A DNA stretch of 64,000 nucleotides from Adineta vaga (GCA_021613535.1 CP075495.1:15252001-15316000); one strand, 5' to 3'. Positions 1-64,000 are shown, numbered from the stretch's first letter. Notes: generated by a model from the letters alone, not told the origin. Program-made: numbers and translations.

Positions 1-718
1 TAATGATTATCTTTTGACAACATGGAAATATGGGAATTAATATTTGTGATCCGACCCTTAAAACGGCTAATCATCAAGGAGATCTGACAAATAGAATGGG
101 TTTTACCATACATCTCGAGTAAATTTGTTTATAGCATCTGACTCAACATATGGATAGCTGGTAAAGATGGTCTTTTACTACATACTTTCCCAATGCAGGA
201 GATATGATAATGATTTATGACAGGAGTCGATGAAGACGTTGACATAGTCTGTTGTTTGAAGCGTTTGTGATAAATAGATATGTGATACTCTAGCATAAAA
301 ATGATATCTATATCTATACTTATCTTTTAATGACCTGTCTATTGACGATTTCATACCTGTAATTGCCTAATGTTCACATGTAAATAAATAAAAAGCGGTA
401 GAGATAAATATTATTGTTTTCGTCGGATATGTTCATGGAAAAAAATAATGGCTTCGCTTTACGGATATTCGCATACAGTCATATACGAAGACAAGATTAT
501 CTATTTCACAGATCAGTTCAATCTTCAAATATTGAAGTATAATCTTGATTCGAATTCAAAGAAAATCAATCAAACAATATTATATATATTATATACACAA
601 ATTGAATGCAAACGACACAAGTTCAATAAAATATTTAAGTTAGAAAGATTTCCACCGATATTTATTACTAAATAATTAGTATATCATTAATTATTAAAAA
701 GAAAATAAACTTTGAAAA

Positions 719-3700
719 TTAGTTCAAATCTTGTTGTCGTCGTTGATAAACAATCAAATAGGTTGGCAGAGCTAAACAAGCATCGTCGTTCGATAAAAGC
801 AGAAAATTATTATCGTCATCTTTTGCTAATTCCACAGCAAATAAATAATGTTTTCCATCAGTTGATCGACGTGTTCCATATAAATGACTATTCAAAGCAT
901 CACGTGTCAAACAAATCGATCCAATCGAATCATTTTCAAATTGTTCACCTAAAAAGAACAAATTAAGAAAAAACATGGAGTGATCGAAATCAACAAACCA
1001 TAATGTGATGCATTTGTCGAATGTAAACCATAATGAATAATTGATTGAACCGATGCAAATGAACAACCATGAAAATATAATTGTGTTTCATCTCGTTTTC
1101 GACTCATAAAATGTTGATATAATGGATAATTTTCGATTGATTCAATCTATTTAAAAAATGAAATAATCTTATTGAAGTTTTTCTTTCAAATCTGTTCTTT
1201 TTACTCGATTAATTTGCCAAACAGACATTGACATCGTTTCTTGAAAAACTCGAACACATTGTAAAGATTCATATGATGATTTGATTATTTCTTTTGTACG
1301 AATCATTAGAAATGATGTTGACCATGATGATGGAATTCGACTCTTTGATACTATTCATGTAAAAACATTTGTTTTATCAAAAGACTTTCATTATTCTTTC
1401 TTTACCATCGAATTGTTTTTTTACAAGAAAAGCATTTCGTCTTGTTTTTGTTGGTCGAACTTGTAATTTAGTTAAATCAATATCAAATACTAATTGTTGA
1501 TTATCTTCAATTCTTATCTAAATGAAAATACATTTTTGCAAATTGAAATCAACAAAAGAAATACGAAACAAACATTTTTTTCTCCCACAGTAAAAGCTTC
1601 ATCGATTTTCAATGATATATAAGAATTGAATTGAATTTCTTCCGATTTTTCTCCATTCTCTGTAAACACATAACTATATTGATGAATATATTTTTCTTGT
1701 CGTAAATTAGAAAAACATTGTAAACATGATTCATGATCACCACGTAGTATTAATTCACTACGAGAATAATCAATGTGTGGAATTACATTGTATGATAAAC
1801 AAATATCAATTAATAAATCCACCTGATAAATCAAAAGAGAAAAAGATCCATTAGTGAAAGAACTAAAATCCAAACCTGTGAAATTATTTTTGATTCGACT
1901 AACGTGAGATCAAATGTTTGTTCATGCATTAATTTTTCTAATGATTTGATTAAAAGTTGATGATGTTGATCGATGTTTTTCAAATCAGATAAAGTTATTA
2001 TTCGTTTACCTAAATACAATATTATATTCGAGAATGTATTCTTCATTCGTATATTTACTTTGTATATCACGTTTGATTGTTCGCTGTTTTATTCTTACAG
2101 ACTTGGTTGGTTTTCTTTCATCTGATATTTTTGGTGTTGAAGTAATTTGTTCACAAAGACTATCGAGATAAAGACGAAAAACCTATTGAAAAAAGAATTT
2201 AGTTTTGAAAAGTCACAAGAATCGGATAGATTACTTGATAGCATTCATCATTTTCGAGACAATCACTTGTGGGATAAATAACAAATATAACATCCATTTG
2301 ATATTGATGTAAACGTTCACTTGCTGCACCAATCAGTGCTTCACAAACAAATCCAGGATCAAGATTAAGTTGACCAGTACCGATCTATTAATAGATAATC
2401 TTCTATTTGGAATTCATAGAAACAAAATTATCTTACAGGAGGAAATGAAATCGATTTCATTTTTCGTTTCTGTGCTTCTTCAATACACCATTTGACTAAA
2501 TCTGATAAAGACTAGAAGAAAAACAAATGAATAGAGTTCACTTTTCTTGAGGGTGTGTCTAAAGAAGAATTAAACAAACTTTTTGAGTTTTCATTGTTTC
2601 TGTTTCATCAATCTCTGTTTCCCATGGAACAAAAAGAATTTTCTGTGCTGTAGTTGAACCACCATCAAGAAGTAAAGCATCAGTGGTACAATAACGTTCT
2701 TTATATTGTGATTGAACTTTTGGGCCAGCACGACGAAGAACACTTTCACGTAAATTATTCGATGTACTTATACAAATCATCAAATCAACCTAAGCAAAAA
2801 CAAATTGATCGATTAACTTTTATATTCACATCAAGTAAATCTTACTGGAATTTGACTAATATCACCGGAAATAACATCAATTGATGAATCAGTTGATTTA
2901 ATGTAAAATTTAGTATTGGAGGAAGACTATTCAATCAAAAATCAATTTTGTTCATTATTTTGATTTTATTATAAAAGATAAAAGAAACAAACTTGATCAG
3001 AATTTTGATGTTCAGCAAAAGATGCTGTTGTATTGGATGTTGATGATGATGATTGCATATTATTAGTCATCAATGTATCGATGACTTCGATGTTTACTGA
3101 AATTATAAATTGATGTATAATTAGTCATAGAAGAATTGAATTACATGGAAATGCTCGTGGTTCAGAAATGATTGCATAATGTGTTTGATCTATATTTTCA
3201 ATGAAATTTTATTGAATAATTAAATTCTTTTCAATTTACTTTGTTGAAAAAGATTTTCTGCAGCTGATGAACAAATTAGAAGTGCCAAATTCTCGTTAAT
3301 TTTCACAATATCAATACTTAATGTTTGAGGTAAAATTGAATACAATTGTTTTTCGATTTCTTTGGCTTGTTCAAGATTTTTTACTTGACAACAATCTGAT
3401 GATAAATAAGGAAGAATTTGACATTGATCTTTTTCAATAATATCTCTTTGACCTGGACCAAGAAGATAACATAACTAAAAGATTCATTAGATATTTGATT
3501 TCAATAAGATATTTATACATACATGTTCATCTGTAAATCGCTTAGTGAACGTATAAATAATTGGTGTTTGATTTCGTGTTGACACAGAAGTTCTCTCTTT
3601 TTTATTGAATGGATTATCTCGAAGAACAAAACGAGTTTTGAATTTTGATTCTTGTTGATTAAGATTTTCAGATGATGATGGTGAATGATTGGAATTTGAA

Positions 3701-5106
3701 AGAAATTTCGATTCATCGTTTTGTTTTTGTCCAATTTTGGGTAATACATATCGTGGAGAAGATTCAGATGGACTAGTCGATCGATTATTGTTACGAGAGG
3801 AAAGTTGATTGGAATATATATTTGCTAATTCAGGTGTAGAACTTGATGAACTAACAGGAGATTTAGATATCTGTTCAGTTGTTTTTGTATTAAGACGACT
3901 TGAAAAACAAAATTTTCTTTCACCGATGGTGGATGTTGGTTGAGTTGTTGGTTTTGAAGAAATATTTTGAGCTAATGAACTTTCTTGAAAAATAGAAGGT
4001 GGATTTGGAATTGTATTTGATGGTCTTCTTCCACGACCTCGTCCGAAATTTATTGAGACAGAATCCGCAGATGATGATTGTGTATTTAAATCAAGATTTC
4101 TCAATTGATTAGAAAATGTTCGATGAATTGTCGGAGAAATCTAGTAAAGATTCTCGTTATTTAAAAACATTAAGAATATGTGAAATACTTTTTCTATCGT
4201 CGATTGAACTTCTTGATCAACATTAGTCGTTGTCACTGGAGAATGTTTAGTTGGTGTCATGTTTAAAGATTGATTGGAAATTAAATTGTCAGGTGTTAGA
4301 TTATTTCTAATTAATGCAGTTGATGAATGATAGTCTCTAATAATATCTTCCATCATTGAAGTGACTAAATCAAAAACGATTTTCTATTGAAAAATATCTT
4401 TCAAAGAAATACCTTCATTATCTTCGAAAAGCAATTCTATAGTATAAGGATTAATCAATTTTTGTTCCATAACAAGCGGTTTATGGGCGCCGAACCATTC
4501 ATCAATTAAATCATCTGTTATAGGTTGTTTATCTCTTGATTGTATGATCATACTTGGTTGATTTGATGAAGGTAATGGTGATGTTGATGATGATGATGAA
4601 AGTCGAGTTAGTCGAGAAATAAATTGAAATATTCGTTCATCATTTGAAGATAAATCGTAGTGTTTCAAAATCGCTTGATTATGTTTTGTTGCTAATGAAT
4701 GTGAATGTGAACATTTTCCATCGGATTGAAATTGTGCACAAGTTTTATTCAAAATGTAATTTTGACATAGATGAAGTTGTCTACATGATATTGAATCACA
4801 TGAATCACCTTTGCTCTGATCAAATGGACAGAGAGAAAGCTAAAATGAAAAGAGATAATTTAATGAATTAATTAGTTTTTATTCGAAATTTTCTATTACA
4901 TTATTTCGAAAATAAAGTGTACTTTGATCATTAGATAAATAACAAAGTACATCGATCGGATGGTCATTTAGAAGATCGATAATTAATTTCAATGGAAGAG
5001 GATAAATTTTAACTAAATCTTCATCGATTTTTAATTCTAAAGATTTTCCACGAGATCGACATTGTTCAAATAGATTTAAAATTTGTTCTAATGCTTCTGA
5101 AATCAT
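719..5106 (-). CDS. Multi-exon ZAP/PARP12-like protein: N-terminal CCCH zinc fingers, Ser-rich linker, macro domain, WWE-like domain, degenerate PARP catalytic domain
   Basis: Manual splicing gives LSLCPFDQSKGDSCDSISCRQLHLCQNYILNKTCAQFQSDGKCSHSH (ZAP/PARP12-type fingers). Macro motifs ISGDISQIP and SISFPPIGTG at about 2300-2890. WWE-like FNSYISLKIDEAF. PARP-like LYFHGC, ICLTRDALNSHLYG and LPTYLIVY. Short GT-AG introns throughout. Confidence 0.8.
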
Positions 5107-6876
5107 TCATTCACTTTTTTCCAAATTAATATATGAATTAAATGTGATGAAAATCAGTTTTTCCCAGTATAGGAACAGTTAAGAAATAAATTTTGTTTTT
5201 AAGTATTTAAACTGATTACGTTTGGCTTATAACATAGGCCAATGAAGATAATATTATTGATAACTTGTTTTTCGACTAAGGGTAACCTTTTAACGATTCC
5301 ATTTCTTAGTCATTGTTTTGAGAAAAAACTAAAGAAGATAGTTTCATAATATCCTGAAGTCTGAAAACTATATAATTCCCTTTTTAATCGATTTTAGAGG
5401 GCGCCACACATATTGCGCATTCGTGAACTCGACATCGCCAAGATTTTATTCTCTATTTTGAATTGTTTTAAGTTTTCGATTTAAAATTATACGTGACTGA
5501 AAATGAAAGACAGAACTTGTTCTAAATATCTTAGAACCTGTCTATACTTTTGTACTATAGAATTATAGTTCACTGATATCAATATATCAGTCATTCCTTT
5601 CAAAAATTCTTGCACATACCGCCTGATAGTACATACACCACAGGTCTTCCTGCTATTGGTGTTCAGTCGTCGGTAGTTGCTTGGGCATTCAATACTGTTG
5701 GATTTAGTATTCGTCAGCAACCATAGTTCCAGAATTATAATCTTACATTATTCATGATCTCCCACAACGAATGTAAGATATCTTATCCAAAAACAAAATT
5801 CCGTTTAACTTCTTTGATATATTATTTAGAGCACGTTATGGAACAGCTGAATCGTTGACATTTAGTGAACGCGATCACCTACAACTTCTCCAAGGTATGT
5901 ATATTGGGTTAACAGAATAATAACTCATCTTCAACCATTTATCAATAAAGTATAGTGTCGATTATTGCTACAGGTAGAAATAGCACTCAATGTCATGATT
6001 TTATCAATGCTTTTGTCTCTAAATTTGTGATCCGTATATGCATGGTACGGTTATAAAGACTATTGTACTAGTAAATGCACGATGGAATGAAGATATAACT
6101 AATACCTTGTGCTAAAACTTATTTAATTGTATGTTCGAAATATTTCCTGTAAGTAGATGACGCTCTTCTGGTTGGACTTATTTATTGGTTAATCGTCGAA
6201 CTAATGAATGGATGACGTATTGTCATCATTTCTTCTTGTATGAGTGCAACAGAACTCAGCAAGATTTATTTTTCTTCATTTTATCGGTGGCACTTTGTCG
6301 GACAAAAAAATATTCTCATGGTAAATATTAATTTAATATATAAAACAAAGATTCTTTTTTTTTGTTTCTCAAGTCTCGACGTTTCTATCAAGAAAACACA
6401 TTGTCCTCGATAAAATATTTTTCTTTTCTTCTTTTTCCCATAGACTATGCTAATATTCGAATAATCAATGATTTATTCAAATATATCTATGCGAATTTCG
6501 CTGCTTAATAGTCATTTCAGAATCACTAGTAACGCTTTTACCTTCATATTTTTTTCATAAAAAGACAAGTTAATTATTCAATTTACCTTTATCGATACAG
6601 AACAAAACATAGAAAATGTAGAATAAATGATCAATCATCCTTTTCAATATGCATTGCTACTATCGATCAGAAAATATTTTGAGTATCATTATGATTGTCG
6701 ATATTTGAATGCGTATTTTCATTTAGTCTTGATAAAATATGATTATCATTGAAAGTTGCTTGATAAAATTTTATTTGATGAAGATTTTATTGATGAAAAC
6801 ATCTTTCTGTTTTTAGATTGGTCGACAAACGGTTCAATTGAATCGAGTATAAACAAAGAAATTCTATCTTTCTCCA

Positions 6877-8526
6877 ATGTCTACAGTTGCCACTGCTAGT
6901 CCATATTTTGAAGAACAATCATCAGAACTACAAATTCGTCATCGAATAATAAAACCAATAGAAAAAAAGATGATTCCGTTATTTACTCGTCGTCATTCAT
7001 CATCACGTAGTTTCTATTCAATTCGAAATCTTCTATTTATTTTAATATTCATCACATTTGTATTTATCTTATACTCATCTATATCATTATCTCCATTACT
7101 TCGTTTTCTTGATCCTTATTCTTATGTCTTAGTATTAGATGCTGGTTCAACAGGAACACGTATTCATGTGTATAAATTTCGTGCAGCAACTGATAATGAG
7201 AATGGTGATACGTTCGTGTTAAAGAATGAAATTTTCAAAGAACGTAAACCCGGTTTATCATCATTTGCTGATCAGATCGATAAAGCAGAAGATCAAATCG
7301 ATGAATTATTAAAAATTGCTGATCAAGAAGTAACTCGATTCAAACATCGAAGTACACCATTGGTTTTACGTGCAACAGCTGGTTTAAGATTAATCAGTGA
7401 AACTAAACAAAAACTTTTATTAGAAAGTGTAGCAAAATCGTTTCGAAAATATGGATTTTATCGACCAAAAATGGATATTGCCATTATGAATGAAACAGAA
7501 GAAGGAATTGATGCTTGGCTTACTCTTGTTTATTTAAAAGGTGAACAGTTTTATGGAAGTCGTATAGCTGCATTGGATTTAGGTGGTGGTTCAACTCAGA
7601 TAACATATAATCCTGCATTGTCAAATACAACATTAGCGGAAAAATTAAATTTATTATTAAAAGCACAACAACCAATTGAACCTGAACAGATTCATGCATT
7701 TCGTGATTCAGCGAATAAAAAAAATCATCAAATGCCAAGAATTGATGTTGATCAAGCTGGTCTCGAAGAAATAAAACCAGTTAAAATTGTTAAAAAACAA
7801 GATTTATTAAATAAAGATACGAAATTAAGTGAAGAAGAAATGATTATGGCATATATGCACCAATTTCGAATGTTTCGTCGTGATATCAAACTTTACTCGC
7901 GTTCATACTTAGGTTATGGTTTAATGATTGCACGGCAAACAATATTTATGAATGAAACAAATGATCAAAATTTAATCAATTCACATAAACTTAAAAGTCG
8001 ATGTTTTCTCAATGATGTGACAGGAAAATTTAAATTTCAAGATATTACTTGGACTGTTCAATCTCATGGAGGTAAAACGAAAAGATTTTAATTTTAATGA
8101 TTCGAATATTGTCTTTTAGACGTTAATTCTGATGAACGTTTCTATTCATGCATGTCAACAGTTGATCATTATATTAGTCTGAATGTTCAACCAGCTGTTG
8201 GCCTTGATCAAATGTCAATCTATGTTTTTTCTTATTTTTATGATATTGCGAATGATGCTGGCCTTCTATCAACAGATGGTGATGAAGCATCATCATCAAT
8301 ACGAACAATTCCAATACGTGTATTGAAACAAACAGCTAAAAATGTTTGTCGTGGTTCAACATCAACATCACAAGAACATCCATTTTTATGTTTTGATTTA
8401 ACATATATTTATTCGTTATTAACAAAAGGTTATGGTCTTGTTGAAGATATTGAAATTCACATTTGTAAAAAAATTCAAGAATTTGAAGTCGCGTGGTCAC
8501 TTGGTTTAGCATTAAAATTGTTATAG
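6877..8526 (+). CDS. Ectonucleoside triphosphate diphosphohydrolase, ENTPD5/6-like (GDA1/CD39 family), type II membrane; exons 6877-8071 and 8120-8526
   Basis: Apyrase conserved regions DAGSTGTR, ATAGLR, EEGIDAW, DLGGGSTQI, SYLGYGL, EVAWSLG; N-terminal hydrophobic segment; intron 8072-8119 (gt..ag). Confidence 0.92.
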
Positions 8527-8753
8527 AAAAACAACAAACGTTGCTTACCTTTTTTTTCTTCTTTGTTTTTTTTCTATCTCTTGGTTGTTTCATTTTTATT
8601 TTATTTATAACAAATATTGTTATTCATTTCTCATTTTGTGACAACGACAAATGCAGCTTTTTATTTCAATATAAACATACATACATACATACATACATCT
8701 TTGCTGTTTTCTTAATATATTGCAGATTGTTCAATCGCATTCTTTTCTATTTG

Positions 8754-9538
8754 ATGAAAAAAGCATTATTTCGGAATATTTTAGTATTGAATTGTATTAG
8801 ACGAGTTCAGTTTCATCAAATGGCAACAAATGAGAAAAAACAACAATTGAAAATAGATGTTACGAGTGATAATATTTGTCGTGAGTGAAATTATAAATCT
8901 TTACATTGAATAATTGTTTTTCTTTGTTAGCTTGGTGTTATGTTGGAAAACGTCGTTTAGACAAAGCTCTTTCTCAAATCGATACATCCAATGTGAATGT
9001 CTCAGTATCATGGCATGCTTATGAATTAGATCATGGACTACCTAGAGATGGTTCACTTCTCAAAATGGATCGTTACAAACAAAAATTTGGTGAAGCACGT
9101 ATAAAACAAATGTTACCAATGATGACAGAGACAGGAAAACAAGAAGGTATTGATTTTTCATTTGATGGTAAAATTGGTTCAACATTCGATTCACATCGTC
9201 TTCTTTATTATGTCAAACAACAAGAAAATGGTGAAAAAAAACAAAATGATTTAATCAATGTTTTATTTCGTGCTTATTTTGAACAAGAACAAGATTTAGC
9301 TGACCATCAAGTTTTAATCAAAGCAGGTGAACAAATTGGATTAGATGGAAATGAAGTTAAACGATTTCTTCAATCTGATCAATATAGTAAAGAAATTCAA
9401 GATGAAATTAACCATAGTCAACAAGAAGGAGTTTCCGGTGTTCCACATTTTGTTATAAATGGTAAAGTTGAATTGAGTGGTGCACAAGATCCTCAACAAT
9501 TCATTGAAGCTTTTCGAAAAGCTGGTGTTAAAGTTTGA
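8754..9538 (+). CDS. FrnE-like DsbA-family thioredoxin-fold oxidoreductase; exons 8754-8880 and 8931-9538
   Basis: Splicing intron 8881-8930 gives IDVTSDNICPWCYVGKRRL (CPWC active site). C-terminal GVSGVPHFVING..LSGAQ. Confidence 0.9.
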
Positions 9539-10029
9539 AAAATTCTATATTGATTCATGTCGTTTATTTTTCTAAAGATTTCATCTTTTTAACACCTTCT
9601 TCTATTAAAACAAGCAATTTTTTCAATTTTATTGTTTTTCTCCACTCTAACAATCTATTTTAATAAAGAAAATTACATTGTCATGATGTAATAAATTGTC
9701 ATGTAAAATATCAATTACTTATTGTTAGTCTTGGTATGAAGATATTTTTAAATTGTCTATTTTCTTCCATGTAAAGTTAAGATTAGAATCTTTTAAGGAG
9801 TTCGAATCATAAATATATTGAATGTTTGATAGAAAATATTTATAATCTTTCTATATGGAACATTTGTAACCTAGACCTAATGGTAACTCAATCTGTATCC
9901 TAGAACTATTTTCAGTATAGCTTTCATACAAAGCAATTTTCTCGACATTCTAATTTGACATAGAGTTGAACTTAGTTGTTCCCAAGATTCACGACAAATT
10001 CTTCCTATAAATCTTTTTGAAAATTTTTA

Positions 10030-10720
10030 TTTGTTTTCTCTTTTTGATATGTTTAAAATCAGAACAATAAAATTAATAACGGAAATTGAGTTGTCGTGGT
10101 GTCATAAATTGACGGACAACATCCAATGTAACTTCTTTTCGTTGTTCTTGATGTTTTGCAACTAATGCATGTTTATTAACCTAAGAATTTATGAGAAAGA
10201 AGAATCGAGAAGGAGTTTTGAAAAGTGAAATTACTTTGTCTTTGATTTGTTTTGATGTATCAGTAAGAAAAATAGCGGAATTTGAATCATCTTACTTGAT
10301 CGAAACTACATTCAATAATATCTTTTGCATCTTTTTCATCATCAGCTATTTGAATTACCAATGGAACATCAAAGACATCTTATGACCATCTAAAATTATC
10401 TCTTTAATCTCATTTTTATGTTTAAATTTCTTTGTTACTTTGTCATGATAAATGGAATTAAATGACCCAAATGCATTGCCTCAGGTGATGGACCACGACC
10501 AGTATATAAGAAAAATGTTTTTTTCTGTTCATATGCATTGAGAATTAACTCAAGATCTCTAGAGAAATATGCAGATAATTATTGAAAAGATTTGAAAATT
10601 TTATAAAATATACCTGTGAGAGAAGAATATGCCTCGTCGAATAAAATAGTGAACTGGTCTTTTGATAACTGATTCAATACGTGCAATTAATTCAGGTGAA
10701 ATCTTTAATGAAGATTTGAC
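10030..10720 (-). pseudogene. Decayed, internally deleted duplicate of the tryptophanyl-tRNA synthetase gene
   Basis: Colinear similarity to about 16060-16195, 16436-16560, 17105-17140 and 17195-17580, with introns retained and several internal deletions. Confidence 0.85.
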
Positions 10721-10975
10721 TGTATTGAAGAACTATACAATTGAAAGATAGAGTCGGACGTTTACTTTTCATTCTTTTTCTTTTCTTTCGATTCGTATAT
10801 GTACAGAAAAAAAGTCGTATTCAACTATATACCTTCTTCATTTATTTCGTGCTGTTTTCTTTCTCTCTCTGTCGTATGGAAAACGTCGAAGAGAAATATA
10901 ACAGGAAAGAAAGAGAAAGTGAAAACCACCGTCTACTTTAACATGATATCATTACCCACATACCCATTGTTTATC

Positions 10976-11521
10976 ATGGCCGATAGCACCGAGTTCATTC
11001 AAAAACTGAAAGCAACAAATGGCGATGTATGTATAAATTCGTTTTTTCTGAAAAAATCTTTGGTTTTGTTGAAATTTAGGTTGAAGCATTATCACGAATC
11101 GAATGTGAACAAAAAGAGAAACGAGATAAAGCTGATCAAGCAGTTGCAACAGCAAAACAAAACGGAGAATCACCTGGAATCATAGTAAACTTAAAACAAA
11201 CAGCAACACAAGAAAACTTTAAATTGAATCTGTGTAGTTTTATAACTGAACTCGCAGAAAAACAACGTGATAACATATTGTTAACAGTTCGTAAAGAATT
11301 GAATGTAGTGCTTGACAACATGACTAAAGGTGAATTCAATTGAAAACAAAATTTTTGTTAATATCAACTGTATTTATTTCAATATAGAAAAAGATGCGCA
11401 TTCATCTGCTAGTGATCTTGATTTGTCACAAAAACAACGAAAAAACAATGAAGATAACATTGGCAATGGTGAAACGCGGCGGAAGAATAATGGTATTACA
11501 GAAGACCATATCCATCATTAA
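10976..11521 (+). CDS. Small hydrophilic, helical protein of unknown function (~145 aa, 3 exons: 10976-11026, 11080-11329, ~11388-11521)
   Basis: GT-AG introns join in frame: MADSTEFIQKLKATNGD|VEALSRIECEQKEKRDKADQAVATAK..|EKDAHSSASD..HIHH*. Confidence 0.6.
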
Positions 11522-12453
11522 TTGGAAAAGATCTTGATCCTTTGAAATTACAATCGAAATCGGTCCAAGAACAACCAAAGGATACGAATGATGACGATGA
11601 AAATGACAAATGACAAAGTTTAGATAATGTCGTGTTTTTTGCTTCTCACACATCAAGTTTATTTTCTTTTCTTTGTCTATTTGTATGAAATTATTTATCT
11701 CTCATGTTATTAAAAAGTGATTAAAATAAACAATGTTATCAAGCAATAATTTATATATCTTGTCGATTTGATAAAAAGCAATATTCTGGAGAAGTGATGA
11801 TTGGACGTACAACTATTTTTAATTCAAACAATCTGTGAATTAATATCAAAGCTTTTCGATATACGTTTCTAATCTTGCCATTACGCATATTTCTACCCTA
11901 CAGTACTTTTCATCTCTGTCAGACGAATCTGATAGGTTTTCAAACGTATAATACAATATATCGCTAAAAATAACGCTCATCAAATTTGTAACAACTAACT
12001 GAAAGTGGGCCGACGGAGTCCAATGCAATTCCATCGCCGTAAATTCTATAGGATTCTGTCGGATGATCATCAAATCCGATTGGATCCCGTCGGCTCCAAT
12101 CTCACCCACACCCAAACCCATGTGCAGCTTTCGCTGGAATTCATCCTCAACTTCAGACCCTTATCTTCAACGTCACTTTCACCAGCACTCTCATTAATAT
12201 TCTATACTTTTCGGTGCATGCTCCTTCTCATTTTCACCACATATATATAAACACATAATAAACATTTGAGATGACAAGAAAAGAATGACAAGTTCATAGA
12301 GAAAAAAGGATGTTCCACGAAAAGAAAAATCAGGTCGATGATTCATCATAGAATATATCTAAATATTTATATTTCATTGTTCTCTTCGACGGCAATGATG
12401 AGTAAAAATTTTGCATATATAAATGACCATCATTATACGAAATACATAACAAA

Positions 12454-14234
12454 ATGAAGGACATTTCCAATAATAATCTCAATGTACTTGATTTGCCTGA
12501 TGAAGTTTTATTTATTATATTAAAAAAACTCAACATGGCCAATGTTTTGTATTCCCTTGTGGGTGTTTGTAAACGACTTGATCAATTAGTATTTGATATA
12601 AACTATATTCATCATTTTGATATGACATCTATGACGATGAAATCATTTTACGATCGTATCTATTCAATAGATGATCGAATACTTTCGAAAATTTCTGAAA
12701 ATATTTTACCTAGAATTTATCATCAAGTAGATGAACTAATAGTTGAACAAAATACAATGAAACACGTTCTTCAAACTGTCAGTTATCCCAAACTTTACTC
12801 ATTATCACTCATGGATTTTCAACAAGAAGTACTTCTCGATCATTTAAAAAGTAAATCATTTACTTTTCTTTTCTTCAATTGAAAAAGATAAAACACTTTC
12901 TTCTTTATTTATCTATACACTACAGATAATACAATTCTTCGCAAGCTTCTTAGTGAACAAGTTACATGTCTTTTAATCGATGTTAAACATAAAACAATAT
13001 CACCACAACTTCCTGAAATTCTTTCGATTGTATTTGATCATGTTTTAGACATATGTAAATCATTAGCGAAATTAGATTTTTGCCAATTCGATTATCGACC
13101 CACTATTTGTACTTTTGGTTTATTAATCAATTGTCGATCTTCAAGTTTAACGACTTTAAAAATTGGTGTGGAAAACTTGAATGATTGTCTTCATTTACTG
13201 GATGGACGTCTCAGCTGTTTGTCAACACTGTTTATATACGTGGACTAAATAAGTCCATTCAGATTTATAAATAGTACGGTTAGTATAATTATTAGTTATT
13301 TTGTCTCATGTAAAATAAGTAATAAAGTCAGTAGATGAACATATTTCCATTGTTTTTGTTGTTGTTGTAGACAAAACTTCTCAAACTAAAAAGTTTCTCT
13401 CTCATCTCCTATTCTCGCACAAGTTCTTATGATAATCTAATTATTCCATTACTTCAACGAATGATAAATCTCGAAGAATTGGTCTTATTTCTATTAATTA
13501 CAAGAACGAACGCAAATTATATCGATGGTGTTGATTTATATGATAATATTCTTGATTATATGCCACAACTAAACAAATTTACTTTTAATATAGATACAAG
13601 CATAGTTAAGAATATTAATATTCATTTATCATCGTATGAAGATATTCAACTTAGTTTTCTTGAAAGAAAATATGGACCAGTTATTTCACATGTGGAAGTT
13701 TTCTCAAACGAAAGTCATGCTCATTCTCTTCTACCTGAATTCTATAGTAGATGTCATATTTATTCACTTCCATATCAATTTGAAACTTATTTTTATTTGA
13801 ATAATTCTTTTCAAGGTGACATGTTCAATACTGTTCAATGTCTATTAATGACAGATTTAAATCCATTTGAACATAACTTATTTAGAATTATCTCTCATAG
13901 TTTTCCTTGCTTGAAACGTTTGCATATAATTAATGATCAACCGCAAAAAGACAGACAACAATCGAAAACATCAACTACATTTCCTCGTCTTATTTTACTC
14001 AATCTTAATAGCGCTCATGCAGATTATGCTGGGCAATTTCTCAATGATAAAACTTGTCATTTACCTTGTTTACTCAATCTCTACATTGGTTATCAATCAC
14101 TGGCGTTAGTTACAAAGAATTTTACCAATGATGCAACACGTCTCATCTGTAGTAAACTGACCTATCTTCAAATAAATGAGCCATTTGTTCCTCCAAAACA
14201 TTTTTATGAATATTTTTCTTCTATTGTAACATAA
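12454..14234 (+). pseudogene. F-box/LRR-like gene (3 exons) with an in-frame premature stop in exon 2
   Basis: F-box LDLPDEVLFIILKKL. Exon 2 reads ..CLHLLDGRLSCLSTLFIYVD*ISPF with TAA at 13246-13248. Exon 3 is open to 14234. Confidence 0.7.
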
Positions 14235-14555
14235 TATTACCCCAATAAAGTTCTTTTATTATGAGACAATATTATAAATTTTATTTTACATGTTCTTTTT
14301 TTGTTTCATACTCATATTGATAATTCTCAGAACAATAATGTATAGTAATAGTGTATTGATAAATTTAATGTCTGAAACTGTACACAATTTCTCGAAATAA
14401 TCTTCAAAATACATATTGACTATAGACAAGCTGTTGCAAGTATTGAAATTTTTTTATTATAAACAATCATATTCTTAGAAAAAAATATAGATTAATTTCA
14501 CATCGATAGGTATCACTAAAGGTGACAAAATTTATAAAAGAGAAAACTGACCGAA

Positions 14556-15314
14556 TCAAAATTTATATTCCAATGTGCTTAATTGATGGATGCGTTCCCA
14601 AGTTTCTAATGAATTACATGCTTTTGTTGTACAACGAAGAGATATTTTATCACCTAATCGTGTTCGATTATCAGGAAAAAAATAAACTTGACGATCAACT
14701 ATATTATTAGGCATATCATAAAAAGCTGGACATCGAGCACAAATTTCACTCGGTGATTCGATTGATAAAAGTAAACAACTAGAACAATATGATAAATCAG
14801 TAGCCATTGGAGGACAATCCAGATGAGTTGTATTTGTATAATTAAGACATGAACTTCCATCAGTAAAAGAAAAACTACCATTATGAAATAAATTATTCAA
14901 TGTCGAAAGTTTTTCTTCAAGAATTAATGATTGAAAAGCTTTTAATAAACTTGTTCGATTATTACATTTGTCTGTTGTACAACTATGAAGAAGAAGTCGA
15001 TCAGAACCTAATCGAGGTGTATGTGAAATCAAAGCAAATGAAAAATGTAATGATGAATCTTTTGGAAGTAAGTCAGAAGAAACATCACCAAAATAATCAA
15101 TAAGACTTTTTTTACCATCTTCTAATGATAACCATCGAATTGCTGTACTACATTGTTTATCTGCTTGAACCAAATGACAATCTTCTGGAAATTCTGGAAG
15201 TTGACGAACATTAATCCAATAATTGATTGTTTCCATATTGCATTCGTAGCATGTTAAAGTAGAAATCGCATGAAAACTACTGACAAATATTAATAAGAAC
15301 AAGGCTAACAACAT
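14556..15314 (-). CDS. Secreted Cys-rich protein with two Ly6/uPAR (three-finger)-like modules
   Basis: Signal peptide, LTCYEC start, CTTDKCN and CTTKACN module ends; intronless 252-aa ORF. Confidence 0.75.
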   Translation of the reverse strand: MLLALFLLIFVSSFHAISTLTCYECNMETINYWINVRQLPEFPEDCHLVQADKQCSTAIRWLSLEDGKKSLIDYFGDVSSDLLPKDSSLHFSFALISHTPRLGSDRLLLHSCTTDKCNNRTSLLKAFQSLILEEKLSTLNNLFHNGSFSFTDGSSCLNYTNTTHLDCPPMATDLSYCSSCLLLSIESPSEICARCPAFYDMPNNIVDRQVYFFPDNRTRLGDKISLRCTTKACNSLETWERIHQLSTLEYKF

Positions 15315-15579
15315 GTTTATCCAAAAATAAATTTTTGTAGTTTATATATGTTTTTCTTATCAAACTGATAATATAAGGATAAAAAAGAATTCAGGACATT
15401 CTTACTGATAACCTAGATAAAATATTAAAGAATTGAAGACATATTTTTATTGTTATAAGAGATTTTTTCATTAACTGCAAACGGCTAAAATTGATTGGTG
15501 TAAATCACCGTTTTCGAAGATAGATTTTTCAACAATATGAAATACATTTGACCTGTTTAATGCCAACAAAATAAATACT

Positions 15580-15945
15580 AAAAGATATTTTTGATAATCA
15601 GTTTGAGTATAATTAAGAAGAATATGAATACTAATCTAATATCGCTTGCAGATATTCAACTTAGCTTTAGCGGAAAAAAATATGAACCAGTTGCTTCACA
15701 TGTTGAAATTTTTTCAAACGAAAATGGAAGTGAAGGTCATGTTTATTCACTTCCATACAAGTTCCATAGCAGATGTCATATCTACTCACTACTATATCAA
15801 TTTGAAGCTTTCCTTTATTTAAACATAACTTATTGAAAATTATCGCAGAGTTTTTCTTTCATTAAAAAAACTGCATATAATTAATAATGAACTCCAAAAA
15901 AATAAGCAACAACCAAAAACATTAATCATATTGTCTCATCTTCTT
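15580..15945 (+). pseudogene. F-box/LRR-like gene fragment (copy of about 13590-14000)
   Basis: DIQLSFSGKKYEPVASHVEIFSNE..FHSRCHIYSLLYQFE matches exon 3 of the 12454 gene; deletions and stops follow. Confidence 0.75.
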
Positions 15946-16099
15946 GAGGATGTGTAAAGATGCATGTAGATATAGAATGAGTACTCACACCTTCATGATC
16001 CTCAACAATTTCTTCAAGTTTTTTGAAAAGCTAGAATTCATTTTTCATCAAAAAATTTCATTTTTCTTTTTATATATCTTTAAAATCATAACAATAAAA

Positions 16100-17768
16100 T
16101 TAATAGCGAAAACTGAGTTGTCGTGGTGTCATAAATTGACGAACAACATCCAATGTAACTTCTTTTCGTTGTTCTTGATGTTTAGCAACTAATGCTTGTA
16201 GAACTTCAATTAAGATCTTTTTCAATTCACCGGTTAATAATTTGCCTGATGAATAATCCTAAACGAAAGAAAATCAATAGATTTCGAAGATAATATAGAA
16301 GATATTTACTTGACGAATTTGCTCAAGTCGTTCATCATCATCCAAAAAATATCGAAGATATTGAAATGAAACATCAATTTCACAGTCACCACCTTTAGCT
16401 CGATGTTCTTCAAGTGTTTCCTTGCCACCACTGAATGCATGTTTATTAACCTATGAATTTATGAGAAATAAGAATCGAGAAGGAGTTTTGAAAAGTGAAA
16501 TTACTTTGTCTTTGATTTGTTTTGGTGTATCAATAAGAAAAATAGCTGAATTTGCATCTGATGCAGCCATTTTCGATTTTGCACCTTGAAGTGCTGGAAA
16601 AAATGTTGAATGCATTAATGCTGGTTTTGGAAAATTTAAACGTGGTGCAACATCACGTGTCATTCGAAAATATGGATCCTATTGTCGTATGAAAAGAAAA
16701 CATTAGATTCATTTGATATCGATTTCAATCTTTTTTACTTGATCAATAGCACATGGAATTAAACAAGGAAATTCATGTTTCAATTTTTCACCAAATATAA
16801 ACGGAAATGATGAACTGAGACTAGGTGCTGCTTGAATGGCAGGAAAAGCAATCTTTCCAATACAATCACTTTCAGTAAAACCAAAGATTCCTATTGAAAA
16901 TGAATAATTAATTCATAATAATAATTTCATCATTGATATTTACCTTTCACTTGATTAAATGTCACACTTTTTTGAATGCGAACAATATTTCGATAGAAAT
17001 TTGGACATTGACTAAATTTGAAAAGAAAAACTGAATATGAATTATTCATGAATAATGATTTAACTTACGCCATAAAATCAAAATCCGAAAAAATAAATGT
17101 TTTTGTTGGATCAAAACCACATGCAATAATATCTTTTGCATTTTCATATGCATATCTATTGGCATCCTCAATTGTTATATCTTTCCAGAGAAATTTTTCA
17201 TCATCAGTCATTTGAATCACCAATGGAACATCAAATGCATCTTGTAACCATCTAAAATCATTTCTTGTTCGAGATTTTCTTACAAAAATTGTTTTTTCTA
17301 TACTTTGTCATTATAAATGGAATTAAATGACCCAAATGCATTGCCTCAGATGATGGACCACGACCAGTATATAAGAAAAATGGTTTTTTCTGTTCATAGG
17401 CATTAAGAATGAACTCAAGATCTCTAGACAAACAGAAAATAAATATAGAGAAAAACAAAATGAAGATTACAATATGAACCTGTGTGAGAAGAAGATTCCA
17501 CGTCGAATAAAATAATGAACAGGTTTTTTAATAATTGATTCAATACGTGCAATTAATTCAGGTGAAATTTTTGATGAACCAAAACGACCTTTAATAATAA
17601 ATCAATTCATTTTTATTGAGTAACTCGTATAGAAATTAATAACTTACGGATAAGTTTATCATAATCAATTCCTTTAGCAGATGTACTAGCTACGTTCCAT
17701 GGATCAACAATATCTTCAACTTCTTCAGTCGTTTTTTCAATCGCTTCTTCTGCAACCGGGAAAGACAT
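16100..17768 (-). CDS. WARS1: Cytoplasmic tryptophanyl-tRNA synthetase (multi-exon)
   Basis: [20 protein letters not shown]; [16 protein letters not shown] (HIGH-type); [20 protein letters not shown]; KMAAS (KMSKS-type); ends [10 protein letters not shown]. Confidence 0.95.
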
Positions 17769-18049
17769 TCTAAAAGAAAACTAATAAATTTCAATAAGAT
17801 TTTCACGTTTTATAATCAATTGATTGCATCAGGATCTGTCATAAAACAAAAGATCTTGCATCAGATATGTTGTTCATGTTCTCTTGCTTTATTAATAGTT
17901 TTTATTGGTAAATATTTATCCAGTAAGATAATATTGAAATTTTACCTGTCTACATGTCAGTATCAAAGAAATTTTATTCGATATTAAATTTTATTTTGAT
18001 GAAAGATTACATTTATTCAAAGTCAACAAAAATCATTAAATCATATACG

Positions 18050-18890
18050 GTTTTTTCATAGCTATGCGTCGATAGATATCACTACTTCACAGTTTAAGCG
18101 TTATTCTATCAGCTAATCATGTTCGATTTCCAGGAAAAAAATAAACTTGACGCATAACTATATTACTAGCTACATCATAATAAACTGGACATCAAGCACA
18201 GATTTCACTAGGTGATTCTATTGAGAAGAGTACACAACTTGAACAAAGTATTAAATCATCAGCCATTGGAGGACAATCCAGATGAGTTGCATTTGTAAAA
18301 TTAAGACATGAAACTCCATCGATAAATGAAAAACTACCATTATGAAATAAAGTATTGTACTTGTACTTCCCAAACCAAATACAAAGTAAATTTCTTAGAG
18401 TACAAGTAAAATATTTTTACTTGCTGTACTTGTACTCGTCCAAGCTCTGGTATTCAAAGCAGATAAATTTTCTTTGAGGATTAATGATTGAAAAGCGTGC
18501 AATAAATTTGTTCGATTGTTACATTTATCTGTTGTACAACTTTAGAGATGAGATCGTTGTCATCTTAATCGAGGTGTAAGTCCAATAGCAGCAAGTGCAT
18601 ATAAAAATGAAGAATCTATCGACAAATATCAGTAAGAAGATGGCTAAGCGCATCATTTTTTTTTTCTAAAAATAAATTTTTACTTTAAAAACTATTTTTT
18701 TGTTCTTAAAATGAAAAAAAAGTAAGTTATAAAAACAACTAAAAGTATTTTTGATGATAACCTAGATAAAATATTAACAAATCAAAGACATATTTCTATT
18801 GTTGTAAAAGATTTTTCAAAAATTATAAACTGAAAATTGATCGATATAAATTATTGCTTTTTGAGAATCAGTTTCTTAACGATAGGAAAT
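18050..18890 (-). pseudogene. Degenerate duplicate of the two-module Ly6-like gene plus its upstream region
   Basis: Similar to about 14600-15060 and 15400-15540 (shared gataacctagataaaatattaa); interrupted by an insertion and missing the N-terminal part. Confidence 0.8.
18357..18449. mobile_element. Short MITE-like remnant inserted in the Ly6-like pseudogene
   Basis: Absent from the intact paralog; flanked by gtatt on both sides; internal gtacttgtac/gtacaagta repeats; ends ccaagctctg. Confidence 0.5.
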
Positions 18891-19022
18891 ATTTTCTTTT
18901 GTTATTAGAAAATGAGTCTCTAAAAGTTCGATTTTAACATAAAAATTTAATGATAAATTAAACGAAAAAAAAACTAGTTTTATTAAATAACAAAAATATA
19001 CACATAACGATGTATATTAAAT

Positions 19023-21090
19023 TCATAAACGCGCAAATTTGATAACTCTATGATTGTTACTACTGACCACATAAAGATTAAAATTTGAATCGAAAGCAAC
19101 AGCAGTTGGTTCATCAAGTGAAGCTGCACCAACAGATCCTTCCATTACAACAATACCGATAGTAGAATTAGGACAATACATAACTACTCGATCTTTGTCT
19201 AAATCAGCAACATATAAGTTACCATATGAATCTAACACCATACCATTTGGTTTGTCCAAATTATTGTTACCACTGTTTCCATTAACTTGAGAAAGAGTTC
19301 GAGATGGATTTGAAGCACCAGATGTCCATTGATATATCTCTTTCTCATCTTCATTACTCATGTAAACTTCATTTGATACACCAGGTACAAGTATAAGATC
19401 ACGAACCTTTTCGATACGAGCTTGATTATTTATGAAAGCAGTACCGCTTGTAGCATTGAGTATCCATTTCATTACTCGTTTATTGCCTGAATCAGCAATA
19501 TAAATATTGAGATTATTGTCAATATCAACACTAGTTGGTTCCTTCAAATCGGTATTTGCATTCGAATTTGAACCAGTAGTTCCTGCCACAGTTGTACCAA
19601 CAGTTGAGGTTAAAGAAAAACTTTGAATGCGGTGATTTTTCATGTCAGCTACGTACGTTAATCCATTTTTATCAAAATTGAGATCTACAGGTTCGTCAAG
19701 CGCAGTAGACGATGAACCCGAATTACCATTACTTCTACCTGCTACTGTCACACCACTTACAGCACCTTCTACCCATTGTTGAATACGATTATTGTCTGTA
19801 TCACAAATATAAAGTGTATTATTTTCGTCAATGAACAAACAACGTGGTTTCTTAAGTTGATTCGCACCGTTACCATTACTATTCCCTCCAGCAACGATCA
19901 CGCCTGTTTTATTCCAACGAAGACCAGTACCTAAATGAATATATTATGTAGAAAAATATAATAGTATTGAAAACAAATCAACAAACAAGAATCAAATGCT
20001 GTTGTAGTTGTAGTTGCTATAAATAAATAAAAAGTTTCAACAATCATATTCTTTAACTATATCAATAAATACTTGTCACAGTAGTAGTCGATGTCGTACT
20101 GGTTGTTACTGAAGTAGTAGAGGTAGTAGCAGTAGAAGTGGATGTAGTTGTCGATGTCGATGTCGATGTCGATGTTGTTGACGTACTAGTTGTTTTAGTT
20201 GTAGTGCTAGTTGACGACGTGCTTGCTATTTAACAAGATTATAATTCATAATTGTATGTAGCTTTACTCACAAGTTGATGATGTACTTGACGTAGAAGAT
20301 GAAGTCGTTGTTGTAGCTTTTATATAAGAGAAAAAACATGAAATACTACAAAAATGATTGTATATATTTATTATATACTTGCAGTAGTAGTTGTAACTGT
20401 TGTTCCTAAAAACGTTTTAATATTTTTTTTTTCAAAACAGGTTTGATTATGTTTTTGTCTGACTCACCTGTTGTTGTAGTTGTTTGTTGTTTTGGCTGAG
20501 TTGCTAAGCAGAAATAGAAAAATTATAAACAAATTATTTTAACTAATATTCAACTCAAAAAAGAAACAACCGATACTATTTTCGAGGTTGCTATGTAATT
20601 TATCTTATATATATATATATGTCTGAGATAACTCAATGTTTATTTCTTTAATACATACTGAGGACACCAATAACGGTTGCAGCTGCTGCTGCAAGAAGAA
20701 CTCCTGCTAGTATAGTAGATATTACAAGACAACAACATTTTCGTGAGATTTTGTATGATTTTCGTCTTTGAAATAATAAAAAATTATCAAATAAATCTTC
20801 GAGAATATTATACTGTTCTCAAATATTTACTTTCCATGTTGTCGAGTGTGACTTAGGTCGTGTAAGTTGCCCAGTTCTGGACTTTTTGAAAACCGAATCT
20901 CTTTCTAGAAGACAAATAATAAAATCGTCACTATCATTGCATTTAAGATCAACTACTAATCGACATATCTGTTGCATATCAACAATTGTGGGTTTATCTT
21001 TCGTATAATTTTCTTTTGATAAATTTATTCTTTGAACATAAACCGATGAAAATTTGTTCGATTTTGATTGGATCGATAGTCTCTTTTGCT
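19023..21090 (-). CDS. Type II membrane NHL-repeat (beta-propeller) protein with Thr/Ser-rich stalk built from micro-exons; 5' end approximate
   Basis: 292-aa terminal exon with six NHL repeats (LYICDTDNNRIQ, YVADMKNHRIQ, IYIADSGNKRV). Upstream short exons encode T/S runs and a TM segment CCCLVISTILAGVLLAAAAATVIGVL. Confidence 0.85.
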
Positions 21091-21924
21091 ACATAATTAT
21101 ATAATATTTATTACTATACAATTCGTTAAACTTAGCAGTTTACATACGAGTAATAGACGTTTCTTGTTATCAACCATTATTAATCACTAGTGAGTTATTG
21201 ATATAATCGAAAAGAATAATCAATAGACTGGCAATGGATTGTTTTTTGCACTCTGCTAAACAATGCAGTGAAAAATGATTTTGAATAAAGTTATTTTATA
21301 CTGAGTACAAGGTATACACAAAAAAACACCAAAGTACTCTTTTCGTCCAACATACACTGAAACCTGATTTTAGGGGTAAATTTCGAAAATACTAATTCGT
21401 CCTGATTTACTCAGACAGTAACCAGGTGTCTAAAGAATAGAAGAAATGCAAAAGGTTTCACCGAAAATATACTTTGTTTTAGGTTTCTCTAAGAATTAAA
21501 ATGAAGAAAATAATACGATGTACAGACATAAACATCTTCACAAAAAAAATTCCATTATTATTAATCATTCTTGTAGATTTTATTCGTTCGTGTACAATCA
21601 TCGAAAAAGATGTCTTATTATATCAATTTCTAGAAGATTTTTTATGCGATTTTTAAATTGATTTTAAAATAAATAATAAGAGAAGAAAAAAATGTATAGG
21701 ATGTCTATTTTTTCCCAAGTCTGAAGTCTTTTAAGTGAGAACAAAAAATATTTGTGTCATTATGTTTTCTTAGATTCGTATTGGTGAGTTGATTCAATTA
21801 AAATAACAATAAAAACACAAAAAAAACAATCAAAAATTGTATCGTCATTGTATGAGCACAAGAATTCTCATTCTGTTGCAGAATTAATAGTATGTCTTTC
21901 TTATTAAATAAAGTTTCTATTTAT

Positions 21925-22428
21925 CTAACATGAAAAGATTTGTTTAATAAATAGACAACTCAATACAGATGATACAGTAACAATTAATAATGCAGAATGA
22001 GTCATAGCATTGTTACAATTATCTTTATTGGAACAACAATAAAGTGTTGCAAGTGAACCAGTACTTTCAGCTGTGTTACAAACAGTATTTGAACCTTCTC
22101 GAATAACAGTACCCGATGGGAAAAAACCCATATTTGCCCAATACATTGTTTTCTAATCAATGAATAAAAATCATAAGAAGATCACTTTAAAGCGTGACTT
22201 ACATGACACGATGTAAAACCTGGTTGAGATACACTACTTGTTATTGATAGATCTCCTTTGTAAGGATCATAACAATCAATATTGGTAGCACTTGAACATA
22301 CAATACAATTTAATTCATATGTCGTGGAGATCATAGCTAAATATATAATTTCATAAAAGTTCTTTTATTTATACATCGAAACTATACGTACTCATTATGA
22401 TCAGACATGAAAAAATAGTAATATCCAT
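21925..22428 (-). CDS. Ly6/three-finger (quiver-like) GPI-anchored protein, copy 1 (3 exons)
   Basis: Signal peptide, LNCIVCSS..CYDP, LYCCSNKDNCN, hydrophobic C-terminal GPI-type tail. Confidence 0.8.
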
Positions 22429-23228
22429 CTGTTTTTTTACAGTAAAATTCAAGTAATCAGATGGAGAGCAAAACAGTTAATTGTACGTTTGATCAAATAG
22501 TTATAAAAAATTTTAAATCAAGTATAATAGATATTTTGTGTTTCCTTTAAAAACATTGATTTTAAAAGCAAACAATACCATTATATATTCAATGTGGACA
22601 TTATTTTCTATTTGAAATCGAGCAAATCAATATGTATACAACATTGAAATAATATTTGATTAAGTATTCATTGAAACATTTAGACAATTTTCTTTTACAT
22701 TGATATACTTATACTCTCAATAGTTTGAAACGACGCCAAAGATTGGCAAAATATTTTTGTATTTAATTCGTAGGAATAAAAATCATTACTTTTCAGCATT
22801 ATCGTTGTGTTCTACGAAACAATCTCTGATGATATGAACATTATCTTAAGTTAAAAAATAGCAATTCTTCTGATTAATATTTCTGATAATCGGAATGTTC
22901 ATTGAATTCGTTCTTTTACATACAACTATTTTCTCTCTTATTCTGAGAAATCTGTTAAATGCAAATGCAACTATAAACACATGATTACTCATAGAGAAAA
23001 CGACAGAACAGAAAAAGTAGAATGGCGTTGTTTGACATATATCTAATGCGCACTTTCTCGTTCTTTCCGTATTTTGTCTTGGATCTTACTGCGCAATTGT
23101 AGTACTCTGATGATGATCGACGCAATCTCAATCTCTTTCTCATTTAATCAGCATTCATCAATATGAATAGACCCATAAATCGTCATTCTCTCTCATTTTT
23201 ACATTTACATGATACAAAACACAATAAA

Positions 23229-23489
23229 ATGGAATGTTTTATACACGATCTCGATGAAGAAGCGGCAAAGCGTCAAAGAAGTAATTCAGAAGGTGTTCAA
23301 TCCATGACTCAAGCTACGATGAATATGCAAAGTACTCTGAGTGGTGATACAACGGATGATAAGTCTCAAACTGGTATGACTGGACCAAGTTGGACTGGTG
23401 GTATTGGTCAAGGTGAAAATCATTGTCATAGGAGCGGACCAGATCGTCATCCAGATGAATTAGATTGTGACTTTTGCCGCAAGCATTGA
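23229..23489 (+). CDS. Small protein of unknown function with a C-terminal Cys/His cluster
   Basis: GC-richer intronless ORF MECFIHDLDEEAAKRQRS..HCHRSGPDRHPDELDCDFCRKH*. An alternative in-frame ATG lies at 23163. Confidence 0.55.
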   Translation: MECFIHDLDEEAAKRQRSNSEGVQSMTQATMNMQSTLSGDTTDDKSQTGMTGPSWTGGIGQGENHCHRSGPDRHPDELDCDFCRKH

Positions 23490-24289
23490 CTTTTCTTTCT
23501 GTAAATTTTTAAAAGTTTGTTGTATTATGCATTGTAGTTATATATTTTGTACAGAATAAAATCAATTTTCTATTCCCAACTAACTTGAGAAGATGGAACA
23601 AATTAGTTATCCTTACATACGACTTTTGATTATATAAGCTGTTGATTATTGAGGCGTTCTCGCTACGCATATTTTCTTCTACTCTAATAACAGCGATATG
23701 TTCCTGGAAATTACATGTATCTTCATTGTCATACGTAAAATAAGTTGGGTTAAGCTCAGCGTTTCGTTTCATCAAATGCTAGGCTCAAAGAATCTAAAAG
23801 AAAAAATAATATCAAGAGCAAAACATCCACATATTCGAATAACAGAAGCCATTGGTATTCTTTATCGTTCTAATATTAGCTTTTTCTCCTTTGATAAACA
23901 TATTTCCGAAACGATATTCGACAGTAATGCATGCATTGACAAGGTAATGACTGTATAGTGTAGCAGTCGATAAAATGGCGAAAGTATTATATTCTATATT
24001 ATAGCAAGCATTTAGTACCTGTTTTTTCACTTTAGACGAGAAAAAGCCTAGTGTTCTGCAGGTTTCCAATGTCCAGCAAGCCCAAAATTTGTTTGTTGTT
24101 AATTATTTTGAATAATTTACTCTCTGTAACGACTACGATCGTAAAGAAAAGCTCTATACGAAGCCATTCTATAAACATCTTTTACGTGTACAAGAATTCA
24201 ATTGATCACTTATACTTTTAGAAAAAAAATTATCTAATATATTATGCGTAGATACTAGAGCTTATTCAAACGAATGTTCGTTTCCATTA

Positions 24290-24415
24290 ATAGGTGGTGA
24301 ACTTCTATCTTCTAAGCATCAATCTATTTTAACTGAATTCACTGGCAAATAACATCTTAAATGGAAACTTCTATATAAGGCTAAACGAGATGGATTCCGT
24401 AGTGCAGATTTTATA
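24290..24415 (+). pseudogene. TLDc-domain gene fragment
   Basis: GELLSSKHQSILTEFTGK*HLKWKLLYKAKRDGFRSADF, similar to 27600-27722, with a stop and truncation. Confidence 0.8.
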
Positions 24416-25111
24416 AATATAATGTCCAATGTGAGCATGAGTGTTTCTCTCTGCCGAGTCGACAGCTAACGTTAGTATCCTAGAGAATTGGCGTACATGT
24501 ACACAGTAAATTATTGACTGTTTCTATTCGGTCATGATTATAAAAGAACTACAAAGAAAATCCAGAAAAAAATAACTGCATTTTATACAGAAATTCACTG
24601 GTGAAATCAACAAATATTACATATTATCCATGCGAAGAGTTACATTATATCGGAATTTGAAAATATTTACTTATTTTAGTTCTGAAGGATATGACAAATA
24701 TCCTTCATAATTTTGGTTTGAATAAAATAAACATTGCACATAATGTTTGGTTTTTCGGAAAAGTACAAGAAAAATCACATGAGTCAGATAAGAATTTAAA
24801 TTTGTCTATTGGTGTATTTATTTGATAGTTTTAGTAGAGAAAAGAATTTTGTTTTATTTCAGAATTTCATTCTATGATTTGACAAAATTCAATAAATGAA
24901 GATTTCGTAATTTGTTAAAAATTTAAATGTAATAAATTATTTTGAATACGTCTTTGAAAAACAACTATATAGATATATATATAACTAAAATATAAGTATT
25001 GTGATCGAAGTCTTAAAACTATTTGTATCGTCGAGTATTATAATAAAATAAACAAAAAAAGTATAAATAATTGAAATGGATTTTATTCAATGGGATAGAA
25101 AGTGGAATTAT

Positions 25112-25613
25112 TTAATATAAAATAATTTGTGTGACAAAAAAACAACTACATATAGACAAAAGAATGAGATTTAATAATATAGAATGTGTTATAGCATTGT
25201 TACAATTATCTTTATTGGAACAACAATAAAGTGTTGTCAGTGAACCAGTATCTCGAGTTGTATCACAAACGGCACTTGAACCTTCTCGAATAACAGTACC
25301 CGATGGGAAATAACCCACATCTGCCCAATGCATTGTTTTCTAACCAATGAAGAAAAAAAATCATAAGAAAATCACATAAAAACATGACTTACACGACATG
25401 ACTTAAAACCTGATTGAGATAGAGTACTTGTTGTCGATAGATCTCCTTTGTAAGGATCATAACAATCAATATTGGTAGTACTTGAACATATAATACAATT
25501 TAATTCATATGTCATGGAGATCATGACTAAATATACAATATACATAAATAATGTTTTGCAAATACGACAGACTTACTTAAAATAATCAAACATGACCAAA
25601 GAATAATATTCAT
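25112..25613 (-). CDS. Ly6/three-finger GPI-anchored protein, copy 2 (3 exons)
   Basis: Paralog of 21925-22428 with the same exon layout; CCSNKDNCN followed by a hydrophobic tail. Confidence 0.8.
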
Positions 25614-26670
25614 TTTGTTATATCTTTTAGTCAAATCTAAGTAATCAGATTCAACGAAATCCTAGAACGTACTATATTTAATTCTTACGTTTAATCGAAT
25701 AATTTTGAAAAGAAAAAAAAATTTAAAATCAACTACTTTACATATTTTTCTTTCTTTGAAAATATTGATTTTATTAAAGCAAATGATAACATCTCAATAT
25801 GGTAAATATGATAATTAATAGATACAATATAGATGCATTTTATATGGAGTAAATCAATACATAATACATCATTAGAAAAATATTTATTAAAATATAATAT
25901 TTGAATAGAAGTTCGTTGAAATATTCAAATCATTTTTCTTTTTCTCTTGGTTTGTTCCATAAAAAGCAAGAAAATATCAGCACGAATATAGGACTATATC
26001 ATATAATCTATTTCTTCATAAGTTTGGTAGAAACCACTGAATCTTAACCCGCATATGCCGAAAACAGAGTGAAATAAAATCATGCCTAATTTTTGCCATA
26101 GTAATGCACGAAAATGGTTTAGAACAGCTTTTCAGCGCAGGCCCTCTAAGACTAAAATGTGAAACTAGCATAATCTATTTGTAATAATAGCCTCCATGTA
26201 ATGGAGGGGAGAGCGAGAAGATCAGACCAAATTTTTCGACTTAAAACTTACACTCACTTATTTTTCTCCGAAAAATATACGTAAGTTCCATGAAATCAAA
26301 ATGCATATAAACAAATGGATTATACATCAATCTCACTTATTCTTATCTTGGTAATTTCATATGATAAGAATATTTTGAGTGATTTATCAATTATAATCGA
26401 TTGATTACATGGTTTAATCTGTCGGCATATATAGATAGATTCAAGTGGAGTAAATAATGGTCTCTCGTATATTCCGAAAGTTCTCACAAAAGAATTATAT
26501 AGACAGATAATATTTAGATTTATGATATCTTCGATATAAGCCTTATATTATATATTATTTTAGCTAATAGGATTTTGATAAGATATGTAATGAAAGAATG
26601 ATCCAAACAAAATCTGAAGCCTTATTCTTCCTATAAAAGCACAGCAATACATGCTGAAAGAATTAATAAA

Positions 26671-27279
26671 ATGACAAAGGTTTCCTTTTTCGTCTCAATA
26701 AGTATTTGGTGTCTGTTTTGTCAATTTGCACAGGCAAATGAACAATGTCCAGCAGGTTTTCAATGTGCAAAATCAATGAAAGCATCATCAATTAAATCCA
26801 ACGACGAATATGAACTGATACTAATTCCTTGTCCGCCAGGTACAGCTAGTGAACTTGGACAATATGGTTGTGCACCATGTGAACTAGGTTATTACGCCAA
26901 TGCCAGTGGTACTGCTTCATGTTCTGTCTGCCCTATAGGTGCCATGTGTGCAGATGCCGCGAAAAGTCCAGCACCTTGCCCACTAGGAACGTATGTATCT
27001 TGTACTGGTCAAACGTTTTGCAGTCCCTGTGCACTTGGCACATATACACCTAGTGTTGGATCGACTCACTGTATCGACTGTCCTGTAGGTGCCATGTGTC
27101 CAGATGCCACGAAAAGTCCAACACCTTGCCCACGAGGAACGTATGCATCTTGTACTGGTCAAGCTTGCTGCAGTCCCTGTGCACTTGGCACATACACACC
27201 TAATGCTGGATCGATACACTGTATCAAATGTCCTCCAGGTGTGCAATGCCCCAAGAGTCCAACAACCGCTTGTGGTTAG
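26671..27279 (+). CDS. Secreted Cys-rich repeat protein (GCC2/GCC3, ephrin-receptor-like CPxGTY repeats), copy A, 202 aa
   Basis: Signal peptide; repeated CPxGTY..GxxxCxPCxLGTY units with a 50-aa period; TATA-like ctataaaa at about 26631. Confidence 0.85.
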   Translation: MTKVSFFVSISIWCLFCQFAQANEQCPAGFQCAKSMKASSIKSNDEYELILIPCPPGTASELGQYGCAPCELGYYANASGTASCSVCPIGAMCADAAKSPAPCPLGTYVSCTGQTFCSPCALGTYTPSVGSTHCIDCPVGAMCPDATKSPTPCPRGTYASCTGQACCSPCALGTYTPNAGSIHCIKCPPGVQCPKSPTTACG

Positions 27280-27566
27280 TTACTTTTCAGAGTCTGATAT
27301 TCTTTCGATCATTTATCTACACTCAAACATATTACTATATTGAAAAACACGATCTATATGGAATAATTTGGTTAGGACTAAGTATCTATTTTTGACAATT
27401 AATCGGAACATCTCGTTAGAACATTCCAAGTACTTATAATTAGTTACAATATTGTCAATTGAGCTTAAGTCTGAACCTGTATTGAATGCTCTTGACTTTC
27501 TCGAGACTAATTACATTAATCACCTAATATTTATTGAGATTTAACTACTGTCACGAGTAAAATATA

Positions 27567-28124
27567 ATGAACTATTTGATTAAGTGTATGTATTTATTTA
27601 TAGATGGTGATCTTCTATCTACTAAACACCGGAACATTCTCTCTGAATTTGCTGGGAAAAAGGATCTGAAATGGATACTTCTTTACAAGGCTACACGAGA
27701 CGGTTTTGGAGGGGCAGATTTTCACCGTCTCTGTGATGGTCATGCACAAACGATGAGTATTATCCAATCGAAGCAACGCTTTTTATTTGGTGGATATGCC
27801 AATCGTGCTTGGAATTCATCATCTAGCTGGATTAATGATCCACGTGCCTTCATTTTTACTTTGACAAATCCAAATAATATTCTTCCAACTCGCTACCTGA
27901 TACAAGGTGGAAAGGAACAACATGCGTACATCGTTAACCCGCTATATGGTCCAATATTTGGTGCTGGTCTTGATATAAGTGTAGTAGATAAAAGCAATGT
28001 AACTGATTGCACTATAAACTTCCCAAGCACCTACACTGATACAACAGGAAAAGGTAAAGCCACGTTTACAGGCAATTCTACATTTCAAACAAGTGAAATC
28101 GAAGTTTATAAATTACTTGATTGA
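27567..28124 (+). CDS. TLDc-domain protein, copy A
   Basis: WILLYKATRDGFGGADFHRLCDG, FLFGGY, AFIFTL, YGPIFGAG, EIEVYK. A splice acceptor at 27603 is also possible. Confidence 0.88.
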   Translation: MNYLIKCMYLFIDGDLLSTKHRNILSEFAGKKDLKWILLYKATRDGFGGADFHRLCDGHAQTMSIIQSKQRFLFGGYANRAWNSSSSWINDPRAFIFTLTNPNNILPTRYLIQGGKEQHAYIVNPLYGPIFGAGLDISVVDKSNVTDCTINFPSTYTDTTGKGKATFTGNSTFQTSEIEVYKLLD

Positions 28125-28196
28125 AAAAAAACAAGAGACAAAATAAACGGTTTTTTGTTCGTTTAAACAATAAAACGTTTTTGTCACTATGACAAC

Positions 28197-28472
28197 CAAG
28201 GGGGAAAAATCGATACTCCGTACTCCGGTACTCCACCTTTCTCCAGCAATACTCCAATCTACTCCAGTCTACTCCAATAATACTTCAGCCTTCTTCAGTA
28301 ATACTCCAGCCTTCTTCAGTAATACTCCAGCTTACTCCACTAATACTCCAACATATTTTGTAAAACTGAAATATCGACTGTTTTCTCTTGCTAGAGTAGA
28401 GATGGAGTATGGTGGAGTACAATGGAGAATGGGCGAAGTATTGGAGTACTGGAGTATCGCTTTCTCCCCTTG
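28197..28472. mobile_element. 276-bp MITE with imperfect ~29-bp TIRs and degenerate 8-bp TSD (hAT-like)
   Basis: Left end caagggggaaaaatcgatactcc; right end reverse-complements to caaggggagaaagcgatactcc. Flanks atgacaac/atagcaac. Internal 21-bp repeats. Absent in copy B (single atgagaac at about 40978). Confidence 0.85.
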
Positions 28473-28628
28473 ATAGCAACTGAAATAGACACGACGATTT
28501 TGTTCCTAGTTCCTTGTAGTCCTCTTAGTTTTTGACTAAATGTTTATGAATCACCAATATCATCATAATGCGATCGCTTTTTAGGTTAATTTACTTTCTT
28601 AGTTCGACAACTACTATAAAATCTTTAT

Positions 28629-30107
28629 TTATAAACCTGGATCCATTAAGAAACGAAAGAGTTCATCATTATCCTCTACATAGCTCAGTTCTGAATTGGT
28701 AGATATTGCATTAGTAAATAATTCGGATGCATATTGTCGCTTTCGAGAAAATCGTGCAGAAGGATTTTCATCTAAAGAAAACATATTCTATTTATATAAG
28801 GAAATCAAAGAAATAAAATAAAACAAACCTTCATCTTTTGCTTGATTTTCTTCTTCAATTGTTAAATTATCTTGATCATTATGAATGAGAAATGAATCAT
28901 GTTCACGATATGAAACAATTGTATCACTATGATTTTGAAGTAAATGTCGTAACATTTTATCTTGAATACCATTCGTATTAGCTCTATCCATTGGATCATC
29001 TTCAACATCAAAATCAAATTGATAAAGTTGAGCAAGTTCATCATAGGTAAAATGACGAGCAAGTTGTTTAGCATCAACAACACCTACAGAAACATTAACA
29101 TAAATATACGATAGTCAGAAGAAAAAAAGTAGAAACTAACGATGAAACATTGCTTGTTTAGTAATTTGTCGTTTATAAATTTTCTCTTCCATTGTTCCTT
29201 TAACCATTAATCGATAAATATATACAGGTTTTGTTTGACCAAGTCGATATGAACGAAACATTGCTTGAAGATCATGAGCTAAAAAGAAAAATCAAAATCA
29301 TCTATATCATACGGATAACAAACGAACCTGGATTCCAACTAGTATCCAAAATAATGACACGATTAGCCGAAAAAAGATTCACACCTAAACCACCGGCAAG
29401 TGTAGAAATTAAATATAAACGACTACGAGAATTATTTGTATCATTGAATAATTTCATATCAGCTGCTCGTTTTTTTATTGAAACAGAACCTACAAAATGA
29501 AATCAATGTTTATTTTCTTTTTCTTCTTACATAAAACAATCGAAATCGTACATACCATCCATTCGAAAGTAATCTACACCTTTTTTCCATTGAGATTCCG
29601 GATGTTGTGCACTCCAATACGCAAGACATTGTTCAAAATAGTCAAGAGTCATTAAATGTCGAGTAAAAACAAGTAATTTATCACCAATTGATTCACATTC
29701 GTCCAAAATTGCTTTGAATATATCAAATTTTCCTGAGAGTTCAAACTAAAAATATATTAACAAACGAAAGACAAATGCGTTTTTTTCTTCTATAAAGAAA
29801 AACAACAAATGAAATTTACATCGAATTGTGAACCATGTGGATCAAATATATTAAACCACCATTGTTCTTTCATTGCTTTCAAAATCTTTTCTTCTGGGCT
29901 AGCAATTGACATATTAGGTGTTGGTAATACATCTCGAATTCTTTCCGTATCATTATCAAATTCATCTTTAATCATCGCATCTATTACAGTTTGATCATCA
30001 TCTTTCAATTTTTTATTATAATAATCAATAAAATAGGGTTGAAGAAGCCATGGATGCTAAAAAATCAAAAACATCATAAGATTGAAATTATGAATAAAAG
30101 AAACAAA
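28629..30107 (-). pseudogene. 3' half of the SNF2 helicase gene, cut off by the hAT left end
   Basis: Near-identical to 41124-42600; the 5' half is replaced by transposon DNA from 30108. Confidence 0.9.
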
Positions 30108-31091
30108 TAGGCATGCTCCAATTCCAATTCTAGAATTAGAATTGGTCGGAACCGAAAAAAATTGGGATTGGAATCGAATGGAATTGAAAAGAATTGGGAT
30201 TGGAATTGATAGGAATTGACTCAAAATAATCAAAACTTCAACAGAATTGGTGGTATTTGGTATAGAATTGATCTGAAACCACTAGAATCTATATGAAATT
30301 GTATGTTATTAGTTGGGACAGATCATTAATGACGTTGAATCAGTGCGTATCGTTACAATTCATATAGAATTGATCTAATTCAGGTAGAATTCATGAAAAT
30401 CTTTCTCTGTCTGACTCAATATTAATTAGAACTCATACGAAACTGAACATTGAGTATCGATCACTTCTTGATGATGACTATAATTGTTTGAAATTCGAAT
30501 ACATCTAAAAATAAGTGTTAAGAGTTTTCCAATATTATCATCTTATAGAGTAGGTCAGTGGTAGTTTTGTTAATATTTGTTTATTTCTCTATTATTTCAC
30601 GAATATGAGAAAAAATTGATTTTCAGCGGTAAACGAAATGATAGTATTGACTATGTTGTTCCATTTTTACCGTGAAAAAATTCGAAAAATCGGCAATTAA
30701 TCATTGATATATTCTGAAACTGTGTTGAAGTTATATGTTTATTTGGGTTTCGCAAAAAGGAGTGGATATAATATATAATAGGGTATTTCTTTTTTTCTCG
30801 CTTCTATTGTGCACTGTAGTTATAGTTTCATTAGAACATGATTATCTATCTGGTTTGAAAATATGTAAAAATCAAATCACATATTTTCTTTTAAAAGTTA
30901 TTTTCGATTATAAAATTCGTTTATAAATATTATCTAATTGAAAAGTATTTTATTGGAAAAATCTTCAAAACTTTGAACATTGATATTTTACATTACGCTT
31001 ATTTAAAATAAGTAATGAACAGCAGCGTACTCTTCAAAATTTCTGATTGGTGTAAAAACTATTCATTGAACATATGTGTATATATGTCATA

Positions 31092-32510
31092 CTAGCGGAG
31101 ATACCCACTGCAAACACGACACAATTTAAATTTTTTATCTACAGCAGTGCTTTTCTTATCACCCAAGGACCTCTCCGTTCGTATTTATCCGTCGTGTATC
31201 AAAAAATCCTCACACCCTCCTTTTCCGCCCTGACTTAGTTAGTTTTATCTTTCAGCTCGTCACTCAGCGTACGTTATCTGTCTTCCAGACGTCTTTCTCC
31301 TCCGTACTGAGATCCTTCCTATATCCCTTTTCGCGTCATGCACCAGGTCTTTTTTTCAAAACTTCGTATCTCTTCATTCGTTCTTTCCTACTGATCTTGT
31401 CTTGCTATGCATACGATATACAGCTCTGTTCTTTTTAAATCCACTCCTACTGTCCCGCTGCAACTCCAGTCCCATTCTACACCCACTGTCCCGCTGCAAC
31501 TCCAGTCCCATTCTACACCCACTGTCCCGCTGCAACTCCAGTCCCATTCTACACCTACTGTCGCGGCGCAAGTCATTCTCTACTTTATAAACTTCACTTC
31601 TACTCTATACCGGTAGAATAGGCATTTCACTCCAGATTCAGTTTTTTTGAGAACCCAACCCACGCTTTGTAGTTGTCTGTCCTAGATGCAGACACCCACA
31701 CACACCCTCATTCCTATATGCCATCTTGAGAGCGAAATTTCACACACGCCGCCATCCCGTCCCTTGATGGCCATTCTAACCCCTTGTCGACCTTCCTCTG
31801 GATCGAGAGAAGCATTGTGGAAAGTTTGGTGACGTTAGCTGTTCTAGGGAACGTACGCATAACGAACAAACTTTCTTCTTTATATATATATATATATAGA
31901 TAGATAGATAGATAGATATAGATTAAAGAACCTTTAATTGTCACATTTATTGCAAGAAATAAATAGTATCAAATAAAAAAACCTCAAAACTGCAGCACAT
32001 TCTGTAAGTTTCTACCAAAATAACGACAATTGAAATTCAATACGACTTGGGTGAAATTTCACCCAGACACCGATTCCCACCCTCAAATCAATATATTTTG
32101 ATACGGAACGTGTAAATTATCGTAGATGTGCGCTCAGACGGCATGCGGCCGCTTTCGCTATCAATTATTTAAAGTTTTTGAAATGCTGCAATCCTATTGG
32201 TCAGTTTCATAGATTGCCCGTAGGAAGCGTAGAATTCTTTTTTTTTAAAACAAAGTAAATGGCGACCTTCCCGTGGGCGTAGAGAAGCATTGTGGAAAGT
32301 TTGGGAATGTTAGCTATCATTGAACTGCCTGGGTGAAATTTCACCCACACTCCCCACCCTCACCCCCTGATGACCATTCTAACCCTATGTCGACCTTTCC
32401 TGGGACCTAACGAAGCATCGTAGAAAGTTTGGTGATCGTGGCTATTACAGCGACTGAATGCATAGCGAACAGACAGACAGACAAACTTTCTTCTTTATAT
32501 ATATAGAAGA
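31092..32510 (-). mobile_element. Non-autonomous Helitron-like element nested in the hAT
   Basis: On the minus strand it begins A|TCttctatatatataaag at 32510 and ends CTAG|T at 31092. No TSD; GC-richer than the flanks. A second copy of the 5' end lies near 31790-31920. Confidence 0.7.
31441..31562. repeat. 36-bp minisatellite, about 3.3 copies
   Basis: Unit ctgtcccgctgcaactccagtcccattctacaccca in tandem, with no spacers. Confidence 0.92.
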
Positions 32511-34120
32511 TGTCACATATGTAGAACAGAACAGGAAAAAAACCGTTGACATTTTATTTCATCAATGCATTCGTTAAAAACTAAAACATAGATCTGTTAC
32601 TGTAAAACTTAAGTTCTATTTCGTAAAAACGATACAAACGCCGAATATATTTCAATATAAAATCTTATTATGACTGAAAGTAGACAGTTCTCAATCGATA
32701 TAAATGGCTAGCCTATTGATTTTGCTTTTTGTTCGATAAAAATAAAACATATAAACAGAAATGATTTATTTTTATTTTTAGTGATAACTTCTCGATATTC
32801 ATATCATTATATAATAATTCAATGATTCGTTCTCGAAAATCTCTTCCATCACGAAGTGTTACAACTGCTGTTACTACTACCGAAGTTCTTCCTTCGTTTG
32901 ATGATAATTTCGATGAAGAACGAACTATAGGTGGATGTATAACTCATGCATCATCCGAAGAAATAAACAAAGATTCAAATTTAAGTGGTATTAGCGCATT
33001 AGTTTCAGAAGGTGGTAGTACTACATTGATTAATATAGGTGAAGGAAAAAAACTTAAATCTAATGTATGGAATTTTGCAAAAAAGCTTTCAAACGAAGCA
33101 GCTCTATGTATGGAATGCAAAACGAATTAAACGATCATTGAAACTCCATATGGTGGTACGTCGACATTACGAAAACATTTAGTAGCTAAACATAATTTAA
33201 TTCATCTTCAATTACCATTAAGTGCACGTGTCAAAACCAGTAATAAAATTTTGCGTGAAAAAAATATCTTCTCGATCATTTGGCCAATATTGCTGTTTTT
33301 GAAGATGGACGAACGTTTGGTGATTTACGAAAGGGTGACATGGCGAAATTCTTAGCTGAAGCAATACCAGGTAACCTTTTTTCTAGACTCACTAATATTT
33401 AAAATATTTAAAAAATAAGTTTTTCTTGTTAGATTGTTTGTTATATAAAGAGAATGTGGTGTATTCATACCTCTGTGTTCTTCGCAAAGTTGTCCTGATA
33501 TTTGTATCGTCGAAAGACAGCTTTATTTTGAATAAAATTGGTTTTAGAAAATACTCCATTAGGTTTTTTTGAATAAAAGATTCTAAGTGTTCAAAGGATA
33601 GCTGTTAGTAATAGTTTTGCTTTTATATCTGATATTCGAGATTTTTAATAATTATTAGGGCATGCAAATTACAAACGGATCAAAACTTATTCATTTTTTG
33701 TTTAGGCTATATACCGCCTCACAGAAATCAGGTTCAACAAGAATTAAAATATTTAACTCAAATACTACGTCGCCGAAAATTTCTTCTAATAAGATTTGAT
33801 TGTAAATCATTCTTCAACTAATATGCAAACGTTTCTATTTCTAGCCAATTCAAATGTGAATGATGATGTCGACGATGAGGACGATAGTGACGAAGAAAAT
33901 CAGGATTTAATTGTAGACACATGGATTAATGAATAAATTACTGGTGATAGCTTTAACATGGATGGTGATGAAGAAGAAGATATTATTACAACTAAAATCG
34001 AATTAGCTAAAACAATTCAGAAAGGTCGTTCATCAATTAAAATGATTAAACGATCACAAATTATAATGATGTTTATTAATGATGAAAAGAAACGTCACAA
34101 AGTGAAACGTCAATTAAGAA

Positions 34121-37100
34121 TTTTTTTTTTTTTCTTTTTGGTAGCAAGGCTTTATTGTATAAACAACACTACAAGATAGATTCAACGGATAGTATCGTTG
34201 TATACATAAGCTGGAAGAGAACAAAAAAAAGGACCCGTGACTTATGTCTTTTGTCCAGAAAGAAAGAAGCAGAACGATAGAAAAGGATACATATGTGATG
34301 ATAGTGTATGTACATGGAATGACGTATGAAAGGTCTTAGTGGTGTGGTAAGAATAGAAGTAAATAGAATAAAGAAGGAAAGAAAACGAGAAAGACGCTGG
34401 AATATATATGATGCATTAGATCAGTAGATGTATTGACTCGATTTCATATTATATATAAGATCGAGAGAAAGAATTTGCTGGTTGTTGTGTGAATCAGCCG
34501 ATGCATTGACTCGGTATCATATTGCATATAACTACGAGCAAAGAATTGGCTGAATATATCGATAATTCGTTATATAGTTTGGTTGATTTGATATAATATA
34601 TAAGAACGAGAAAAGAAATAGCTGTATTGTGTTCGAATTTGATATAACAATTCTTGTACAGATTCAACTAACACAAGAATAGTCTATTCTCTCGACGTTA
34701 CTATTATATATATAACGGTTGGTGATTTCTTTTACACTTTGTCAAATATGCCTTGTAGAAGGTTCTTCAGTGTAATGTCGTTGTTGGAAGATGCCGTTGA
34801 TATGGATTTTTTAAGTAATCCTATGGCATAGTCTTTGATTTTGGGGATGTTGGTGATCTTGTGGATGTAGTTGACTGATGTATATATGGGTAGACCGAGT
34901 GCAGCTCTAATTGCTTTGTTTTGGATGATTTGTAATCGGTCCCATATTTTTTGATCAGCAGTAAGGAGAATTGGATAACCGTATATGATAACTGTGCGTA
35001 CTATTGATTTGAAAATATTTATCATCGTCTTGTTGTTGGGGTCTTGTGCTTTTCTCGATAAATATCTAAGAAGACCGATCCGAGGAGCAATCTTCGTTTC
35101 GATATGATCGAGATGTGTTCGCCATTTTAATCTTTTGTCGATGATTATACCCAAGTATCGTGTAGAATCCAGTGGCTTGATGATGTTGTTTTCGACTTTC
35201 ACTATCACTGGATTTTTGTAATTCTTTCTTGGGTGTATGCTGAAATGTATCAGCTCTGTTTTTGTTGGTTGCAATTTCAATTTCCATGATTTGCACCAAC
35301 TTTCGAATGCATTTATGGATTGTTGTAATCTAGATCTAAGTGATGTTAAGGTGTTGCTAGATGTCCATAATGCAGTGTCATCGGCGAATAGCCCGTGTTC
35401 TGTATGAGTCGGTATTCCATTCATCGAATCTGCCGTGTATATGATGTATAATAGAGGTGATAACGGAGATCCTTGTGGTGTACCGCTCTTCAGATTAAAT
35501 TGACGTGATAATATATTTTCAATTTCAATAGCAGCCGTTCGATTGCTTAAGAAAGAGATCAGGTAGTTGATGATGTATTTGGGAAGACGTAGATCATTAA
35601 GCTTGTATATCAAACCATCGTGCCATACCGAATCAAAAGCAGCTTTGATGTCGAAAAGAATGACAGCTGAGTGACGTCTTCGACGGGGTCGTCTCAGTTG
35701 TCCTTCAGCATATCTTTCTAGTCGCACGATGTTGTATATAGTGCTTTTACCTGGTCTGAATCCGGCTTGATGTTGTGGTAATATATTTCGTCGTTCAAGT
35801 TCTAGCATTAGTCGTTGTTTGATTATTTTCTCCAGTAGTTTGCCGAGGCAGCTAAGGAAACTAATTGGCCGATAACTAGACGGGTGTTGTTTGTCTTTCT
35901 TCGGCTTTAGTAGAAGAATAATGTTAGCTTTTTTCCACATTGCTGGAATATAACCTTGTTTCAAAATTGCATTGAACAGATTTGTTATATGCTGGACAAG
36001 TAATTTTGAATGATTCTTTAAACACCTGTTATGGATGTTGTCTGGACCAGTGGAGCTGTTTCGAAGTTGTCTAATATGAAATTTGACTTCTTCTACTTTT
36101 ATTAGCTTCCACTTGGATGTGTTTGTTAAGGTTATATTACCATTCTTGACTTTGTTTGCTTGACTTGTTACTTGATCATGAAACGGCAGTGTATCAGCAG
36201 TAAGAGAGTAGACTTCATTTTCGAAATAATCTGCAAATAGATCTGCTTTCTCCTTTTCTGACGTTGCTGTCGTGTTGCTGTATTTCATGATGCTAGTAAA
36301 GGTTTGTTTGATCCGTTTGTTGTGGAACTTACGTACCGTCACCCAAACTTTGTCCGAATACATCTTCTTATGACATAATGAAGACATTAGCTTGTTAAAG
36401 TTGTTTCTTCTGTGATTTCGAAGTGAATTTGTCAGTAAGACTTTGGAGTTGTAGTATAGATGTTTGTCGATTACATCCCCGGTCTTCTTCCATTTTCGAT
36501 ATGTTTGATGTTTTTGTTTAATCAAACTTTTCGAAACTTCACTTGGTGTGAAAAAAGTATTCGTTTGTTTACTTTGTGGAACGGCTTCTCTTGTTGCTAC
36601 CAATATAGTGTTGGTGATAAACGACGTGTATTCTTCTATATCTAATGCTGAACTTAAAGAACGATCATTATTCCATAACATCAGTTGTTGATCTAACTTG
36701 TATCTGAATTCTGGCCAATTTGCTGCTTTGAAACTAAATGATATTCTTGGAGATGCTGGTTTAGGTTCAACTCCAGTGGGAATATCGAAGGTTAATGGTT
36801 TGTGACCGGTTAAGGTGCCGATTGTTGGATGTGTTTCAACATTTGATATAAACGAAAGAAGTGGTCGACTAGCTAGAATCCAATCTAGTTTGACTTCATA
36901 ATAATTCTTTTCAAACGTTGGACTATCATCGTCGACACATTCAATATACCCTTCTTTGAATAGTTCTTGCAGCTGTCTTCCTCTAGCATTTGCTTGTTGT
37001 GATCCCATATTGTATAATGTTGCGTTAAGATCACCCATAATTATACAGTTGTTGTTTATGTTGTAGAGCTCATAGAATAAGTTGATGTCGATCTTTGCTT

Positions 37101-37829
37101 TTGGTGGAACGTAAATGGAGGATATCAGTATTGATTTGAATGTTTTAGTTTCAATCTCTACTGCTATCGCTTCATTTCTAGATATTGTTTTGTTTAAACT
37201 TTCTCGACATTTGATGTGTTGCTTGATTGCTAATAGGACTCCTCCACCAGCTTGTCCTACTCTATCATTTCTGAAGATGTTGTAACCCAACAGAGTGAAT
37301 GGTCGATCACTCTTTAGGTTAGTTTCATTCACAGAGATAATATCGTACTTGGAGAATCTGGCTAGAAGTTCATCTTTGTGTTTGGTAATTGAGTTAATGT
37401 TAATGTGGCATAGACTAATCATCGTTGTTGCTTGTTTTAAGATTCTTGTTATCATTTGTCGATGTGTTCAAAAAGCTGTTAGAAGTGCGGGCTCTCTTGG
37501 TCGACTGCGAACCTTTTGTCTGCTGTTTGGCAACTTTTGATGCTTTAGCTGTTGAGGATGGTGTTGGTTTCTTCGAAGTGATAGTCGATGTTGTGGTCGA
37601 ATTATCAGCTTCAGTTTTTTGTCGTGATTTGTTTGCGGTGTATTTAACTGATTGACTTTCTTCATTCGAATCAGAGTCAGAGCCAGTTAACACCTCCATT
37701 TCTACGTCATCGTCATTGCCTCCTAGGCTTTTGATTGTTTTTTCAATCTTTTTGATCTTCTGAAGAAGTGCTTTAAATAGACGATTAGTATTTGCTTCGA
37801 TGAGTGTTTCCATTTTGCTTGTAAGAGCA
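34121..37829 (-). mobile_element. 5'-truncated non-LTR retrotransposon (APE-RT, Jockey/I-group-like) with poly(A) tail
   Basis: T-run at 34121-34139 with minus-strand AATAAA at 34152-34157; ~600-nt 3' UTR; intact ORF2; C-terminal part of ORF1 overlapping the ORF2 start. Confidence 0.95.
34732..37455 (-). CDS. LINE ORF2: AP-like endonuclease + reverse transcriptase, 907 aa, uninterrupted
   Basis: APE motifs ISVNET, GGGVLL, IYVPP, MGDLNA, LDWIL, GHKP. RT motifs GPDNI, YRPIS, QAGFRPG, FDIKAAFDSVWH, GTPQGSPLSP, LFADD, YLGI. No RNase H recognised. Confidence 0.97.
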   Translation of the reverse strand: MITRILKQATTMISLCHININSITKHKDELLARFSKYDIISVNETNLKSDRPFTLLGYNIFRNDRVGQAGGGVLLAIKQHIKCRESLNKTISRNEAIAVEIETKTFKSILISSIYVPPKAKIDINLFYELYNINNNCIIMGDLNATLYNMGSQQANARGRQLQELFKEGYIECVDDDSPTFEKNYYEVKLDWILASRPLLSFISNVETHPTIGTLTGHKPLTFDIPTGVEPKPASPRISFSFKAANWPEFRYKLDQQLMLWNNDRSLSSALDIEEYTSFITNTILVATREAVPQSKQTNTFFTPSEVSKSLIKQKHQTYRKWKKTGDVIDKHLYYNSKVLLTNSLRNHRRNNFNKLMSSLCHKKMYSDKVWVTVRKFHNKRIKQTFTSIMKYSNTTATSEKEKADLFADYFENEVYSLTADTLPFHDQVTSQANKVKNGNITLTNTSKWKLIKVEEVKFHIRQLRNSSTGPDNIHNRCLKNHSKLLVQHITNLFNAILKQGYIPAMWKKANIILLLKPKKDKQHPSSYRPISFLSCLGKLLEKIIKQRLMLELERRNILPQHQAGFRPGKSTIYNIVRLERYAEGQLRRPRRRRHSAVILFDIKAAFDSVWHDGLIYKLNDLRLPKYIINYLISFLSNRTAAIEIENILSRQFNLKSGTPQGSPLSPLLYIIYTADSMNGIPTHTEHGLFADDTALWTSSNTLTSLRSRLQQSINAFESWCKSWKLKLQPTKTELIHFSIHPRKNYKNPVIVKVENNIIKPLDSTRYLGIIIDKRLKWRTHLDHIETKIAPRIGLLRYLSRKAQDPNNKTMINIFKSIVRTVIIYGYPILLTADQKIWDRLQIIQNKAIRAALGLPIYTSVNYIHKITNIPKIKDYAIGLLKKSISTASSNNDITLKNLLQGIFDKV

Positions 37830-37837
37830 TATAGCAT
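37415..37837 (-). CDS. C-terminal remnant of LINE ORF1
   Basis: 140-aa ORF with a coiled-coil-like then K/S/T-rich tail, overlapping ORF2 by 41 nt. Its first ATG lies in the junction sequence shared with the Ly6 exon. Confidence 0.7.
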   Translation of the reverse strand: MLYALTSKMETLIEANTNRLFKALLQKIKKIEKTIKSLGGNDDDVEMEVLTGSDSDSNEESQSVKYTANKSRQKTEADNSTTTSTITSKKPTPSSTAKASKVAKQQTKGSQSTKRARTSNSFLNTSTNDNKNLKTSNNDD

Positions 37838-38253
37838 TGTTACAATTATCTTTATTAGAACAACAATAAAGTGTTGTCAGTGAACCAGTATCTCGAGTTG
37901 TATCACAAACGGCACTTGAACCTTCTCGAATAACAGTACCCGATGGAAAATAACCCACATCTGCCCAATACATTGTTTTCTAATCAATGAAGAAAAAAAA
38001 TCATAAGAAAATCACATAAAAATATGACTTACACGACATGACTTGAAACCTGATTGAGATAGAGTACTTGTTGTCGATAGATCTCCTTTGTAAGGATCAT
38101 AACAATTAATATTGGTAGTACTTGAACATATAATACAATTTAATTCATATGTCATGGAGATCATGACTAAATATACAATATACATAAATAATGTTTTGCA
38201 AATACGACAGACTTACTTAAAATAATCAAACATGACCAAAGAATAATATTCAT
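37785..38253 (-). CDS. Ly6/three-finger copy 3, chimeric: GPI tail replaced by LINE-derived residues
   Basis: Exons 1-2 and the Cys core are intact; reads CCSNKDNCNNAI then CSYKQNGNTHRSKY* from LINE sequence. Confidence 0.7.
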
Positions 38254-39310
38254 TTTGTTATATCTTTTAGTCAAATCTAAGTAATCAGATTCAACGAAAT
38301 CCTAGAACGTACTATATTTAATTCTTACGTTTAATCGAATAATTTTGAAAAGAAAAAAAAATTTAAAATCAACTACTTTACATATTTTTCTTTCTTTGAA
38401 AATATTGATTTTATTAAAGCAAATGATAACATCTCAATATGGTAAATATGATAATTAATAGATACAATATAGATGCATTTTATATGGAGTAAATCAATAC
38501 ATAATACATCATTAGAAAAATATTTATTAAAATATAATATTTGAATAGAAGTTCGTTGAAATATTCAAATCATTTTTCTTTTTCTCTTGGTTTGTTCCAT
38601 AAAAAGCAAGAAAATATCAGCACGAATATAGGACTATATCATATAATCTATTTCTTCATAAGTTTGGTAGAAACCACTGAATCTTAACCCGCATATGCCG
38701 AAAACAGAGTGAAATAAAATCATGCCTAATTTTTGCCATAGTAATGCACGAAAATGGTTTAGAACAGCTTTTCAGCGCAGGCCCTCTAAGACTAAAATGT
38801 GAAACTAGCATAATCTATTTGTAATAATAGCCTCCATGTAATGGAGGGGAGAGCGAGAAGATCAGACCAAATTTTTCGACTTAAAACTTACACTCACTTA
38901 TTTTTCTCCGAAAAATATACGTAAGTTCCATGAAATCAAAATGCATATAGACAAATGGATTATACATCAATCTCACTTATTCTTATCTTGGTAATTTCAT
39001 ATGATAAGAATATTTTGAGTGATTTATCAATTATAATCGATTGATTACATGGTTTAATCTGTCGGCATATATAGATAGATTCAAGTGGAGTAAATAATGG
39101 TCTCTCGTATATTCCGAAAGTTCTCACAAAAGAATTATATAGACAGATAATATTTAGATTTATGATATCTTCGATATAAGCCTTATATTATATATTATTT
39201 TAGCTAATAGGATTTTGATAAGATATGTAATGAAAGAATGATCCAAACAAAATCTGAAGCCTTATTCTTCCTATAAAAGCACAGCAATACATGCTGAAAG
39301 AATTAATAAA

Positions 39311-40069
39311 ATGACAAAGGTTTCCTTTTTCGTCTCAATAAGTATTTGGTGTCTGTTTTGTCAATTTGCACAGGCAAATGAACAATGTCCAGCAGGTTTT
39401 CAATGTGCAAAATCAATGAAAGCATCATCAATTAAATCCAACGACGAATATGAACTGATACTAATTCCTTGTCCGCCAGGTACAGCTAGTGAACTTGGAC
39501 AATATGGTTGTGCACCATGTGAACTAGGTTATTACGCCAATGCCAGTGGTACTGCTTCATGTTCTGTCTGCCCTATAGGTGCCATGTGTGCAGATGCCGC
39601 GAAAAGTCCAGCACCTTGCCCACTAGGAACGTATGTATCTTGTACTGGTCAAACGTTTTGCAGTCCCTGTGCACTTGGCACATACACAACTAATGCTGGA
39701 TCGACTCACTGTATTGACTGTCCTGTAGGTGCCATGTGTCCAGATGCCGCGAAAAGTCCAGCACCTTGCCCACTAGGAACGTATGCATCTTGTACTGGTC
39801 AAGCTCACTGTAGTCCCTGTGCACTTGGCACATACACAACTAATGCTGGATCGACTCACTGTATCGACTGTCCTGTAGGTGCCATGTGTCCGGATGCCAC
39901 GAAAAGTCCAACACCTTGCCCACGAGGAACGTATGCATCTTGTACTGGTCAAGCTTGCTGCAGTCCCTGTGCACTTGGCACATACACACCTAATGCTGGA
40001 TCGATACACTGTATCAAATGTCCTCCAGGTGTGCAATGCCCCAAGAGTCCAACAACCGCTTGTGGTTAG
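39311..40069 (+). CDS. Secreted Cys-rich repeat protein, copy B, 252 aa
   Basis: Same as 26671-27279 plus one in-frame 50-aa unit. Confidence 0.85.
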   Translation: MTKVSFFVSISIWCLFCQFAQANEQCPAGFQCAKSMKASSIKSNDEYELILIPCPPGTASELGQYGCAPCELGYYANASGTASCSVCPIGAMCADAAKSPAPCPLGTYVSCTGQTFCSPCALGTYTTNAGSTHCIDCPVGAMCPDAAKSPAPCPLGTYASCTGQAHCSPCALGTYTTNAGSTHCIDCPVGAMCPDATKSPTPCPRGTYASCTGQACCSPCALGTYTPNAGSIHCIKCPPGVQCPKSPTTACG

Positions 40070-40355
40070 TTACTTTTCAGAGTCTGATATTCTTTCGATC
40101 ATTTATCTACACTCAAACATATTACTATATTGAAAAACACGATCTATATGGAATAATTTGGTTAGACTAAGTATCTATTTTTGACAATTAATCGGAACAT
40201 CTCGTTAGAACATTCCAAGTACTTATAATTAGTTACAATATTGTCAATTGAGCTTAAGTCTGAACCTGTATTGAATGCTCTTGACTTTCTCGAGACTAAT
40301 TACATTAATCACCTAATATTTATTGAGATTTAACTACTGTCACGAGTAAAATATA

Positions 40356-40913
40356 ATGAACTATTTGATTAAGTGTATGTATTTATTTATAGATGGTGAT
40401 CTTCTATCTACTAAACACCGGAACATTCTCTCTGAATTTGCTGGGAAAAAGGATCTGAAATGGATACTTCTTTACAAGGCTACACGAGACGGTTTTGGAG
40501 GGGCAGATTTTCACCGTCTCTGTGATGGTCATGCACAAACGATGAGTATTATCCAATCGAAGCAACGCTTTTTATTTGGTGGATATGCCAATCGTGCTTG
40601 GAATTCATCATCTAGCTGGATTAATGATCCACGTGCCTTCATTTTTACTTTGACAAATCCAAATAATATTCTTCCAACTCGCTACCTGATACAAGGTGGA
40701 AAGGAACAACATGCGTACATCGTTAACCCGCTATATGGTCCAATATTTGGTGCTGGTCTTGATATAAGTGTAGTAGATAAAAGCAATGTAACTGATTGCA
40801 CTATAAACTTCCCAAGCACCTACACTGATACAACAGGAAAAGGTAAAGCCACGTTTACAGGCAATTCTACATTTCAAACAAGTGAAATCGAAGTTTATAA
40901 ATTACTTGATTGA
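40356..40913 (+). CDS. TLDc-domain protein, copy B
   Basis: Translation identical to 27567-28124. Confidence 0.88.
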   Translation: MNYLIKCMYLFIDGDLLSTKHRNILSEFAGKKDLKWILLYKATRDGFGGADFHRLCDGHAQTMSIIQSKQRFLFGGYANRAWNSSSSWINDPRAFIFTLTNPNNILPTRYLIQGGKEQHAYIVNPLYGPIFGAGLDISVVDKSNVTDCTINFPSTYTDTTGKGKATFTGNSTFQTSEIEVYKLLD

Positions 40914-41123
40914 AAAAAAACAAGAGACAAAATAAACGGTTTTTTGTTCGTTTAAACAATAAAACGTTTTTGTCACTATGAGAACTAAAATAAACAAGAC
41001 GATTTTGTTCCTAGTCCCCTTAGTTTTTGACTAAATGTTTATGAATCACCAATATCATCATAATGCGATCGCTTTTTAGGTTAATTTACTTTCTTAGTTC
41101 GACAACTACTATAAAATCTTTAT

Positions 41124-44100
41124 TTATAAACCTGGATCCATTAAGAAACGAAAGAGTTCATCATTATCCTCTACATAGCTCAGTTCTGAATTGGTAGATA
41201 TTGCATTAGTAAATAATTCGGATGCATATTGTCGCTTTCGAGAAAATCGTGCAGAAGGATTTTCATCTAAAGAAAACATATTCTATTTATATAAGGAAAT
41301 CAAAGAAATAAAATAAAACAAACCTTCATCTTTTGCTTGATTTTCTTCTTCAATTGTTAAATTATCTTGATCATTATGAATGAGAAATGAATCATGTTCA
41401 CGATATGAAACAATTGTATCACTATGATTTTGAAGTAAATGTCGTAACATTTTATCTTGAATACCATTCGTATTAGCTCTATCCATTGGATCATCTTCAA
41501 CATCAAAATCAAATTGATAAAGTTGAGCAAGTTCATCATAGGTAAAATGACGAGCAAGTTGTTTAGCATCAACAACACCTACAGAAACATTAACATAAAT
41601 ATACGATAGTCAGAAGAAAAAAAGTAGAAACTAACGATGAAACATTGCTTGTTTAGTAATTTGTCGTTTATAAATTTTCTCTTCCATTGTTCCTTTAACC
41701 ATTAATCGATAAATATATACAGGTTTTGTTTGACCAAGTCGATATGAACGAAACATTGCTTGAAGATCATGAGCTAAAAAGAAAAATCAAAATCATCTAT
41801 ATCATACGGATAACAAACGAACCTGGATTCCAACTAGTATCCAAAATAATGACACGATTAGCCGAAAAAAGATTCACACCTAAACCACCGGCAAGTGTAG
41901 AAATTAAATATAAACGACTACGAGAATTATTTGTATCATTGAATAATTTCATATCAGCTGCTCGTTTTTTTATTGAAACAGAACCTACAAAATGAAATCA
42001 ATGTTTATTTTCTTTTTCTTCTTACATAAAACAATCGAAATCGTACATACCATCCATTCGAAAGTAATCTACACCTTTTTTCCATTGAGATTCCGGATGT
42101 TGTGCACTCCAATACGCAAGACATTGTTCAAAATAGTCAAGAGTCATTAAATGTCGAGTAAAAACAAGTAATTTATCACCAATTGATTCACATTCATCCA
42201 AAATTGCTTTGAATATATCAAATTTTCCTGATAGTTCAAACTAAAAATATATTAACAAACGAAAGACAAATGTGTTTTTTTTTCTTCAATAAAGAAAAAC
42301 AAATGAAATTTACATCGAATTGTGAACCATGTGGATCAAATATATTAAACCACCATTGTTCTTTCATTGCTTTCAAAATCTTTTCTTCTGGGCTAGCAAT
42401 TGACATATTAGGTGTTGGTAATACATCTCGAATTCTTTCCGTATCATTATCAAATTCATCTTTAATCATCGCATCTATTACAGTTTGATCATCATCTTTC
42501 AATTTTTTATTATAATAATCAATAAAATAGGGTTGAAGAAGCCATGGATGCTAAAAAATCAAAAACATCATAAGATTGAAATTATGAATAAAAGAAACGA
42601 ACCGTCCAAATTTTCATTAAATATTGATAATCTGCAAACAATTTCGTTACATCTATACGAAACAATATCGAATGAATTAGGAATATTCGATTGTATTTTC
42701 GAAAATACTTACTGAGCTTTGCAGTAAGATTTTGATATTGAATATAAGTTTCATAAAGTTTTCGTTGTAATGGTCGACATTTGATTTTTATTGCTAAAGA
42801 GATAAAAGATTAGATGTAGAAAACAAAAGAATGAAAACAAAAGAATACCATATTCGAATTTTTGTGGTAAAAATGAACGTAAAACTTCAAAACCTTGACG
42901 ATCGATCAAAGGTTCTAAACGTCGACGAAGTGCATAGATACGACGACGCATATAATCAACATCTTCTTTCGAACTATCTCGATGTTGTCCAGCTTCAATT
43001 GGCTTACGAAATCGATCGGAAAAAAGTGATTCTGTTCCTAAAATTAAAAAAAAAATTTTTCACCAAGAAATATTCGTTAAACAACATGAAACTAACCGAG
43101 AAAATTCGGTTTACAAAAATGAACCATAGCATAATATTCTTTCAGATTATTTTGCATCGGTGTGCCTGTTAGAATAATACGGCGACGGGTACGAATTTGA
43201 TTTAATGCACAAGCAATTCCACTTTTGAGATTTTTACTGCAAAGAATAAAATACATTGAATTCAATTGATTCATTTAATAGTTAGAGAACTTACATCATA
43301 TGACCTTCATCACAAACGATTAGATCAGGACCAGGATTTCGTAGATATTGACCTGAAATCATCGAGATGTAATAAATAGATTGAAATCACTAGAAAACAT
43401 CATACGATATTTTTGAATATTAGCTAATTCAGCAGGTGTATGTGTCTTTTTATTCTTCTTTTCAAACAGTCGACGAACATCATATGGACTATCTTCAATT
43501 GTATAAGTTAATAGACGATACATTTCATATCCCATTAAAAGAATACCACCATTTTCATGCCACTATTAAATAATATCAATAGAATTTTATTGAATGATGC
43601 TCAGATCGAAAGATATGTGTATACTCACATGACGAAGAAATTGTTCACGATCATTTGCTCGAACATCATCAGTACTGAATAAATAGATATTGATCGTTGG
43701 ATGAAGATCGTGTAACCATTGATGAAATTCATTTTTCCAACTAAATATAGCAAATAATTATCATACACTTTATTTTAGATTAATTTTACTTGATTGTCGT
43801 ATTGATTGGACATAAAATAAGTACTCGTTTAATATGTGTTAAATTCGCATGTCGAAAAAGTGTGTGAAGAAATACAATTGTTGTAAACGTCTTTCCTAAA
43901 CCCATACAATGTGCAAGAATAGCACCTGAACCTCCTTGATCTTCTTGATTTCTATTATTGATACCAGCTGAAATGTTTTCTATTGATTGAAATACTTGCT
44001 TCCATAAGAATTTGACACCTTCAACTATATTTATCAAAGATAATTGTTTGAAAGAGATTCTAATTATAATTTCTTACTTTGATGAGGTTTCATATCGATA

Positions 44101-44798
44101 ACGAGATGTAGTGAAACATCAATAATAGGATTTTGTGTTTCAGGATCCTTTTCAAGTACTAATTCAAATTCGATATCTTGTCGTTGATGAAATGCTTCAA
44201 TTAATTCACCATTATATAATCGTTGTTTTCGGTCACGTTCATTTAGATCTCTATCTTCATCTGTTGATTTAGGGCACAAGATAAACTCGAGTGTTTCGTT
44301 ATTACATTTTTGGATTGTTTCATTACCATTTTCGTTGGGAATTTCTTCTAAAGAATAAAAAGAATTTAAGTAAATAATATAGAAGAAGAAGAATCGTACG
44401 TTCAGGAGTATTTTCCAATTGTTCACTCTCTATTTCTATTGTTTGAGAATCAGAAGAATCTATTCGAATCCTTTTATTGTTAGGAGAACATAAAGTTTGT
44501 TCGAAGTTAGTCATATCATGCCAAGATAGAGTTAGATTGGGAGAGATTACTCGTTTAACTGGGAAACTTCTATTGGATGTCATCGATTGTTTTGATGGGA
44601 AATATTTTTCTGATCTAGGATTGAAATTTCAATCGAAAAGTTCGTATCGATACGTATTTAAAAAATCGCTTACGAAAGAATTGATTGAGTAGGTGTATAA
44701 ATATCTTGATTGAATTGTTGACTATCCGTTGAATAGTATAGATCAGAGGTTAGCTGACAAACAGTATTACCATATTCACTCAATTGTTGCTCACACAT
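41124..44798 (-). CDS. SNF2-family helicase/ATPase, ATRX/ARIP4 (RAD54L2)-like, multi-exon
   Basis: [11 protein letters not shown] (motif I), [11 protein letters not shown] (II), [10 protein letters not shown] (III), [35 protein letters not shown]. In-frame splicing from an ATG at 44798. Confidence 0.9.
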
Positions 44799-45944
44799 TA
44801 ATAAATATGTTTTCTGCAAAACAGAAATAACTTTTGATTAAATATCAAATTATTTTTGAAGAATTCTTAGCCATTTCAAGACCGGCTTATTTTGAGAAAA
44901 AAATTACAAATTACAAATTTTCTAATGATTCAAAGATAATATATAGGGTAGTAACACGAGAGAAACATTCCTTATCTGAAAAGTTTTCATATGACGAATA
45001 AGAGGAAACAGGATAAGTCCAACACATACAAAACAGAGTGGAGAAATCCATGAAGCATACATGAGAATAAGAAAAAATAGAAGACACTAATCATTTACTT
45101 CGAAGAGATTCGACAAAAACCCAGATTCTTAAGCATAAGACCACATGAAATCTCAATGACACTGTAAAGTGTCAACAGTCCCGAACGGGGTTCTAGAAAT
45201 TAAGAAGTAAACTATTATTCTGTCGATTAAATACAAGAAATGAGTAAATTGTTTTTTGCTTCTATAGTAGGTAAAGGAAGAAAGAACTTTCGTTGGTACT
45301 TTCCAACATGCTGTGAATTTTTTATTCATTCGGAAGAACACAAACAGAAAAAAAAACCGAAAGAAAATGCGACCTCTTTCAGGCCTCTTTCGTGCGTATT
45401 TTTTGCCCAACGTGAGTCAACACGTGTGATTTTTCATGGCAATTATTTATAACTCAACAATACGTTTTAAAAAAGTATTCCTTCTGAGCGTAGCGATAAG
45501 AAATTCATGAAAGAAAAGAAAAACAATTTATTGACTGATCATTATTTTATTTCGTACGTTATTTTATTCATTATCATTGGTTTATTTTTATGAATAATCG
45601 AACAGGTAAGGAACAATTCAAAACATAACCATACGCTTTATCTATTCGATGCAATTATATTCATCACATGTCCAATGAATATTTTTTGAAATATATAAAC
45701 ATTATGTAATAGAATAATTTTAATTTCAAATCAATGCTTAATACACTGCTAATGAGGAAATAAAATATGATAGGATTTATTCAACTATCTGACACTTTCT
45801 TAGCTTTACATAATGACTCAGTAAAATTTCACAATACCATATGTCATTACTCAATTTCATATTTTCATCTATAAGTTCGTTGAGATTCTTTTGATAAAGT
45901 ATCACATCTATAGTATTATATCGTATAGCATAGAAGAATTTGAA

Positions 45945-47068
45945 ATGGCGAATGCGATGGCTCATAATGATAATAGAGATACGCTACCGCTCGATCGTTC
46001 AGGAATAAGAGTTGATTATAGAACTGTTTCACCACGGTTCTCCTGTCAAGATCCGCAGACATTAGCGGATGGTTTACGTCATTTAGAAGATCATGGATAT
46101 ACAATTATATCAGATGTATTAGACGAAAATGAGATTAATACAGCAAAAAATCTGATTTGGCAACATTTAGAAGGTCTTAAAGCTCCTTATAAAATCAAAC
46201 GAGGACAAATTCAAACATGGAACCAATGGCCAGGAAGACACGAAGCTGGTATTATTGAAGATTTCGGTTCAGGAAACTCACAAGCACAATGGTTTATTCG
46301 TTCAATACCAGCAGTCAAAGATGTTTTTGCAGAAGTTTGGAATACTCGAGATCTACTATGTTCAATGGATGGTATTGGTATCTTTAGACCTTGGCATTTA
46401 AATCCACAAATTCCACGTAAGAATTAGATTTTTCTTTGAATTAGAAAGAAAATTCATCGTCATTTTATTCTATAGAAAGAGATATCGCAACTAATACAAA
46501 TGCATGGAAAACTGTTGGAGCTAATTGGCATGTTGATCAAAGTCCTGTAACAAAACCGAATCGAGTTTGTGTACAAGGTATTATTAATCTTTTACCAGCC
46601 GATGAAACAACTGGTGGATTAATGGTTATACCGAATTCACATAGACGATTTCATGAATTACTTTCTATATGGAAAAAGACTGGTAACAATGCAAAAATTC
46701 CAGTCTATCATGAAATTTTACAAGACGGATATGGTTTATTAATTCATGCACAACCAGGTGATTTATTATTATGGGATTCTCGAACAATTCATTGTAATTC
46801 ACCTTCATTCGTTACTCCTCCACGTCCAATAAATAACAATGAATCTCCAAATCTATTAAGAATGGTTAGTTATATTTGTATGACACCATTAGCATTTGCA
46901 GAAAATCCTGAAGAACTGATTAAGAATCGACTACATGCATTTCATTATCGATTAACTACATCACATTGGCCACATGAATATCAAATTATGGGTGGAGACA
47001 TATCTCGAGGAGAAAATACTATTCAATTAACAGACTATCAGAAAAATCTCATTGTAGGAACTGATTGA
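45945..47068 (+). CDS. PhyH-like Fe(II)/2-oxoglutarate dioxygenase; exons 45945-46416 and 46476-47068
   Basis: WHVDQ (HxD), CVQGIINL, TGGLMVIPNSH, GDLLLWDSRTIH; intron 46417-46475. Confidence 0.88.
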
Positions 47069-47089
47069 TAATATGTCATTAAAATGTAA

Positions 47090-48745
47090 TTAGTCATTCC
47101 AAATATAAAGTTGTGATTGATGAAAATAATATGTATTATCAGTACATATGTGATTCTTTTGTAGAGATTCATCGATTATTGCTGAAGTTGTTTTAAAAGG
47201 ACAAGTCCAATGAATGTTTGTACTAATTAAATATTGAAATTTATCAAGTATTGATAAAATATCATCACGTTCTCTTGTATAAAGTGTAATTCGTTCAAGT
47301 TTCGGAAATATTCGATTGATTTGTTCAATATCTGTTCGACTAATAATATCTGTTATATGTAAACTATTAATTTGTTCATAGATATTATTTTCAGGTGAAA
47401 ATACTTCAATAAGTTTTGGTAAACTTGCATGTGCCAATGTTAATTGATAGACATTTGGTACAACTTGTACGAGTTCATGAAATACATCAGATTTAAAAGT
47501 TGTTTCGAATTTTAAATGATTAACAGATGATAAATTCATAATTCCTTGTAAACCATTAACATCAGTAAAATGATTTTGAAGTGTTAGAGTTTGAATATTC
47601 GGAAAAAATGATGGAATAGTTTGCGGAAGGCAATGTTCTATTTTCAATTCTTTACAACGATCATTAGATAAATATGGAGTTAATGAATAATTGATAAACC
47701 ATTCATTTGGTGGATAATATTCATCAATAGGTGCAAAATAAGGTACACTGAAGAGTCGTACACAAGAATTACTTGTATAGGATATGATACATATCATATG
47801 GCAACGTCTTTCATTTTTCCAAAATGAATTTTCAAATGGTAAAAGTACATCATCACGTGTAAGAGTATTTTCTTCTGGAGTAATATTGATATCAAATTGT
47901 TTTAATTGAGGTAATTTTGATTTAATTAATATTTCCCATCGTTTTGCTTGAAGAAGTGTGGATTCACCAAGTGTTTCTAATATGAAATATTCAAGAAATG
48001 AAGTTAATGAAAGAATATTTTCTAAGTCTTGAAATAACATCCAAGTTCGACAATGAATTTTCAAATAATTCAAATGTGGTGGAATGTAATCAAATGTTGG
48101 TATTTGTTCATGAATTGTTATACGTATATCTAAATGTAATAGATTCGGAATCCATGGAAAAATCATTACTAAATCAGCAAATGAACCAGATTCTAATGTA
48201 AGATGTGTCAATTTTAATAATGGTTGTTGAAGATGAATCAATGGTGTAGTTTTAAAAAATGTCAATCGTTTTAACGATGTTAACGATGTTAATATTTTAA
48301 CGATATTACGACTATTCCTTTTACTAATTTTATGGGAATAATTTGTTACGGATAATGAATGCAGTTGACGATGATCTTCAAGATGTGAAAGAATTAAAAA
48401 AAATAAATTCGGATCATTTATACAATGAATTGTAATCGATTGTAGATTAATACATTTGATTAATGGTACAAATGACATAAATAATTGAATTTGATTTGAA
48501 GTATCACTATCATCGGATAGAAGAAGTGATTGAATTTGTTCAGGATAAATATGTTGACAAATAAAATAAAATAAAGATTTTTTTATTGATTGAAAATTTA
48601 ATTGAAGACGTTGATATGATTGAAGTATTGTATCCAAATGTGAATTAACTTGATCGAATGCATTGAAAAGATCATATGGAGTTAAATAATCAAATATAGA
48701 ATGTAGAACAACCCATGGAAGATTATCGAGCATACAGTACGACAT
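47090..48745 (-). CDS. F-box/LRR-like protein, intronless
   Basis: LDNLPWVVLHSIFDYL F-box followed by LxxLxL repeats; long uninterrupted ORF. Confidence 0.8.
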   Translation of the reverse strand: MSYCMLDNLPWVVLHSIFDYLTPYDLFNAFDQVNSHLDTILQSYQRLQLNFQSIKKSLFYFICQHIYPEQIQSLLLSDDSDTSNQIQLFMSFVPLIKCINLQSITIHCINDPNLFFLILSHLEDHRQLHSLSVTNYSHKISKRNSRNIVKILTSLTSLKRLTFFKTTPLIHLQQPLLKLTHLTLESGSFADLVMIFPWIPNLLHLDIRITIHEQIPTFDYIPPHLNYLKIHCRTWMLFQDLENILSLTSFLEYFILETLGESTLLQAKRWEILIKSKLPQLKQFDINITPEENTLTRDDVLLPFENSFWKNERRCHMICIISYTSNSCVRLFSVPYFAPIDEYYPPNEWFINYSLTPYLSNDRCKELKIEHCLPQTIPSFFPNIQTLTLQNHFTDVNGLQGIMNLSSVNHLKFETTFKSDVFHELVQVVPNVYQLTLAHASLPKLIEVFSPENNIYEQINSLHITDIISRTDIEQINRIFPKLERITLYTRERDDILSILDKFQYLISTNIHWTCPFKTTSAIIDESLQKNHICTDNTYYFHQSQLYIWND

Positions 48746-48922
48746 GAGAACAACTAAACTGTATTGAAATGATGAGATGAATGAGCAACATTTGCGAGTA
48801 CTTGGATCTATATTGTGCAATTTAAATATCAAAACAACAATAGATGTCGCTAAGTTATGAACAGAACATTTTTTCTTTCTCTAAAAATATTTCATGTTAC
48901 AAAAAATAAAAGAAAGATATTA

Positions 48923-49894
48923 TTATTCGATGAGAAATGGTTTAGGACAAATTATTTTGCCATTTTTCATGAATGGATATGGTTGATAAACTTTTCTATG
49001 ACCATATTTTTCATTTAGAATTTTAATTGTTAATGGAATGAAATTATTTGATTGAAGTAAAGCTTCACGAATATCTTCATCACTACAACTTTGTATCAGA
49101 TCACCATAGATTTCTCGTCGTTTAAGAATATTACTGAATTTTGTTTCATCAACTTCATTTGTACGAATAGTATTTTTTAATAAATAATTCAATTCTTTCT
49201 TGGAATCTTTTTCAATGTTTTTCATCCAATGTAAACATCCTTGAACAACAGTAAATATACTATGATTATGAATACCTTCGTCATATTCGATATTTTTTGA
49301 AAATAATTTTTGACTAAATGCGAATTCAATCAAAACTTCACAGTTACATAATTCAATATAATATCCATCGGGATCATTAAAGAAATATTGAATTATCAAA
49401 GGTTTATTTTTCTCAATCATTTTATGAGCATTTGTTAAAGATAAATTTTGATAAACATCAATGTTTAATGCACGAAGTTTCTCTAAAACTACATCAATAT
49501 TTGATGTTTCCAGTGCTAAATGACCCACTTGAAGATTACAAGCTGATGGTACAACAGGAATTCCTTTGATGAGATGAAGTTCAACATTACCCATTGTTAA
49601 CCAAGCACCATGACGATCAAAATTTGGACGACGAATTTGTTGTAAACCTAATATATCAACATAAAAGCTCAATGATTTTCCAACATCTGATACAGTTATT
49701 GTAATATGATTCAGTCGCGTAATCAGATCACCTAGACCACGTCGTTCAATCAATGGATTCCAATGAATATGTTCATGAGATGGTACTGGTTGTTGTTTTC
49801 GATTCCATTGAAGAAAAAGTGAGAAAGACATGATACCAAAAACAATACCAACAAAAGCAGAAAAGAAATCGACGTTCATCGATATGAATATCAT
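48923..49894 (-). CDS. Membrane-anchored glyoxalase/VOC-family protein with C-terminal UBA-like segment, paralog 1
   Basis: N-terminal hydrophobic helix; LNHITITVSDVGKSLSFYVDILG, HLAL, FFNDPDGYYIELCNC; SDEDIREALLQSNN. Confidence 0.85.
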   Translation of the reverse strand: MIFISMNVDFFSAFVGIVFGIMSFSLFLQWNRKQQPVPSHEHIHWNPLIERRGLGDLITRLNHITITVSDVGKSLSFYVDILGLQQIRRPNFDRHGAWLTMGNVELHLIKGIPVVPSACNLQVGHLALETSNIDVVLEKLRALNIDVYQNLSLTNAHKMIEKNKPLIIQYFFNDPDGYYIELCNCEVLIEFAFSQKLFSKNIEYDEGIHNHSIFTVVQGCLHWMKNIEKDSKKELNYLLKNTIRTNEVDETKFSNILKRREIYGDLIQSCSDEDIREALLQSNNFIPLTIKILNEKYGHRKVYQPYPFMKNGKIICPKPFLIE

Positions 49895-50222
49895 TTTTTC
49901 AATTAGTCAAATTGAAGAGATAATATTTCTTCTTGATCTACTCAACACGATATCTTTATATGAGTAATATCAAATGATAAAGAACATGATTGCTTACGCT
50001 AACGAAAACGACGTAATTATCACATTGATAAAACATTCTGTCATTCATATAGGTAATTATGTGTATAATGATACCTCGAATGAATTATTCTTGCGTAAAA
50101 ATATTCTTGTTATTTTTATCTCGATATGAAAAGGACAAAAAGTTTATTCTTTGATTACTGTACATTCTTTCATATCTTTATTCTTTTTGTTAAAAGATAA
50201 AAACAAAATAAATCATAAACAT

Positions 50223-51200
50223 CTAATTATATTCTTGTAGATTCATTGTAAATGGTTCGGGATCAACGAGTTCTCCATGTTCAATAAAAGATGGTGGACG
50301 AAAAAAGATTCTTTCACCACGTTGTCGAGCAAGAAGTTTAATTGTTAAGGGCACAAAATTATTTGATTGAAGTAAAGCTTCACGAATATCTTCATCAGTA
50401 AAACCTTGAGTAATATCACCATAAATTGAACGTCGTTTTATTAAATTTTCAAATTTATTTTCATCAATTTGATTTGCACGAGGAATTAATTTTAATATTT
50501 GATCAAATTCATCACTGGAATATCGTCGAATTAGTCGTTTCCAATGTGAAACAGCTTGTATAACAAAAAATATCTTTTTATTATGAATACCTTCATGATA
50601 ATTAAAAGAATTCAACATTAAATTTGAATACAAGGAAAATTCTGTTAATACATCACAATTACATAATTCAATATAATATCCATCAGGATCATTAAAGAAA
50701 TATTGAGTTATTAAAGGTTTATGTTTCTCAATCATTTTATGAGCACTTGTTACAGAGAGATTTTGACGAACATCAATATTTAATTCATGAAGTTTTGTTA
50801 AAACTTGGTTGATGTTTGGTGTTTCAAGTGCTAAATGACTAACTTGAAGGTTATCGACAGATGGAAGTGTAGGTATTCCTTTGATGAGATGAAGTTCAAC
50901 ATTACCCATTGTTAACCAGGCACCATGACGATCGAAACTTGGACGACGAATTTGTTGTAATCCTAATATATCAACATAGAAGCTCAATGATTTACCCACA
51001 TCAGATACCGTAATAGCGATATGATTTAATCTAGTAAGAAGATCACCAAGACCACGTCGTTCAATCAATGGATTCCAATGAAGATGTTCATGAGGTAGTA
51101 CTGATTGTTGTTTTCGACGCCATTGAAGAAAAAAGGAGAACGATGTGATACCAAAAATAACACCAATAAAAGCAGAGAAAAAATCAAATCTTGTAGTCAT
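50223..51200 (-). CDS. Membrane-anchored glyoxalase/VOC-family protein with C-terminal UBA-like segment, paralog 2
   Basis: Same motifs as the neighbour; GFTDEDIREALLQSNNFVPLTIKLL. Confidence 0.85.
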   Translation of the reverse strand: MTTRFDFFSAFIGVIFGITSFSFFLQWRRKQQSVLPHEHLHWNPLIERRGLGDLLTRLNHIAITVSDVGKSLSFYVDILGLQQIRRPSFDRHGAWLTMGNVELHLIKGIPTLPSVDNLQVSHLALETPNINQVLTKLHELNIDVRQNLSVTSAHKMIEKHKPLITQYFFNDPDGYYIELCNCDVLTEFSLYSNLMLNSFNYHEGIHNKKIFFVIQAVSHWKRLIRRYSSDEFDQILKLIPRANQIDENKFENLIKRRSIYGDITQGFTDEDIREALLQSNNFVPLTIKLLARQRGERIFFRPPSFIEHGELVDPEPFTMNLQEYN

Positions 51201-51781
51201 TGATTTACTTGAAAAAAGAAAAGTAATCTAAATGAAGCTAAAGTTTAGGTCATCTATTTTTATAGATAAACTATATGCTTTTGTTTTATTCATTTATATT
51301 TAACCTTTAATAAAGAAATCTAACATTCATATAAATGACAAAGTCAATTGATGTCAAATTTACACCTTACAAATCCTATAAGATATTCATACTTAATTTC
51401 AGTACAAAATCAACGTGTAACCACTATTTATATCCTATGATTCTCTCCGTAAAGAAACACGTGACTTTCAACGTGGTATCAATCGAGTGGATTCTTTTTT
51501 GTCCTGAATGACCTTTTCACATTCTCAGACGAACAATACGCGTTTGAATTATTTATATTTTCAACTTTGAAAAATGTCTTTATTTTGTATAAAAGATCCC
51601 ATAAGAATTTAAAAAAGTTTATCATACATTGCAATAGTATATATTTCATGTTTTTTTCTTTAATTAATATTAAAAGGGTATCTACATGAAAATATTCTTT
51701 GAAGCCATGAATAAAGAAACTATAGAAAATATTGATTAGAAATTGAAATGAACAATAAATCATATCTTTGATAATCCTAAA

Positions 51782-52756
51782 ATGTCAACAAACATTTCTG
51801 ATTCAATTTTCTTGACAAATTTAAATTTTATCTCATCTCAAATCAATCGTTATCTATCAATTTTAATACTTTTATTCGGTACAATTGGTAATATTTTAAA
51901 TTGTTTAGCTTTATCTCAACGAAAGCTTCGTTCTAATCCATGTGCATCATTTTTTCTTGCTTCATCAATAAATAGTTTAATAACATTATTTTCCGGTGTT
52001 GCTGTTCGGTTGTTATCCGGTTGGTATGCTGATTTAACTGAAACTGTTAATTGGCTTTGTAAATTTCGTATTTTTGTTTTATTTACATCAAGAACAACTG
52101 CTTCATGGTTAATAACATGTGCAACTATTGATCGATGGCTTGCATCATCAATCAATGCTCATTATCGACATCTAAGTTCATCAAAAAATGCTCAACGTGC
52201 AATGATTTTCGTTGGATTTCTATCGAGTTGTGCATATGTTCAATTATTCTATTGTTTTGAAGCAAATCTTATTGATACTCCGCTTAAATGTTATGGAAAA
52301 ACAGTTTTATGTCGATTAGTTTATGATTTTGAATTTATCTTTATCAGTGTCGTTATTCCGACATTATTAATGTTTATTTTTGGATTAATGACAATATTTA
52401 ATATTCGTCATTCAAAATTACGACGAATTCGACCAGATTTAGGTACAACAGCAACTGTAATAGAAGATTTACCACGACGAAAGAAAAAAGATCGTCATCT
52501 TTTATTTATGCTTTTTATGCAAATTATTTTATTAACTTTATTTTCATTTCCACAAGCAAGTTTTAGTCTTTATTCGAATATAACTCGTGGACAAATTCAA
52601 TCTCCCGTTATCAATGCTATTAATAATTTTATTTTGAATCTTTTCTTTCTATTAACATATGTCACGAATGGAATGCCATTTTATATTTATACTTTAACAG
52701 GTGGATCACTTTTTCGTAAAGCATTATTCAATGCATTACGAAAACTTTTTTCATAA
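51782..52756 (+). CDS. Rhodopsin-family (class A) GPCR, intronless
   Basis: Seven hydrophobic segments, GTIGN in TM1, IDRW (DRY-like), MPFYIY in TM7. Confidence 0.88.
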   Translation: MSTNISDSIFLTNLNFISSQINRYLSILILLFGTIGNILNCLALSQRKLRSNPCASFFLASSINSLITLFSGVAVRLLSGWYADLTETVNWLCKFRIFVLFTSRTTASWLITCATIDRWLASSINAHYRHLSSSKNAQRAMIFVGFLSSCAYVQLFYCFEANLIDTPLKCYGKTVLCRLVYDFEFIFISVVIPTLLMFIFGLMTIFNIRHSKLRRIRPDLGTTATVIEDLPRRKKKDRHLLFMLFMQIILLTLFSFPQASFSLYSNITRGQIQSPVINAINNFILNLFFLLTYVTNGMPFYIYTLTGGSLFRKALFNALRKLFS

Positions 52757-53330
52757 ATTAATGATTCATACAAATATTCTGCAATGACTTGGAGATTGGT
52801 TTATTTATGAGACAAAATTTTATATAATCTAATTTATATTAATACGTCATTTTCTTGAAGAAAAATAAATTTGATATTCTTCATGAATAATAATAAGAAA
52901 GTAAATGAAAAACGATCGTTTCGAAAGATTTTTTGTGGAATATTCTCATCAGAGTAAAACAAAGTTTTGTACTTTGTTCTATGTCGAGGCTAATAACATG
53001 TTTCTGTCGAATTTTCATCATCATGTGGGTACAGACTTGTGTAACAAAATAATATACAAGAATTTCTATTTCATATAGAGACATTTGTATTATTACATTT
53101 AAGCTAGACCTTGATTTTTTTATTGAAAAATATTATGAAGTTGACCTTTAATATACTTAGGTGAAAGTGCTTGAGGTGGTATTACTGACGTAGGATAATA
53201 TGTTTCAATTAAGTTAATACTTTAAAAAAGTACATACCAACCGACTTAGTCTTTAGTTTTGTTGTTTCAAATGAGAAAGTTATTCAGATTTGACGAAATT
53301 AACACATTTGTTTTCTTCTAATAAGTGAAG

Positions 53331-55495
53331 ATGGAATCAACGATAGTACCAATCAATACACATAAGACTAAATCAGGATCATTACAAGTAAATTCAGACC
53401 ACGCGTTGGAACAAATTCATTCTACAAGTAATGATCAGGTATGAAGACAATATTTGATCAGGTGAAAACTGAATTGTTGTTGTTGTTTTTTTATATATAG
53501 AAATGGACTTCATCATTGATATGGGCTGTAATTATTGTAACGTTTTCAACAAGTTTCGTGATGGGAGTCAACACAGGTGGTCCCAATCTTTATAATGGAG
53601 TAAGATAGTTTAGTTTAACATTTATAATTTTAATCTTAACTCTTAGTTTATTACTCCATGGTTACGAGGATATCCATTTCCTTGTCAAAAAGAAGATAGT
53701 ACATCTCAATGGATAGCACGTGTTTGGTTAGGATGTGATTATGTCAATACAGCATTGAAAAATCAAAATGGTTATTATTATTTACCTTCTATTCCAGAAA
53801 AACGACGTGTTGCACAAAATTTTATTGATTCACTTCATGGAATTATTTTTGTTATTGGAGCAGCAATTGGAAGTTTTACTGGACAATATTGGTATTTATT
53901 TTTGACAAGGTTTGTATAAATAAGATGTCCTTCCTTTTTTTGCTTACAAAAGATTTTGTAAATAGACGAAATGCACTTATTATGGCAATGTTATTTCAAA
54001 TCGTCGCATCAATTTTAATGATCTCTACACTTTTGATTTATCATGCAAATAATCTAAATGATCCAAATCTTCTTGATATTCAATTAGCATTACAAAATAA
54101 AGATTTAGCGATTAGTTTGTTCTACCTATCACGTTTTCTTTCTGGTTGGTCAGCTGGTAAGTATATCATTATTTTGTGTGATTATAATAGTTACAATTGT
54201 TATTCCCATAGGTCTAAGTTGTGTTGTAACACCTATCTATCTAACTGATATAAGTCCTCGTAAGATGCGTGGTACACTTGTTACTTATCATCAATTATTG
54301 ATTGTTATCGGTGTTCTTATTGGTCAAATTGTCAGTCTTCCTTGGTTACTTGGTCAACATGAGTAAAAGTTTATGATCATTTTATTTAGATAATTCTTCG
54401 TCTTTTCTAGTAAATGGCATTGGGGTATGGCATGGATTGGAATATTTCCTCTAGTTGGTTGTTTTTTAATGTGGACTTTAGATGAAAGTCCACGATGGTT
54501 AATACAAGATCGTCAACGCCATGCTGCTATTGAATCATTACGTAATTTACGAAAAACAAATGATATTGAAGAAGAAATCAAAGAAATTGAACGAGAAGAA
54601 TTAACAGTTAATATCCAAGATTCATCTTTATTTCGTCTATTAACATCATCTCGATTTCGTTGGCCATTATTAACGAGTATAATTCTAACGGGTGTTTCTC
54701 AATTTTCTGGTATTAATGCTGTAAGTATTATTAAATAATTGATTTTCTTTTATATATCTCATCTAAATATATTTTATCATTGATTAAAAGGTTTTATTTT
54801 ATTCTCATGGAATATTTTCACAAATGGGTTTACTTGAAGATAAAGTTTATTGGACTGTTCTTTCAACTGGAATGTCACTTGTTATTTCAACATTATTTTC
54901 TATTAAACTTATCGAATCGTTTGGTCGACGTCCTTTAATACTTTATCCACTTGCAATAATTGTTATGATTATGATTTTATTATCTATATTTTTAAAAATT
55001 AATCCAGGTATGTTTTTTTTCTTTGTTACTTTTTTTCTTATAAAATTCTTTAATTTCAAACAGAGGGTTTGATCATTGTAATTTTATTACTTATTTTACT
55101 TTTTATTACTTTATTTGCTGTTGGTTTGGGCACTATACCTTATTTATATCCCAATGAAGTATTTACTATTAGTGTTCGACCTATAGCTCATTCTATTGCG
55201 ATGTTTTCTCTATTTTTCAATGATGCATGTAAATATATCATTTATCTTCGAGATATAATTAATAAAATAAGATTTTTTTTTTTCTTTAGTAGTTATTGTT
55301 CTCTTTCCACTTCTACGTTCTATACTTAATAGTTATGTTTTTTTGATATTTTGTATTTATTGTTTATTATCATTTGTTTTTCTTTGGAAGAAGGTAAATA
55401 TGAAATTTCTTTCGGTAATTGAATTTTGATTTGTATTTTAGATGCCTGAAACAAAATATAAGAAATTTCATGAAATTGAAGAATTTTGGTGGTAA
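53331..55495 (+). CDS. MFS sugar porter (GLUT/SLC2-like), copy 1, multi-exon
   Basis: DISPRKMRG, ESPRWL, QFSGINAV, FGRRPL, GLGTIPY, PETK motifs. Confidence 0.9.
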
Positions 55496-55606
55496 GATTT
55501 GTAGCATTTCAAATTCTATTCACAACTAATCAGTTTACTCAAGTTCAATCCAAAGATATGACTGTATTTTTATGAAATAAAAAAGAAAAGAAAAGACTGT
55601 TGTAGT

Positions 55607-55875
55607 TTAATTTTGTTTTTTCATTAATTCAAATGGTATTGTTGTTGGTTTCGATGGAAATAATTCATAAATCTCTTCAATTGAAATATCATCTTCAATT
55701 ACAATTCGATCATCATCCGTTAAAGCATATAATTCATATAAATCATAATCTTCTTGAGAAATATGTAATTTTTCTAATGTTTCTTTAAGAATTCTATTTA
55801 CTAATATATCCGAAGTACATGGTAAAACAATTATTTGTTCATTGAATTTAATTGAACAATAAATTGATGTTGTTG
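55607..55875 (-). pseudogene. Orphan 3'-terminal coding fragment (possibly ubiquitin-like/RA fold)
   Basis: Open frame TSIYCSIKFNEQIIVLPCTSDILVNRILKETLEKLHIS..FELMKKQN* with no in-frame upstream part found. Confidence 0.45.
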
Positions 55876-56129
55876 AATTTCAATACTTAAATTAAAATGT
55901 GATCTGATTAAAACAATTCGTAATGATATTATTTTATTGATTAATTTAACATGTTCACTAGAAAATAATTTCAATATTATAATCAAAAAATATTTTCCTT
56001 TAATTTTCCAATGAAACATATCTTTTATTAATCCAAAGAAGAAATTATTTATTCATTTGTGAAAAAAATTAATCTGATAATTTTATTTCTTTGAAAAGAT
56101 GTCACTTGAATATCAATCTCATCTTTATT

Positions 56130-56425
56130 TAGTAATACTATCGCATATGTTCTTTATATTCAGCTGTATTTTCATCAATAAACAATAATATGATAGTATT
56201 CAGAACAAATGTCTTCTGGTTGTACACAATAAGCAACATGTGTTAGAATCGTTCTGATCTTTGAATAAAATGATCATTTTCATAAATATCTTCAGAAATT
56301 ATTTATCGACAAATAATGATTGATGATGAAGAATATCTTCTGCAAATTGTTTCCAATTGATTTTTTGGTCTTTTGTTGTTAAATTATTTTTTTGAAATAT
56401 TCGATCAATAACATGAATAAAATTC
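56130..56425 (-). pseudogene. Fragment duplicating the 3' end of the EF-hand pseudogene (about 61550-61875)
   Basis: Direct nucleotide similarity with one internal deletion. Confidence 0.75.
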
Positions 56426-56532
56426 TATGAAAGAAATTTACAAAAACATTTCATCTTCTTATTCGCTATTGTAATAGGAATAAGTTCTTCAATGTTTATC
56501 GTACATTTATACTGTATAATGAAAACTTTCTT

Positions 56533-59144
56533 TCACAGCCAAATGATTATCTCTTCGTTTGAATCAATAACGATTTTAGATAATGAATAATGATCACCTC
56601 TCGAACGAACACGTTCTGTAAGAAGTGTCAGAAATATATCACGAGATGCTAAAGGTAAGGTTCGATGAGGACCACAGTGTTTATTCACATGTAAGATGGT
56701 GAATTTTGATGAAGAAGAAACCAGAGCATCGAGACATATCAGAATCCGAGTTACAAGTGATTTCGGTCGATTGAGTGAGAAACGACGACCAACCAATGAA
56801 AAGCATTGTAGTTGAGGAAAAAAGTTGTTTGTCGGCAATTGTTTGATCAAAGATGCAGATGGAATATTTGTTAATGTCGTCAGACGAACATCGAGTCGTC
56901 GAACGAAGGGCCAAGAGGATGAAGAATGTTTAAGAAGAAGTTGAACATCCGACCAATGTAGCGTCAAACACGCAAGTGCAGAAGCACATTTACGAAATTG
57001 CTCGAGAATAATACAACGATCGTGATCCGACGTTACAGATCGGTCATACAAAAATCCAGATTTCATTGAATTCGAATCAAAACAAAGCTTCAGATGATGT
57101 AAAAATGGAAGTGATACATGCCAAGAATCTATGCTTATACTCATTTCCTAACAAAAATATAAATGAATAAAATTGTTCATAGATATATACATTAAATGTT
57201 TACTTTAATATTAAAACATAAAGCAAGTGAACGAACGTGTTGAAAATGAGTAAGAGTATTACTAATAGATAAAGGATCACGATCAATTATCCATTCAATT
57301 TGATTAATATTATTATTGATTGTCGATTGTTGTGCAAGTATATGATTGTATACTTGTCGTTGACTATTCAATAGATATGGAACTGTGTAAAGTACTAACA
57401 GTTCATTTATCTCATATTCAACACTATGATGATTGAAATTGAACCAGTAGAGATCTGTATTTTCTAATTTTGTTTCAGCAGGCAAATAAAGCACAAAACG
57501 AAGACAACGCAGACATTTCATCAACTTTATAATGCAGCTTTTAAATTCAGCAAGCTCATTCTTATCTAAAAATTTAAAACAAAGTGATATTATCAACTAT
57601 AATCGCTTATAAACTAGATGTTCTAACCTATAACATCACAGTTCACCAAAATCAATGATTCAAGTTGACACATTGATTTCACATGTTGTATTAATACAAT
57701 TATATTACTCATGGCTAGTTGTCGTAATTGTAATGTGCGTAAATGCGGTAGATTGGCTTCATTTGTATTCAAATCATTAAAGCATAATGTAGAGCACGAT
57801 AAATTTTCATATCGATCACGTAATTGATATGAAGTATATACTCCAGTTTCCATTGTAACATGAAGATCTTCTATATGTGGTAAAGTATTGCATTGCATCA
57901 ATAATGCCAAATCAGACATATGCTGTAATGAGAGACGCAAACGAACGGTTTTTGGAAATGTCAATATTTGTTGAAAATAAGTGGCACATTCGGTTAGAGA
58001 AGTCTTCCATTTAAAAAATCTGCTATCTAAAAGAAGATGATATTGAATTTTAAAAATCTTAGAAAAAAAGAAAAATAGTTTGTTACTCATTAGTATAATC
58101 CTTTCTCATAATGTGTCTAAATGAGGATGAAAGAGCCCGAAACTTTTGTAACTATTCTAAGTAATGTACACAAATGTAAAGCGTCCTTTTTACACTCCAT
58201 TTTGATATTTAATATCAACATTGGATTTTCGATAGATTTCTCTCTATTTGAGCAAAAATGCCTCAAGTTAGTTAGATTAGAAGGACCAACTTGTTCTTCT
58301 TGTAGTGTCTGTATGTATTATACAGACGTTAACATCTTATTAAATAATCTCTTAGAACATTTATGTAGATTTTGGCCGAAAAAGTTATTCTCATGTGTTA
58401 TAGTTTTCATCGAACTAATGACAAAATTCATATATTTTGTCAATAAATTGAAAGAATTGAACTGAAAAATACTGTACATCGAATCGAGCTTAACTCAATA
58501 TCCAGCTTAGAAGTATCATTCACTTGATACAAATTCAACGATGAAACTGATTTAAACACTATCTTTTCTCGACAAAAATATATTTCATTACCTGTAGTAA
58601 TGATGAATTTCATTGTATGTAGAGAAATACGTTCTTCAATGATCTTTCTCATTATCATATAATACCTATTGATTCCACTAAAATAAAACACAACATGACG
58701 TAAAGTCAATGCGTGTCGACGAATAAGTAGAATAATATTTCTTAGAGCAGGTTTATCGATGAGGTCTATATAGACAATACATTTTCTAATGCATGGCAGA
58801 AACGATTTCTCATTTTCAAGCCATCGATCAATAATTTCATTCGATACAATTGGTTCATTGAGTAACAGAGAAGTTATATGATGAGCTACCAATGGATGTT
58901 CATATTTAAAATAATCCAAACATTGACCATATGTTTTAAACGACGTTGATTCAAGTGATAAAGCGACTCGATTCTGAGCCATCTGAGTTAACAATTGTAT
59001 GCGATTATTAAGTTTCCACTGAAGCCATGTCGAATTCAGTTCTGACCATGTGAAATACACAAAAAATTCTAACCATAATTCATTTGGTAGATCTTCTAAC
59101 CTGGAAATAGTCATAGCAATGTATCGATTACCTTCACATATCAT
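56533..59144 (-). CDS. F-box/LRR-like protein (4 exons)
   Basis: LEDLPNELWLEFFVYF F-box. Exons ~59144-58592, 58027-57628, ~57565-57205 and ~57148-56533; LxxLxL repeats. Confidence 0.72.
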
Positions 59145-60523
59145 ATGTGAAAAAGTCTATATATATTACACGTACACTGAATAGATAAACAATGCTCGCC
59201 CGTCTGTGATATAAAACAATGTTTATGCATATGTTGTTTGCCGGCATGATCATTGTTTATATTTAATCCAATAGCAGCCCAAAGAGGTCAAGTACATCTA
59301 CGTCAACCAGCCTGAAAAACTTAACATTGAATTGATTGCCTGTGGTTGTTGCTGTTATATACAAACATCAATCGTGTGTTATAGAAAGCCAATTACAGCC
59401 AGAAAAAAATCAGTTGGAAATATAATAGAACAACGTGATTGGTATTCTTAGATAATCAACAACTATAATATTGATCGACTCAATGTTGAGTCAACATTAT
59501 TGACTTCTTTTATTGTTTCCGCGGTGATTTCGATTTTACTTCTTCAATTTGCTTCATTACAAGAAAGGTTTAATATTATTTAAATTCTAATGTAGTATTC
59601 AGAACAATACTCCATCTTACTGTAATTTATTGACAACTTTATTGGCTTTCAAATAATCTGTGTATTAACTTTTCGGCCTGATTCGAACAGGACATTAAAC
59701 TATGATATTATATAGTAGCTATAGTATAAAGCTAATGCAAGAGAGTAGTAAAAGTATCTAACTCCTATAAACGATGGACGGTACAAAATAATTAGATGTC
59801 GGAAAAATACTGAGCTGTGATGGGATCTTATTATAGCACTTATTCTCTTTTCGCTATCTTAATTAGTATTTCATAGATGTTATCATGAGTGAAATGGGAT
59901 TGTTGAACATATTCGACAGGAGTACCATATATGGATACATATTCAATTGATTGAATAAATGTGATTAATATTGAAATTGTAAAGAACGCGTGCTTACTAG
60001 GAAAATTATATTGTGGATAAAACAAATCTCATTGAAGAGATTGTAATTAACTTAACTTATCCAATACAATTCATCATCGTCGATATAGTTATTTTAAAAT
60101 ACTTTTCTTGTATTTATATATCAATTTTCATTTATCATTCAGTTCCAGCTAATTAAACGAATTTGTGAGAATATACAGCAACTAATTGATGAAAATTTAC
60201 GTTGAAATATACTTGAAAATACATTTAACTAAACATTAAGTTAAATTTGTAATGATCTATAAATACTGAACTAATTACTTCTTTTAACTTTCAGTATTCG
60301 ATTTCAATCCAATATCATAGTTTTTTAGTTTCTCCCAGCGACATCTTTCTCGTAAAACATCTATATAAAGTTTTTTCCGTTTAACGAAATTCGATTGTCC
60401 ATTGTTTAATAACAGTTCAATCGAATCATTCATAATATAATGAAGATTTTACTATGAAGAAATTTTGTCATTTAAATATAATTAATAATTTATTTTTAGT
60501 TTTTCGTGTGTCTACATGATATA

Positions 60524-61282
60524 ATGCCTTCAAAAATAAAGAATGTACCTTTGGGTGAAGCAGCAATGGAGAGTGTTATTTCGTCTTCTGGAATTTATAC
60601 CTGTATCTTGATAACGATAATCTCAAATGATAATAAAATATTCATGTTTCACGCAGACCCATCCTATTTTGATACAACGAACACGAATCATATTGAGCAA
60701 GAAGTGCAAGTTATTATAAGAGAATCAATTCTAAAGTTCAATGATCTTACTGGAAATAAATCATCGTACAGACATATTTTCATCTTAGGTGGTTTGAATA
60801 ATACTGATTATGAATTATTGAACGATCAATTGATTAAAATGAGAAAAAATTGTGATACAATAATTCCATTAGTTGAACAATTAGCAATTGATGATTTACA
60901 GAAATTTTTAAAATCTATTGATTACTCTTGTCTTACAATGAACCTTTATGCGGTAGACATTGTTGAAAAACAAGGACTTGTACCGATTACTGATTTTACT
61001 GCAGTATGTGATACAACAGTATCGCCAGCCGTTTTCTTCTTTGCTATTTTTTATGATTTAGAGAAAAACCTAGGAGGTGATCGACGAAAAGTACAACCAC
61101 AGTATTTTTTCTCGTACGATTTCAATAACAAATATTGGAATATTATAAAAAATAATTCATGTACTTCTGAACCTGATTATTTCGTTGAATTAATGCATAA
61201 ATTTAATGATAATAATTCAGATTATGATACAGAAAATGTTAAACATTTAATGATGACTTATTTGTCAAAACTTGAATATTGA
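60524..61282 (+). CDS. Putative CheD/CNF1/YfiH/NTAN1-fold cysteine hydrolase (deamidase-like)
   Basis: VPLGE..ISSSGIYTCILITI..IFMFHADP..HIFILGG pattern; long open ORF; TATA-like ctataaata at about 60258. Confidence 0.55.
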   Translation: MPSKIKNVPLGEAAMESVISSSGIYTCILITIISNDNKIFMFHADPSYFDTTNTNHIEQEVQVIIRESILKFNDLTGNKSSYRHIFILGGLNNTDYELLNDQLIKMRKNCDTIIPLVEQLAIDDLQKFLKSIDYSCLTMNLYAVDIVEKQGLVPITDFTAVCDTTVSPAVFFFAIFYDLEKNLGGDRRKVQPQYFFSYDFNNKYWNIIKNNSCTSEPDYFVELMHKFNDNNSDYDTENVKHLMMTYLSKLEY

Positions 61283-61589
61283 TTATTATTTCAAGCGTTA
61301 TTTGTTTCTTATTCAAAAAAGTGACTTTTGATTTTTTCATATTCTACTTTTTATGTCATCTTTTTTCTTCTTTTAACTTCTATTTCTTTCAACAATAAAG
61401 TTATATTCATATCTATTCAAACCTCACATAAGTTACTTGAAATGAATTAAATTAATTTAAACAAATTATCGAAAGCAGAAACATGTCTTAGTTCATTTAT
61501 ATTGAGTTTATTCGTTAATCATCCTTGTGTGTACTTATTTGAGAATCTTTTAGTAATACTATCGTATATGTTTTTTATATTCAGCTGTA

Positions 61590-62276
61590 TTTTCATCAAT
61601 AAACAATAATATGATAGTACAGAACAAATGTCTTCATGTGGAAACCTAAAACAAACAAATTTTTTCTGGATGTACACAATAAGCAACATGTGTTAGAATC
61701 GCTCTGATCTTTGAATAAAATGATCATTTTCATAAATATCTACAGAAATTATTTATCGACAAATAATGATTGATTATGAAGAATATCTTCTGCAAATTGT
61801 TTCAAATTGATTTTTTGTTCTTTTGTTGTTAAATTATTTTTTTGAAATATTCGATCAATAACATGAATAATATGGGATTTTGATGATGATGGAATATCAA
61901 ATAAATGAAACATATTTCGTAGAAAATCTTTTACTTTATCACGATTCAAATCTTTTTCTTTGTCGTTTTCATAGAAACGAAATACTAATTTGATTTTTTC
62001 ATTACTTGAATTGAACCATTATTACTTAGAATATTTAATAAAACAAATTCATTAAAATCAATTTTTTCATCTTGATTTAAATCAAATAGATCAAATAATT
62101 GTTCAATAAATGGTATAGTAAATGTGTATAATATTCATCGCGTAAATGTTGATAATAAAGAATAAATTGTCTTTTCGATGTAAATAACCATGTGGATAAC
62201 AATGAATAAAATTCGAATACCATTCTTGTAGATCATCACTATTTGAATAAAAAGATACGGTTCTAAAAAAGGTCAT
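61590..62276 (-). pseudogene. Neuronal calcium sensor/recoverin-like EF-hand gene with frameshifts
   Basis: LQEWYSNFIHCYPHGYL, LFDLFDLNQDEKIDFNEF and EKIKLVFRFYE occur in successive different frames. Confidence 0.65.
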
Positions 62277-62811
62277 TTTTTTCTTTTTGTAGAAAAATAA
62301 CGAATAAATATTTAACAGATTTGGTGCAATGATTAGTGATAAAAATAATAAATTAGATTATTCTCACAGATATCCTGAGAAAAATATTAGTGCGGTACAA
62401 AAATAAAATAAATATTCCTCGCGGGACAATTCAATATAAGTTTTATCCCGTCCCGTCGGTCTCTGGTACATTATACATGTTTCTCGAAAATGATTCATTA
62501 ACATAAATATTTCTTATATGATCGACGGAATGGTTTCAAACACATGATGAATAACAACATTTCATTTGAGACAAAGCTTCATGTGATCTCATAGAAAGAG
62601 ACATTTGATAGTTTTTTATGAATAATAATGAGAAAATAAATGAAAATTGATGTTGTCTCTATATGTTTTCACTGAATATTCCTGAAAGAATACAAGCACA
62701 AACTCAACTTTCAAGAAAACAGTATGTTTCGATCGATTACTATAAGTATAGTCTTTGTTTTTCAGTTTTTGTTAGTTTTAGTACGAAGATTATTTCTGTT
62801 GATAAGTAGAA

Positions 62812-64000
62812 ATGAAATCAACAATAGTACCGATCAATACACAAAATAATAAATGCGAGTCATTGTCAGTAAACTCATTTGTCTCATCAGAACAAATCCA
62901 TTCTACTAGTAACGATCAGGTATAATGAGATACGCTAAAAAGTGAATCATCAATTATCTGAATATTTATTATAGAAATGGACTTCATCATTGATATGGGC
63001 TGTAATTATTGTAACGTTTTCAACAAGTTTCGTGATGGGAGTCAACACAGGTGGTCCCAATCTCTACAATGGAGTAAGATAGTTTTAGTTTAATATTCAT
63101 GGTTTTAATCTTAATTTTTAGTTTATTACTCCATGGTTACGAGGATATCCATTTCCTTGTCAAAAAGAAGATAGTACATCTCAATGGATAGCACGTGTTT
63201 GGTTAGGATGTGATTATATCAATACAGCATCGAAAAATCAAAATGGTTATTATTATTTACCTTCTATTCCAGAAAAACGACGTGTTGCACAAAATTTTAT
63301 TGATTCACTTCATGGAATTATTTTTGTTATTGGAGCAGCAATTGGAAGTTTTACTGGACAATATTGGTATCTATTTTTAACAAGGTTTGTATAAATAAAA
63401 TGTCGTTCCTTTTTTCGCTTACAAAAGATTTTGTGAATAGACGAAATGCACTTATTATGGCAATGTTATTTCAAATCGTCGCATCAATTTTAATGATCTC
63501 TACACTTTTGATTTATCATGCAAATAATCTAAATGATCCAAATCTTCTTGATATTCAATTAGCATTACAAAATAAAGATTTAGCGATTAGTTTGTTCTAC
63601 CTATCACGTTTTCTTTCTGGTTGGTCAGCTGGTAAGTATATCATTATTTCGTATGATTATAATGATTATAATAGTTACAATTGTTATTCCTATAGGTCTA
63701 AGTTGTGTTGTAACACCTATCTATCTAACTGATATAAGTCCTCGTAAGATGCGTGGTACACTTGTTACTTATCATCAATTATTGATTGTTATCGGTGTTC
63801 TTATTGGTCAAATTGTCAGTCTTCCTTGGTTACTTGGTCAACATGAGTAAAAGTTTATGATCATTTTATTTAGATAATTCTTTGTCTTTTCTAGTAAATG
63901 GCATTTGGGTATGGCATGGATTGGAATATTTCCTCTAGTTGGTTGTTTTTTAATGTGGACTTTAGATGAAAGTCCACGATGGTTAATACAAGATCGTCAA
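62812..64000 (+). CDS. MFS sugar porter (GLUT/SLC2-like), copy 2, runs off the window
   Basis: Near-identical to 53497-54516 from exon 2 onward; exon 1 is diverged. Confidence 0.88.

Follow-up and report, generated by a model that had tools for sequence, protein, structure and literature searches.

A rotifer block of three genes, 4.8-4.9 kb in length, is present twice in tandem in a subtelomeric region of chromosome 2 of Adineta vaga, ∼1 Mb from the chromosome end. We analysed it within a window of 64,000 nucleotides (CP075495.1:15252001-15316000), free of Ns, from the AV20 assembly, which is a collapsed haploid assembly (NextDenovo) of a heterozygous diploid. Self-BLAST and MAFFT alignment showed directly that copy A (25190-30107, 4918 nt) and copy B (37830-42601, 4772 nt) are direct repeats with a period of 12.6 kb, which bears out the preliminary description of a direct ∼4.9-kb duplication bridged by a hAT element and a LINE. 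The spacer between the copies consists of the left half of the hAT (30108-34121), with a nested 1.4-kb element inside, followed by a minus-strand LINE (34122-37829). The features of the locus are as follows.

21921-22581, minus strand: older tandem paralogue of the three-finger (Ly6/uPAR-like) gene, 77-78% identity to 25108-25792
25190-30107, plus strand: copy A, with three-finger gene, Cys-repeat + TLDc gene and SNF2 3′ half
28197-28472, unstranded: MITE of 276 nt, in copy A only, with ∼22-nt terminal inverted repeats
30108-31091, plus strand: hAT remnant, part 1, from the left terminus; 83% identity to C3, the sole other copy of this hAT in the genome
31092-32509, unstranded: nested repeat of 1.42 kb that contains 36-nt tandem repeats; numerous copies in the genome (87-96% identity)
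32510-34121, plus strand: hAT remnant, part 2; 90% identity to C3; stops within the transposase frame
34122-37829, minus strand: 5′-truncated LINE; poly(A) as a T run at 34122-34139, ORF2 intact, ORF1 tail
37830-42601, plus strand: copy B, with cut three-finger gene, Cys-repeat + TLDc gene and SNF2 3′ half
42602-44583, minus strand: 5′ half of SNF2 (ATRX/ARIP4-like), with SNF2-related-domain exons at 43092-43274 and 43786-44037

Genes in and beside the two copies

Gene exons were verified singly by reference, not as joined spliced models. In copy A, the three-finger gene is intact on the minus strand, its last exon extending to the left of 25190, and homology to the older paralogue likewise crosses this boundary. 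It is followed by the Cys-repeat + TLDc gene on the plus strand (26671-28124) and by the 3′ half only of SNF2 on the minus strand (Helicase_C exon at 29302-29457). The three-finger gene of copy B is severed in its last exon, lacks ∼25 C-terminal residues and is fused in the same orientation to the LINE, while the Cys-repeat + TLDc gene (39311-40913) contains one additional 50-aa unit compared with A. The SNF2 3′ half of copy B runs on into the downstream sequence; both SNF2 halves occur together only here, so that the intact SNF2 gene in cis proposed earlier is indeed present.

The boundary 42601/42602 between B and its right flank falls between the two bases of the GT splice donor of a 51-nt SNF2 intron, and corresponds to an unoccupied hAT target site. 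Specifically, B carries a single copy of the 8-bp target (GAAACGAA) with intron and exon sequence directly after it, leaving a clean empty hAT site at 42594-42602. A giant target-site duplication (TSD) in cis predicts a second hAT left half after B; given the clean empty site found there instead, the preliminary description was right that B is not a simple giant TSD of A.

Both outer flanks, left of A and right of B, are native contexts, and the sole new join is that between the end of A and the start of B. Since the three-finger gene and its paralogue homology run across 25190 and SNF2 runs across 42601, with a single new join inside, the locus has the form of a tandem duplication.

Transposons and their junctions

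The hAT-type element starts exactly at the end of copy A, and the start of C3 (locus L010), in a different flank, coincides with it to the nucleotide, which substantiates the proposal that A ends at the hAT left end (30108). The nested repeat is flanked by 8-bp target duplications (31084-31091 and 32510-32517). What is missing from the hAT, as observed directly, is its right half of ∼1.9 kb (size taken from C3), including the hAT dimerisation domain and the right terminus. In agreement with the earlier failure to find a right end, this half is absent from the window and occurs elsewhere in the assembly only in C3 itself; C3, too, showed no right terminal inverted repeat. On Pfam search, C3 passed the cutoff for PF05699 (E 1.2e-7) and matched zf-BED weakly (E 0.016), and the surviving frames of the window copy, from which the PF05699-bearing half is gone, gave no Pfam matches. 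With two decayed copies at 83-90% identity, the family looks old. The MITE in copy A sits where the TLDc and SNF2 genes converge, between their 3′ ends, is flanked by 8-bp target duplications at 28189-28196 and 28473-28480, and has its closest genomic relative at 88% identity.

The position of a hAT terminus exactly at the end of copy A raises the question of whether the hAT itself made the duplication. With Ac-type elements, tandem direct duplications are known to retain a transposon at their join, and alternative (sister-chromatid) transposition in the style of maize Ac/Ds, followed by LINE-mediated removal of the hAT right end, could thus be considered. However, the excision joint at the B/right flank should then hold two modified 8-bp targets, whereas a single copy is seen and no excision footprint is present, and only two decayed copies of the family exist. 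We consider this origin barely credible.

The LINE contains an intact ORF2 (34732-37455, 907 aa) with an APE endonuclease (PF03372/PF14529) and a reverse transcriptase (PF00078), the two activities that define APE-type non-LTR retrotransposons, and the tail of ORF1 (37415-37829); Pfam search of ORF1 in a full-length relative returned PRE_C2HC alone, below threshold. Its poly(A) joins the hAT at 34121/34122, which maps inside a 244-aa open frame of C3 between the BED-like finger and the hAT dimerisation domain; the LINE poly(A) thus sits within the hAT transposase, as previously described. This 3′ junction, with poly(A) at an AATT/AATTC site of the hAT, resembles that of normal target-primed reverse transcription (TPRT).

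In contrast, the 5′ junction is unusual. Copy B had been said to start at the LINE 5′ end (37830), and the LINE does abut B there; its end at 37829, though, is a truncation inside ORF1 with ∼1.27 kb missing, relatives sharing conserved sequence upstream of that point. Six of six full-length relatives carry TSDs of 10-13 bp, but none is found at the window copy, in agreement with the preliminary description. Membership in the LINE family stands, and the window insertion is atypical in lacking a TSD; resolution of its 5′ end was abnormal, unlike that of its six relatives. Only 0-1 nt of microhomology is seen where this end joins copy B. Within the 100-Mb assembly, no relative of the sublineage exceeds 92% identity.

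This last result bears on one of two routes by which the duplication had been suggested to arise. Unequal crossover between two LINEs, one inside the hAT on homologue 1 and one in the three-finger gene on homologue 2, would yield the observed order and leave the hybrid LINE without flanking TSDs, and non-allelic homologous recombination between misaligned homologues has been proposed for A. vaga chromosome ends (PMC13564844). Yet it requires two independent insertions in the same orientation, ∼9 kb apart and on opposite homologues, in a sublineage without another copy above 92%, and there is no sign of a hybrid within the LINE. We therefore regard it as very improbable; of the earlier account of origins, the anatomy, the exclusion of a giant TSD and the abnormal 5′ resolution of the LINE stand, but the crossover route is disfavoured.

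Divergence between the copies

Alignment of A with B (MAFFT) gave 28 mismatches in ∼4630 aligned columns (0.6%), together with gaps for an extra 150-nt Cys unit in B, a 10-nt indel, two 1-nt indels and a 284-nt stretch of A (28193-28476) made up of the 276-nt MITE and its 8-nt target duplication. B lacks the hAT and the MITE and differs by one unit in its Cys array, as first reported. The SNPs, as directly observed, sit at both edges (2.5% each) and beside the indels, with only 1 SNP in 3812 nt (0.03%) in the interior, and this clustering at heterology boundaries is significant (permutation p ∼0.0006). The pattern indicates gene conversion between sequences that already carried these boundaries. 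It does not support the earlier impression that the copies look like two haplotypes, because the SNPs are not spread like allelic divergence; post-duplication changes in copy A explain the differences in hAT, MITE and repeat number equally well. Native outer flanks, one novel inner junction and edge-concentrated divergence, the marks of a tandem segmental duplication with gene conversion, were all found here.

The near-identical interior, with divergence kept at the edges and beside indels, resembles the concerted evolution of young segmental duplications, with the difference that here the same picture might arise between alleles. Allele-allele conversion could yield it as well, and the pattern is compatible with more than one direction and number of conversion tracts. 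Against the upstream three-finger paralogue, seven edge SNPs could be compared, the derived state being in B at five and in A at two. Conversion of the left edge by this paralogue was rejected, A and B agreeing at nearly all sites at which the paralogue differs.

That alleles converting each other between heterozygous insertions would leave such SNPs also fits an assembly artefact, in which A and B are two alleles of a single-copy locus threaded serially by the haploid NextDenovo assembly. The collapsed nature of the assembly makes this conceivable, and nearly all uncollapsed haplotypes of A. vaga are subtelomeric (PMC8494291), as is the window. Moreover, the master copy of the LINE sublineage is missing from the assembly, so that hemizygous copies exist. 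The locus resembles heterotype false duplications (PMC8494291) in lying subtelomerically in a haploid assembly of a heterozygous diploid and in having copies that differ by indels and transposons; unlike these, it is gap-free, its bridging sequence is unique and it has no shared repeat able to make a false overlap. The absence of Ns speaks against an artefact, and real molecules must exist for each of the junctions of A with the hAT, of the hAT with poly(A) and of the LINE with B. Neither the hAT half nor the LINE has a second copy in the assembly (nearest relatives at 83-90% and 92% respectively), and a false join would therefore need either another, nearly identical LINE on the other haplotype, within ∼9 kb and in the same orientation, or a chimeric read that by chance connects two points 9 kb apart. 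Nor does the nested repeat provide a seam, being a true insertion with its own TSD. We judge an artefact quite unlikely. A mis-join through the nested 1.4-kb repeat in particular is ruled out by its 8-bp TSD and by the hAT being collinear in C3. In an exact look-up of ten junction-spanning and control ORFs in a protein collection, none was found, controls included. Gene-copy counts for TLDc, three-finger and SNF2 in this region can be trusted only after a read-level check.

Proposed order of events and significance

The rearrangement is real, transposon-associated and fairly ordinary. Our leading account, to which we give a probability of roughly 0.45, is that the locus is a genuine tandem segmental duplication of the three-gene block whose original junction was overwritten by transposons: the duplication came first, the hAT and MITE then entered A, and a LINE insertion with target-site deletion followed. 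We infer this order, including the precedence of the duplication over the LINE. A segment of slightly more than 4.9 kb would first have been duplicated in tandem, the upstream copy ending in a dead SNF2 3′ fragment and the downstream copy retaining the complete SNF2. The hAT would then have entered the first intron nucleotides of the dead fragment and later taken up the nested 1.4-kb element, while the MITE inserted into the intergenic part of A and the Cys array changed by one unit. Next, TPRT of the LINE may have begun at a TT/AA-type site within the hAT, with the truncated cDNA end joining downstream and target DNA being lost: the right half of the hAT, the rest of A, the original junction and the start of B up to the last exon of the three-finger gene. 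Finally, gene conversion between A and B would have wiped out nearly all interior differences.

In favour of the duplication having come first, at least 1.9 kb of hAT is gone next to the LINE 5′ end, and every insertion lies in DNA that an earlier duplication would have rendered dispensable (the SNF2 fragment, the intergenic spacer and the second three-finger copy). Young direct duplications are also common nearby; in the window and alternate 10-kb blocks of the neighbouring genome, which served as the base rate, we found a threefold array with a 4-kb period and 97% identity, and a pair 9.5 kb apart with 93% identity. In human L1, truncated insertions are the class tied to target-site deletions of 1-10 kb (PMC11702581). 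The insertion studied here resembles these in its poly(A) at an endonuclease-type A/T site, 5′ truncation, lack of a TSD, 0-1 nt of microhomology at the 5′ join and apparent loss of kilobases of target beside its 5′ end; it differs in being a rotifer APE/RT LINE, in that the full extent of loss is deduced, and in that the deletion would fall within an earlier tandem duplication.

Several observations sit less easily with this order. The original junction and the deleted parts left no trace, hence the duplication step itself is not observed. The four transposon events all have to be placed in A or at the junction, with B receiving none. The old-looking hAT must post-date the split of A and B, a difficulty shared by the haplotype model. 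Finally, the 2.5% divergence beside the left boundary made by the LINE is older than a LINE with an intact ORF2, so either homogenisation of the interior was recent or the deletion ended near the old junction.

The other route suggested previously is a LINE-bridged join between homologues, in which a hAT-bearing homologue 1 primed the LINE, and the cDNA end joined a break 8.9 kb upstream, in the three-finger gene of a homologue 2 without the hAT. The duplication would then have been made in one event, with conversion in cis following later. In its favour, the position exactly between the copies is taken by one LINE that lacks a TSD and has a 3′ junction of the TPRT type, and the clean empty hAT site at the B/right flank fits, implying that the partner was not the sister chromatid; bridging between sister chromatids was rejected, since that site, and not another hAT left half, follows B. 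At 2.5%, the divergence of the edges is near the mean heterozygosity of A. vaga (1.7%; PMC8494291), a species in which both repair from the homologue and unequal exchange close to chromosome ends have been documented (PMC13564844). Tandem duplications and translocations bridged by L1 are documented in human tumours and in cells with induced L1 (10.1101/179705; PMC11702581), and share with the present locus one TPRT-type retroelement that joins direct copies, its cDNA end attached to a distant break. The human cases, however, are somatic, often span megabases and are modelled on sister chromatids, whereas here the event would be germ-line, have a 12.6-kb period and, there being no hAT in B, have to use the homologue as partner. 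Such a join also requires a coincident break in the homologue and a rare class of resolution, L1 duplications being far rarer than deletions, and it implies that, on homologue 1, the splice donor of an essential-looking SNF2 was occupied by a hAT exceeding 6 kb. The supposed haplotype differences are not diagnostic, the neighbourhood yields tandem duplications without LINEs, and a history in cis requires no haplotypes. We therefore consider it unlikely that a germ-line LINE insertion was resolved onto the homologous chromosome, producing in one step a heritable tandem duplication in which the upstream SNF2 allele is disrupted by transposons and the downstream one is intact.

If it were true, the locus would represent natural, fixed, retroelement-bridged break repair between homologues in an asexual animal known for mending shattered chromosomes, and would bear on break repair in bdelloids. 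Copies stemming from different homologues would make this a rare germ-line LINE bridge, a process known until now chiefly from human L1 in tumours. Under the favoured history, in which the duplication preceded the LINE, the locus would be a clean, fully sequenced case from Adineta vaga of transposons accumulating at the join of a young gene duplication and then erasing that join, and one that sharply displays gene conversion, with a homogenised interior and divergence retained at the edges and near indels.

Organization of the duplicated segment

Self-BLAST and global alignment placed two copies of one segment, A and B, in direct orientation within the window, which is C2:15,252,001-15,316,000 of the 100.8-Mb, six-piece assembly searched. 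This haploid assembly, AV20, was made from ONT reads by NextDenovo assembly, purge_dups purging, HyPo polishing and Hi-C scaffolding (PMC8494291), and the window contains no N.

Main features of the locus (window coordinates)
25190-30107, copy A
30108-31091 and 32510-34121, left half of a hAT element
31092-32509, nested 1.42-kb repeat inside the hAT, with an 8-bp target duplication
34122-37829, minus strand, LINE with an intact 907-aa ORF2 carrying endonuclease and reverse-transcriptase domains
37830-42601, copy B

The locus is a tandem duplication, because the contexts left of A and right of B are native and the sole new join lies in the middle. The duplicated block holds a small minus-strand three-finger (Ly6/uPAR-like) gene, a plus-strand gene for a secreted protein with Cys repeats (ephrin-receptor-like) and TLDc, and the 3′ half of a minus-strand SNF2 helicase gene. 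Alignment to an older three-finger paralogue (21921-22581) crosses the A boundary. The right boundary, 42601|42602, divides the GT donor dinucleotide of a 51-nt SNF2 intron; the exon before this intron ends with codons for ...IWT and the next one starts with those for HPW.... Both copies contain the Helicase_C exon, and the SNF2-related-domain exons (43092-44037) lie solely downstream of B. Copy A apparently holds a dead SNF2 3′ fragment, while B and its downstream sequence have both halves of an apparently complete gene, in keeping with the earlier proposal that an intact gene was restored in cis; the exons were checked one at a time. A homoeologous SNF2 copy (G000:C3:10099002-10100408) matches only in SNF2 exons, at 70-76% identity, and DNA-level counterparts of the three-finger and Cys-TLDc genes were not found beside it.

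At the left boundary, B's three-finger gene is interrupted in its last exon and loses ∼25 C-terminal residues. The truncated gene continues into the LINE in the same orientation (37785-37973, minus strand), with a stop after 14 LINE codons, and its predicted product is without the hydrophobic C-terminal tail. The three-finger gene promoter could drive the ORF2-bearing LINE remnant. Exact look-up of ten ORFs (junction and controls) in a protein collection gave zero matches, controls included.

The hAT element and the LINE between the copies

The hAT is collinear with a copy on C3 (L010, G000:C3:19694500-19704499), the sole other one in the genome. It probably belongs to this class because the C3 copy, which runs ∼1.9 kb further, has coding sequence for a BED-like finger and for the dimerisation domain of hAT transposases (PF05699, E 1.2e-7). 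Both copies begin at the identical nucleotide with different flanks, which bears out the claim that A ends exactly at the hAT left terminus. The window copy stops within the transposase frame; no right end had been seen before, and we likewise found no match to the missing half in the window and, elsewhere in the assembly, only the C3 copy. In L010 the hAT frames are broken and no right terminal inverted repeat was found; the element is flanked by a frame bearing an RT and by one with an FG-GAP repeat. The nested repeat, overlooked in the preliminary description, is non-coding, has 36-nt internal tandem repeats and is a true insertion. Its relatives (e.g. L011 and L012) number dozens of copies at 87-96% identity, some missing the tandem-repeat block.

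The LINE poly(A) lies inside the hAT transposase, as described before, and the join falls at AATT|AATTC. LINE relatives are ∼5.2 kb long (ORF1 470 aa, ORF2 900 aa), and the sequence conserved among them extends upstream beyond the position equivalent to 37829; the window LINE is thus ∼1.27 kb short and starts inside ORF1, so that B adjoins a truncation point and not, as had been stated, the LINE 5′ end. All six full-length relatives have clear target duplications of 10-13 bp. The window LINE, as already noticed, has none, and its junction overlap is at most 1 nt. Missing target duplication and truncation together show that the 5′ side of the LINE did not join the reciprocal end that would normally receive it.

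The closest relatives, three copies on C5, are 92% identical, with none higher in the haploid assembly, and ORF2 (34732-37455) has a dN/dS of 0.13 against the best of them (L001, G000:C5:16105500-16112000). The divergence thus accrued in active lineages and the window insertion is young; its master is missing from the haploid assembly and must be either on the unassembled haplotype or lost. The main related family (L004-L009, e.g. G000:C3:15578000-15585000 and C3:14295000-14302000) comprises ∼5.2-kb copies 99% identical to one another, with 10-13 bp target duplications and a variable number of ∼72-nt repeats in the 3′ UTR; long ORF1 and ORF2 frames survive in two of them (L005, L007). This LINE family seems to have been active recently in A. 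vaga.

Hemizygous LINE copies evidently exist, and the window lies ∼1 Mb from a chromosome end, where almost all uncollapsed haplotypes of AV20 map (subtelomeric; PMC8494291); two alleles could therefore have been falsely placed in tandem by the assembly. We consider this improbable: real molecules must carry the junctions A-end|hAT, hAT|poly(A) and LINE|B-start, both the hAT half and the LINE are unique in the assembly, the nested repeat is a genuine insertion, and the error needs either a near-identical second LINE on the other haplotype, ∼9 kb off in the same orientation, or a chance chimeric read linking points 9 kb apart. A real crossover between two LINE copies, also proposed earlier, needs the same coincidence of a second LINE and is very unlikely.

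Divergence between the copies

The copies differ by 28 mismatches in ∼4630 aligned columns (0.6%), 21 of them transitions. Copy B has one additional 150-nt unit, and the other indels are a 284-nt gap in A, one of 10 nt and two of 1 nt. The 284-nt gap corresponds to a MITE of 276 nt, whose termini are inverted over ∼22 nt, together with its 8-bp target duplication; that B lacks the hAT and the MITE and differs in Cys-repeat number was correctly noted before.

Distribution of A/B substitutions
Left edge, 25190-25467: 7 SNPs in 278 nt, 2.5% divergence
Right edge, 29701-30107: 10 SNPs in 407 nt, 2.5% divergence
Beside the 150-nt indel: 5 SNPs, local cluster
Beside the MITE: 5 SNPs, local cluster
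Remaining interior: 1 SNP in 3812 nt, 0.03% divergence

When neighbouring changes were merged, 15 events remained, and on average they lay half as far from the nearest heterology as expected (permutation p about 0.0006). Such a distribution is what repeated gene conversion leaves between sequences in which these boundaries and indels were already present. Freshly juxtaposed haplotypes would look different, and 0.6% is below the mean heterozygosity of 1.7% (PMC8494291); the earlier impression of two haplotypes was thus not upheld. Polarizing the seven left-edge changes with the upstream three-finger paralogue as outgroup assigns five to the truncated B gene and two to A. In the SNF2 part, a 17-nt stretch (29787-29803) distinguishes A from B by six substitutions plus a 1-nt indel, a complex cluster that looks like a single multi-nucleotide event rather than independent SNPs.

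Order of events at the locus

The choice among histories is one we infer. We tentatively favour, at a probability of about 0.45, a tandem duplication preceding all transposon insertions. The hAT, later the nested repeat within it, and the MITE would then have entered copy A; the LINE would have primed in the hAT and its cDNA been joined downstream, deleting the hAT right half, what was left of A, the original junction and the beginning of B. Joining with target loss would resemble 5′-truncated L1 insertions in human, for which such loss is known behaviour (PMC11702581).

The preliminary description had instead proposed that the LINE primed in the hAT on one homologue and was resolved on the other. 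The hAT would then have been hemizygous, and capture of the LINE cDNA by a break lying 8.9 kb upstream on that other homologue would have made the duplication in one event. L1-bridged tandem duplications (10.1101/179705) and, in A. vaga, homologue-templated repair and unequal exchanges (PMC13564844) are documented. Both histories account equally well for the unoccupied hAT site at B|D (D, the sequence right of B), for the MITE and the repeat number, and for edges diverged by 2.5% around an interior homogenised recently. We nevertheless regard inter-homologue joining as less likely, since it requires a less common class of resolution and since duplications arise nearby without LINEs.

A giant target duplication, already discounted in its simple form, and sister-chromatid bridging each predict a second hAT after B, and had the hAT made the duplication, B|D should bear an excision footprint; none of these was seen, and all three models are rejected.

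A threefold direct array (period ∼4.0-4.1 kb, 97% identity) lies 25 kb upstream of the locus at G000:C2:15244589-15254700 (window 1-2700 and beyond), and a downstream direct pair (53312-54516 and 62793-64000, 9.5 kb apart, 92.7% identity) runs past the window end. The latter encloses a second pair (56128-56423 and 61549-61873, 87% identity). This neighbourhood produces tandem duplications without LINEs. The frequency of local duplications and the commoner class of resolution are why duplication before insertion is preferred, and that order would place all insertions in DNA rendered dispensable by the duplication.
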